Positions 1 through 64,000 of a stretch of DNA of 64,000 nt are shown here, in pieces. This DNA is from Nemertoderma westbladi (taxonomy: Eukaryota > Animalia > Xenacoelomorpha): NCBI GenBank assembly GCA_032718475.1, contig JAUCBJ010007186.1:1-64000 (forward strand), in the 5' to 3' direction. Numbering within the stretch: the stretch's first letter is position 1; the number at the start of each line of letters is the position of its first letter. Below the pieces are notes generated by a model. It did not search any database. It was given only the letters and a program-made list of their open reading frames with translations, and was not told the origin of the DNA. Made by a program: the position numbers and the translations under genes.

Positions 1-1150
1 TACCCCTGTCGAAATCAGTCTAAAGGGTCAAGCCTAAATGTAACAATACCGTTGTCCAGACAAACAACAGTTTAATAACGAAAGTGAAATACTCCTTATC
101 TTGCCGCAATCAAATCAGATCCTAATTGTACAAATACAAATAATTTCCTCCTAACGTAATGTATAGTACGCTATAGCTAGTAGAACTTTAAGGGCGATAT
201 GTTTTAGGGCGTGTGTGTGTGGGTGTGTTACAAATAAAACAATTTCGTGTAATTCCTTTTACTAGGTTTTAGTGATTTTCTGACTAAAATGATACCGTGC
301 GCTAGCTACTAAAATAAACTAGTCGCGTTTGTAGAACTTTATACTCACGAATGACGTCAAAGCTCTCTCCTTCCTATCCACAACCCAATGGGCAACCACA
401 GTGTTAGTAACTACACCCGTGATCGGCACTAATACCAGATTCTGGTTGTAAGATAAGAATAGGGGTTAATCGCTACCGTACGTTAGCTGATCTGGTATAC
501 TAATTTAATTCTAGAATTTTGTTGCTGCGGTAGTTAGCAGCAATACCTATCAGTACGTGGCAAGGCGCGGTAGGATATTAATAAAACCTCCCTAGGCCAA
601 GCAGTGTGCCGGTAGCAGAAATACTCCTTGCCTGATCAAATAGCTAACTCCAGACGGGGGGGGGGGGGGGGGTACTAATGTACGTTCTACAAAGCGAACC
701 GGTACCAAACAGTCAGTGCTATGAATCACTAAATTATGGAACGTATGCTGTCCGTGCCTAATGTGTACTCGCGTACTGACGAATGGCAATAGTTCGCACC
801 TGTAGGAAGTACAGGTTAACCCAGGGGTTCGTAGGACTGACAAGAGATTGGGGGTTGTCTGGATATAATTATTTGATCCTAAATTTGCGGCGTCCAGTAC
901 GGTGTCACGCTTACCCTGATCTATAGGTCTTACGGCGGGCAAGGGCGTCGAACAAAGTCTTACCTTCTCACAAAGCGGGCGCTGCATAGCAAGTTGAGCA
1001 TTTCGAAGGGGGCAAAGGGGGTGCGCGGTCAATCCAATGTGGGCGCTAGCGTGTTGTGGACATCCCTTCCCTGCGTTGCTTACGGCCTAACGATCTAGGC
1101 TGCCATCTCCCTGGTGTTCGGCTGTCCCGAAGTCGGACCAAAAGAAAACA

Positions 1151-1573
1151 TGTCAGGAAATTGCAGTATATTTACAGTTTTAACAAAGGATTTATCAAAG
1201 TAAGTTTCAACAAGAAACCGAATTAACTAATTTTACAAGAATAAAGTGATAGAGTAACGTTATAAGAAATTATAATGGAAGTCAAGGTGATAACCGAAGG
1301 CAAACCGGCCTTTTATACTAGAAATTGCACATGGAAACTAAACAGAAATTTCCACAGCTTCACAATTGAGCAATGAAGTACGTCGTGCCCTATGATTGGC
1401 CCAGCTCATCGTTCAACGCAGTCCAGCCCTTACACTAATCTGGGACATGGAATCCTAACAGAATTTTCCACTGCCTCACATTTGAGCAATAAGGTAATTT
1501 ATGCCCTATGATTGGCCTGGCTCATTATTCGCTACGCTGTACGCTTCTCATTGGCCTATCAATTAGCACCACA
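1151..1573 (-). mobile_element. Possible 5' LTR of an LTR retrotransposon running off the left edge of the window
   Basis: The minus strand reads TGTGG...TGACA and contains repeated CCAAT boxes in a ~120-bp imperfect tandem duplication plus a TATAAAA. About 10 nt further on comes TGGTCCGAC (PBS-like). No second LTR or ORF is in the window. Confidence 0.35.
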
Positions 1574-1600
1574 CGAAAATAAATGGCCCCAAAATACAAA

Positions 1601-1672
1601 TTTCCCGACTGGGATTCGAACTCGTAACCTACGTAATGTAACCAACGCCTTAACCATCTGACCACTACGCCA
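1601..1672 (-). mobile_element. tRNA-derived SINE head or tRNA pseudogene
   Basis: The minus strand has A-box-like TGGCGTAGTGG/TGGTCAGATGG and B-box GAGTTCGAATCC at tRNA-like spacing. The acceptor stem does not pair. Confidence 0.5.
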
Positions 1673-2629
1673 CGAGAGTACCTAAGGGTTTTATGTGTAC
1701 AAATATGAATAGGCATATTACATTACTGTAACTTAATCAAAATACGTCGGATTTTCAAAAGTTTTTACGTTAAAGTTAAACTACAAATGCTACCTTATAG
1801 TGAAATAATTCATCAATCAAGTGTAATAAGTTTTTTTGAATTCTAGAGATGAATAAATGCCTTTATAATATTATAAATGTTTGAGTTCAAACAGACTTTA
1901 ATGTATATTCCTTATTGTGTACAAACAAACATCACCTCTAGAAAAAGAATTGAAAAACAGACGAAAGCGGTGCTATATGAAACCTTCAGCTATTAAAAGC
2001 GGTGCTTTATGAAACCTTCAGCTTTTTAAAACAATAGTGAACATATTTCAGAAACCAAAAATCAATGAGTAACTATATGAAAATAAACTGCATCAAAAAC
2101 TTAGGAAGACAATACAAAAAGTAGTTACCATAGAGATATGACTGCGCTTGTTCATAAGGTCTGAGTCACCGATAAAAATGAGAGCTTTAATGTTCTCCTA
2201 AGTAATGGACCTCTTCAACACAGGTACGCAATTTACCGGTAGTGAAATTGAAAACAGCATGATTATATTTTATTTTATTATGATTTTACTTATTTTATAA
2301 CACCCCATAGAAATATAAATCATATTGCTGACATATCTTATTGAAGGCAATGTCGTCGACATAAATCGTATCCCCATGTTTTCACACAAGGAGGGCAACT
2401 TAGTGAGCAATTGGATAATTAAAAAATTCTTCTAGAATTATATACTGAATAAAAAAATGTAATTACTCACTATGAAACACAGAAAAAATAATGAGGACAA
2501 TAAATATAAAATTATTGTTAAACATGAAATCCAAAAACAATGTCCTCATCGAGTAGCCAACCCTTAGTTGATTTAAATAATTTACTTTTAATTCATGTAC
2601 TTGTTGTCGACAATAATTGATTTGGCTGG

Positions 2630-2930
2630 CCAAGGACACCCCGTTGGGGTTAGCAATTGTTGAACCGGATTGAAAATACCTAATGATTACGGTAACTAAG
2701 CTTGTACATGGATTAATATTATCTGTACGTAATGACATTACCAGTACCCGCTGTTTGTTTTACAATTCTATAAATTCCTGCTGTGCTCTATATCTACTGG
2801 TCGGATTTCCAGTTAATCGCCTCGCAGCCGAGATCGCTAGGTGGTCTCTTATCCCTCGCAACAAGCGCCTTTGTAAATGCGGGCCCAAACAGACTGACAT
2901 CCATGTTTTACTAATTGCTTCCTCGTAGGC
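2630..2930 (+). mobile_element. 3' fragment of LINE ORF2 (C-terminal Cys/His domain), degenerate
   Basis: RFPVNRLAAEIARWSLIPRNKRLCKCGPKQTDIHVLL resembles the common LINE ORF2 tail motif RxxxHxLxIExGRWxxxPRxxRLCxC...HVLL. Confidence 0.6.
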
Positions 2931-4191
2931 GATACATCAATTATAATGAGTTTTCATAGATGCCCTGACTGTGGTGCCTTAGTAACCGAACTTTATATTA
3001 GAAGCATATATATTTTTTGGTAATACTTATTGGGATAACATAAGTTGTCTATATAGATATATCTATTTATAATTCGTTATGGAAAGTGCCGTAATTTAGT
3101 ATTGTAATGCAACTAAGGCAACAATAATGCTCGAAAATATCAACACTTTTGTTATATATTGGCAATACTGAATGGTAATGTAATCTTCTCGCAATTTTGT
3201 GTATTTTCTTTTGTGATGTTGATCTTATATCTAATATTATGCTTTTACTTTGTATACTTTTATGAATAATTAATTATTAGAGTTAGATTTAAATGACTAT
3301 TTGTGTCAGTAGTTATGATTAATTGGACTATATCAATATAATCATCCATCTATCTATCTGTGTATTCAACATTGGCATTGTGGTTGATTTCTTTGCCTTG
3401 AAAATTAAAATGTAAGTAAATGAAAACTTTGTTAACCCCACATCAGGTCAGGGAAATTTTCATTTCACAAAAATGCTTTAAAGGGAAAAGCCAGGGCTCA
3501 TCTCTGCCTTGCATCTTTAAAGGGTGACCTAAATGGGTAATGGGGTAGTTTCCCCTGGGGAGTATAGTTCGAACTAATGTGTAATCCCTGGCATACCGGC
3601 CGAAACTTTACTTTAGTTTAATCTAAATGTAGAAAAGCGAGGGGATTAGCGATCTTAGTCTGATTTAACATGTGATATATGAACATTTATTGCCCCCAAC
3701 AAACGAATAAACGAATGCGATTACTCTTCGCTCTGGCGAAATGCAACAATAATGGAGTCAAAGGCGCAAAATGACCGCAAACACCAAATGTATGTTTAGT
3801 GGGTTTGTAAAATGAATTTAATTTAATTTAAAACATAAACATAAAGGGAAAGGAGCAGGATACAAAGGCGGTGTTTTCTAACCAAAACAATAAACGAGAC
3901 TTTATTCCCCTTGTGGTCAATGTGCGCCACTCACTATCTGCAAGAATGTTAACGACAGATAGGAAAAAAATATTAAAAATTTCCTAAAATTATTCACGTG
4001 ATCGAATGCCTTTGAAGCATCTTGAAAAGCGGGATGTACACATTTCGGTCGAAATTTTAATAAAATTTCATAGGCCTATACCATTACTGGTCCTACTGTC
4101 TGCCTGAATAATTTGGTTTAATTTGAATAATTAGTTTGGATGATCGAATTCCAGAACTCGATAGAACCTTTCTCGTTTGTGTTGACTAGTC

Positions 4192-6505
4192 ATGCCCGCC
4201 TGTAAGAAATATGGTACCCAGAAAACCTCCCTCCCATCAACTGGAAAACACGTTGGTCTCTGCCAATCATGTAGGCCTCGACAAGACTCGATATCAGATG
4301 ATAACGTGATAATTGAGTTGGATAATGTAATAAACGCTTCAGATGGCTACGAGGACGACTTTTGGATGAAACTGCAAAGTATACTTGATGTAAAGCTCGC
4401 ACCGGTTAGCAAAAACTGGACAATCTATCAAGTAAGTTCGACGAACAAGAGAAATTAATTACAACCCTCGAAGCTAAGAACAGTAACTTAGAAAACAGAG
4501 TGGAGGATTTGGCTTGTGAAAATGATTCTCTAAAAGATGTCGTGAAGGAACAACAAAATTACTGACGCGCAATGATAAAGATGAAAGGCTTAAACGCCTT
4601 ATTCTTACAGGTATCCCTGAATCGAAATTAAACTCAGACAAAGAAGTGGTGTGCCAAATACTAGATGCTATCAGATGTGCCGGGATAAAGTTTGAAAGTT
4701 GCCGTCGCATAAGAGAACTCAATCAGCTCAAAAGCGCCCTTGTCTACTTTGCGTTACATTTCAGTTCTGGTCTGACAGGAACCTCGTCCGTAAAAATTCT
4801 GATAAACTTCAAAATATCGAAAGTTTCAAACATATAAGGATAAAGACAGATCGCACTAAAGCCGATTAAGATGAATACAAACGCCTATATACAAGGTGCG
4901 ACTCACTCATCAAGCAAGGAGATAAAGCGGATATTCGTTTCAATAAACTCTATGTTAACGACAACGAGATCGACAAAATAAAAACCATGAATACGGTTTT
5001 TTAGAAACTGGGTTTGTTTGGCAAGATTTTAACTTAAAAACTATCTCATGGAATGTTAATGGTGCAAACACCTTACTTAATGCAGATGTAGCTCAATTTT
5101 TGTCTAGCTTCCACCTCATATTTATCTCAGAAACGCACAGTATCGCTAACCAACGGACACTAAATCTAATCGATTTCATAACTATCGAATTTCCTAACTT
5201 GGATTGTAATGAGTCCTTCCCTAGAGGTGGCTGTTCACTCTCATACCATACTTCTATCAAAAATCTAGTCCTGTGTATCAAGCCATTTTATACAGACTGT
5301 GTAGAAAGAAGTCAGACTCATGAATAGATCCCAATATCTCTTTATGTATATTCCACCTTACGATTCACCTTATTATAATGAACAATATTTTGCTGCTCTC
5401 AGTGGGAAGCTTTTGCACAGTCATGAAATACCTACTACTGTTATTGGTGATCTAAACTGTAGATTGGATAATTTAAACAACCTAGCGAACTCGTTCTCCT
5501 ATATGTCCAATCCAGATAATCGCATAAACTGTAATGGAAACAACCTACTTAAACTCATTACTGACTTTGAACTTCTACCACTCAACCATCTTATAAAAAG
5601 ACAATCTGTAAACGACAGTGGCTTTACATTTATTAGGGGTCAACTCCAAAGTCAACATGATTGGTGTATTAACAACACGTCAGTAACCCTAGGTGACTTC
5701 ATACTAATGGTATGTAGAAACGCTCCACCAATCTCAGATCATTTCCCCCTAGCTCACTCTCACAGATTTACAACTATAACAGATCTTTACTCGGTACTTG
5801 TTGGTGCTTGAGACCTTTACAGAGAAACCAACAATCATAGTAAAAGACCATATTTTCCTGCTTACATGATCAACTCAACAACTATGGAAAACACACTTCA
5901 TCAACTTCTCCCTCCTCTAACTAGCTTGAGGTCAATGAACTCTATGGAGGTCGCCACTCTGATACAAAAGTTGCTGAAGGGATCTGCTGCATCGAGTTTA
6001 GTTCCGAATAGAACGAATCATAACCCTGCTGAACTCTTTAATCATGTTCAAAGGAATCACCCCCTCAACAGCCACGAATACCTTACGAACTGGTCCATCA
6101 CATCAACGAATTAAAAAGCTGGGCTGAATGTCTGAGTAATGACGATTCCCACTCTCTGTGGAACAAGATAGATTTCAAGGGTCGACTTAACCACTCAGCT
6201 GCAGCCACATTCGATAAGCCTTCCGAAACAACAGCAGATGTATCCGAGCTAGCTGATCATTTTGAAAAGTACTTCAACATTGATCCACAAGAGTGTGACT
6301 TATCTGGAATTTATGGAACGTCAAACCCTAATATGGATAAAGAAATTTCCGACGATGAGATCAGATCAGCCGCAAATAAACTGAACAATAACAGCAGCAG
6401 TCAGCAGGTCAGATAGTATATCCCCTAAAACTCTACAAGATGATCATGCCCCAACAATCATGCCATACTTATTATGCCTGTTTAACTCAATATTCAGAAC
6501 AGGTA
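4192..6505 (+). mobile_element. Degenerate LINE: ORF1 plus AP-endonuclease and start of the RT linker, cut off at the MULE insertion
   Basis: ORF1-like pieces (Cys-rich N-terminus, KRLILTGIPES) are followed by APE motifs ISWNVNG (~5040), FISET, YIPP, IGDLNCR and SDHFPL. Multiple stops and frameshifts are present. Confidence 0.8.
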
Positions 6506-6509
6506 TTGG

Positions 6510-8290
6510 GGCCTATGGAATCCGGACAATTGCGACCCGGACAATTGCGACCTGGACAATTGCAACCCGGTCAATTGCGACCCAGTCAATTGCGACACAT
6601 AAATTTTTTCAAAAATCATGGGTCACAATTGTCCAGGTCGCAATTGGCCGGGTCGCAATTGTCCAGGTCGCAATTGACTGGGTCGCAATTGACCGGATAA
6701 AGAAAAGGACAATTTTGGTTTTTCAGTCTATTAAAAAGAAAAATAATTATATAAGTTTTTAAGTATTAAATAATATGTTAATTTTATGTAATAAATTCAT
6801 GTTCTAGAATTTAGATAAAGTAATATTACACTTACAACAGTTTAATACTGCATTAAAACGTTTTTTTACTGTTCTCTTTTCATATATGTTTCCAAGTGAT
6901 TAGACAAATTCTAGAATATTTTGTTTGTTTTATTTTTCCTCGGTTTTAGTACACTATTATTTCAAAGCGAATTTAATTCATTGTTTTATTCTCTGGTAGT
7001 GAAAGATCATAGGTGATGGGTAGTCTAAGATTAACAATAGAGAAGGGGAAACCATTGTTTGTTTATGTGGGGTATTGTTATCGCTTCCACAAAAAGTTGG
7101 CAGGAGGTAGGAGGTAGGAGGTGTGAAAGAGAAAAAGTTTAACTGGAAAGCTTCAACAAAGGCATTAGAGGGAAACGTTTTAGATTTTGTGGGGGTTCAT
7201 TGCTGTGGTGCCCCTGATCTTTGTGGATTAGCTTCCCGATCCGTGATGTCAATTGTTCGAGAGTCATCAAGTGTTGAAAATCCCCCATCAACACATACAA
7301 GTGTATCCAAAGCTGTTTCATCTTTCAGTGGTGCTACAGCTGCGTCTCTTCCATGCGTAAGTAATATTAAATGCAACATTCGTCGTCTTAAATCTGAGTC
7401 TAATAAAGAAAACGAACCATACCCCATAGATTCACGTTTTGAGATGATTGAAAAATACACTTTCACTAATGATGGTCTTCCCTTCTTATGCTTTGACACT
7501 ACTCTTGATAAAGATAAAAGAGTTTTAGTGTTTTGTTTGGAAAGTGCCTCTGAGGTTTTGAAGAGCTCTGATCATTGGTATGGAGATGGTACTTTTAAAG
7601 TAGCACCTCAATTATTCTATCAGGTTTATACCATCCATGCTGTAGTTAGTTCTTGCGCTATACCCTGTGTTTTCGGTATTCTTCCAGGGAAATCGCAACT
7701 TTTATATTCTGTGTTTTTGTCTGCTGTTCAGGAGTTTCTTGGTGATTGTGCTCCCCTATCATTTACAAATCGATTTTGAAGGAGCAATGCGCAATGCTAT
7801 TGATGACTTGCTTCCCAATACTGATGTCAAATTTTGCTACTTTCATTTTGCGAAGTGCATTTATAACAAAGCTGTAGTTTTGGGGCTGAAGGAGGCTTAT
7901 GTGGAGAAAGGTGAAGTCTGGCTTGGCGTTAGAATGTTAATAGCACTCGCTTTCCTTCCTGAAGCTGACATCACTAAGGCTCTGGACGAACTGTTGGACC
8001 ATTTGCCAAGTAGTGTACTACTGTACTAGTCGGGGAGTATGTGGAGACTGTTTTCGTTGGTAAGCAACTGCGGCAAGGGAGAAAGCGACTATTATTCAAT
8101 CCTTCGAGATGGTCTGTACACGAAAGAGTGCTCGCTGATCTTCCACATACTAATAACTTTAGTGAAGCATACAATAATCATCTGGTTGCAAATGTTGTCG
8201 AGTAGCAATTCCTCTGTATGGAAGTTCATTGGCGGTGTTTAAGAGAGGAGTCCCTGTCCAGGATGGAAATGCGACAGTTTAGGTTTGGTG
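6510..8290 (+). mobile_element. Mutator-like (MULE) transposon with frameshifted transposase; right end not seen
   Basis: ORFs 7123-7779 and 7667-8029 contain WYGDGTFKVAPQLFYQVYTIH, PCVFGILPGKS and DFEGAMRNA...CYFHFAKCI, which are typical MULE transposase motifs. A FLYWCH-like remnant lies near 7050-7210. Confidence 0.88.
6520..6698. repeat. Foldback of 15-bp tandem repeats (CCGGACAATTGCGAC), about 5 units followed by about 5 inverted units; probable MULE terminal repeat region
   Basis: Read directly: ATCCGGACAATTGCGACC... and ...GGTCGCAATTGACCGGAT around a ~30-bp spacer. Confidence 0.9.
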
Positions 8291-9644
8291 TGACATTCCG
8301 CGTGCCGTGCTACGCCGCACCCGCACGTCACTAATATAAAAAATTTATATTGATCATCATCAACCAGATGTGTACTAGACTCATTTATTTTACACAAGTT
8401 GTTTTACAATTTTGTTTTACTACCATAGCAACGGCACTGGATTTCTGGCGATGATGTGCGATAATTATAAAAAGGTTCCATTAAAAGCATAAATCTGTTC
8501 ACGATTTAGAGTGAAGTATCTTTTTAATCCATCTCCATGGAAACAGCCAAAATGGAGCCTTTCCCCTGGGCCGATTTTTCCCGATTTTGTGCAGGACATT
8601 ACTGGACGCCTATAAAGAACAAATCACAAATTAAATAAAAATGATTGCAATTTGTTCTAGGTTACCCCATTTTTTAGGTTAACTTGGCTAGACTTGGTTG
8701 TACAATGTTGCGGTATTTAATGTGTAACCATACACAGCGTTAACATACCGCTATTAAAATGTACCCCCCCCCCCCCCCCCCCATGGCGATGTATGAACTG
8801 TAACAGTGGAATCAATATGTCCACCCCCACAACCCCCACCACTACTCCCCACCCCCGAGGAATCAGTCCTGGGAGCCGATTCTGAGAGGGACAGAATCTG
8901 CTGTTACACAGGAGACAACTCACGCAAAACTCACATGTGATCTGTTTTCTGAAACATTGCTTTTTTTATCAATGTCTGGTTCGTCTAGTTTTCCGATAAT
9001 ATCACTGGCTTCTTGTTCCTCCTGTAATGATGAGAAATAAAGATGTAAGTTAAGTGGAAGTGGGGAATATATAATTTATTGAAAGATGGTGAAGTTCTAA
9101 TAGAACATCAGGTAATGGGAAATAATAGAAAACGGACATTGGATCTGACTTTGAACAGACCAATAAGAAACCGGATTGTTCTAAAAATTAATACTAATGG
9201 TGTATGACATGGTCACCCACAGTTCGTAAGAGCGGATAGACCCTAACATTAAAACCATCTACTGTATAACAGCACCCGCTCCTCCACTCTTGTCCTCCAC
9301 TCCACGCTACTACAGACTGCATCATCAGGTCCATCCAACAATTCGTCCAGCATTATTCCCCGCTTTTAAAACCCATTTTTAGATGGTTTTGTAAATTTAC
9401 TGTAATAATATTATGATTCGTAAAATATTGACTTTGCAAAATCATCCAAAACCGCGTTTTCATAATATAACAATATCATGCCTAAAAATCGCACTAACAT
9501 TCTTTATCGGAACAAAGTTCCGGGTACTACCGGTACGGTACTGTATCTTTTATAGTCAATATTATAGTCTTAGTAATATTGACAATCTCTTATTGCTTGC
9601 TATGTTGTATATTTGTATTCGTCCTCGTTTTCTAGGCCCTTCAG

Positions 9645-9775
9645 TATCAGTAGGCCTTGGCCTACTAAAAGTAGGCCAAGGCCTACTAAAAGTAGGCCAA
9701 GGCCTACTAAAAGTAGGCCTTGCAGTAGGCCTACTAAAAGTAGGTCTTGCAGTAGGCCTAGTGCTTGCGTAGGCC
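9645..9775. repeat. Short tandem array of self-complementary units (AGGCCTACTAAAAGTAGGCC)
   Basis: About five ~21-bp units read directly. They explain the repetitive short ORFs at 9413-9921. Confidence 0.85.
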
Positions 9776-10539
9776 ATGTCAGCATGTACAGATCGTCACC
9801 TTCAAGGCAGAACCCCCTAAGTCGATTTTTTTCGATTTTCATGTTTTTGACTTTTTGGGTAATTCGATATCGGCTTTTTCGTCTGGCAGAACCCCGAAGC
9901 TTTTCTACCAGCCATTTTTGAGTTATAAGCCAAAGACAGTTCCCCGTAACTTATGCCCACTTCGAGGCAGAACCCCCCAAGTCAAAAATTGGCTTGCAAA
10001 ACACCGTAAATTCAAGTATATGAAATTCAGTCCACCTGGCAAAACCCCTTAAATCAGAAATAACAACCTGTAAAACCCCTTAAATCAGAAACAATAGCCT
10101 GGCAAAACCCCGTAATTTATCATTTATATATGTTTCCATATACATACATCCGTACATATATATATACAAACCGTATTGCGGCCAGGACACAAATATTAAT
10201 TAGGGACACAAACATTATTGAGGGACGCAAGCATTAAATGAGGGACACAAAACATTAATAGGGCAGGGACGTGAGCTTCGATCAAAGTACCGCCGTTTCG
10301 TATACATTCCATCTTCCTAATTAGATGGAAATTAATTGAAAGCGACGTTCGGTTACGTTGTTCAGCTACCTGTTTTGCTGCTACCCCCCCCCCCCCCCCC
10401 CCCCGGCTGGTATACCCCCATATTTTCAATTTACCTCCTACAACCACCATTCATGTTACATACTGTAATATATTGTATGTGTGTATGTATGTATGAGTGG
10501 TAACATGAATCATACTAAGTGCGTCGGGCGATAGTGCCC

Positions 10540-11700
10540 ATGATTAATGTTTGTGCCCTTGATTGATATCTGTCCCTCGTTTATTGTTTGTGTCCCTCAT
10601 TAATGTTTGTGTATCTCATTAATGTTTGTGTCCCTCATTAATGTTTGTGTCACTCGTTAATGTTTGTGTATCTCATTAATGTTTGTGTCCCTCATTAATG
10701 TTGTGTCCCTCATTAATGTTTGTGTCCCTCATTAATATTTGTGTTCCTCATTAATGTTTGTGTCCCTCATTAATGTTTGTGTCCCTCATTAATGTTTGTG
10801 TCCCTCATTAATGTTTGTGTCCCTCATTAATGTTTGTGTATCTCATTAATGTTTGTGTCCCTCATTAATGTTGTGTCCCTCATTAATGTTTGTGTCCCTC
10901 ATTAATATTTGTGTTCCTCATTAATGTTTGTGTATCTCATTAATGTTTGTGTCCCTCATTAATGTTTGTGTCCCTCATTAATGTTTGTGTCCCTCATTAA
11001 TGTTGTGTCCCTCATTAATGTTTGTGTCCCTCATTAATGTTTGTGTCCTTGATTGATATCTGTCCCTCGTTTATTGTTTGTGTCCCTCATTAATGTTTGT
11101 GTCCCTCATTAATGTTTGTGTCCCTCATTAATGTTTGTGCCCTTGATTGATATCTGTCCCTCGTTTATTGTTTGTGTCCCTCATTAATGTTTGTGTATCT
11201 CATTAATGTTTGTGTCCCTCATTAATGTTGTGTCCCTCATTAATGTTTGTGTCCCTCATTAATATTTGTGTTCCTCATTAATGTTTGTGTCCCTCATTAA
11301 TGTTTGTGTCCCTCATTAATGTTTGTGTCCCTCATTAATGTTTGTGTCCCTCATTAATGTTTGTGCCCTTGATTGATATCTGTCCCTCGTTTATTGTTTG
11401 TGTCCCTCATTAATGTTTGTGTCCCTCATTAATATTTGTGTTCCTCATTAATGTTTGTGTCCCTCATTAATGTTTGCGTCCCTCATTAATGTTTGTGTTC
11501 CACATTAATGTTTGTGTCCTATATCAATGTTTATGTCCCACATTATTGTTTGTGTCCTATATCAATGTTTATGTCCCACATTAATGTTTGTCACCCTGAT
11601 TAATGTTTGTCCCACACTAATGTTTGTGGCGCTGATAAATATCTATCCCTCATTTAATGTTTGTGGCGCTGATAAATATCTATCCCTCATTTAATGTTTT
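10540..11700 (+). repeat. 19-bp minisatellite (CCCTCATTAATGTTTGTGT)n inside the TIR element
   Basis: About 60 units with recurring variants. A short inverted array lies at ~10185-10265. Confidence 0.97.
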
Positions 11701-11819
11701 TGTCAAAGTTGCTATAAGTTACTCTAGGTTGCCGGACGTTTTGGACAATTTGGTCAGCAACTAGCAACTTAATTTGAGCAACATTAACTTTTAGTCTCCG
11801 TTATATGAGGCATCTTTAA

Positions 11820-13372
11820 CCCTATTAGTACCGGGCTATAAAATGTTGTACAAATACCGGGGGGGGGTCATATTGACCCCCCCCTCTAAAATCTACAAAT
11901 ATTTACGAAAACGTCTGAGTTTTTGTTTGTAAGTAGGTATCACTTGTCTGGATCCGACCGAAAAAAAAAATTTTCGAAAAAATGTACTGGGATGGTTATA
12001 TTGCAGCACCAAAATTACAAGTAGTGCACAATTTTCACCAAATTTGAAAGTTACATTTTCGGCTAATTATTTTTCAATACAGGTTTTCTGGGGTGCAAAA
12101 TACATTGGAAAATATTAAAAAATGATATGATTACTATAAATGGCTGTTTAGTCCTCTCTGTGTAGGAAAAAAATGAAAAAAACAAGTAACCAGCACTTTT
12201 CAGTTAAAACACAAAATTTTTAATTCACTTATACGATGCTATAAATTCACATTTTCAGGTTTTCGAGGGCGCTGATTCTAATGGAATACATTTCTAATCT
12301 GCCAGATCATTGCTACTTGTATTTTTCGGCGTAATTTGGAAAATTTTGGTGCTAGCACCAAATTTCGTACCCATCACCAAAAAGTACAAGTTTGCGATGT
12401 CCAGTGCTGTTTTTATTGATTCCATCGGATTCAGGACCCTCATAAACCCGTATAACGCAAGAAACAAGGTGATACTATCTACTTATCAATTTGCATATTT
12501 TCCAAAATTTGGTGCTGGCACAACAATTTTCACCCACCGGCGAAAAATAGAAGTTTGAAAACTCTTATGAAATTTTTACTGATTCCATTGAATTCAGAAC
12601 CATCACAAACCCGTATAACGCAAGAAACAAGGTGACACAATCAATTGATATATTTGATGGTTTTCAAATTTTGGTGCTAGCACCACATTTTGCACCCACA
12701 TCCGAAAAATACAAGTTTGAGATGTCTAGTTCGATAATTATATTTTCCATTGAATTCAGAACAGCCATAAACCTCTAAAACGCAAGAAATTAATTGTCAC
12801 AAGCAATTTTATCTATTGAATGGATTTTCAAAATTTCGTGCTAGCACCAAAATTTGCACACAGCACCGAAAAATACAAGTTTGATACGCTTGGTGCAACT
12901 CGTATATATTTCATCGAATCCAGAAACCCAAAAAACCACAATTGCGTAAAAAACAAGTTTCAAACTATCAATTTACAAAATTGACTTATTTCAAAATTTG
13001 GTGCTGGCACCAAAATTTGGCACCCACCGAAAAAAACAAGTTTGAAATTTCTAAATCAATTTATATGAATTCCATCAAATTTCTAACACCAAAAAACCGG
13101 TGTAAATCAAAAATAGAGATGTTACAATTCATATTTAATGAAATGTAATTTTCAAAAAACGTCTCAAAAAAAGTGCCAAAAGTAGGGTTAAAAAATGGTG
13201 CTATAACTCGAAAAGTACCCAATATTTTTGAAAACGGTTTTCACTACTAGGAAGACAATAGATTTTTAGGAAAAGTCATAAAATTTCAGATTCCCAACTG
13301 CGTTTGTTTCAGAATTATAATAAAAAAACCACGGGATGGGTCATATTGACCCCCCCCCCGGGTTTAATAGGG
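11820..13372. mobile_element. Non-autonomous piggyBac-like element nested in the TIR element
   Basis: TTAA|CCCTATTA...TAATAGGG|TTAA ends, with the subterminal palindrome GGGGTCATATTGACCCC at both ends. The element is absent from the paralogous site in copy 2 (~59625-59635). Confidence 0.85.
12335..13120 (+). repeat. About five diverged ~160-bp tandem units, each with the palindrome TTTGGTGCTAGCACCAAA
   Basis: The motif recurs near 12345, 12508, 12670, 12835 and 12997, each followed by AAGTTTG...TTCCAT.GAATTCAGA...AACGCAAGAAA. Confidence 0.8.
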
Positions 13373-14948
13373 TTAACAGCAACAAAGTTCGCGTTTACAT
13401 AGAGCAACTTGATCGGCAACCTGAAATGATTACTAAGTTGCTGATAGATACTAGTTGCAGATTAATTATTCGTCATGACGTATGCCTACTGTAAGTGAAC
13501 TTTACTTTAACGTAGCTGTAACCCTGTAGCTAACTTTGTTCTTATTGTAGAGTACCACCCATGGCTATATTTTGTACTTAGAGTTCCGCTTCTGAATCTA
13601 AATTTTGTTCTTATAGTTCTGCATTTGGCTGCATTTTGTTCAATTTGTATTGATACATGATTCTAACTACAGTCCCGTACTTATTTAGAAGCAATTTATA
13701 CCAAAATATCAAAAACTTATGGAGCCCTTTGATTTTGAATTCAAAAATTTCCAACATGTGCGCAAGTGTGTTAACTATATTGTATGTGCTTATTTGTTAT
13801 TATTGCGTTTACAGGTAATACTAACACCTGATCATGTGCTAGTTAACATGTTAGATAGCACTTATTAGCTAATAACAAATGCGCACATGTATTACGTGCG
13901 CACTACGCACTAAATAATTAAGGACGTACGATACGCCTTTGCTATTATTTGATATATTTTGCGTGTTTTTTGTAAAAATTCGTACTTATGGTGTTTTGCC
14001 AAATTGAGGATATATTGTTTTCTAGGCAATACCCCGCAACTATCGTATAGTTACGGGATAATACCAGAAAACGGTGTTCCCCTTTGTTTTGGCAAAACAC
14101 CATAAGTCAGAATTTTTACAAAAAAACCGCAATATATTTCAAAGGTAATTCTAAATCATATTGAAAGTTTAATTATATGAATTCTATATATATTTAGTTA
14201 TCAAAAAACACAATAACAAGTAAACTGGGGCATCTCTCTAAAAAATAAACAGTTTTTATCGATTATCTCAGAACTACAAAAATCGACTTAGGGGGTTCTG
14301 CCTTGAAGGTGACGAGATGTAGGCCACATACTGACAGGCTCTATCATAAATCCGTACCGGTACCCTTGATAAAAAGTCCACATCCTCCAAAAAAATTAAC
14401 AGTCATTTTTCAACCTATAGTGACCAACTTAAAACAAAAAAAATTTTGAAAAAAAAATTTTCTTTTCTCAGAGAGACATGTTTTCGAGCAAAAAGTTATA
14501 TCCACGGCATAGCCTACTATATTACAGGCAATGCCAACGTGCAGATACAATTCTGACTTGGCGGCCGAGTTGGACTTGGAACCAGACTCCGCAATCAGCC
14601 AGTAGGCCTACAGCCAGACAGCAATACCTGAATTCAGCATTGGAGCCTACACTACCTGACTACCTACAGACCTAGGTGTGTTCCGTGTCTTACTTGTATG
14701 TAATGTACTGTACTGGTAATCCCTTTTGAGAAGTTTTAGGCTACCGGTACTTCTGTACTTGTGCCTTTGCGCCGAAAGTCTTCGACGCAGCATTACGACC
14801 GGCGTCGAAAGTGGAAGCCATCGCAAAGATGTGCAGCGCAGGCGCTAAAATTTAGAACTAATTAAAACTACCAATTAAAACTATAGGCCTAAGTACTGAA
14901 GTATACCGGTATTCAGGTATTAGGCCTACTTGGTGCTTGGATATCGAT

Positions 14949-15228
14949 ATGCCTCGGAAGTGCTGCGTGCCAGAGTGTCGGTCAAACTATAAAAACGCCA
15001 CACCATGCAAGGTTTTCCGTATTCCAGGGGAGGAGCCCCATAGATCGTCATGGATTTCCGTATTATCAAAAGTGCGTGCTAATTTGCATGTGACTAAACA
15101 AACCGTTGTTTGTGAACTCCACTGGCCTGAAAACTATGAAAAGCGCCGTGGTTATCGCACAATTAAAATGATTCCAGCAGATCCACCATCTGTGTGGCCA
15201 AACATCGCTCCAAGTTGTACGCCCACGC
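14949..15228 (+). pseudogene. P transposase N-terminal THAP zinc finger, interrupted by a LINE
   Basis: MPRKCCVPECRSNY...FRIP...W...VCELHW...PPSVW matches the THAP C2CH signature. Confidence 0.9.
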
Positions 15229-15244
15229 CCAGCGTGGGCGTACA

Positions 15245-17784
15245 CCTAGGGTTGATGCTTCTAAAGCCACTGGATCGGATGAGATACCGGCAAAGATAAT
15301 AAAGGATGGGTTATCAGTCATTATATCCCCCCTACTGCATATTATTAACCAATCTATAATAACCACTAAGTACCCTACAAGTTACAAGATTGCTCGTGTA
15401 AAGACTGCATATAAAAGCAGTGGTTCGCGACTAGAGAGAGGAAACTTTCGCACGCTCTCATTACTTCCAATAATGTCTAAAATACTTGAAAGAGTTGCAT
15501 TTAACCAGCTACAAGACCACTATATCAATAACAAACTAATAAATAAACTTCAGTCGGGCTTTCGGGAGGGATATTCAACTGAAACGGCATTAATCTTTGT
15601 AGATAGCGCTATTAGAAATGGTATGGACAATGGCAAACTCACTGGTATGGTCACTATAGACTTTCGAAACGGAAAGCCTTTGACTGTGTGAATCACAATA
15701 TATTGTTAGAAAAACTAAAGGCTATGGGCGCTACCGATAAAACAAAAGATTGGTTCGAATCATATCTTTCTGGTAGACAACAGTTCGTTGCTATTGGCAA
15801 CACACGATCGGAGACTAAACCTATTAAAAATGGTGTTCCCCAGGGATCTATCTTGGGAGTTCTACTGTACGAAGGAGACACTAACGACTTCCACATGGTA
15901 ATAGAGGATGACACCCTGGACCCAACCTTTGCCGATGACACAAACTTAATAAAAACCAATGATGACTCAGAATTAATTTCTAAATGTTTGAGTACAACAA
16001 TGGACAGAGTATTCGACTGGTGTGTACAAAATAAACTGACAATAAACTTTGATAAGACCTACAGCATACTCATTGGAACACACCAAAAGATAGCTTCCTC
16101 TCCTGAACTAGAAGTCTATTGTGGTGGGCAACGTATAAAAAATGCAAAATCGGTCACTTACCTTGGCTCCGTGCTAGACCAACATCTAAGTGGGACCGAG
16201 ATGGCCACAAAGGTAATAAAGAAATGTAACAATAGATTGAAGTTTTTACATAGATATGGCGGATTACTAGACTACTATACAAGACGTTTGCTATGCAATA
16301 CACTGATACAACCACATATCGATTACGCCGCATCTACTTGGTTTTACAGCATAACTCAACGCCTTCGTAAGCAATTGGAAGCACTACAGAGGAAATGTGT
16401 TAGATATTGCCTTGGTTACAGTCCTTGTGAACATATCGGAATCCAACACTTCAAATAAATAAATTGGCTCCCTCTAAATGAAAGAATAAAGGCAGTTATA
16501 GCATCACATATGTTTAAAATTGTTAACAACATATCACCCGATTACATGTCAGACCTCGTTAACCTTCGTTGTCAAACACGCTCACTGCGTTCTACTGAGT
16601 CATCAGCTGCGCTCCCCCATTGTACGACAGTTTGCGGCAAGAAAACGTTCACTTACTTGGGCCCAAAAATTTGGAACGAACTGCCTCAAAGCTTAACGAA
16701 CGTGAAAACTTTAGAAGTGTTCAAACACAACCTCAAAGACTACTACCTACAGCAGCTGCTAAGCGAAAATGCAAATGAATACATTTATTATGATTATTAA
16801 TTTATATATAAATAATTAACATAACAAACATTGTATTTTATTGAACTTCATAATTATTTATTTTATAGGCTATATTTTATATATTACAGTGTTTTTATTA
16901 TTGCATTTATTGCTATTTTTTATTGTATTTTTCAGTTACTTTTAGCATTTCATTGGCACCATTCCATTTTCATTACAATTTTGGTGCAAATAATATTGTC
17001 TGCCGCATAGAGCACAGGGACCCTTATGGAAACGAGGTGAAACCTCATAAGGCTATCCCTCCATTTTAATATAATATTGCACATTTTCTACTTGTTTTTA
17101 ATTTTAAGGTTCTACTTGTTTTATTTTTGTCTACCTTGTTTTATTGATGTCTACCTTGTTTTATTTTGTCTACCTTGTTTTATTTTATATACCTTGTTTT
17201 ATTGTATAAAATTATACTGAGACTCCGAGTTAATTTTACTGTACATATGTGATAAGTTTTAAACTATGTGTTCGTATTTTATTGTACCTTGTTAAATAAA
17301 TTTTATTGTACCTTGTTAAATAAATTTCATTGTATGTATGTGATACTACTTTTTAAACTGTAGTTACGTACTGATACTCCGAATTAATTTTACTATACAT
17401 AATATGTGATAAGTTTTAAACTACGTGTTCGTATTTTATTGTACCTTGTTAAATAAATTTTACTGTACGTATGTGATACTACTTTTTAAACTGTAGCTAC
17501 GTAACAGATATATTTTAAACTGTAAATTTTATTTTATTTCAAGTTTAATGTATGTATATACACGTGATTTATTGTAAACTACTGTACAGAGTTAGACCAT
17601 TTATGTTACCTAGGCAAGACAATTTTATTATATAATTTCAAACATGTATTACCATCCATTAATTTACATAATTTACATAAAACAATGTAAAATAAATTAC
17701 CGGTAAATTGTGATTTATATATATTATTTCAGTATTGTGCAGTATGTATTTTTATATGGGAAAAAATTCAATCAATCAATCAAA
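15245..17784 (+). mobile_element. 5'-truncated LINE (L2/CR1 group, Crack-like): RT, ~1-kb 3' UTR and (ATCA)n tail
   Basis: Motifs KATGSDEIP, SLLPIMSKILE, QSGFR...STETAL, GVPQGSILG and FADDT across ORFs 15194-16800 with frameshifts and a stop. Stem-loop CCCTTATG...CATAAGGG at 17021-17053. Tail TCAATCAATCAATCAA. Confidence 0.9.
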
Positions 17785-18236
17785 CCCACGCTAACAACCG
17801 TCCCCGCAACCGTAAACTCGTTGCATCTATGCGATCATTACAGCCGGACGAGTTACCCCAGTTTCTGCAGGGGGATATTGTGACTTATGGATTTATACAT
17901 TTGTTCAAATGTATTCGCAATAACTGGATCCCAAAAAATTGAAAACTATCGAATTTGATGGATGTGTAGCGAAATGGTCCTATATTGAAAATCTTTGAAC
18001 GAGAAAAGGCATCATCAATAAAGATTGCCCATCGATTGACACAGAAGGCAGTGTACCCAAAGCCTATTAAAAGACAGGATGTTTCTGCTATGCTCCGTGT
18101 GTTTTGTGATGAAACTATTGTTGCTCTTCGTACTCACGTTGATCCCACTGATGATGATAAAGAAACCGCAACTTTCATTGAGAAGTTTGTTCGCGCATTT
18201 AAGATACTTAACATTCGCAGTCGCAGTGAAGACCAG
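17785..18236 (+). pseudogene. P transposase middle fragment, internally deleted
   Basis: QPDELPQFL is followed almost immediately by HLFKCIRNNW, then KIAHRLTQKAVYPKPIKRQDV...RVFCDET. Confidence 0.85.
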
Positions 18237-19470
18237 TGTAAAAGCTTTTGCGTAATTAGCCGGTTATTATCCCCGTAAAGTACTCTGTGGTTGGTTTACC
18301 AGGCATAAAAAGGCCGTGTCCTTGCTGTACTGGTGTTTTGGAGGACATAAAAGCCATTTCTTCTGTATTTGTACTTTAGAGGACATAATCTGTAATTTCG
18401 TGACGTAAAAGGCTCGATACTCTTGAAAACAGTGTCGCTACCATGACGACGGCTAACGGCTGATATTGCCACGTTGCAACTTTCTGTATCTGCCAATAGA
18501 ATTTGAGTTAGCCTTGATTTTGACCTATCACAGAGCTACTGAACTGAAATTTTCCTATCTCACTGCTCTTTCTCTGTATTGAACGGGAGCTTCGTGGAAT
18601 AAGGGTAGCTGGTATTCTTATAGTTATTCTTATCAGTGTTGTTGGTGATTCTAAGCCAGGAAGAACGGCTTTAGAGTATTTTGTGCTTTTCTGCTTTAGC
18701 CCTACACTAGTAGGCTTAATTATAAGGACATATATCCGTTATCTGCATACTGCATACTGCATACACTGCATACTGTGTAACACTGTGCATACTTTTATAT
18801 TGTTATACTGCTATTTACTGTCAGTTCTTCATAATATGGTTGATGAATTATTATATTTGGAATAACGACAAATAACCCCGAAAACCCAATATTCTTGATA
18901 TACCGAAGGTAAGAGAGAAGGGTTACAGATAAATGATTGCGACCTATGTTGAGTGGTTTGAAGTGAATCTAATGTTATTTGATAGACCCTACATGATTCG
19001 GTCCGTGTTCCTTTTATATGTGACTAAAATCAGTGAAGATCGGCAGATCAGTGTGCAGTATTGTGCAGCATTGTGTATGAGTGAGACTGATAACGAAGCA
19101 TTTCCTAAAGAATGCGCCATATATGTGAATTGTAACTAAGCCATATCGTTGTGAGTAGTTTAAGTCATAACTCTTTTTATATAGATAGAGCGCCACGTCC
19201 TAAAGGAACTGTTAATATTTCCCGAAGGTGAATAATATTGTCAGAGATTATATAATACTGTCAGTCGAATAATACATTAGGCTTACATAGCAATACGATT
19301 AAGCTGTCGAAATCAATCTCCCGGGTATATCCAATGGGTGAATGATCGCGCACAGATTGGTTTCAACTAGTGTAGTGAATCAAATACTTGTTAGAGGCTA
19401 AAGCGATTTATTATCTAGAAGACATCCTAATTTGGCGGGTTAAACTGCCAAAGGTCTGAAAGCGCGAACA
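18237..19470 (+). repeat. 5' LTR of BEL copy 1 (1234 bp)
   Basis: Near-identical direct repeat of 31625-32871. Confidence 0.96.
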
Positions 19471-19482
19471 ATAACGGATATA
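19471..19482 (+). promoter_or_regulatory. Non-canonical primer-binding site ATAACGGATATA (complementary to LTR 18731-18742)
   Basis: It abuts the LTR end, has no TGG start, and is the exact reverse complement of TATATCCGTTAT within the LTR. Its function is inferred. Confidence 0.6.
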
Positions 19483-21149
19483 GCTTCTTTATTGCAGTAA
19501 GCAATAAAGTTGAAAGTACCGGTAAACCTGAAAGGTACATCTGTAGGTCAGTAGGCCCAACTGCCAGAACCGGTACTGCCGTAGGTCCGTAGGTCCAACT
19601 GCCAGAACCGGTACTTCAGTAGGTCGGTAGGCCTAACTGTCCTAACCGGTACTTCCCGTATAAGTACAGCAGTATTATTCGATTTGATTGTTATATACCA
19701 GTAGGTCTTAATAATTAATCGGGGACGCCTGGTTTTTATTGAGATTTTACTTATTTCTGTCAAGTTTTATTTGTTTGTAGGCCAGTATTGAACAGAAGGC
19801 GTGTAAGCCTGATCAGATTGTACAGACAATTTGTAGGCTGAGCTGTTGTCTGATTGTTGTTAAGTCTGAACGGATTGCAGTATGTGTAGATCACCTGTCC
19901 GATAAAGAACGGTTAGGAAGTAGGGGCAGCGAATGCTGTAAGGTAAACCCCCAACTAAAGAATAAGTCGTACTACTGGGTTAGAACGCATACTACCTAAT
20001 TATTTCGGAGTCTGCATGTCCTGTAGTTTATTTAGGCTTGAGAGTAGTCTGCCATCGTTGAGTCTGTACTTTGTTTGTGTAAGTCTGTACGGGTAGCGTA
20101 TAATATTTATTTAAATAATTTGTAGGCTGGATAGTTGTCTGGCTGTTATTAGGTCTGAACGGATTGCAGCGTGTGTAGATCATCTGTCCGATAAAGAACG
20201 GTTAGGAAGTAGGGGCAGCGAATGCTGTAAGGTAAACCCCCAACTAAAGAATAAGTCGTACTACTGGGTTAGAACGCATACTACCTAATTATTTCGGAGT
20301 CTGCATATACCGTCAGTCAGGGAGATCATCAATTTTGGGGTTACCCCAAATTTCGAATTCTGGTAATAGACTGTCGAAAATTGGGGTTTTTTGTTCAAAT
20401 TTGAGGTATTTTTAGGCTTATAATATCGAGTGTTGCTGCGACTTAGGGAAACTGTTGGAGCAACTTCTACTTTTAATATGTTAAAATATAATGTAAAATA
20501 AGAACTTTTATCGATGCAATAAAATATTTCACCGATGCAAACATGCTTTTATTGGGGGCGAAAATTGAAATTTGAGGTTAAACCTCAAATTTGAGACAAA
20601 ACCTCAAATTTTGCCAGTCTTTACAACATCACCAGCCTGCCAGCAGTAGGGTGTAGCAGTAGGCTTTGCTGCTTAGTGCTTATAGAGCTTGGTGAGAATG
20701 GGTGACCAGTGTAACCTGTGACATGGCATGTATGCAGGGTAGGCTTAACCTTACAGCACAGCAACTTATAGTCAATAACTTCAATGATTGTTAACTCCAT
20801 TAGTGATTGGTGATACAAATGCAGAAGACTAGAGAAATTCGCTATTCTTACAGCCTTACTGTTGGTAAGAAGAACAGTAGACCAAATCCTCACTGTTGCG
20901 AGATTCAAGCTCACACAGCCTGACAGCTGCACAGTCACAGACTCAGGAAGGCCTACTATATCTTGTAGATGTTGAATCAATTCCAGAATTTGGAAGTTTA
21001 CATATTCTGGAATTCATCTGTTCTGTTCATCATTCATATCACACATCTTCGGAAAAAAATATGTTTTCTGGTTGTTGATGTCCTCTTTAAAACTTTGTAT
21101 ATCAAATGAATCCATTCCTCTCCTGACAGCCTGAGGACTTATGTAATAT

Positions 21150-21727
21150 TCGCCTGCCCTAGCTCTATCCAGCTATCTGTCACTTGGAATACTGTACCAT
21201 CATTCTTCCACAGTTTGGAGCCCATTTCTAGACAAATGTTGCCGCAAAGGTTGACGTGGTTTATACAATATATGTGGACTTGATTCTTTTGTTAGTTATT
21301 CTATACGACTGGAGACTCTAAAGTTGGAACCACTACCTACTGCAGTAGGCCTATACATCAACTTCAATTTGATAATGTGCTTTAAACTTATATATAAAGA
21401 TCTAAACCTGATCCGCCATCAGTCCATTACAACAATGTGCAACATCCTCGCAGACTATTTTAATATCCCAGCCAGACATCCAATGCAATCATGACCTGGC
21501 CATATATATAAAATTATGAAGCAAAGGCCATGCCCTGCCCAGCACATCTGCCCATGTCTGCATGTTCCATACATCACCACTTCTTTATCAGGGTCATTAA
21601 CATATGGAACATGCTGGACCTGGAACACAGTAGAAACATAATCATCACTAATCGCTATTCTTTTAAACAGTCTTTAGACTCTGCTTTATTATCAAGACAT
21701 CTGAAATGTTTTAGAAATCTACTGTAA
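21150..21727 (+). mobile_element. Old CR1-like LINE 3' remnant
   Basis: Degenerate LEYC, SYSIRLETLKLEPL, LIMCFKL and HFFIRVINIWNML, resembling CR1 ORF2 C-terminal motifs. Confidence 0.6.
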
Positions 21728-21991
21728 GTGACTGTTTGTTTATACAGTACTATACATACATACATCCTTTTAAATTGACCTTATGAGGAACCAGAATCAT
21801 TTATAACTTGGGCAAAAAGTATAACCTTTTTCACTAACCTATTCTCGAGGCTTTATCTCATCTCTGGAGTACACCTTGCAGGCACTAAAGTTGCATTGTA
21901 ATAGTGTGTAGGGATGGATTTTGCTCAAATTTCGATCAAAAATTTTGATCAACACATTCAATAAAGTTTTAGAAATTCCACCAAAAATATT

Positions 21992-22259
21992 TTGGCACTT
22001 GTGTCAATCAAATAGGTGACCCTCCTCGTCCTCATCTGCTAATCCTGAAATCACCAGCTAATCCTGAAATTTAGTGCAGGTGATATCAATATTCCTTACT
22101 CTTGTTTATTATTTTTTTTGGTTACTTTGAACTCACCTCTGTAACCTGCTCCTTTGCTAACCCTGTAACCGGGCATTAGTGAAAGTGACTTTAGTTTAGG
22201 TGATTTCAGGATTAGCAGATTAGGAGCTAGGAGGGTCCCCTATTTGACACAAGTGCCAA
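21992..22259. mobile_element. MITE-like element with ~60-bp imperfect TIRs
   Basis: TTGGCACTTGTGTCAA...ATCTGCTAATCCTGAAATCACC is mirrored by GGTGATTTCAGGATTAGCAGAT...TTGACACAAGTGCCAA. Confidence 0.7.
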
Positions 22260-24449
22260 TGTTTTATTTTACTTTTTTTACCGGGAGAAAAAGTAAAATC
22301 AATGCAAAATTATGGCTCTATGGTACATCATTATGTGGCAATATTATTCAATATGATTGCAGGTTGCTGTGTTGCCGACTTTGCAAAAGCTGTGCCCAAC
22401 AAAAAGTTACAATATTCAGATATTATGGGGACAACTTTTTCCCTATCAGTAGGGAAAAAAAGTAGGCCTACTACTTTTTCTCCCGATTTTAGGGCATATT
22501 CAAGCAAAAAGTCACAATATAAAAAAATATATAAGTTCTTTAAGCTCTGTACTTCGTTTTGTACGTCTACCATGATCATACCACCCCGCTGCACCCCTAC
22601 CAGTAGCCTTTTTAAGTATAAGCCTTTTTAAACTAATACTGAATATGTTTTAAATATTATATTTCACAACACTCAGACACTAGGCCTACATCAGTTTATT
22701 TTTTTACACTAACAACTAACGCTAACAACTACTGAACTAGGCCAACTATGACTTCTGTCTGTATCTGACTATGCTGCTATGAAATTCAAATTTGGGGTAA
22801 AACTCAAATTTAGAGAATTAACCTAACGTTGTATTAAATTTGAGGTAATTCCAAAATTGGGTCTATAATTTGAAATTTGAGGTATTCTCAAATTTGATGA
22901 TCTCCCTGACTGACCGTAGTTTGTTTAGGCTTGATAGTAGTCTGTCAGTGTTCGGTCTGCATTTTGTTTGAGTAGTTTGTACGCGTAGCGTAATATTTAT
23001 TATTCAGAGTTTATGCGATTATTCGCAACATTCATTCCCCAAGTTTGTTCCTACAGTAATTGTGTTTGTTATACATACCGCTATAGTTAAATTAACCCCG
23101 GTACTACACGGGCTGCTTGGCGTAGGTAAAGACTGGTGATTTTGTGCATCGGTCACTCCAGCAGATGCCGTGGTTCTTTTAGCTGTTCAAGTATATTTAA
23201 CTACTGATTATATGTTATTCAAGTACTCGTACCTAATTTAGGGTTTAGTGTACAGTGCTTTCCGAAAGTAATTAGTGTAGGCATTACATTTGTGGTGTAA
23301 AGTGGTTAATAGGCACGTTCGATTAGCTCTATTAACTTCTAGGTAGGAACACTCCGTGATACATAACGTAGTACCTATAGCGATACGGCTATAGGTCGTC
23401 AGGCGGTGGTATTTTCCTATCTGGACAACGCAGTGTACTTACTACTAAGTATTATTTTCAAATACCGTAGTACCCTGTCCGTTGTAATAACCAGATTTCT
23501 AACCCTTTGTTAGGCTGGTTTGTAGACTTCTTGTAAAATTACCCTAAAAATTAATATTTTGTGTTTTTTGTAAATTTTTGTGTTTATTTAGAGATTGTAA
23601 TCTCACCCGAATTGTACGTAATTTGTAGTATTAAGTAACTTAGGTAAATTAGAATTATTTGTTTTAGTGTCCTATAAGTAACACTTCACTGAAAGCGCAC
23701 CGCTTTGTGTAGTGATTACTCCCCAGAAATAATAACATTTATTTCAAACATTGACAAAACCCATTAAAACGGGTATATATATATTATAAATCAAATCTAA
23801 AGATTTATAAATAGTAGGCCTACCATACAACCATTAGGTCTCCATATCAGTTGGTCTACTGCTCAAATAGCGGTAATAAAGTAAGTAAAGTAACCAAGTA
23901 ACCCTTAAAATTCAGAAATTCAATTATTCTAAAATAATTGACATACCGGTATTTACTATTTACAATAGGCTTATTATATTTATTTCTATAAATTTTAGGT
24001 TGAAATCATACCGGTATTCTGTAATTAATTCTAGTCTGTAATTATACTTATATATATACACTATAAGTGTAAACTGCATACCGGTATTTACGATAGGCCT
24101 ATTATCTTTATTTCTATAAATTTAGGCTGAAATTATACCGGTACTTGTAATTAATTCTAGTCCAGAATTATATATACTACAAACTGTAAGCTGTATACCG
24201 GTATTCCGATAGGCCTATTATATATTTATATATATTTGTGCTAAAATTATACCGGTATTCTGTGATAAACCTAGTCTGTAATAATAGTTATATATACTAT
24301 AAGCATACCGGTATTCTAATATATTATATATATCACGCTACACTGAGTAGCAGTACCGGTAATTAATTACTAGGCTAGCAGTTAATACTGAGTTACTAGA
24401 CTTGCTCAGACTGTAATACAGCAGTAGACATTCAACTGTACACATAAGC

Positions 24450-27400
24450 ATGTCTGACGCAAAGCAGAACCTGTCAGACAGTCTACTAGATACAACCGAG
24501 AGCGAAGTGACAGCAGAGAAACCGCATAAGAGGGATGCCATTGACATCTATCTGTCAGACTATCAACGTTTTTTAGGTAATGACGAGTTGAGGAGAAGGT
24601 TAGAGGGACTTAGCCCTAATAGTGAAGGAACCAAGCTTGTGTTGGATGCCATCGATGTGGAAATGAGGGCTGCGAATCAGGCTAAATTTGATGATCAACT
24701 CCGCCTGACACGAGTCCAAGAAGAACAAGTAAAGAAAAAACGTATAGAAGACAGAAAGGCAGCGGCAGTAGCAGCAGCAGTGGCAGCTGCAGAAGCAGAA
24801 ACAAAAGCGGCAGCGGCAGTGGCAGCGGCAGAGACAAAAGCGGCAGCGGCAGTGGCAGCGGCAGAGGCAAAAGCAGCAGTCTGGCAGTAGCAGCAGCAAA
24901 GGCAGAGGCCGAAGCGGAAAGAAAAGCGGCACTGGCAACAGCAGAGGCAGTAGCAGAAGCCGAACGGAGAGCGACTGAAGAAACCACCCAATTAGAATTT
25001 GAAAACATTCAGGAGAATCAAGACTGCATAAATAAACAGTTAACAGCTAGTAATATGCAGATGATGAATCGATCTACTCCCAAACGACAGGGATATACAT
25101 CATCTGAGGAAGGCGATACCACCGACACTGAAGGCGGAGGAAATCGATCCCGCCTAAGCAGACGTAAAAGAACATTCCACCGTCAGAAATTGCCTGATTT
25201 GCCTCCAGCTGTTAGAAGGCAACTAAATAACACCAACTTAGAGAGTACAGAACCCACAGACCAAATAATTACAATAGAAAGACTCCCTACTATAGTAGAT
25301 GAGCCTGAAATAAGTAGGCCTGTTCTTGAAATCACCCCTTCGGTAATAGATACACCTGTGCTCCCTGAAGCTACCTATAAATTCCCTCTGCATAGCACTA
25401 AGCTACCTGTGCCCCGTAGAACTGCCCAGGAGACAGTTCAGGTCCTGGACCCCGAGCGAAATATTCCAAATTTGTCGCCCGTTGTCCCTCGTCTGCCCGC
25501 TACGACGTTGGCGGATCCCGTTTCGGCGGTTGATTGGGTAGACGAGAGACGGCGGTGGATGGATATTCTCCTCGGAGAGATGAAGGAGAATCGGATACGC
25601 TCCTCCCAACAGGTCCGAGAGTTGGAAGGGACTGTCCAACATTTAAAGGGAACAGTGAGGGAAAGTAAGTTAGAGTTGCAAGAAGTGCAGCAAAATATCG
25701 CGCTAGAGCGCGATAAATTAGTAAATTTACAAAAGGGTATACCACCACCCCCTGTAACAATGTGTCAACCTGTTAGGTCTGAAGTATCGCATGCGCAAGG
25801 TGTGGAACCTACACGCATATATACTGCTAGCGAAATAGAAACTCCTATAGTGAACCCTATTAAGGGTAATTATAAACCTGTTGATAATGATATCTCATCT
25901 AGACTTGATAATAATCCGAGAAACTTATATACCGATAATTCTCTATTCAATAATGCGATGGCTCAAGAAAGTTTTACACGCCAAATGGCTAGAACCGAAG
26001 CCCGACAAGCGGTAAAGGTTGGAGAGATCGTCAAGTTCAATGGAGATGAGATGAAATGGTTACCTTTTAATGAATATTACAAAGATAACATACAGAACTC
26101 TGTACTATCTAATGGAGAGAAACTTAGATTCCTCATCGAGTGCTTGGAAGGATCTCCCAAGTTAATGGCGTTAAAGTTTATTGGACATCCAGACGGATTA
26201 AGACAAGTTTGGGATACACTAAACATCAGGTATGGTAATAGGACTAACATAGCTAGGTATTTATATGCGAAATTAATGGCGCCCCGAAAGTTTCTTAGCA
26301 GCGGGATTATAGAGTTTTCCGATGAGATTCAGGAGATCTGTAGACAACTAGATTGGTTAGGTAAGTCTCATGAATACCAGAATTCTATGGTTGTAGGAGC
26401 CTTAGCATCTACTTTGCCCAAGGGTGGAGTAGGTACACGCTGGGACAAGAAGGTGTTATATATGATGGAACAACAACGACGAGACCCTACCATGACTGAT
26501 CTCATGTCATTCTTAGATAGAGAAGTGAAATTACAGCTCCTAAGGCAGTCCAGAGAGAAGACATTGGAAAACAAGGTAAGTGAGAAACCCGTTTCTAGGA
26601 GAAGGGTAACACCAGTATGTTATACCGACGACGGTGAAAGCCAAACTTCTCAAGGAGAGGACAGCGGGAAAGACACTGACAGATCTTATTATGTCAATAA
26701 AATGCCTAAAGATCAGGTAAGTAAATCCGAGTCTCGACCCAATGACAGAAGGGAACCGGTACAAAAAACCCTTCCTACGTCTCCTAAAGGAATTCAGGTG
26801 AGAAAGCCCGAGGAAAGAACAAGTGTGCACCACATAGCACAGGTTAAAGTAAGTAACATCAAGCCGAAATGTGTGCTGTGCGACGGGCCCCACCGTTTAA
26901 ATGCGTGTGATAAATTCCTGAGGAAATCACTAAAGGATAGACGTGAAGTCATGTGGGATAAGCGGTTGTGTTATAATTGCCTCAGACGAGGACACCAACG
27001 GCGAACCTGTTACTCCGACGCAAGGTGTGCAAAGTGCGGCGCAAAACATCATATCTTGTTGCACACGGAATTCGAACGAAACAGCCCGAGTCAGGTAAGT
27101 GAGTCCGAACTACATGTCCAATTCAGTGATGTGAACGACACTGATCAATCTGAGATGGAAGGATTCTATACGGACGAGTTCTCCGACGAAAACGAATCCT
27201 GTTACTTAATAAACACCACCGCAGTGTATCGAGCACTCATGCATGAGAAAGACACAGACAGCGACCTTACCTTAACTACTTCCGATCAACAACCATCTTG
27301 GAAAGCGCCAACTTCCAATATAAGAATCCGAGAATTTCCTGTAGTCCAGTTACGGGTCCACGGACCTCAGAAGAGCTATATAGTGAACGCCCTCCTGGAC

Positions 27401-28616
27401 TCCGGTAGCACAGGAACATTCATCGATAAAGAACTAGCCGAAGTCATCTTTGCTGGACAACCCAAGTTCCGAACCAAGCTAAACATGTCAGGGATCATGC
27501 AGGTTTGGAATTCTACTGTAGCTGCCGACTATTATATAGGTGAGTTGTCCACTCCACAGGATAAACTAGGAGAATACAGTATAAGGTCAGTAAAAATGGT
27601 GGCAATAAAGAACTTCGCTACCACCCAAGGGGAACCTTATAATTGGGACGAAGATGATCATGCCCAACAACTTAACATCCCTAGATTCGACACCGATTAT
27701 CCTGGAGTACAAATATTAATCGGTCAAAACGCGCATGAGGCGCTGGAGACATTGGAGAAACAACCTGCTCAACCGCAACCACTTCAGACCTATGCGGTAA
27801 GAACTAGAGTAGGTTGGTACCTTACTGGACCTTCCCGTAGAATGCTCAGGGAAAGACTGCTTCAAGATTGCGTCTGCCAGGTGAGTGAATGGGAAGACGA
27901 TACTAGTGAGGGAGACGAACCAACTGAGGGAACACCACACTCCTCAGATAATGACAATCTTAACTCCAATGTAGATCAATGGAGATATTGCCCCAAGACG
28001 ATGAATACAACTGACATCGCTTCCAGAGGAGCAACTCCTCAAGAACTGACAGATACTACAGACCGGTTAGGTGAACCCGACTTCCTGAGTAAGGAGGATG
28101 AATGGTCTCCCCATCTTACTCCGACTGAGATTAGACCAGCCAAGGGAGCGGAGAAAGTCAAACCTAAAACCCGGACGGGTGGATCGGAGTTATTTGAACC
28201 CGGGATAGATCTGTATTCTGTCTGTATTACATATTGCCAGGGACGACGCCGTGGATCTGGACCTCCCCACCGCGAGTGGATCCTTCATGAAGATCAGAGA
28301 GAGCGATTGGAGCTCTGGAACATCAGACGTCTCGCAGGGACTCTCACCTCTCCTGCAGGGAGCGACGGACCACTATAGCTCCTGGAATCAGCTTTGTAAG
28401 GCCGTCGTGTACTTAGAGCGATGTTTCTATCGTCACTATTCCAGGACGAAGAGGAAACCTGGAATTGTATTCGGGATGCAGCGACTCAATCACCCAGTCG
28501 GTCGTTTGTGCTTACCGGAAGGGAATGGAGGACTTTCCGGAAACTGTGGAAGGCAAGATTCTCTTCCCACGACCACCTCCCTAATCCTTCAAACATCTAG
28601 GGACTCCATAACGTAA
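24450..28616 (+). pseudogene. BEL gag-protease of copy 1, frameshifted in the Ala-rich repeat, followed by spliced-together pol remnants
   Basis: ORFs 24450-24890 and 25055-28378 contain KFNGDEMKW (capsid-like), the BEL triple zinc knuckle CX2CX3HX4C/CX2CX4HX4C/CX2CX3HX4H and protease LLDSGS. No YxDD or DDE motif. Confidence 0.92.
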
Positions 28617-31600
28617 CAACATATGGAGTGGGTGTGTGACTCTATTATTTTATATTATTTTATTATTTTTATATTTCTGTATGTATTACTATGTAATTTT
28701 ATTATAATCGTTTTCTTTAATTTTATTCAGTAGAATGTTATTTTAGCGATTATTTAGTAGATTAGTGCAATATATATTCGCGTTTATTATTTAATTACTT
28801 ATATTATATTTAGTGAGACGGCGAAGAAATAATTATTTTTCTCTTTCCTTACTGTCCGTATTATATTATAAATACGTAACTACAGTAAGATGAAATGTCC
28901 GTACTTATTAAAGTACAATAAAGCCACTACTATATTTAAGTATTATTGGTAGGCAGAGTATTAGGAATGCAAAGTTCAGATCCTCGTGTCTCGGCTAAAC
29001 CAAGCTCTGGGTAGACCTTGGAAACGACTTGCCTCTTCACACTGACATTGCTTCGTGCGATATTGCTCTCATACCGTATATTAAATAATACATATAGTAG
29101 CGTGATGTCCCTTTAACAGTAGCGTATAACGCAAAATAAATCTGTTAAACCCTTTGACCATCTGTAATTCTAGTCGATTAAGATATCGCGGCACCCACCG
29201 ATATACTTGAAAGACAAATTCTAGAATCAGTGGTTAACGTCCCCAGACAAGTTCTGGAATAAATCGGTGCCCATCTCAAATTTTAATTATTTAATATTTG
29301 CAAATCTAATAAATCAAAATCTGTAAAATTCAGATCCTTCAACAATTCTAGTCAATTAAGATATCGTAGCATTTACCGATATTCTTAAAAAAGACAATTG
29401 TCATAGAATTAAGGATCTTGTGTCCCTAGACATGTTCTAGAATCAAAATATGTCCATTTAATTATCAAATAATAAAATTTCAGGGAATAAATTTAAATTC
29501 ATGCCTTTTAATGAATTTAATAAATTGCCATTTTTACGCAATTTATAAAGTTCCCAAAATTCCATTAATTAATAGATCAAGGGAGCGGAGATTTATCTTA
29601 TCATGCGTATGAGTGTGTGAAAGTCTCCCAAACATAGTCAATAGCCGATAAAATTCATAAAGTCATGTATAAGACAGAACATTGACTATTAAAGAATACT
29701 ATTAAATAACATCCCAGATCTGTATGCATTGGAATTACCCTAATTCTACCGCTAGCTTTGCATAATGTCACCATAGCAACAACCACGCTAGAATTAGAAT
29801 TGAGTTAAAAGAACAATAGAAAGCTTGTCCCATTGAATAGCATAGGGAATAAATAGCGCACTACTAGTATCCAAGGATACATAATAATACAGTGACATTC
29901 TGGAAGGCATTGACTAACGGACAAATGGCCCGAATGTGTGTAATTTGTGACAAGTTGTGTGTGTGGTATTTGTGAGTTTATAGGTGAATGTTACTGCTAA
30001 AGTGTGTTTACAGTAGCTAGTCGCAATCGTAAAAGTAACCTAACTCTCCAAGGAAAACCTGAAGTACATCTAAGCCTTTGGGACGGACAGTTGAGTGACT
30101 TGTGCCGGTTGTCGTTGTCGTTGTGCGGCTACGTCGTTGGCGAAAGTACAGCGGCGACGACACATCGGCGCTGAGGATCTCGTACTGTCCGGGGGTTGAT
30201 TGGGGTAGGCAGCGACGCCCGCTCGCCTAAATATAAACTCATTATAATATGGATAAACTCATATATAGCAGATATGACGGAGTTGATAGAAGATGGTCTT
30301 GGTATCGGGGAGCGATATACTCTACTTTTACAAGCGTTTGTTGATAGCTTAATACGCGGCGACGTTAGCCCAACTGCTGCGGAGGACGATGGTCGTTATA
30401 TCGAACCGCCAATGTCCCAAGAGCAGCTCGCGCGAGTTGGACTATAGAAAATTCGCTGCTCGATATACGCAGCGTAATGGTACGTATATGGGCTTCTTAA
30501 CTACTGATCATCCTATCGATTTACACAATACGGCTATATATCCTGCCCAGCGGAGTCGGAACCATAAATTGAAATTCGAATGCGAAAATTATATTCGAAA
30601 TCGGCTCGAAAGAAAAGGCATTAAAGAAACAAATAAACGCGGTAACTCCAACATATATTTGGAATTCTTGATAGAAGCATTGTAACAACAAATAAATATC
30701 ACCCGCGTTTACCCTACCAGACGTGCGTCTTTGGTATTATTACGATAAATGCCCTAGACCCAACTAATAAACGGAAAGACATAAACATCCACGTAAACCG
30801 AAACTTGTTGACGTATCACCTATGCTCACTCGGCTCGAACGATCCTGGAGTAAACCTACGATCAGAGTCCCGGAATACTCGGTCAAACCTCCTCATTCCT
30901 TAGTTGGACCTCAGACCTGCGATCCTGGTGGTGTCGCGGATCCTCGCGGACTGTATTCACTGTTCAAAGATCTAGTGCTACCCTAACAATTAATCGGTAA
31001 CACTCCGACAGTGATTTCTAGCTAGCCGCCCATCTTACCTAGCCGGATTGTGACGCGGACACCTAATATCACTATCCAACCGTATGGTCGTCCCCGTTTA
31101 ACGCGATACAACCCCTCATCAAGGTGAAGGAGAGCGTTGTACGAAACGAGTTAAACGCTATTCTATAAAGATCAAAAGGGAAACCTGCGTTTGTTCAGAT
31201 AAACGTAAGTTATAACAGTAAGTCCAATCGATAAACGAATTGGCCTTATCTCAATTCGATTGAGAAATCTCGAATCTCTAAGAAGATATCAAGCTTAGAA
31301 AACCCTATTCTCTGCGAGAGTTTTTGATGAACGTATCCAGCTACGAGCGAAGGAAAATCAGCTCGAGGAGAAGCATATAGAAACGGCGGATACCCCGACC
31401 ATAATCCTACACCTTCTGATGCAATCATATTGCACCCTTCACCCATGATTTATAGCCCTCCTAGTAAAGTGGCTCGCCCTAAAGAGAAAAGGACTCTTGC
31501 TAGCCTCAAAAAACTGCGTAAACGCCGTCTGCGTAAGAAAGACTAACTGTTTAGAGTATCTTTATATTTTAGAAACTGTGATTTGTTATATTTTATAGAC

Positions 31601-31624
31601 TTAAATCCCATTTTCTGGGAGCGG

Positions 31625-32871
31625 TGTAAAAGCTTTTGCGTAATTAGCCGGTTATTATCCCCGTAAAGTACTCTGTGGTTGGTTTACCAGGCATAAAAAG
31701 GCCGTGTCCTTGCTGTACTGGTGTTTTGGAGGACATAAAAGCCATTTCTTCTGTATTTGTACTTTAGAGGACATAATCTGTAATTTCGTGACGTAAAAGG
31801 CTCGATACTCTTGAAAACAGTGTCGCTACCATGACGACGGCTAACGGCTGATATTGCCACGTTGCAACTTTCTGTATCTGCCAATAGAATTTGAGTTAGC
31901 CTTGATTTTGACCTATCACAGAGCTACTGAACTGAAATTTTCCTATCTCACTGCTCTTTCTCTGTGTTGAACGGGAGCTTCGTGGAATAAGGGTAGCTGG
32001 TATTCTTATAGTTATTCTTATCAGTGTTGTTGGTGATTCTAAGCCAGGAAGAACGGCTTTAGAGTATTTTGTGCTTTTCTGCTATAGCCCTACACTAGTA
32101 GGCTTAATTATAAGGACATATATCCGTTATCTGCATACTGCATACTGCAGTACTGCATACACTGCATACTGTGTAACACTGTGCATACTTTTATATTGTT
32201 ATACTGCTATTTACTGTCAGTTCTTCATAATATGGTTGATGAATTATTATATTTGGAATAACGACAAATAACCCCGAAAACCCAATATTCTTGATATACC
32301 GAAGGTAAGAGAGAAGGGTTACAGATAAATGATTGCGACCTATGTTGAGTGGTTTGAAGTGAATCTAATGTTATTTGATAGACCCTACATGATTCGGTCC
32401 GTGTTCCTTTTATATGTGACTAAAATCAGTGAAGATCGGCAGATCAGTGTGCAGTATTGTGCAGCATTGTGTATGAGTGAGACTGATAACGAAGCATTTC
32501 CTAAAGAATGCGCCATATATGTGAATTGTAACTAAGCCATATCGTTGTGAGTAGTTTAAGTCATAACTCTTTTTATATAGATAGAGCGCCACGTCCTAAA
32601 GGAACTGTTAATATTTCCCGAAGGTGAATAATATTGTCAGAGATTATATAATACTGTCAGTCGAATAATACATTAGGCTTACATACAGTAGCAATACGAT
32701 TAAGCTGTCGAAATCAATCTCCCGGGTATATCCAACGGGTGAATGATCGCGCACAGATTGGTTTCAACTAGTGTAGTGAATCAAATACTTGTTAGAGGCT
32801 AAAGCGATTTATTATCTAGAAGACATCCTAATTTGGCGGGTTAAACTGCCAAAGGTCTGAAAGCGCGAACA
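31625..32871 (+). repeat. 3' LTR of BEL copy 1 (1247 bp), preceded by a short PPT-like GGGAGCGG
   Basis: Differs from the 5' LTR by about 3 substitutions and two small insertions (8 and 5 bp). Confidence 0.96.
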
Positions 32872-33760
32872 ACCAGCACTTAAACGACCCACTGCACCAA
32901 CCATTTACAGACTCAAATGACCCACGACTCTCCGAGTTACTGATGCTGGCTAACCAAATCGACTCAATGGATTGCAAAAATAACAACCTTCGCTGTCATA
33001 CTTTTACTATTGATACTGCTAAGGCCATCTCTCATACATTTCGTGGCATTGTACATTTGATTCGCCATTGTCTCAACAATAGTTTTCAATATGTACTCCC
33101 CGGTCAGTTTGCCACCGATCCCCTGGAAAAGACGTTTGGACGGATCCGATAGTCAGCAGGCGGTACTTATTTCATATCTGCAGTCCAGGCAATGCAATAT
33201 TACTCTATACAAAAGACCAAATTAATAACTGCATTGGATCAAGATTTTCTAGATTTTCAATCAACTAGCGGAGCTCATAAATGTGATAACTGTGTTTTCA
33301 TGCTAACCGAAGAGGACGCTGCAGTATTCGATTCCTTGTCAGCCCTTGAGGTTGACGAGTTGGCCTTCGACACAAAGTCTGCTTTGCTATATGTTGCTGG
33401 TTATATACAGCGTTATATTCCCAACGATGATGACGATGACACATACTTTTATGCAATGCAGTTTGGCGGCTTTCTTGGTGAACTAAATCGAGGGAAATTG
33501 GTTACACCATCCGATGCCTTTGTCCAGTTTACATTCTTTGCTTACATCATGTTTATTAGTTTAAACAAGCACAGGCTATGTCGTTTTAGTTTAACCAATA
33601 TTTTTGAAACAATTGCGGATAGTTATTTCGCCCAAGTCGTGCCAAAGGCAGAAAGGAGTGCTGTACCAGACTGTGCAACATATTTCTTAATAATTACAGT
33701 GTATTAGTCACCCCTACAAGCTCTAAGGAAACATCAATTAAAGCAATCAAGTTGTGCTAA
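32872..33760 (+). pseudogene. P transposase C-terminal fragment
   Basis: YVLPGQFATDPLEKTFGRIR*SAGGTYFIS (catalytic Glu motif of P transposases), LLYVAGYI and LNRGKLVTPS. Contains an in-frame stop and a frameshift. Confidence 0.9.
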
Positions 33761-34374
33761 TGATATGTTTTTCAATTAAAGCAATCAAGTTGTGCTAATG
33801 ATATGTTTTATTTATTGCCATACAGTAAAGTTAATTACGTTAAGTGTGAAGTTATCAGGCTAAGTATAAAGTAAAACCATAAGTGTAAAGTTATCACCCT
33901 AAATTTAAAGTGCTGCTTAACAAAGAAAATTTATAATAAATTTTTATTCTAGGGATGGATGTGATTTTTAAATAAGACCAATTTCAATTAATTATAATCC
34001 AGCAGATTAACAGACAAACTGTAATCAATGACATAAAGTTTAATTAAAGTTTCATAACGTATGCATGCATCCTACGGAAAACGTATTTAATGCATAGTTA
34101 TCAGGTTTTGTGATGATGACACCACCACTAATAGTTATAGGTAGGTTATTACAGGTCGGCCGCCAAGTCAGAATCGTACCTGCACGTTGGCTCGGCCTGT
34201 AATATACAGATATAGTAGGCTATGATCCACGGGTACGGATTTGTGATATTACGTACCAATACTGCAATACCGGTACTGACTGACTGACTTCTGGACATAG
34301 GCTAAATAATTACTAGCATCAGCTTGTTAATGTTACAGCTACAAACAGACAAAGGACAGAAGGAACACAGAACA

Positions 34375-36117
34375 ATGAGTTTCCCTTGGCTAAGAAAATC
34401 TAAACGAGTTTTCCCAGTACCGGAAAGCGATACCGAAACCATGGAATCGCCGGCAATTAATTCACCAAAACGTCGGAGAATAGGTAGAGATGAAAAAACT
34501 AATGAGACAATAAAACAAGAGGAGGTCGGCTTAAATAACGAGTATGGAGCTGTAAGTATGAATGACACGGATGGAACTGTAAGTATAGATGGAACTGTAC
34601 CGGTACCGGTGAGTATGGATGGAACTGAAATGTTAATAAGCAGAACTCAACCACATGTTAATGACATCGAGAGACGCCGTGAAGAGAATCTCCGAATAAA
34701 TCGTGAAGTTCTGGCGGAGTTGGGAATCGGTATCGGGAGTACCACCAGGCCTAATCCTGCAAGTCCTAAACGCAAAAATAAACCGGTTAAATACGAGATC
34801 AAACGGAAGGATTATGTGACGGACCATGTTAGTAGAGAGCCGACGAGGAAGTCTGCCAGACTGCAAGGGAAGCCGGTACGGTCTCCCAGTAGTGCGGGGG
34901 AGACAGAAGGGAATAGAACGGGGGGTTCTAGAACTTACAGTTCCACTGCGGTTGTGGATGTTGTACCTTATAACGTACCTTTACCGGAAGTCATAAAGGC
35001 CGAGTGTCTGGAGGTTTCTTACTTAGCGAAGTTGGTTAAAAAGGAAGTGGATTGGGAGGAGTCGTCAAGGACACTGCAGTCTCTTCTCTCGGAGGCGTCG
35101 TTAGCGGAGGCGTACCAGGTTACTGCGACGGAAGAGCGCGCGGTGGATACAGTGGCACGCATCAGTAGTCTCCGAGTGGAAGAGGAGTGGGTCAGGAAGG
35201 TGGTACCCGGTCGCGTGTTCTCATTGGCTTGGTTGGCGACCAATGAGAAGCCGACTGTGGTCGTCGGCGACAAGTACGGCCATCTGGGTGTCTGGAGCGT
35301 CTCGGACGGGGGTGTATACGTGACGCGGCCGCACAGCGGCGCTATCAACTGCGTGCGGTGTCCCACCGAGAAGCCCGATACGGTGTACACGACGAGTTAC
35401 GACGGAACATTCCGTGAGTTCCGGCTGCGTTCTGGACGGTTCCACCGGATGTACGCGGCGGACGCGTTGGTGACCTGGATGGACCGCGTGGACGCGTCCA
35501 CCGTGCTACTGTCGCAACGGGACGGCTGTGTGACGCGACTCGACTTCCGGGAGGCCTCACGTCCCTCAGTCTGGAACCTGTCCGCCTCCGGATTCCGGTG
35601 TGTTTCTGTCTGTCCGGCCGCCGTCCCCCGCTACTTCGCCACCGCTGGCGTCGACGCCACCGTGCGACTGTTTGACCTCCGCTTCCCCACGAAATCCCTC
35701 GCTACGCTCGGCCATGGCCGCGTCGTTAACTCAGCCTTATTTACGCCGCACTCTGGCGACAACCTACTCACCACCAGCGCCGACGACACCGTTAGGATAT
35801 ACGCCACTAGCGGCGTTATAGCGAACCACACTGCTGCCTCGGTTTCTATGAAACACAACAACTATACCGGCCGATGGCTCACTAAGTTCCGCGCGACTTG
35901 GCATCCCAGACAGACGGATCTCTTCGTTATCGGCTGTCTGGACCGGCCCCGTAGAGTCGAACTCTTTAGCAGTCGGGGAGTTCGATTGGCAAACCTGTTC
36001 GACGAGAATCTCACGACGGTTACCTCCATCAACGAGTTCCATCCCTCCCTAGACTACCTGGTGGGTGGAAACTCGTCTGGTAAACTATTTGTCTGGGGAC
36101 CCCAAACTGGGCGGTAA
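34375..36117 (+). CDS. WDR76: WD repeat protein 76 / Cmr1-like chromatin- and DNA-damage-associated WD40 protein, uninterrupted ORF
   Basis: ERRREENLRINREVLAELG in the N-terminus, VGDKYGHLGVW, TTSYDGT, HNNYTGRWLTKFRATWHP and GGNSSGK, recognised as the WDR76/Cmr1 family. The start codon is uncertain; an upstream exon is possible. Confidence 0.88.
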   Translation: MSFPWLRKSKRVFPVPESDTETMESPAINSPKRRRIGRDEKTNETIKQEEVGLNNEYGAVSMNDTDGTVSIDGTVPVPVSMDGTEMLISRTQPHVNDIERRREENLRINREVLAELGIGIGSTTRPNPASPKRKNKPVKYEIKRKDYVTDHVSREPTRKSARLQGKPVRSPSSAGETEGNRTGGSRTYSSTAVVDVVPYNVPLPEVIKAECLEVSYLAKLVKKEVDWEESSRTLQSLLSEASLAEAYQVTATEERAVDTVARISSLRVEEEWVRKVVPGRVFSLAWLATNEKPTVVVGDKYGHLGVWSVSDGGVYVTRPHSGAINCVRCPTEKPDTVYTTSYDGTFREFRLRSGRFHRMYAADALVTWMDRVDASTVLLSQRDGCVTRLDFREASRPSVWNLSASGFRCVSVCPAAVPRYFATAGVDATVRLFDLRFPTKSLATLGHGRVVNSALFTPHSGDNLLTTSADDTVRIYATSGVIANHTAASVSMKHNNYTGRWLTKFRATWHPRQTDLFVIGCLDRPRRVELFSSRGVRLANLFDENLTTVTSINEFHPSLDYLVGGNSSGKLFVWGPQTGR

Positions 36118-36993
36118 ACTGTTTGTCTGGGACCCCAAACTGGGCGGTAAACTGTTTGTCTGGGACCCCAAACTGGGCGGTAAACTGTTTGTCTGGGACC
36201 CCAAACTGGGCGGTAAACTGTTTGTCTGGGACCCCAAACTGGGTGGTAAACTGTTTGTCTGGGACCCCAAACTGGGCGGTAAACTGTTTGTCTGGGGACC
36301 CCAAACTGGGCGGTAAACTGTTTGTATGGGACCCCAAACTGGGCGGTAAACTGTTTGTCTGGGACCCCAAACTGGGCGGTAAACTGTTTGTCTGGGACCC
36401 CAAACTGGGTGGTAAACTGTTTGTCTGGGACCCCAAACTGGGCGGTAAACTGTTTGTCTGGGGACCCCAAACTGGGCGGTAAACTGTTTGTATGGGACCC
36501 CAAACTGGGCGGTAAACTGTTTGTCTGGGACCCCAAACTGGGCGGTAAACTGTTTGTCTGGGACCCCAAACTGGGCGGTAAACTGTTTGTCTGGGGACCC
36601 CAAACTGGGCGGTAAACTGTTTGTCTGGGACCCCGAACTGGGCGGTAAACTGTTTGTCTGGGACCCAAAACTGGGCGGTAAACTGTTTGTCTGGGAACCC
36701 CAAACTGGGCGGTAAACTGTTTGTATGGGACCCCAAACTGGGCGGTAAACTGTTTGTCTAGGACACCAAACTGGGCGGTAAACTGTTTGTCTGGGACCCC
36801 AAACTGGGTGGTAAACTGTTTGTCTGGGGACCCCAAACTGGGCGGTAAACTGTTTGTCTGGGGACCCCAAACTGGGCGGTAAACTGTTTGTCTGGGACCC
36901 CAAACTGGGCGGTAAAATGTTTGTCTGGGACCCCAAACTGGGCGGTAAACTGTTTGTCTGGGACCCCAAACTGGGCGGTAAACTGTTTGTCTG
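36079..36993 (+). repeat. 33/34-bp minisatellite (GGTAAACTGTTTGTCTGGG[G]ACCCCAAACTGGGC)n overlapping the WDR76 stop codon
   Basis: About 27 near-identical units. The first unit is the last coding sequence of the gene. Confidence 0.97.
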
Positions 36994-38092
36994 TTCACAT
37001 TATCATTGATGTTTCTGTATATCATTCATTAGATTAATCACTTTCATTTTAAATCATCGTAATTTAGATATCATGTCTTCGTTAATGCAGTTTTACTAAT
37101 GCAGTTCATGTCTTACATTTTACTATGCAATATTATTTATGTTTTTAATATCTTTACATAAATAAATCATTATTTACATAAATATCTTAATATTTTTAAT
37201 AAAGTTAAGAATATTCTGACTGATTAGTTTTATTTTGACACGAAATACGTGGCACCGAGAGGAGGGGGGGGGGGGGCACTCGTAAATTCCATTTCTAACT
37301 CCATATTGTTTGTATTTATTTTTATTTTTTATTATTTTTTCTTGGAAAGGAAATTTGCATGTATATGGTACTGGCTCAGATAGAGTGAAAAATAATGTAA
37401 AAAATATATTTTTTTCACAAATTTCTAAACCCCATAAAAGTACAGTATATATTATTCGGCGAGCTGATTTAAAATATCATACTTAAATATAAAGATAATA
37501 AAGAGCTAAAAAGTTATCAGCAATATTCTAAATAAATCGCTCTTATACTCAAGGTTAGGGATGTCCCGGAATTCCGGCGGTTTTTGAACGATTCCGGTTC
37601 CGGCCGGAATGGGGTCAATTCCGGCCGGAATTTTACCGGAATTACAAGGTTCCTATCTAGTTTGATCGTTGCAATTAGTTTGTTAAATTATTATCAAAAT
37701 TTATATATTTTTTTAACATATACTTACCAATTAGTTTAAGATACTTGTCAACACTTGTAGTTGTAAAAAAATAAACAAGTAAACTTTTATTCGGCAGTTA
37801 GAGCTACCACTTAAGGATGCAAGTCAGAGATGCGCCATGGCTAGTCCCATCAAGCATTCGTACCGAAACGAAAACTACCCTGGCCCTCATGTGGGGATCG
37901 TACCCTCGACCTCCAGAGATATGTAAATTCAATGCAACCCTACACTAAGGTGGAGTCTAACTAACCTATGTAACGAGGGAAAATTGACTGCCACCGTGTT
38001 TTTTAAAGTGAATTCAGTCTTGATGGGTGAGACAAGATGGGAACTGGACGCAAATCCCATCTTGGCGAATTAATATCCCGCCTCAATGTTAA

Positions 38093-38234
38093 ATTCTAAA
38101 TTTAGGGAAATGAGCAGGTTACAGTAGCACGGTATTTTAACCAAAACAATAAAAAAAATTTTTAAAAACTTTTTTTATTGTTTCGGTTAAAATACCGTGC
38201 TACTGTAACCTGCTCATTTCCCTAAATTTAGAAT
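38093..38234. repeat. Near-perfect ~142-bp palindrome (hairpin MITE-like)
   Basis: ATTCTAAATTTAGGGAAATGAGCAGGTTACAGTAGCACGGTATTTTAACC is followed by its reverse complement. Confidence 0.9.
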
Positions 38235-38299
38235 AAGTAAGTAGTTTTCAGATTTTGTCTGAGTCCGTATGTCAAAAGTATAGCTCCCGTGCTCCACTG

Positions 38300-40250
38300 G
38301 TAACACGTAAGTACTTCAGCTGACCCAAGAGCACGGTAAATGGCATCATTACCTAGTCTGTGGTGGGCGTGACGGCTTTTGGTGTACTTGCATGTTAGTG
38401 CGTGGAGGGCTGACGGATCAACTATGGCGCCACACACACAGGGGTGTGATGAACAAACCGGAGACCCACAGCCATACCAAAATCATCATCTGCTAACCTT
38501 AGGCCAAGTGTAGCAGATGGCAAAGCATTCATCCAATCGCCAGATCCTGGCGCCTTGCACCCTTTAAGGCGAGAAAGAGAGCTAAGGTCAGATCGCTGGA
38601 AGAGGTTTTCAACCCGATGTTGCAGGATGGGCTCCATCCAATTCCGCTGACTGGATGGTTCTTCAGGAAGTGAGGGAACAGGTAGGCTTTTCCAAGAAGA
38701 TAATGCCACTGCATAGAATGGCAATGTGGAGACTGGCTCAATAATAATCTTTGCTATCAGGTCCCTATTCTTGTTTAGTGATGCAAGGAATGCGGCTGGT
38801 GCAGTGTGGGATACAAGTGGCACTCCTAACCCTCCTATCCGGCAGGGGAGCGTTGCCTGATCCCAAGAGTCTGGAGACATTTTTACGTTGGTGATTTCCT
38901 CCAGTGTATCTTTTAGTTCAGAGTCAAGCTGATCAGGTGCGAGGTCAGGGCGATGGAAGGTGGGTGAACTACGCAGTATATACGTGAGTTTAGGCATTGC
39001 CATACGGTTCTTCAGGAGGAAAAATGCATAATGATGTCCCAGTTTCTGAGGCGGGAGTGAAAGAGATGGAGCATTTCGACCTTCTCGTTGAGAGTATAAC
39101 TCAGGGTATTACTTCCTAATGGTACCCCAAGAAGACATAGGTCATCCACAAGGGTTTCTCTAATACTGGGGCAGGCTGATTTGAAGGTGTCAAGGATTTG
39201 GTCATGGCCATCTGGGTGGAGAATACACAGCTCACACTTTTCCTCATTCAGATAGAGTCCAATGTCTTCGCATGAGGAACGAAACTCCAAAAAATTTGAA
39301 AGGACTATCTCCCAATTACCTGCTGAGTTCACATCATCTACATAACCTACCTTCAACTCTGTCTGGAAGATGGCAAGCTTTTGATGGAGGCCTTCACAAA
39401 AACCTAAGACAGCCAGGGGATCACCTTGCTGGAAGCCCTCTTCAGATAAAATGATTTTATCACCAAATGGAAGGAATGAAGTGCCCTCATAACATAGATT
39501 GAAAAAGGGGATAAGCTCTGGGGCTCTTTCACAAGGCATTCTGCGACATGGTCCCTTCTCATTGTGTTGAACGCATTAGATAAGTCCAACTTTAAGATTA
39601 CGTCTCCAACCTTGGCAGTATAGATGAAGTTACGAAGGGAGTGAACAGCTGCTTCACATCCGCCTGGTATACCAAAACCGAGTTGAGTAGGACAAAACTC
39701 AGTGGCAAATTTTGGAGAGACTGATCTGGTGGCACATCCACCATCAAGTTTCTGAGAAATTGCGGATGCCAAGAGTTCATCTGAATCTTTAGATGATGGA
39801 AACTTCCTTTGTGACTTTGAGGGTTGCTTCAGTGATACGAGGGGTTTTGGATCCGGAAACTCACAGAATAGAACACATTGGCGGTTGATAAGGGATGCTA
39901 AAGATGAGCGTTGTTTACGTCCACCCCGTTCTGGTCGTTTGAGACAAATGTAAGGGAAGAGGAAGAGTTTAGTCCAGGCCTGGTGGTCATTAATAGATAA
40001 GACTCCCTGGATGCATGATTTAAGAGTTCTACATACCTGAACCCTGGATCCTCTTGGGATAAACCTAACCAGACGGACCCTTGCTGATTGTACTAGTCTG
40101 AGAAATGAAAGTGCAGATTCCATAGGGGTTGGTGATGATGGTGGCATTGAGGGTTGTGATGAGGGAGGATGTAATACGGTCGTAGGCAATGGAGGGATCT
40201 CACTCTTAGACACCGAGGTTGAGTAGGTAGGCATAATAGACTTTTAATCT
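38300..40250 (-). mobile_element. CRE-like (RLE-type) non-LTR retrotransposon RT region, degenerate and 3'-truncated
   Basis: Minus-strand ORFs 39404-40234, 39012-39539, 38422-39003 and 38228-38437 contain QLGFGIPGGCEAAVH, KLDLSNAFN, GFQQGDPL, YVDD, QATLP..GGLG and CG..D..ALHALTC..RH. Confidence 0.8.
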
Positions 40251-40255
40251 TTTAA

Positions 40256-41617
40256 TCTACTTTTACAAGCGTTTGTTGATAGCTTAATACGCGGCGACGT
40301 TAGTCCAACTGCTGCAGAGGACGATGGTCGTTATATCGAACCGACAATGTCCCAAGTGCAGCTCTCGCGAGAGTTGGACTATAGAAAATTCGCTGCTCGA
40401 TATACGCAGCGTAATGGTACGTATATGGGCTTCTTAACTACTGGTCATTCTATCGATTTACACGATACGGACTATGTCGAACATATCCTACCCAGAGGAG
40501 TCTAAACGATAAACCAAAATTCTAATGCGAAAATCCTATTAGAAATCGACTCGAAAGAAAAGACATTAAAGAAACAAATAAACGCGGTAACTCCAACATA
40601 TATTTGGAATTTTTGATAGAAGCATTGTAACAACAAATAAATATCACCCGCGTTTCTCCTTCAAGACTTGCGTCTTTGGTATTATTACGATAAATGCCCT
40701 AGACCCAGCCAAAAAACGGAAAGACATAAACATCCACGGAAACGTTGTGTTAAACACAGTTGTGCTCGTTATATTTACTGAAGTTTCGAGCGAAACTTGT
40801 TTGACGTATCACCTATGCTCACTCGGCTCGAACGATCCTGGAGTAAACCTACGATCAGAGTCCCGGAATACTCGGTCAAACCTCCTCATTCCTTAGTTGG
40901 ACCTCAGACCTGCGATCCTGGTGGTGTCGCGGATCCTCGCGGACTGTATTCACTGTTCAAAGATCTAGTGCTACCCTAACAATTAATCGGTAACACTCCG
41001 ACAGTGATTTCTAGCTAGCCGCCCATCTTACCTAGCCGGATTGTGACGCGGACACCTAATATCACTATCCCACCGTATGGTCGTCCCCGTTTAACGCGAT
41101 ACAACCCTTCATCAAGGTGAAGGAGAGCGTTGTACGAAACGAGTTAAACGTTATTCTATAAAGATCAAAAAAGAAACCTGCGTTTGTTCAGATAAACGTA
41201 AGTTATAACAGTAAGTCCAATCGATAAACGAATTGGCCTTATCTCAGTTCGATTGGGAAATCTCGAATCTCTAAGAAGATATCAAGCTTAGAAAACCCTA
41301 TTCTCTGCGAGAGTTTTGGACGAACGTATCCCATGACAAGCGGAGGAAAATCAGCTCGAGGAGAAGCATATCGAAATGGACGAGACACCGATCGTAACCC
41401 TGCACCTTCTGATGCAATTATATTGCACCCTTCGCCTAGGAGCTACAGCCCTCCTCGTAAAGTGGCTCGCCCCAAAGAGAAAAGGACTCTTGCTAGCTTT
41501 AAAAAACTGCGTAAACGCCGTCCGCGCAAGAAAGACTAACTGTTTAAAGTATTTATGTATATTAGAAATTGTGATTTTGTATATTTTATAGACTTAAATC
41601 CCATTTTCTGGGAGCGG
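40256..41617 (+). mobile_element. Extra copy of the BEL 3' internal region directly upstream of the 5' LTR of copy 2
   Basis: Near-identical to 54778-56139, including the PPT. Confidence 0.93.
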
Positions 41618-42776
41618 TGTAAAAGCTTTTGTGGGATAACTGATTTGTTTGCCTTGCTAACCAGTTCCCCCCAGGCGCTAGAATACTTTAAAAAGGGATC
41701 TATAACTCGAATAGCGCAAGCTACCGGCTGATTGGCTGATTCGCTGTGCGAAGGGATCTGGGCTACGTTTGATTGTCCAACCAGCTTGGGAGAGTATCTG
41801 CCAATAGGATTTGAGTTGATTTTGATTTCGACCTATCACAGATCTACTGAACTGAATTTTCCTATCTGTATGCTCTTTCTCTGTGTTGGGTGGAAGCCTT
41901 TGTAAATAAGGTTATTCTTATCAGTTTTCAGTGTTGTTGGTCTTTCTGTCCTGAGCCAGGAGAGAAGGGCTTGTAAATATTTTGTGCTTTTCTGTTTTAG
42001 TCGAACACTAGTAGGCTTAATTATAAGGACATATATCCGTTATCATAACAAACTGATGACAATTCAAAACTTAACACACACTGAATCACTGTGCATACTT
42101 TTATATTGTTATACTGCTATTTACTGTCAGTTCTTCATAATATGGTTGATGAATTATTATATTTGGAATAACGATAAATAACCCCGAAACCCAATATTCT
42201 TGATATACCTAAGGTAAGAGAGAAAGGTTACATATAACGATTGTGACTTATGTTAAAGTGGTTTGAAGTGAATCTAATGTTATTTGATAGACCCTACATG
42301 AGTCAGTCCGTGTTCCTTTTATATATAACTAAAATCAGTGAAGATCGGCAGATCAGTGTGCAGTATTGTGCAGCATTGTGTATGAGTGAGTCTGATAACG
42401 AAGCATTTCCTAAAGAATGCGCCATATATGTGAATTATAACTAAGCCATATCGTTGTGAGTAGTTTAAGTCATAACTCTGTTTATATAGGTAAAGCGCCA
42501 CGTCCTAAAGGAACTGTTAATATTCCCCGAAGGTGAATAATATTGTCAGAGATTATATAATACTGTCAGTCGAATAATACATTAGGCTTACATAGCAATA
42601 AAATTAAGCCGTCGAACCCAATCTCCCGGGTATATCCAGCGGGTGAATGATCGCGCACAGATTGGTTTCGACTAGTGTAGTGAATTAAATACTTGTCATA
42701 GGCTAAAGGTGATTTATTATCTAGAAGACATCCTAATTTGGCGGGTTAAACTGCCAAAGGTCTGAAAGCGCGAACA
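41618..42776 (+). repeat. Upstream LTR of BEL copy 2 (1159 bp)
   Basis: TGTAAAAG...GCGAACA, a direct repeat of 56140-57297. Confidence 0.96.
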
Positions 42777-42788
42777 ATAACGGATATA
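42777..42788 (+). promoter_or_regulatory. Non-canonical primer-binding site ATAACGGATATA (complementary to LTR 42032-42043)
   Basis: Same arrangement as in copy 1. Confidence 0.6.
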
Positions 42789-45008
42789 GCTTCTTTATTG
42801 CAGTAAGCAATAAAGTTGAAAGTACCGGTTGACCGGTAAACCTGAACCGGTACTTCTGTAGGTCAGTAGGTCCAACTGCCAGAACCGGTACTTCTGTAGG
42901 TCCGTAGGCCCAACTGTCCTAACCGGTACTTCCAGTATAAGTACATTAGTATTATTCGAATTTGATAATTATATAACGGTAGGTCTTAGTACTTAATCAG
43001 GGAACGGCCGCCCTGGTTTTTTATTGAGATTTTTACTTATTTCTGTCAAGTTTTATTTGTTTGTAGGCCAGTATTGAACAGAAGGCGTGTAAGCCTGATC
43101 AGATTGTACAGACAATTTGTAGGCTGAGCTGTTGTCTGATTGTTATTAAGTCTGAACGGATTGCAGTGTGTGTAGATCACCTGTCCGATAAAGAACGGTT
43201 AGGAAGTAGGGGCAGCCAATGCTGTAAGGTAAACCCCCAACTAAAGCATAAGTCGTACTACTGGGTTAGAACGCATACTACCTAATCATTTCGGAGTCTG
43301 CATGTCCTGTAGTTTATTTAGGCTTGAGAGTAGTCTGCCATCGTTTAGTCTGTACTTTGTTTGTGTAAGTCTGTACGGGTAGCGTATAATATTTATTTAG
43401 ATAATTTGTAGGCTGGATAGTTGTCTGGCTGTTATTAGGTCAGAACGGATTGCAGTGTGTGTAGAGCCTCTGTCCGATAAAGAACGGTTAGGAAGTAGGG
43501 GCAGCCAATGCTGTAAGGTAAACCCCCAACTAAAGAATAAGTCGTACTACTGGGTTAGAACGCATACTACCTAATCATTTCGGAGTCTGCATGTCCTGTA
43601 GTTTATTTAGGCTTGATAGTAGTCTGTCAGTGTTTGGTCTGCATTTTGTTTGAGTGGTTTGTACGCGTAGCGTAATATTTATTATTCAGAGTTTATGCGA
43701 TTATTCGCAACATTCATTCCCCAAGTTTGTTCCTACAATAATTGTGTTTGTTATACATACCGCTATAGTTAAATTAACCCCGGTACTACACGGGCTGCTT
43801 GGCGTAGGTAAAGACTGGTGATTTTGTGCACCGGTCACTCCAGCAGATGCCGTGGTTCTTTTAGCTGTTCAAGTATATTTAACTACTGATTATACTGTAT
43901 GTTGTACAAGTACTCGTACCTAATTTAGGGTTTAGTGTACAGTGCTTTCCGAAAGTAATTTGTGTAGGCATTATATTTGTGTTGTAAAGTGGTTGATAGG
44001 CACGTTCGATTAGCTCTATTAACTTCTAGGTAGGAACACTCCGTGATACATAACGTAGAACCTATAGCGATACGGCTATAGGTCGTCAGGCGGTGGAATT
44101 TTCCTATCTGGACAACGCAGTGTATTTACTACTACTTATTATTTTCAAATACCGTAGTACCCTGTCCGTTGTAATAACCAGATTTCTAACCCTTTGTTAG
44201 GCTGGTTTGTAGACTTCTTGTAAAATTACCCTGAAAATTCGTATTTTGTGTTTTTGTAAATTTTTGTGTTTATTTAGAGATTGTAATCTCACCCGAATTG
44301 TACGTAATTAGTAGTATTAAGTAACTTAGGTAAATTAGTATTATTTGTTTTAGTGTCCTATAAGTAACACTTCACTGAAAGCGCACCGCTTTGTGTAGTG
44401 ATTACTCCCCAGAAATAATAACATTTATTTCAAACATTGACAAAACCCATTAAAACGGGTATATATATATATTATAAATCAAATCTAACGATTTATAAAT
44501 AGTAGGCCTACCATACAACCATTAGGTCTCAATATAAGTTGGATTACTGCTCAAATAACGGTAATAAAGTAAGTAAAGTAACCAAGTAACCCTAAAATTC
44601 AGAAATTCAATTATTTAAAATAATTGATATACCGGTATTTACGATAGGCCTATTATCTTTATTTCTATAAATTTCGGCTGAAATTATACCGGTACTTGTA
44701 ATTAATTCTAGTCCAGAATTATATATACTACAAACTGTAAACTGTATACCGGTATTCCGATAGGCCTATTATATATTTATATATATTTGTGCTAAAATTA
44801 TACCGGTATTCTGTGATAAACCTAGTCTGTAATAATACTTATATAGTTATATATACTATAAGCATACCGGTATTCTAATATATTATATATATCACGCTAC
44901 ACTGAGTAGCAGTACCGGTAATTAATTACTAGGCTAGCAGTTAATACTGAGTTACTAGACTTGCTCAGACTGTAATACAGCAGTAGACATTCAACTGTAC
45001 ACATAAGC

Positions 45009-48000
45009 ATGTCTGATACTAAGCAGAACCTGTCAGACAGTTTATTAGATGTAACTATCTGCGACTCAGATAGAGGCGTAGAACCGTCTAGTCGTAAGTT
45101 CAGTTCACCTCCCACTGTGAGTAAGGTCATCCCTCCAGTAGTAATAACAGAACCTAGGCTGGTCCAACATCGTAGGTCTATCATAGGCACTCGAGCTCAG
45201 GTCAAGCGGGACCAAGAAGCAGCAGAACAGCAACAACCCGCTAGCCAAGAACTTACTTCTCAACGGCCCAACAGCTCCAGTAGTAAGGATACTGTAGAAC
45301 TGACACCAGAACGCGGAGCAAAGATGATGGATGCGGTTTATTCGGATCCCCTTCTCATCCTTCCTGCAGCCGTACTCACTAGGTTATTGATCGCTGTGGA
45401 AGAACACCAGATCGATTGGGCGAGAAGCCAGCGTTCAACTAGAGATAGTTATGCTGGATACACAAGGGAAGAACTGAAGTCCATGGTCGAGTCGCAATGG
45501 AACTTCCCCGGACCCGGACTCCCGTTTGATTTATCAGAAGCTGCCTGGGAAGACATACACCGGATGGGAGTAGCCAAGGAAACCATCGATCCCGCTGTGT
45601 GGAAGAGGTCCGCAGCTGGATACGCACAGGGATTCTTCAGCTCTATGGAGCGAGTAAAAGGACAACTGTTTCAACAACCACAAGGACCTCAAGAGCAGGG
45701 ACAACTGCTTTATCAAGTTAGAGAAAGAATTCTACGAATCAGGCTAATATTATCGGCCTTTGAGGAGGCTTCTAAACGAAGGCAAGACACGTCGTTGCAA
45801 GTTGCCGTAAAGACCTGGTTTCAAAGGGTGAGTCTTCAGGTTCAAGGAACAGCTCAGTGGAAAGCTCAGCTGGAGGAGCGCTCAACCCATGGAGAATCAA
45901 CAGACACTACTTTTTCCCAAGTGGAAAGTGAAGCGACGGCAGAGAAACCGCATAAGAGGGATGCCATTGACATCTATCTGTCAGACTATCAACGTTTTTT
46001 AGGTGATGACGAGTTGAGGAGAAGGTTAGAGGGACTTAGCCCTAATAGTGAAGGAACCAAGCTAGTGTTGGATGCCATCGATGTGGAAATGAGGGCTGCG
46101 AATCAGGCTAAATTTGATGAACAACTCCGCCTGACACGAGTCCAAGAACAACAAGTAAAGAAAAAACGCATAGAAGACAGAAAGAAAGCAGCAGTGGTAG
46201 CTGCAGAAGCAGAAAGAAAAGCGGCAGTGGCAGAGGCAGCGGCAGAGGCAAAGGCAGCCGAAGCTGAAAGAAAAGCGGCAGCGGCAGCGGAAAGAAAAGC
46301 GACAGAGGCAGTGGCAGAAGCAGAACGGAGAGCGGCTGAAGAAACCATCCAATTAGAATTGGAAAACATTCAGGAGAATCAAGACTGCATAAATAAACAG
46401 TTAACAGCTAGTAATATGCAGATGATGAATCGATCTACTCCCAAAAGACAGGGATATACATCATCTGAGGAAGGCGATACTACCGATACTGAAGGCAAAG
46501 GAAATAGATCTCGTCTAAGTAGACGTAAAAGAACATTCCACCGTCAGAAATTGCCTGATTTGCCTCCAGCTGTTAGAAGGCAACTAAATAACACCAACTT
46601 AGGTAGTACAGAGCCCACAGACCAAATAATTAAAATAGAAAGACTCCCTACTATAGTAGATGAGCCTGAAATAATTAGGCCTGTTCTTGAAATCACCCCT
46701 TCGGTGATAGATACACCTGTGCTCCCTGAAACTACCTCTAAATTCCCTATGCATAGCACTAAGCTACCTGTGCCCCGTAGAACTGCCCAGGAGACAGTTC
46801 AGGTCCTGGACCCCGAGCGAAATATTCCTGATTTGTCGCCCGTTGTCCCTCGTCCGCTCGCTACAACGTTGGCGACTCCCGCTTCGGCGGTCGAATGGGT
46901 GGATGAGAGACGGCGGGGGATGGATCTCCTGCTCGGGCAGATGCAGGAGACTGTCCAACAATTCAAGGGCACAGTAAGGGAAAGTAGGCTAGAGTTGCAA
47001 GAAGTGCAGCAAAGTATCGTGCTAGAACGCGATAAATTAGTAAATACTCAAAGGGGTATACCACCACCCTCTGTAACAATGTGTCAACCTGTTAGGTCTG
47101 AAGTATCGCATGCGCAAGGTGTGGAGCCTACACGAATCTATACTGCTAGCGAAGTAGAAACTCCTATAGTGAACCCTATTAAGGGTAATTATAGACCTGT
47201 TGATAATGATATTCCATATAGAACTGATCATAATCCGAGAAATTTATATACCGATAACTCGATATTAAATAACACGATGGCCCAAGAAAGTTTTACGCGT
47301 CAAATGGCTAGAACCGAAGCCCGGCAAGCGGTGAAGGTGGGAGAGATCGTCAAGTTCAATGGAGATGAGATGAAATGGTTACCTTTTAATGAATATTACA
47401 AAGATAACATACAGAACTCTGTACTATCTAATGGAGAGAAACTTAGATTCCTCATCGAGTGCTTGGAAGGATCTCCCAAGTTAATGGCGTTAAAGTTTAT
47501 TGGACATCCAGACGGATTAAGACAAGTTTGGGACACACTAAACATCAGGTATGGTAATAGGAATAATATCGCTAAGTATTTATATGCAAAATTAGTAGCG
47601 CCCAGAAAGTTCATCAGCAGTGGGATAATAGAGTTTTCCGATGAGATTCAAGAGATCTGTAGACAATTAGATTGGTTAGGTAAGTCTCATGAATACCAAA
47701 GTTCTATGGTCATTGGAGCTGTGGCTTCTACTTTACCGAAAGGTGGGGTAGGCACACGCTGGGATAAGAAAGTACTATATATGATGGAACAACAACGACG
47801 AGACCCTACCATGGCTGATCTCATGTCATTCCTAGATGGAGAAGTGAAATTACAGCTCCTGAAACTGTCTAGAGAGAAGACACCGGAAAACAAGGTAAGT
47901 GAAAAACCCGTCTCTAGGAGAAAGGTAACACCAGTGTGTTATACAGACGACGGCGAAAGCCAGACTTCTCAAGGAGAAGATAGCGGGAAAGACACTGATA

Positions 48001-48548
48001 GATCTTGTTATGTCAATAAAATGCCTAAAGATCAGGTAAGTAAATTCAAGTCTCGAGCAAATGACAGGAGAGAACAGGTAAGAAAAACTCCTCCCACGTC
48101 TCCCAAGAGAATTCCGGTGAGAAAGCCCGAAGAAAAGGCAAGTGTACACAATGTGACTCAAAATAAGGTAAGTAACATCAAACCGAAATGTGCGCTGTGT
48201 GACGGGACCCACCGTTTGAATATGTGTGATGAATTCCTGAAGAAGTCATTAACGGAGAGACGCGAAGTCATGTGGGATAAGCGGTTATGTTATAATTGCC
48301 TCAGACAAGGACACCAACGGCGTACCTGTTTCTCTAACATAAGGTGTGCAAAGTGTGGTGCGAAACATCATATCTTGTTGCACGCTGAATTTGAGCGAAA
48401 TAGTCCGAATCAGGTAAGTGATTCCGAGCTACATGTCCAATTCAGTGATGTGAACGACACTGATCAATCTGAGATGGAAGGATTCTATACGGACGAGTTC
48501 TCCGACGAAAACGAATCCTGTTACATGATAAATACCGCAGTGTATTGA
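45009..48548 (+). CDS. gag: BEL gag (long N-terminal extension, capsid-like domain, triple zinc knuckle); ends at a probable premature TGA
   Basis: 1179-aa ORF in frame with the downstream pol ORF. Copy 1 has CGA at the position of this TGA. Confidence 0.9.
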   Translation: MSDTKQNLSDSLLDVTICDSDRGVEPSSRKFSSPPTVSKVIPPVVITEPRLVQHRRSIIGTRAQVKRDQEAAEQQQPASQELTSQRPNSSSSKDTVELTPERGAKMMDAVYSDPLLILPAAVLTRLLIAVEEHQIDWARSQRSTRDSYAGYTREELKSMVESQWNFPGPGLPFDLSEAAWEDIHRMGVAKETIDPAVWKRSAAGYAQGFFSSMERVKGQLFQQPQGPQEQGQLLYQVRERILRIRLILSAFEEASKRRQDTSLQVAVKTWFQRVSLQVQGTAQWKAQLEERSTHGESTDTTFSQVESEATAEKPHKRDAIDIYLSDYQRFLGDDELRRRLEGLSPNSEGTKLVLDAIDVEMRAANQAKFDEQLRLTRVQEQQVKKKRIEDRKKAAVVAAEAERKAAVAEAAAEAKAAEAERKAAAAAERKATEAVAEAERRAAEETIQLELENIQENQDCINKQLTASNMQMMNRSTPKRQGYTSSEEGDTTDTEGKGNRSRLSRRKRTFHRQKLPDLPPAVRRQLNNTNLGSTEPTDQIIKIERLPTIVDEPEIIRPVLEITPSVIDTPVLPETTSKFPMHSTKLPVPRRTAQETVQVLDPERNIPDLSPVVPRPLATTLATPASAVEWVDERRRGMDLLLGQMQETVQQFKGTVRESRLELQEVQQSIVLERDKLVNTQRGIPPPSVTMCQPVRSEVSHAQGVEPTRIYTASEVETPIVNPIKGNYRPVDNDIPYRTDHNPRNLYTDNSILNNTMAQESFTRQMARTEARQAVKVGEIVKFNGDEMKWLPFNEYYKDNIQNSVLSNGEKLRFLIECLEGSPKLMALKFIGHPDGLRQVWDTLNIRYGNRNNIAKYLYAKLVAPRKFISSGIIEFSDEIQEICRQLDWLGKSHEYQSSMVIGAVASTLPKGGVGTRWDKKVLYMMEQQRRDPTMADLMSFLDGEVKLQLLKLSREKTPENKVSEKPVSRRKVTPVCYTDDGESQTSQGEDSGKDTDRSCYVNKMPKDQVSKFKSRANDRREQVRKTPPTSPKRIPVRKPEEKASVHNVTQNKVSNIKPKCALCDGTHRLNMCDEFLKKSLTERREVMWDKRLCYNCLRQGHQRRTCFSNIRCAKCGAKHHILLHAEFERNSPNQVSDSELHVQFSDVNDTDQSEMEGFYTDEFSDENESCYMINTAVY

Positions 48549-48656
48549 GCACTCACCTATGAAAAGGATACAGACAACGACTTCACTCTAACTACTTCTG
48601 AGCGACAACCATCTTGGAAAGAGCCATCTTCCAATGTAGGGATCCGAGAGTTTTCT

Positions 48657-51600
48657 GTGGTGCAAGTAAGGGTTCACGGACCTAAGAGGAGTTATGTAGT
48701 GAACGCCCTCCTTGACTCCGGTAGTACAGGAACATTCATCGACAAAGAGCTAGCCGAAGATATATTTGCTGAACAACCCAAGTTCCAAACTAAGCTCAAC
48801 ATGTCCGGCATTATGCAAGTTTGGAAATCTACAATAACAGCGGATTATTATGTAGGAGCGTTGTCCACCCCCCAGGACGAACTAGGAGAACATAGCATAA
48901 GGTCAGTGAAAATGGTGGCTATAAAGAACTTCGCTACTACTCAAGCAGACCTTTATAATTGGGACGAGGATGAGAGCATCCAACATCTTAACATACCTCG
49001 ATTCCAGACTGATTATCCTGGAGTGCAAATACTCATCGGCCAAAACGCGCATGAGGCGCTGGAGACATTAGAGAAACGGCCTGCTCAACCGCAGCCACTA
49101 CAGACCTATGCGGTAAGAACTAGAGTAGGTTGGTACTTTACTGGCCCTTCCCGTAGAACACTCAGAGAAAGACTACCGCCAGAGAGCGTCTACCAGGTGA
49201 GTGAATGGGAAGATGATACTAGTGAGGGAGACGATTTAACTGAGGGAACCCCATACTCCTCAGATAACGACGACGTGCACCAGCTTTTTGATGAGGAGAA
49301 TACCATCGACCTCCTTAAGGAAAACGAGGCTTGGCAAAACCAAGTGAACTTATGTCAACTTCTTTATCCAACAGAACGAGAAGCTTATAACGACGAGTTA
49401 AATGACGTCATTGAGCGTTGTAATGCCAAGACTCGAGATGAACATGCCGTACGATTCTTTACGCAAGAGGCGGTAGAGCCCAATTCCTACGATAAAGCCT
49501 TGTCGGTGGAAGAGGAAAGGGCCAAGCAGATCCAAGAGACAACTACACGTTTCCTCAAAGATCAAGGTAGGTATGAAGTCGGTCTACCTTTCCGCAAGAA
49601 AGAACCGAAGTTCATCAATAACAGACCCTTGGCGGAAAAAAGAATCGCGCAACTCCATCGACGCCTTACGGCTAATTCTTCAGCTAAAGCAATGTATCAA
49701 ACACAGCTGGAGAAATTTATTAGTAAGGGATACGCGGAGAGAGTACCGGAAGAAACACCTGTGACTGAAAGAACGTATTACTTAACTCACCATTACGTTC
49801 CTAAACCCGGTAAGCCACATGAAGTGAGAGTAGTGTTTGATGGCTCCGCTCTTTACATGGGTCAATCCCTTAACTCTGAATTGTTACCCGGACCCAACTT
49901 ACTTCAATCTTTGTTGGGAATTCTTTTAAGATTGAGACAATATTCGATTGCTTTCGCCTCCAATATAGAAGGCATGTTCTTACAAGTCAAGGTGTTAGAT
50001 AGGGATCGAGATAGTCTACGATTTCTGTGGTGGCCCGAAGGAGACCTCAACCAGAAACCGGTAGAGTACTGGATGACCATCCAGGCCTTTGGGATAATCT
50101 CAAGCCCTTCCAACGCCTGTTCGGTAGTGCGTACCACTGCAGAAGACAACCGAGAGGCCTTCTCTAAGGAAGTGATCGACAACATCAAGAGAGACATATA
50201 CATGGACGACAATCTGAAGTCCCTTCCATCAGTTGAGGAAGCCATTGAGGTCGCTAAAGGAACGGTAGAGTGCTTAAAAAGAGGTGGGTTTCGATTAACA
50301 AAATTCACCAGCAACTCCCGTGAGTTTCTGGAGTCGATCCCTGCGGAAGATCGAGGGGCGAAAGATCTAGATTTGATCAAAGACGATCTGCCAGAAACCA
50401 AGACACTCGGCTTGAAATGGGACACAGAGCGAGATATCCTGTTTTTCCAGCTAAAACAGCGAGATAATCCAGTTCGAACAAAACGGATTTGCTTAAGTAT
50501 ACTGAGCACTTATTTCGATCCATTGGGATTTATTAGCCCAGTTATATTGATTGCTCGTAGTTTGGTACAACAAATGTGGCTTGAAAACCACTCATGGGAC
50601 GATCCACTTAAGGGAGAATTATTGAAGAAGTGGATGAAATGGGAAGATTCTCTGCCAGCTATCGAGGATTTTATAATTTCCCGTTCATATTTTGGTCATG
50701 TTCTCCCTACGTATTCCTATCAACTCCATGTGTTTGGAGACGCCAGCGATATGGGAATAGGTATAGTAGCCTATCTAAGAGTGGAAACTCCGGATGGAAT
50801 CAAAGTCGCCCTGGTTACTTCTAAGGCATTAATCAACAACAAGTTGAAAGTTCCTCGAGCGGAGTTAAAAGCGGCTCTATACGCTACAGCCATCGGCCGG
50901 AATGTAACCGAACAGATTGACTATCCATTAGAGAAAACTGTCTATTGGACCGACGCTTTACTCGTGTTAGAGTATATAACCAATGAAGTCTGTCAGTTCA
51001 GCGTCTTCGTTACCAACAGGGTAGCCATCATACTTAGTCGCACGACGATGGACCAATGGAGACATTGCCCCGGAACGATTAATCCAGCAGACATCGCTTC
51101 CCGAGGAGCGACTCCAAAGGAATTGGTAAATACTCCCGAATGGTTAGGAGGACCCGACTTTCTCTACAGAGAAGAAGAAGAATGGCCTCCCCATCTCACA
51201 ACAGCAGAGATCAGACAGGCCAAGGGAGCGGAGAAAGTTAAACCCAAAACTCGAGCGAGTAAATCGAAGTTGTTTAAACCTGCGGTTGATCTATCTGTAT
51301 TATTTACTTCCGGAGAGGATGCTTTGGATCAGAAACCCACCGCCACGACTAAAGAAGTCTTGGAAATCTGTGACAAGGATTGGAAATCTGGAATACCAGA
51401 TGTCGCGCAAGGACTCTCACCTCTCTTGCAGAGAGCGATACGTCACTACAGTTCCTGGAATCGGCTCTGTAAAGCTGTCACCTATTTAAAACGATGTTTT
51501 CATCATCGTTACTCCGGGACAAAGACCAATAGTGATGATGCTCCATCAACATCTGCACGAGTCCATGTTGTTAAAGATCTCCCCAAATACAAGATATCCG

Positions 51601-53084
51601 ACAGGTTTCTAAAGGAGAAGATCAGTTACCAGGAGCATGATGAAACCAACAAACAGATGCTGAGACTCCTACAATGTTATGAGGATTCCGATAAGTATTT
51701 CCTGTTGTTAAGAAATCCACAGATGCGCTTAAGGGATCGCTTCTCTAGTACCATGATAGATGGGTTAATACGTGTTGGAGGCAGGCTGACCAACGCCCCA
51801 TTATCCTTTGACACTAAGTTTCCCATCCTCATTAGAAATCTTGACATACAAATCAAGATAATTGTAGATGTTCATAGCAAACTGTACCATGCTGGTAGAG
51901 AACGAGTTCTGAGCGAAATTCGAACTCGCTACTATTTTTATAAACCCCGTAGGGCTCTGAACCAAGTTCTTAGGAACTGCATACCCTGTAGGAAAGCATT
52001 CAGTAGGCCTTTAACACAGCGAGAGGCAGAATTACCTAGGGAAAGAGTAAGCTTCTATGAACCACCCTTTACTAATACCGGTGTGGATTTATTTGGCCCT
52101 ATTGAAGTATATCGTGCCCGGACTATAGTCAAGAGATGGTGTGTCATCTTCGTTTGTATGACTTGTAGAGCTATCCATCTCGATATGGTAAACGATCTAT
52201 CCACCAACAGCTTCGTGTTGAGTTTACGACGACAGATCGCTCGCTTCGGAACCAGTAACACGATGAGATCGGATAAGGGAACGAACTTCATTGGCGCCAA
52301 CAACGAAATTCAAGCTTACGTAAAGGACTGGAACAAAAGACAGGTGGACGATCAGCTAAGGATAACAGCGTCTAGCTGGACCTTCAACGCCGCCGACGCC
52401 CCTTGGTGGGGAGGAAGTTGGGAGAGATTGATTAGGAGCGTGAAGACTGCGTTCCACTTTATTGTACCTTGTCGCGCTTATCTCACCGACGAACTATTGC
52501 GGACGTTAATGGAGGAAATCGCCGCCTATCTCAACGAAAGACCGCTTATGCCAGTCTCTTCAAATCCTGATTCCCTGGAAGCGCTAACACCCGCGCACTT
52601 TCTACTGAAGAAGCCCGTAGCCATGCTCCCACGATCGGAGATCACAGACGGAGACGAGTACTGCCGTCGAACCTGGCAACTTATGCAGTTGCTATCCCGT
52701 CGTTTCGCTGACCATTTCGAGAAACATTACCTGCCCACTCTACAACTTCGAACTAAGTGGTTTGCGCAGCAAGAAAACGTCAGCGCTGGAGACATGGTGC
52801 TTATTGTGGACCCCGATCTCCCACGTAAGCGATGGCAAACAGGACGTATCATCGAGACTCATATCTCGAGCGATGGTTTGGTGCGATCAGTAGAGCTCGT
52901 CGTCATGCGACGTAACTTTAAGAAACCAGGGATAGTCTTTGAGACTCAACAGCTCAATCGCCCAGTGGGTCGTTTATGTTTACTGGAAAGAGACAGAGAG
53001 CTCTCCGGAAACTATGGAAGGCAAGAAACTCTTCCCACGACCACTTCCCTAATCCAACCGACATCTAGGGACTCCCCAACTTAA
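48657..53084 (+). CDS. pol: BEL pol: aspartic protease, RT, RNase H, integrase
   Basis: LLDSGS; RVVFDGS, LLPGPNL and YMDD; FDPLG, FGDAS and PRAEL..WTD; HHCC zinc finger, GVDLFGP, SDKGTNF and WERLIRSVK. Confidence 0.95.
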   Translation: MVQVRVHGPKRSYVVNALLDSGSTGTFIDKELAEDIFAEQPKFQTKLNMSGIMQVWKSTITADYYVGALSTPQDELGEHSIRSVKMVAIKNFATTQADLYNWDEDESIQHLNIPRFQTDYPGVQILIGQNAHEALETLEKRPAQPQPLQTYAVRTRVGWYFTGPSRRTLRERLPPESVYQVSEWEDDTSEGDDLTEGTPYSSDNDDVHQLFDEENTIDLLKENEAWQNQVNLCQLLYPTEREAYNDELNDVIERCNAKTRDEHAVRFFTQEAVEPNSYDKALSVEEERAKQIQETTTRFLKDQGRYEVGLPFRKKEPKFINNRPLAEKRIAQLHRRLTANSSAKAMYQTQLEKFISKGYAERVPEETPVTERTYYLTHHYVPKPGKPHEVRVVFDGSALYMGQSLNSELLPGPNLLQSLLGILLRLRQYSIAFASNIEGMFLQVKVLDRDRDSLRFLWWPEGDLNQKPVEYWMTIQAFGIISSPSNACSVVRTTAEDNREAFSKEVIDNIKRDIYMDDNLKSLPSVEEAIEVAKGTVECLKRGGFRLTKFTSNSREFLESIPAEDRGAKDLDLIKDDLPETKTLGLKWDTERDILFFQLKQRDNPVRTKRICLSILSTYFDPLGFISPVILIARSLVQQMWLENHSWDDPLKGELLKKWMKWEDSLPAIEDFIISRSYFGHVLPTYSYQLHVFGDASDMGIGIVAYLRVETPDGIKVALVTSKALINNKLKVPRAELKAALYATAIGRNVTEQIDYPLEKTVYWTDALLVLEYITNEVCQFSVFVTNRVAIILSRTTMDQWRHCPGTINPADIASRGATPKELVNTPEWLGGPDFLYREEEEWPPHLTTAEIRQAKGAEKVKPKTRASKSKLFKPAVDLSVLFTSGEDALDQKPTATTKEVLEICDKDWKSGIPDVAQGLSPLLQRAIRHYSSWNRLCKAVTYLKRCFHHRYSGTKTNSDDAPSTSARVHVVKDLPKYKISDRFLKEKISYQEHDETNKQMLRLLQCYEDSDKYFLLLRNPQMRLRDRFSSTMIDGLIRVGGRLTNAPLSFDTKFPILIRNLDIQIKIIVDVHSKLYHAGRERVLSEIRTRYYFYKPRRALNQVLRNCIPCRKAFSRPLTQREAELPRERVSFYEPPFTNTGVDLFGPIEVYRARTIVKRWCVIFVCMTCRAIHLDMVNDLSTNSFVLSLRRQIARFGTSNTMRSDKGTNFIGANNEIQAYVKDWNKRQVDDQLRITASSWTFNAADAPWWGGSWERLIRSVKTAFHFIVPCRAYLTDELLRTLMEEIAAYLNERPLMPVSSNPDSLEALTPAHFLLKKPVAMLPRSEITDGDEYCRRTWQLMQLLSRRFADHFEKHYLPTLQLRTKWFAQQENVSAGDMVLIVDPDLPRKRWQTGRIIETHISSDGLVRSVELVVMRRNFKKPGIVFETQQLNRPVGRLCLLERDRELSGNYGRQETLPTTTSLIQPTSRDSPT

Positions 53085-56000
53085 TATCGTTCGGAGTGGG
53101 CGTGTGACTCTATTATTTTATATTATTTTATTATTTTTATATTTATGTATGTATTACTATGTAATTTTATTATAATCGTTTTATTTAATTTAGTAGAATA
53201 TTATTTAGTGATTATTTAGTAGAATAGTGCAATATATTCGTGTTTATTACGTACGTAATTACTTATATTATATTTAGTGCGACGGCGAGAAATAATTCTT
53301 TTTCTCTTTCCTTACTGTCCGTATTATATTATAAATACGTAACTACAGTAAGATGAAATGTCCGTACTTATTAAAGTACAATAAAGCCACTACTATATTT
53401 AAGTATTATTGGTAGGCAGAGTATTAGGAATGCAAAGTTCAGATCCTCGTGTCTCGGCTAAACCAAGCTCTGGGTAGACCTTGGAAACGACTTGCCTCTT
53501 CACACTGACATTGCTTCGTGCGATATTGCTCTCATACCGTATATTAAATAATACATATAGTAGCGTGATGTCCCTTTAACAGTAGCGTATAACGCAAAAT
53601 AAATCTGTTAAACCCTTTGACCATCTGTAATTCTAGTCGATTAAGATATCGCGGCACCCACCGATATACTTGAAAGACAAATTCTAGAATCAGTGGTTAA
53701 CGTCCCCAGACAAGTTCTGGAATAAATCGGTGCCCATCTCAAATATTAATTATTTAATATTTGCAAATCTAATAAATCAAAATCTGTAAAATTCAGATCC
53801 TTCAACAATTCTAGTCAATTAAGATATCGTAGCATTTACCGATATTCTTAAAAAGACAATTGTCATAGAATTAAGGATCTTGTGTCCCCAGACATGTTCT
53901 AGAATCAAAATATGTCCATTTAATTATCAAATAATAAAATTTCAGGGAATAAATTTAAATTCATGCCTTTTAATGAATTTAATAAATTGCCATTTTTTCG
54001 CAATTTATGACATTCCCAAAATTCCATTAATTAATAGATCAAGGGAGCGGAGATTTATCTTATTATGCATATGAGTGTGCGAAAGTCTCCCAAACATAGT
54101 CAATAGCCGATAAAATTCATAAAGTCATGTATAAAACAGAACATTGACTATTAAAGAATACTATTAAATAACATCCCAGATCTGTATGCATTGGAATTAC
54201 CCTAATTCTACCGCTAGCTTTGCATAATGTCACCATAGCAACAACCACGCTAGAATTGGAATTGAGTTAAAAGAACAATAGAAAGCTTGTCCCATTGAAT
54301 AGCATAGGGAATAAATAGCGCACTGCTAGTATCCAAGGATACATAATAATACAGTGACATTCTGGAAGGCATTGACTAACGGACAAATGGCCCGAATGTG
54401 CGTAGTTGTGACCAGTTGTGTGGTATTTGTGAGTTTATAGGTGAATGTTACTGCTAAAGTGTGTTTACAGTAGCTAGTCGCAATCGTGAAAGTAACCTGA
54501 CTCTCCAAGGAAAACCTGAAGTATATCTAAGCCTTTGGGACGGACAGTCGAGTGACTTGTGCCGGTTGTCGTTGTCGTTGTGCGGCTACGTCGTTGGCGA
54601 AAGTACAGCGGCGACGACACATCGGCGCTGAGGATCTCGCACTGTCCGGGGGCTAATTGGGGTAGGCAGCGACGCTCGCTAGCCTAAATATAAACTCCTT
54701 ATAATATGGATAAACTCATATATAGCAGATATGACGGAGTTGATAGAAGATGGTCTTGGTATCGGGGAGCGATATACTCTACTTTTACAAGCGTTTGTTG
54801 ATAGCTTAATACGCGGCGACGTTAGTCCAACTGCTGCAGAGGACGATGGTCGTTATATCGAACCGACAATGTCCCAAGTGCAGCTCTCGCGAGAGTTGGA
54901 CTATAGAAAATTCGCTGCTCGATATACGCAGCGTAATGGTACGTATATGGGCTTCTTAACTACTGGTCATTCTATCGATTTACACGATACGGACTATGTC
55001 GAACATATCCTACCCAGAGGAGTCTAAACGATAAACCAAAATTCTAATGCGAAAATCCTATTAGAAATCGACTCGAAAGAAAAGACATTAAAGAAACAAA
55101 TAAACGCGGTAACTCCAACATATATTTGGAATTTTTGATAGAAGCATTGTAACAACAAATAAATATCACCCGCGTTTCTCCTTCAAGACTTGCGTCTTTG
55201 GTATTATTACGATAAATGCCCTAGACCCAGCCAAAAAACGGAAAGACATAAACATCCACGGAAACGTTGTGTTAAACACAGTTGTGCTCGTTATATTTAC
55301 TGGAGTTTCGAGCGAAACTTGTTTGACGTATCACCTATGCTCACTCGGCTCGAACGATCCTGGAGTAAACCTACGATCAGAGTCCCGGAATACTCGGTCA
55401 AACCTCCTCATTCCTTAGTTGGACCTCAGACCTGCGATCCTGGTGGTGTCGCGGATCCTCGCGGACTGTATTCACTGTTCAAAGATCTAGTGCTACCCTA
55501 ACAATTAATCGGTAACACTCCGACAGTGATTTCTAGCTAGCCGCCCATCTTACCTAGCCGGATTGTGACGCGGACACCTAATATCACTATCCCACCGTAT
55601 GGTCGTCCCCGTTTAACGCGATACAACCCTTCATCAAGGTGAAGGAGAGCGTTGTACGAAACGAGTTAAACGTTATTCTATAAAGATCAAAAAAGAAACC
55701 TGCGTTTGTTCAGATAAACGTAAGTTATAACAGTAAGTCCAATCGATAAACGAATTGGCCTTATCTCAGTTCGATTGGGAAATCTCGAATCTCTAAGAAG
55801 ATATCAAGCTTAGAAAACCCTATTCTCTGCGAGAGTTTTGGACGAACGTATCCCATGACAAGCGGAGGAAAATCAGCTCGAGGAGAAGCATATCGAAATG
55901 GACGAGACACCGATCGTAACCCTGCACCTTCTGATGCAATTATATTGCACCCTTCGCCTAGGAGCTACAGCCCTCCTCGTAAAGTGGCTCGCCCCAAAGA

Positions 56001-56139
56001 GAAAAGGACTCTTGCTAGCTTTAAAAAACTGCGTAAACGCCGTCCGCGCAAGAAAGACTAACTGTTTAAAGTATTTATGTATATTAGAAATTGTGATTTT
56101 GTATATTTTATAGACTTAAATCCCATTTTCTGGGAGCGG

Positions 56140-57297
56140 TGTAAAAGCTTTTGTGGGATAACTGATTCGTTTGCCTTGCTAACCAGTTCCCCCCAGGCGC
56201 TAGAATACTTTAAAAAGGGATCTATAACTCGAATAGCGCAAGCTACCGGCTGATTGGCTGATTCGCTGTGCGAAGGGATCTGGGCTACGTTTGATTGTCC
56301 AACCAGCTTGGGAGAGTATCTGCCAATAGGATTTGAGTTGATTTTGATTTCGACCTATCACAGATCTACTGAACTGAATTTTCCTATCTGTATGCTCTTT
56401 CTCTGTGTTGGGTGGAAGCCTTTGTAAATAAGGTTATTCTTATCAGTTTTCAGTGTTGTTGGTCTTTCTGTCCTGAGCCAGGAGAGAAGGGCTTGTAAAT
56501 ATTTTGTGCTTTTCTGTTTTAGTCGAACACTAGTAGGCTTAATTATAAGGACATATATCCGTTATCATAACAAACTGATGACAATTCAAAACTTAACACA
56601 CACTGAATCACTGTGCATACTTTTATATTGTTATACTGCTATTTACTGTCAGTTCTTCATAATATGGTTGATGAATTATTATATTTGGAATAACGATAAA
56701 TAACCCCGAAACCCAATATTCTTGATATACCTAAGGTAAGAGAGAAAGGTTACATATAACGATTGTGACTTATGTTAAAGTGGTTTGAAGTGAATCTAAT
56801 GTTATTTGATAGACCCTACATGAGTCAGTCCGTGTTCCTTTTATATATAACTAAAATCAGTGAAGATCGGCAGATCAGTGTGCAGTATTGTGCAGCATTG
56901 TGTATGAGTGAGTCTGATAACGAAGCATTTCCTAAAGAATGCGCCATATATGTGAATTATAACTAAGCCATATCGTTGTGAGTAGTTTAAGTCATAACTC
57001 TGTTTATATAGGTAAAGCGCCACGTCCTAAAGGAACTGTTAATATTCCCCGAAGGTGAATAATATTGTCAGAGATTATATAATACTGTCAGTCGAATAAT
57101 ACATTAGGCTTACATAGCAATAAAATTAAGCCGTCGAACCCAATCTCCCGGGTATATCCAGCGGGTGAATGATCGCGCACAGATTGGTTTCGACTAGTGT
57201 AGTGAATAAATACTTGTCATAGGCTAAAGGTGATTTATTATCTAGAAGACATCCTAATTTGGCGGGTTAAACTGCCAAAGGTCTGAAAGCGCGAACA
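56140..57297 (+). repeat. 3' LTR of BEL copy 2 (1158 bp)
   Basis: Direct repeat of 41618-42776, preceded by GGGAGCGG. Confidence 0.96.
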
Positions 57298-57867
57298 ACC
57301 ATCCAGACACATTTTGGCAAACCTACAAACATATACACAGCACTCATAGCTTTTAAATTGTAACTTCTTTGGGAGCTGGTGAACTAGTAGTTGTGGAGAC
57401 TAAACATTCCATCTAGATGCCTCAAAGGATGTCCATTGTTGTAGAGCATCTATTACACCTGGGCTAGGCCAACATAGAGAGTCGAAGTAATGTATTGCCC
57501 CGGCTTTGGGACGCACTACTGCTAGAGCCCAGTGAAAACCTCTGACATTGACAGGGAAAAACAAAAAATCATACTGGAGTATGCTGGTGTCAGTATGCCG
57601 TTGTGTGACATGGGAGCCACGGTTTACAAAAATGTTCAGAAAGTGAGGACTGAAAACTTTTGCACGACCAGGGTACTGGACACACATATGGTTAATAATG
57701 GCATCAATCAAGTTGTCAGTAAGCCAACCTTTAGGGTTACTAAGCAAGTCTATGTGGCGTTCGGAGAGAGGAATACCAGCCAACAAGTAGGTTCGCTCAG
57801 AGACAGGGGGTGGGTCATGCCGCAGTACGCTGTCTGATAGGGATACACTGACACTGCTTGTATTCAT
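57298..57867 (-). pseudogene. Ulp1/SENP-type (C48) cysteine protease domain, probably the N-terminal part of the CRE-like element
   Basis: WLTDNLID, FPVNVRGFHWALAVV and YFDSL. Past an in-frame stop it reads QFKSYECCVYVC (catalytic Cys motif), cut by the BEL LTR. Confidence 0.8.
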
Positions 57868-59734
57868 AGCAAAGGCTGAAAGGATAGTACAACAAAAGAG
57901 TTGGGTTAATTGAAGCAGATGACAAACTCAATACTGTACATCTATAAACATACAGTTCATTGATGATCTTTGACTTTCAGTTATTTTTTTATCGCTGTGT
58001 TGTTTGTGTTTGATGTTTGTTGTTTTATTATTTACAATCCTTTTATGGTGCGTCAAATTCATTCACGTCATTTATAAACCTGTTTTAGTTTCTTGATATT
58101 ATTCTGGATGCAAAATAAAATCATGCGAATCTTTGAATCTAGATAAATTATTTTTCTTCCAATGTCTCTCCCTCCGTGGATAAAAGACCGTGATATTGGC
58201 TTTTCTGATTAAGCCTGGTTGCCAAGGTAACTGAATTTTATATTTACCCTCAAACGGCTCGGCTATGGCCCTTAATGTTGAGTTGAGAAACCCCAAGTTT
58301 ATATCTATTGCGGTTTTGCTACAAATAGAGTTATAATTGATTTGAATTATATAGACTTTTATCTAAGTCCGTTGCCATGGAAACCAGATTTTCCCAGATA
58401 TGTGACCTATCCCACATGACTCGCCTTGATGAGTAGTATATACATCCAAAATTTCAGGGAACTTTTAAATGCTAGTTTTTTTATCACTAGTTTAAAGGCT
58501 GGCCTAAAAAAGGATCATATCTGCCTCACATTAGGAAAATGGCCCACTATGAAGAGACCATCTCAAAAAGAAAGGAAATTTTGCAAATTTTAGAAATTTT
58601 TCATATTTTGTTAAGTTTACGGTTTCCTAGAGAAATAAATAGCTCACATTGTATCGTCACCTTCAAGGCAGAACCCCCTAAGTCATTTTTTGTAGTTCTG
58701 AGATAATCGATAAAAACTGTTTATTTTTAAGAGAGATGCCTCAGTTTACTTGTTATTGTGTTTTTTGACAAATAAATATATATAGAATTCATATAACTAA
58801 ACTTTTTATTTAATTTAGAATCACCTTTGAAATATATTGCGGTTTTTTTGTAAAAATTTGGACTTATGGTGTTTTGCCAAAACAAGGGGGAACACCATTT
58901 TCTGGTATTATCCCGTAACTATACGATAGTTGCGGGGTATTGCCTAGAAAACAAGGTATCCTCAATTAGGCAAAACACCATAAGTCCGACTTTTTACAAA
59001 AAACACGCAAAATATATCAAATTATAGCCAAGGCGTATCGTGCGTCCTTAATTATTTAATGCGTAGTGCGCACGTAATACATGTGCGCATTTGTTATTAG
59101 CTAATACGTGCTATCTAACAGTTAACTAGCACATGAGCATGTGTTAGTATTACCTGTGAACGCAATAATAACAAATAAACACAAACAATACAGCTAACAC
59201 ACTTGCGCACATGTTGGAAATTTTTGAATTCAAAATTCTAAAGTGCTCCATAAGTTTTTGATATTTTGGTATTAATTGCTTCTAAAATAAGTACGGGACT
59301 GTAGTTAGAATCATGTATCAATACAAATTGAACAAAATGTAGCCAAATGCAGAACTATAAGAACAAAATTTAGAATCAAGCAAACGGAACTCAAAGTACA
59401 AAATATAGCCATGGGTGGTACTCTACAGTAAGAACAAAGTCTAGCTACAGGGTTACAGCTACGTTAATGTTAAAGTAAAGTTCACTTACAGTACGTCATG
59501 ACGAATAATTAAAGACTGTTTTTTCTACAGTACGTGGCAACATTTTGAGCAACTCTATCAGCAACTTGGTGAGCATGTCAGGTTGCCGATCAAGTTGCTC
59601 TATGTAAACGCGAAGTTTGTTGCTGTAAAAGATGCCTCATATAACGGAGACTAATAGTTAATGTTACTCAAATTAAGTTGCTTGTTGCTGACCAAGTTAT
59701 CCTAAACGTCCGGAACCCCATAGCAACTTGGACA

Positions 59735-60150
59735 CAAACATTAAATGATGGACAGATATTTATCAGCGCCACAAACATTAATGTGGGACAAACATCAATC
59801 AGGGGGACAAACATTAATCAGGGGGACAAACATTAATGAGGTACACAAACATTAATGAGGGACACAAACATTAATGAGGGACACAAACATTAATGAGGGA
59901 CACAAACATTAATGAGGGACACAAACATTAATGAGGGACACAAACATTAATGAGGGACACAAACATTAATGAGGGACACAAACATTAAACGAGGGACACA
60001 AACATTAATGAGGGACACAAACATTAATGAGATAGACAAACATTAATGAGGGACACAAACATTAAGGAGGAACACAAACATTAATGAGGGACACAAACAT
60101 TAAACGAGGGACATATATCAATCAAGGGCACAAACATTAATCAAGGGCAC
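59735..60150 (-). repeat. 19-bp minisatellite array, ~20 units
   Basis: (ACACAAACATTAATGAGGG)n on the plus strand. Confidence 0.95.
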
Positions 60151-60749
60151 CATCATTCCATTCCATTCCATTCATGTTATCCCCCATGGCACTTAGTATG
60201 ATTCCTGTTACCACCCATACACAAAAAATATATTACAGTATTACAATTCTCATTACTGTCACGCAATACAATAACAACAATAAATAATAACATATTAATC
60301 TGACCAAACCAATAATCTATGTTATTACCAATTGAGGGAAAGGAACAGGTTACAGAGATGGTTTTTCAAACCAAAACAATAAACGATGTTGTTACTAATA
60401 AGGGAAGGAGTAAAAAAATGATGAACATGAAGGGGAGACAGGAAGGGGGGGGGGGGTAACATGAATGGTGGGGGTAGGAGGTAAATTGAAAATATGGGGG
60501 TATAACAGCCGGGGGGGGGGGTGGGGGCGTAGCAGCAAAACAGGCAGCTGAACAACGTAACCAAACGTCGCTTTCAATTAATTTCCATCTAATTAGGTAG
60601 ATAGAATGTATACAAAGCGGCGGTACTTTGATCGAAGCTCACGTTCCCATGGTAGTATTTTTTCAGTATATCAGTTTATCACTTATTATCTGATCGTCTG
60701 ATGGCAAGCATCACCATCGCTCATATTAATATCCATTGGCAAGCATTCA

Positions 60750-61500
60750 CCCCTATTAATGTTTGTGCCCCTAATTAATGATTGTATCCCTCATTAATGT
60801 TTGTGTCCCTCATTAATGTTTGTGTACCTCATTAATGTTTGTGTCCCTGATTAATTTTTGTGTCCCTCATTAATATTTGTGTCCTTCATTAAAAATTGTA
60901 TCCCTCATTAATGTTTGTGTCCCTTATTAATGTTTGTGTCCCTGATTACTGTGTGTCCCTCATTAATGTTTGTGTCCCTCATTAATGTTTGTGTCCCTTA
61001 TTAATGTTTGTATCCCTCATTAATGTTTGTGTCCCTCATTAATGTTTGTGTCCCTCATTAATGTTTGTGTCCCTCATTAATGTTTGTGTCCCTCATTAAT
61101 TTTTGTCTCCCTGATTACTGTGTGTCCCTCATTAATGTTTGTGTCCCTCATTAATGTTTGTGTCCCTTATTAATGTTTGTGTCCCGCATTAATGTTAGTG
61201 TCCCTCATTAATGATTGTATCCCTCATTAATGTTTGTGTCCCTCATTAATGTTTGTGTCCCTCATTAATGTTTGTGTCCCTCATTAATGTTTGTGTCACT
61301 CATTAATGTTTGTGTCCCTCATTAATGTTTTGTCCCTTATTAATGTTAGTGTACCTCATTAATGTTTGTGTCCCTTATTAATGTTTGTGTACCTCATTAA
61401 TGTTTGTACCACTTAATGTGTGTCCCTGATTAATGTTTGTGTCCCTGATAAATATTTGTATCCCAGATTAATGTTTGTGTTCCCTCAATAATGTTTGTGT
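60750..61500 (+). repeat. 19-bp minisatellite array, ~40 units, inverted relative to 59735-60150
   Basis: (CCCTCATTAATGTTTGTGT)n. Confidence 0.95.
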
Positions 61501-61912
61501 CATGGCCGCAATACAAACCAGTATATAAATGATAATTTACGGGGTTTTGCCAGGTTATTGTTTCTGATTTAAGGGGTTTTACAGGTTGTTATTTCTGATT
61601 TAAGGGGTTTTGCCAGATGGACTGAATTTCATATACTTGAATTTACGGTGTTTTGCAAGCCAATTATTGACTTGTGGGGTTCTGCCTCGAAGTGGGCATA
61701 AGTTACGGGGAACTGTCTTTTGCTTATAACTCAAAAATGGCTGGTAGAAAAGCTTCGGGGTTCTGCCAGACGAAAAAGCCGATATCGAATTACCCAAAAA
61801 GTCAAAAACATGAAAATCGAAAAAAATCGACTTTAAGGGGGTTCTGCTTTGAAGGTGACGGTATGTAAGTAGAATAAAATAAACATACTGTAGTTAACCA
61901 AACTAAACTAAC

Positions 61913-62071
61913 ATCAATGTCCTCCACGTGGTACGTCATCTCTGATTTTTTCTCTCGAACTATTTTCTGATATTTTCTTTCTAGTGTTGGTAATAACTTC
62001 CTCTCGCCAATATTGCTTCGAAATTTACAGAATTCGGCCCAGTGAGGAAACAGGAAACGGAATACAGTTTG
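61913..62071 (-). CDS. RGS22: RGS22-like exon (QTVFRFLFPHWAEFCKFR...LERKY)
   Basis: Acceptor TTTCAG and donor GTTAGT. 159 bp, in phase with the preceding exon. Resembles the RGS22 segment that follows FREAQ. The 3' boundary is less certain. Confidence 0.7.
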
Positions 62072-62227
62072 CTGAAATAAAGAGAAAGCAACCAATAAGG
62101 AAACAGGAAACAAAATATATATAGTTCAAAAACGACTACAGTTTTCTGAAGTAACGAAAAAGCACCTGATATGTTACAGAAAAATAAATAAAGTATTGCG
62201 TTATGATTAGTACAGGCCACACTTTAC

Positions 62228-62407
62228 CTGGGCCTCCCGGAATATATACGGATGTATTCTACGTCGGGTTTCTATTATATCGTCGCACTGTTGTTGGGGA
62301 ATATCGATCTGGAGTTTAGGAGGTAAACTGCTGTCTAAGAAGCAGTTTACGATGGTTTGCACTTTGTGTTTAAGGAGGGCGTCGTCAGCGTGTCCGTGAT
62401 ACATGTC
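62228..62407 (-). CDS. RGS22: RGS22-like exon, RGS domain
   Basis: DMYHGH...KVQTIVNCFLDSSLPPKLQIDIP...PYIFREAQ. AG/GTAAAGT boundaries, 180 bp, phase 0/0. Recognised as the last RGS domain of RGS22. Confidence 0.85.
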
Positions 62408-62911
62408 CTAATGTGGAGTAAATAAATCAAATAATCTGGTGTCATTGGTGCGAGTTTCATATAGGCACCCAGATTAATGTGTATGGTGACAAAATTAATT
62501 ACCGTACCAATATGAAATGGTTAACCTCGTAGGTTACAATGTGGCGGAGAAGTGGATCTTTTATAGAGTGGCGATCCAGACTCAATTCACAACCCCAAAT
62601 AACAGTCACAAGGGTTGCGAGTAATGCGAGTTTTAATGATTATAATGGTTTGGACCTGACTAGACCAACAAATCTGACAACAAGTAAAATACCATTGAAT
62701 AAAAAGTGATTGAACGTTATCGGTATCTATGCGTGACGATGCCGAAAACATTCAATTTGGTGTTGAAACCATATTCAGCTATCTGTAAAGTAACCAAACT
62801 CTGGTTTTGTAATAATGTACTCGTTTACAGGAAAGGAACAGCGCTACGCACTCAGTCAACTGAAAATATTTTTATATACAACAAACAAGCTGTAATAAAA
62901 ATAAAGTTTAC

Positions 62912-62987
62912 CTTAAATCTTTGAATTTCCTGCCAAAATAAGACGTCATTGGATAACATATGTTCCTGGTTCACAACAGCAACATAT
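62912..62987 (-). CDS. RGS22: RGS22-like exon (YVAVVNQEHMLSNDVLFWQEIQRFK)
   Basis: Acceptor TTTCAG and donor GTAAAC. Contains the RGS motif LFWxExxxFK and splices in frame to the next exon. Confidence 0.82.
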
Positions 62988-63294
62988 CTGAAATAAATAA
63001 ATAGAGTATGGTACTCGAAACTTCGCAAAGCGCCTCAACGACTTAACGGAACGGAAATGGCATGTCATTTATGTGCTCATGATTATTAAAAGCCAATATC
63101 CCCAATTAAATACTAGTTAAATAGCCTATGAAGTCTTTTCATCTCCGTATAAGCTATATGGTATAAGCTACACGACAGACTAGAAGAGACAGCATCTAAT
63201 GGCGGTCTATTTGTAAAAACCACAATTTTCTCTGTAAATTAATCTTGAAGAATTCTACTCCCCCCCCCCCCCCCAAAAAAAAAAATACATCCCC

Positions 63295-64000
63295 GTATCC
63301 TAGTTGTGCGGACGATGTATCCTAGTGGTGTGGACGATGTATCCTAGTGGTGTGGACGATGTATCCTAGTTGTGTGGATGATGTATCGTAGTGTTGTGGA
63401 CGATGTATCCTAGTGGTGTGGGTGGACGATGTATCCTAGTGGTGTGGACGATGTATCCTAGTGGTATGTGTGGACGATGTATCCTAGTTGTGTGGACGAT
63501 GTATCCTAGTGGTGGTGTGGACGATGTATCCTAGTTGTGTGGACGATGTATCCTAGTGGTGTGGACGATGTATCCTAGTGGTGTGGACGATGTATCCTAG
63601 TTGTGTGGACGATGTATCCTAGTGGTGTGGGTGGACGATGTTTCCTAGTTATGTGAACGATGTATCCTAGTGGTGTGGACGATGTATCGTAGTGGTGCGG
63701 ACGATGTATCGTAGTGGTGCGGACGATGTATCCTAGTGATGTGGACGATGTATCGTAGTGGTGTGGACGATGTATCCTAGTGGTGTAGGTGGACGATGTA
63801 TCCTAGTGATGTGGACGATGTATCCTAGTTGTGTGGACGATGTATCCTAGTGGTGTGGACGATGTATCCTAGTGGTGTGGACGATGTATCCTAGTGGTGT
63901 GGGTGGACGATGTATCCTAGTGGTGTGGACGATGTATCCTTGTGATGTGGACGATGTATCCTAGTGGCGTGGACGAAGTATCCTAGTGATGTGGACGATG
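63295..64000. repeat. ~22-bp minisatellite (GTGGACGATGTATCCTAGTGGT)n, intronic, continuing past the window end
   Basis: About 30 units with small length variants. Confidence 0.97.

Follow-up and report, generated by a model that had tools for sequence, protein, structure and literature searches.

Own-LTR complementarity at the primer-binding position points to self-priming in a clade of BEL/Pao retrotransposons

The window, a stretch of 64,000 nt, carries two copies (A and B) of a BEL/Pao retrotransposon family, both on the plus strand, and we think it likely from the sequences of these copies and their relatives that the family primes reverse transcription with its own RNA. Complementarity to the element's own LTR, its position after the LTR and its family-specific conservation hold across a whole clade of elements without a TGG-type primer-binding site (PBS). 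The first-pass annotation had proposed self-priming for the window family; comparison across relatives supports that reading, but makes it a property of the clade and not one special to this family.

We regard it as likely that a BEL/Pao clade of aquatic animals abandoned tRNA priming. The replacement would be a primer of the element's own RNA, usually built by the spliceosome from two LTR exons, and the window family would be a natural intron-less counterpart (the pre-intron state, if it is the earliest branch). The splice-assembled primer of the relatives is a more striking part of this picture than the window form.

Two copies in the window and the site after their LTRs

The LTR ends of both copies (Table 1) were set by where the 5' and 3' repeats diverge. 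Comparing 3' with 5', the LTR pair of copy A has 3 substitutions and 13 gap columns and that of copy B has 1 substitution and 1 gap column, and with so few substitutions both copies are recent. The encoded proteins are those of BEL/Pao: a DUF1759 Gag and a Pao-type pol (Peptidase_A17, integrase and DUF5641), with the integrase after the RT. The LTRs are of the TG...CA type, accompanied by a purine tract and a target duplication (the last in copy A only). Absent is the tRNA 3'-end PBS of BEL/Pao elements; by protein ancestry, we place the family in BEL/Pao despite this missing site.

In copy B an in-frame stop (48546-48548) splits gag from pro-pol. No target duplication was found in the flanks of this copy. 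Directly before its 5' LTR, at 40253-41617, 1.36 kb of the element's 3' UTR with the purine tract are found a second time (99.8% identical including the LTR), as either the remnant of a tandem copy or the product of an aberrant plus-strand start. The leader of copy A contains a 2.6-kb insertion (20307-22915) that is missing in copy B and has terminal inverted repeats of ~25 bp; it looks like a nested DNA transposon. Between pol and the 3' LTR both copies have a stretch of ~3 kb (53085-56139 and 28485-31624) that contains no ORF of at least 150 aa and is 94% alike between them.

Table 1. Coordinates of the features of copies A and B within the window.
Feature	Position	Strand	Remark
Copy A, whole element	18237-32871	+	ACCAG target duplication at both ends
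Copy A, 5' LTR	18237-19470	+	TGT...ACA, 1234 nt
Copy A, 5-bp target duplication ACCAG	18232-18236 and 32872-32876
Copy A, 3' LTR	31625-32871	+	12-mer at 32119-32130
Purine-rich tract ahead of copy A 3' LTR	31617-31624	+
Copy A, gag-protease frame	24695-28378	+	RT region deleted relative to copy B
Acceptor-like pyrimidine tract and TAG	18675-18699	+	31 nt ahead of the 12-mer in either LTR variant; no clear donor
Arm of a possible second helix, also a TATA-like word	18722-18728	+	too near the 12-mer for a start at 18731
Predicted self-primer 12-mer, copy A 5' LTR	18731-18742	+	predicted cut after 18742
Donor-like GTAAGA	18909-18914	+	in both variants, downstream of the 12-mer
Predicted 8-bp hairpin near the LTR end	19431-19452	+
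Primer-binding position, copy A	19471-19482	+	complementary to the LTR 12-mer
Predicted 9-bp hairpin after the PBS	19487-19509	+
Copy B, whole element	41618-57297	+
Copy B, 5' LTR	41618-42776	+	12-mer at 42032-42043; U3-like 5' part different
Primer-binding position, copy B	42777-42788	+	complementary to the LTR 12-mer
Copy B, gag (DUF1759) and pro-pol (Peptidase_A17, Integrase_H2C2, DUF5641)	44976-53084	+
Copy B, 3' LTR	56140-57297	+	12-mer at 56554-56565

As had been annotated, each 5' LTR is directly followed by 12 nt whose exact reverse complement is present in all four LTRs, and all six coordinates of these segments are exact. The match begins at +1 after the LTR and is exactly 12 nt long in both copies. 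The first 10 nt after the LTR contain no TGG in either copy, which bears out the claim that a TGG-type tRNA PBS is missing. The chance of such a match had been put at a few in 10,000; here, 3 of 20,000 dinucleotide shuffles of the LTR give a 12-nt match at offset 0 (7 of 20,000 if offsets 0-5 are allowed), and 2 of 12,080 and 1 of 13,285 internal positions match the LTR over 12 nt. The PBS/12-mer pair is also the best duplex site in copy A (-17.8 kcal/mol versus -15.1 for the next best).

The two LTR variants have unrelated U3-like 5' parts (18250-18485 versus 41631-41793) and ~89% identity downstream, with high similarity beyond ~18780. The 12-mer is indeed identical in both, as the annotation had stressed, but this is weak evidence, the 12-mer being the end of a 39-nt identical block (18704-18742). 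An indel-rich short tandem repeat that differs per variant occupies 18743-18780, from the predicted cut site onward, and may be due to slippage or be a trace of strand transfer.

We found no primer spanning an exon-exon joint in the window family. The contiguous 12-nt match beats the best spliced match, which is 9 nt in copy A and 11 nt in copy B, both with poor splice sites. In one contig of sequencing run X1 (depth 8.5) the 12-mer is preserved; the sequence ahead of 18695 is unrelated, a third version of the upstream part, and 14 nt are inserted immediately behind the 12-mer. As a single-contig observation, from contigs whose RNA origin is only a guess, this is a hint. The same contigs contain no joint at the donor-like 18909, again with RNA as a guess.

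Primer sites of the relatives

With the RT-RNase H region as query we obtained BEL/Pao proteins of 38-44% identity; those that are named belong to cnidarians, echinoderms, a nemertean, amphioxus, and a fish. Aligned sequences, 41 in number, were then used to retrieve 79 loci from metagenomes (out of the best 80 of 538 confirmed) and a further 46 from a genome collection. A direct repeat flanks the RT in 53 of these 125, and the 18 elements with a readable LTR 3' end were kept and the other 35 left out; the LTR ends were read by eye and five were shifted by 1-3 nt. A search of viral contigs found no relative. The 46 genome-collection loci (L080-L125) are animal-type BEL/Pao elements inside a prokaryote collection, and are probably host animal contigs binned into MAGs.

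Six of the 18 relatives have TGG within 10 nt of the LTR end and 12 do not. We scored pairing as the longest exact match of the post-LTR sequence to the element's own LTR, contiguous or across any GT-AG interval. The own-LTR match is 10-15 nt in 11 of the 12 non-TGG relatives, 10 of them across a GT-AG joint and one contiguous, and is 3-7 nt in the six TGG elements. L050 has a contiguous match of 11 nt. In L080 only 8 bases match exactly, with one mismatch breaking a longer helix. Each of the eleven matches is equalled by at most 7 of 400 internal 30-mers. Counting the window copies, 13 of 14 non-TGG elements match their own LTR over at least 10 nt, compared to 6 of 178 cross-family pairings. 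L044 and L046 are one family and L081 and L082 are sisters, which makes the independent count about ten.

The predicted LTR introns are 67-451 nt long and have pyrimidine-rich acceptors and donors with 5-6 of 6 consensus letters. Seven elements have a single best joint, and their donors also have 5-6 of 6 letters, though donor strength was not a search criterion; the donor score served as a tie-breaker only, in three elements.

Compensatory changes, a check suggested in the first-pass annotation, are present among the relatives: two pairs between the sisters L002 and L030 and one between L048/L003 and L019. All of this covariation comes from relatives at ~40% RT identity, with none within the window family. 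L081 and L082 were tried as a further compensatory pair and not counted, each PBS matching the other LTR over 11 nt via weaker donors.

These comparisons bear on two explanations in which the match has nothing to do with priming by the element. The first is a chance inverted repeat, or a one-off copying accident in the window family. A long, AT-rich LTR and a 12-mer that does not vary in the family would suit such an origin; it is effectively refuted by the rarity of the match among the shuffles and by the relatives, where 11 of 12 non-TGG elements and none of the six TGG elements show this relation. In the second, the PBS pairs with an internal piece of a host tRNA, or with another host RNA, and its match to the LTR is a coincidence. 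Copia lineages with half-tRNA priming are known, according to the accessible text of PMC6317226. We consider this explanation very improbable for the window clade, where the PBS varies by family and each version matches its own LTR or splice joint; in addition, 18000-24500 contains no Rfam match. ARAGORN found no tRNA in the window and three in all loci, too few for a PBS comparison.

A blind scan found spliced matches in 37 of the 80 loci of the in-group and in 4 of the 20 of the out-group (three best hits per locus), a result that we take as support only, with an in-group label that took in loci absent from the tree and with hits in L010, L015, L057, L058, L078, L083 and the out-group that are probably away from LTR ends. 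More families of this layout turned up in the scan, and in the seven loci whose LTR start was found independently, the joint is inside the LTR. L095:4910-5385 has a clean splice-joint match of 12 nt that follows TCA and is 4.5 kb upstream from the RT of an out-group element; the match possibly belongs to a neighbouring element of the self-priming type.

Three RT trees group the window family with the non-TGG elements, apart from all TGG elements (support 100; 100/99; 100/100). A placement of the window lineage as sister of all spliced families has support of 97/92 under LG+G4 and collapses under a mixture model (where the row is flagged as long). L050 and L045 (which has one 11-nt contiguous match) nest among the spliced families, so that intron loss seems recurrent. 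One LTR of L050 has an acceptor ahead of the primer's 3' half, and in its other LTR the primer is contiguous; the donor is off the contig, the LTRs are 88% alike and the contig may be chimeric. The intron-less form of the window family would be either one more loss or an older state.

Predicted folding and a model of priming

Both hairpins that had been reported to flank the PBS are recovered in the predicted fold (Table 1), and the 141-nt region containing them has a folding z of -1.88 only. A possible second helix of 7 bp (18722-18728 with 19486-19492) competes with the 9-bp hairpin. With it, the window duplex is predicted to consist of an end helix, a small loop and the second helix, at -20.3 kcal/mol. 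The design of end helix, loop and second helix is common to most relatives, with predicted energies of -16.3 to -28.2 kcal/mol in the spliced ones. The primer end is 728 nt from the PBS in the window, versus 44-216 nt in spliced relatives.

In every non-TGG family the distance from the LTR end to the start of the predicted helix is 0-4 nt, which is within the range of TGG sites in the tRNA-type relatives (0-7 nt). This coincidence of position argues against a reading in which the pairing is real but serves regulation (of packaging, dimerisation or export, or as a splicing switch) and priming is done by a protein or some other molecule, as does the lack of any other PBS in the non-TGG elements. 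The competition between the second helix and the hairpin looks switch-like, as a regulatory role would have it; on balance we judge this reading unlikely.

For RNA starts 0-12 nt ahead of the 12-mer, the predicted probability of the helix is 0.96-0.99. In copy A it is 0.98 for a start at 18700, 0.43 at 18710 and at most 0.08 at 18690 or earlier, and in copy B it is 0 for starts at 42001 or earlier; with longer 5' ends a rival helix with 19089-19134 takes over. Thus, for the helix to dominate the predicted ensemble of either copy, the RNA has to start no more than ~30 nt from the 12-mer. Folding therefore mildly favours the start near 18731 that the first-pass annotation had suggested, but a fold of 800 nt is unreliable. 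The caveat raised there also holds: a TATA word is missing ~30 nt before the 12-mer, and transcription directed by the TATA-like word at 18721-18727 would start downstream of the 12-mer. The idea of an intron ending at 18699 that masks the primer until it is spliced found no support: shuffled upstream sequence also abolishes the predicted helix in 36 of 40 trials, and copy B also loses the helix when the RNA starts at its own acceptor.

The same primer sequence could instead act in trans, supplied by short transcripts of 5' or solo LTRs much like an element-made tRNA. An element-encoded tRNA-like primer has reportedly been proposed for a C. elegans Cer element. In most relatives each LTR has a donor, an acceptor and a polyadenylation signal, enough for a short RNA, and the in-cis fold over 728 nt is fragile in the window. 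Priming in trans nevertheless appears quite unlikely, given the in-cis helix that both copies are predicted to form from a start near the 12-mer and the precedent of Tf1, which primes from its own 5' end (accessible text of PMC7175516).

Under self-priming in cis, the transcript would start in the 5' LTR, at or upstream of 18731, and 18731-18742 would anneal to 19471-19482. The RNase H of the element would cut after 18742 to leave a 3'-OH, as in Tf1. Minus-strand DNA would then copy 728 nt back to the cut and jump to the 3' repeat, and a polyadenylation hexamer downstream of the primer end would leave the repeat needed for this strand transfer. Such a hexamer is present in copy B and in 10 of 12 non-TGG relatives; the LTR of copy A contains neither AATAAA nor ATTAAA.

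In most relatives, the primer would exist only once the LTR intron has been spliced out. Because this intron is upstream of the predicted cut, we infer that progeny inherit it from the 3' LTR, which would explain both its retention and its occasional loss; splicing of the 3' LTR copy would give intron-less LTRs. Six of the 12 relatives have TATA words 36-240 nt ahead of their donor or primer. The primer may therefore be internal and not the very 5' end of the RNA, and a start upstream of 18731 would be compatible with self-priming.

Known systems and other features of the window

Self-priming is described for Tf1, Tj1, Tf1/sushi elements and Tcn1 of Ty3/gypsy in the accessible parts of PMC7175516 and PMC4600332. 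According to the former, Tf1 primes from the 5' end of its own RNA (the first 11 nt), and the RNase H cut gives the primer. As in Tf1, the complement of the element's own LTR directly follows the LTR end in the window family, and complementarity is kept by compensatory change in the relatives. The domains and relatives are BEL/Pao, not those of a Ty3/gypsy chromovirus pol, and the window element is thus one that would work like Tf1 but outside the Tf1 group. It differs in superfamily from Tf1 and Tf2 of S. pombe, Tj1 of S. japonicus, Tf1/sushi and Tcn1, and its loop is 728 nt. Most of its relatives would assemble the primer across an intron, whereas the accessible text of PMC7175516 describes none for Tf1.

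The plant Ty1/copia TAR lineage (Houba, Osr-1) is similar in that self-priming has been proposed from PBS-LTR complementarity (PMC6317226, accessible text). It belongs to the copia superfamily, unlike the window clade, and the same text mentions no splicing. Fungal GalEa copia elements and bivalve TRIMs also have no canonical PBS and have hairpins near the site; they differ in having inverted repeats within the internal domain and no LTR-derived primer assigned, as far as the available portion of PMC6934838 goes.

The window family resembles the Belpaoviridae of the ICTV in its LTRs, gag and pol with BEL/Pao domains, purine tract and 5-bp target duplication. The ICTV describes an 18-nt PBS for host tRNA-Arg or tRNA-Gly (PMC8742986), unlike the window clade, which has no TGG; TGG sites are found in six distant relatives. 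As a lead only, the subclade may be Suzu-like: Suzu has aquatic hosts and about 30% identity to other clades (PMC3118150, accessible text).

The primer terms searched for are absent from the available text of de la Chaux and Wagner (PMC3118150), Copeland et al. (PMC554778), a mollusc survey (PMC6238403) and Llorens et al. (PMC2774666). The accessible parts of PMC3601003, PMC6934838, PMC13524379, PMC12451622 and PMC8220671 contain no case of BEL self-priming. More generally, we found no paper on BEL/Pao self-priming or a splice-built primer among the titles and abstract openings of the openly accessible literature.

If the self-priming reading is true, BEL/Pao would become a third LTR superfamily with tRNA-independent priming, in a widespread animal clade, contrary to what the ICTV describes for Belpaoviridae. 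With self-priming also proposed for copia TAR, BEL/Pao would be at least the third such group. A splice-built primer would link the onset of reverse transcription to the RNA processing of the host, and the elements would presumably escape tRNA-fragment silencing at the PBS. The intron-less window family offers a natural comparison for what the intron adds. For annotation, own-LTR complementarity provides a rule for BEL elements where PBS finders report nothing.

The window has several features in addition to the two copies. Between them is a 603-aa frame with WD40 beta-propeller matches (34306-36117). Two overlapping frames with RVT_1 matches at 15167-16458 are a separate broken retroelement. 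Tandem arrays with units of ~33 nt and ~19 nt are found at 36069-36993, 10184-11700 and 59730-61870, with the 19-nt unit inverted at two places. A frame on the minus strand at 57400-57927 has a match to Ulp1-type Peptidase_C48.
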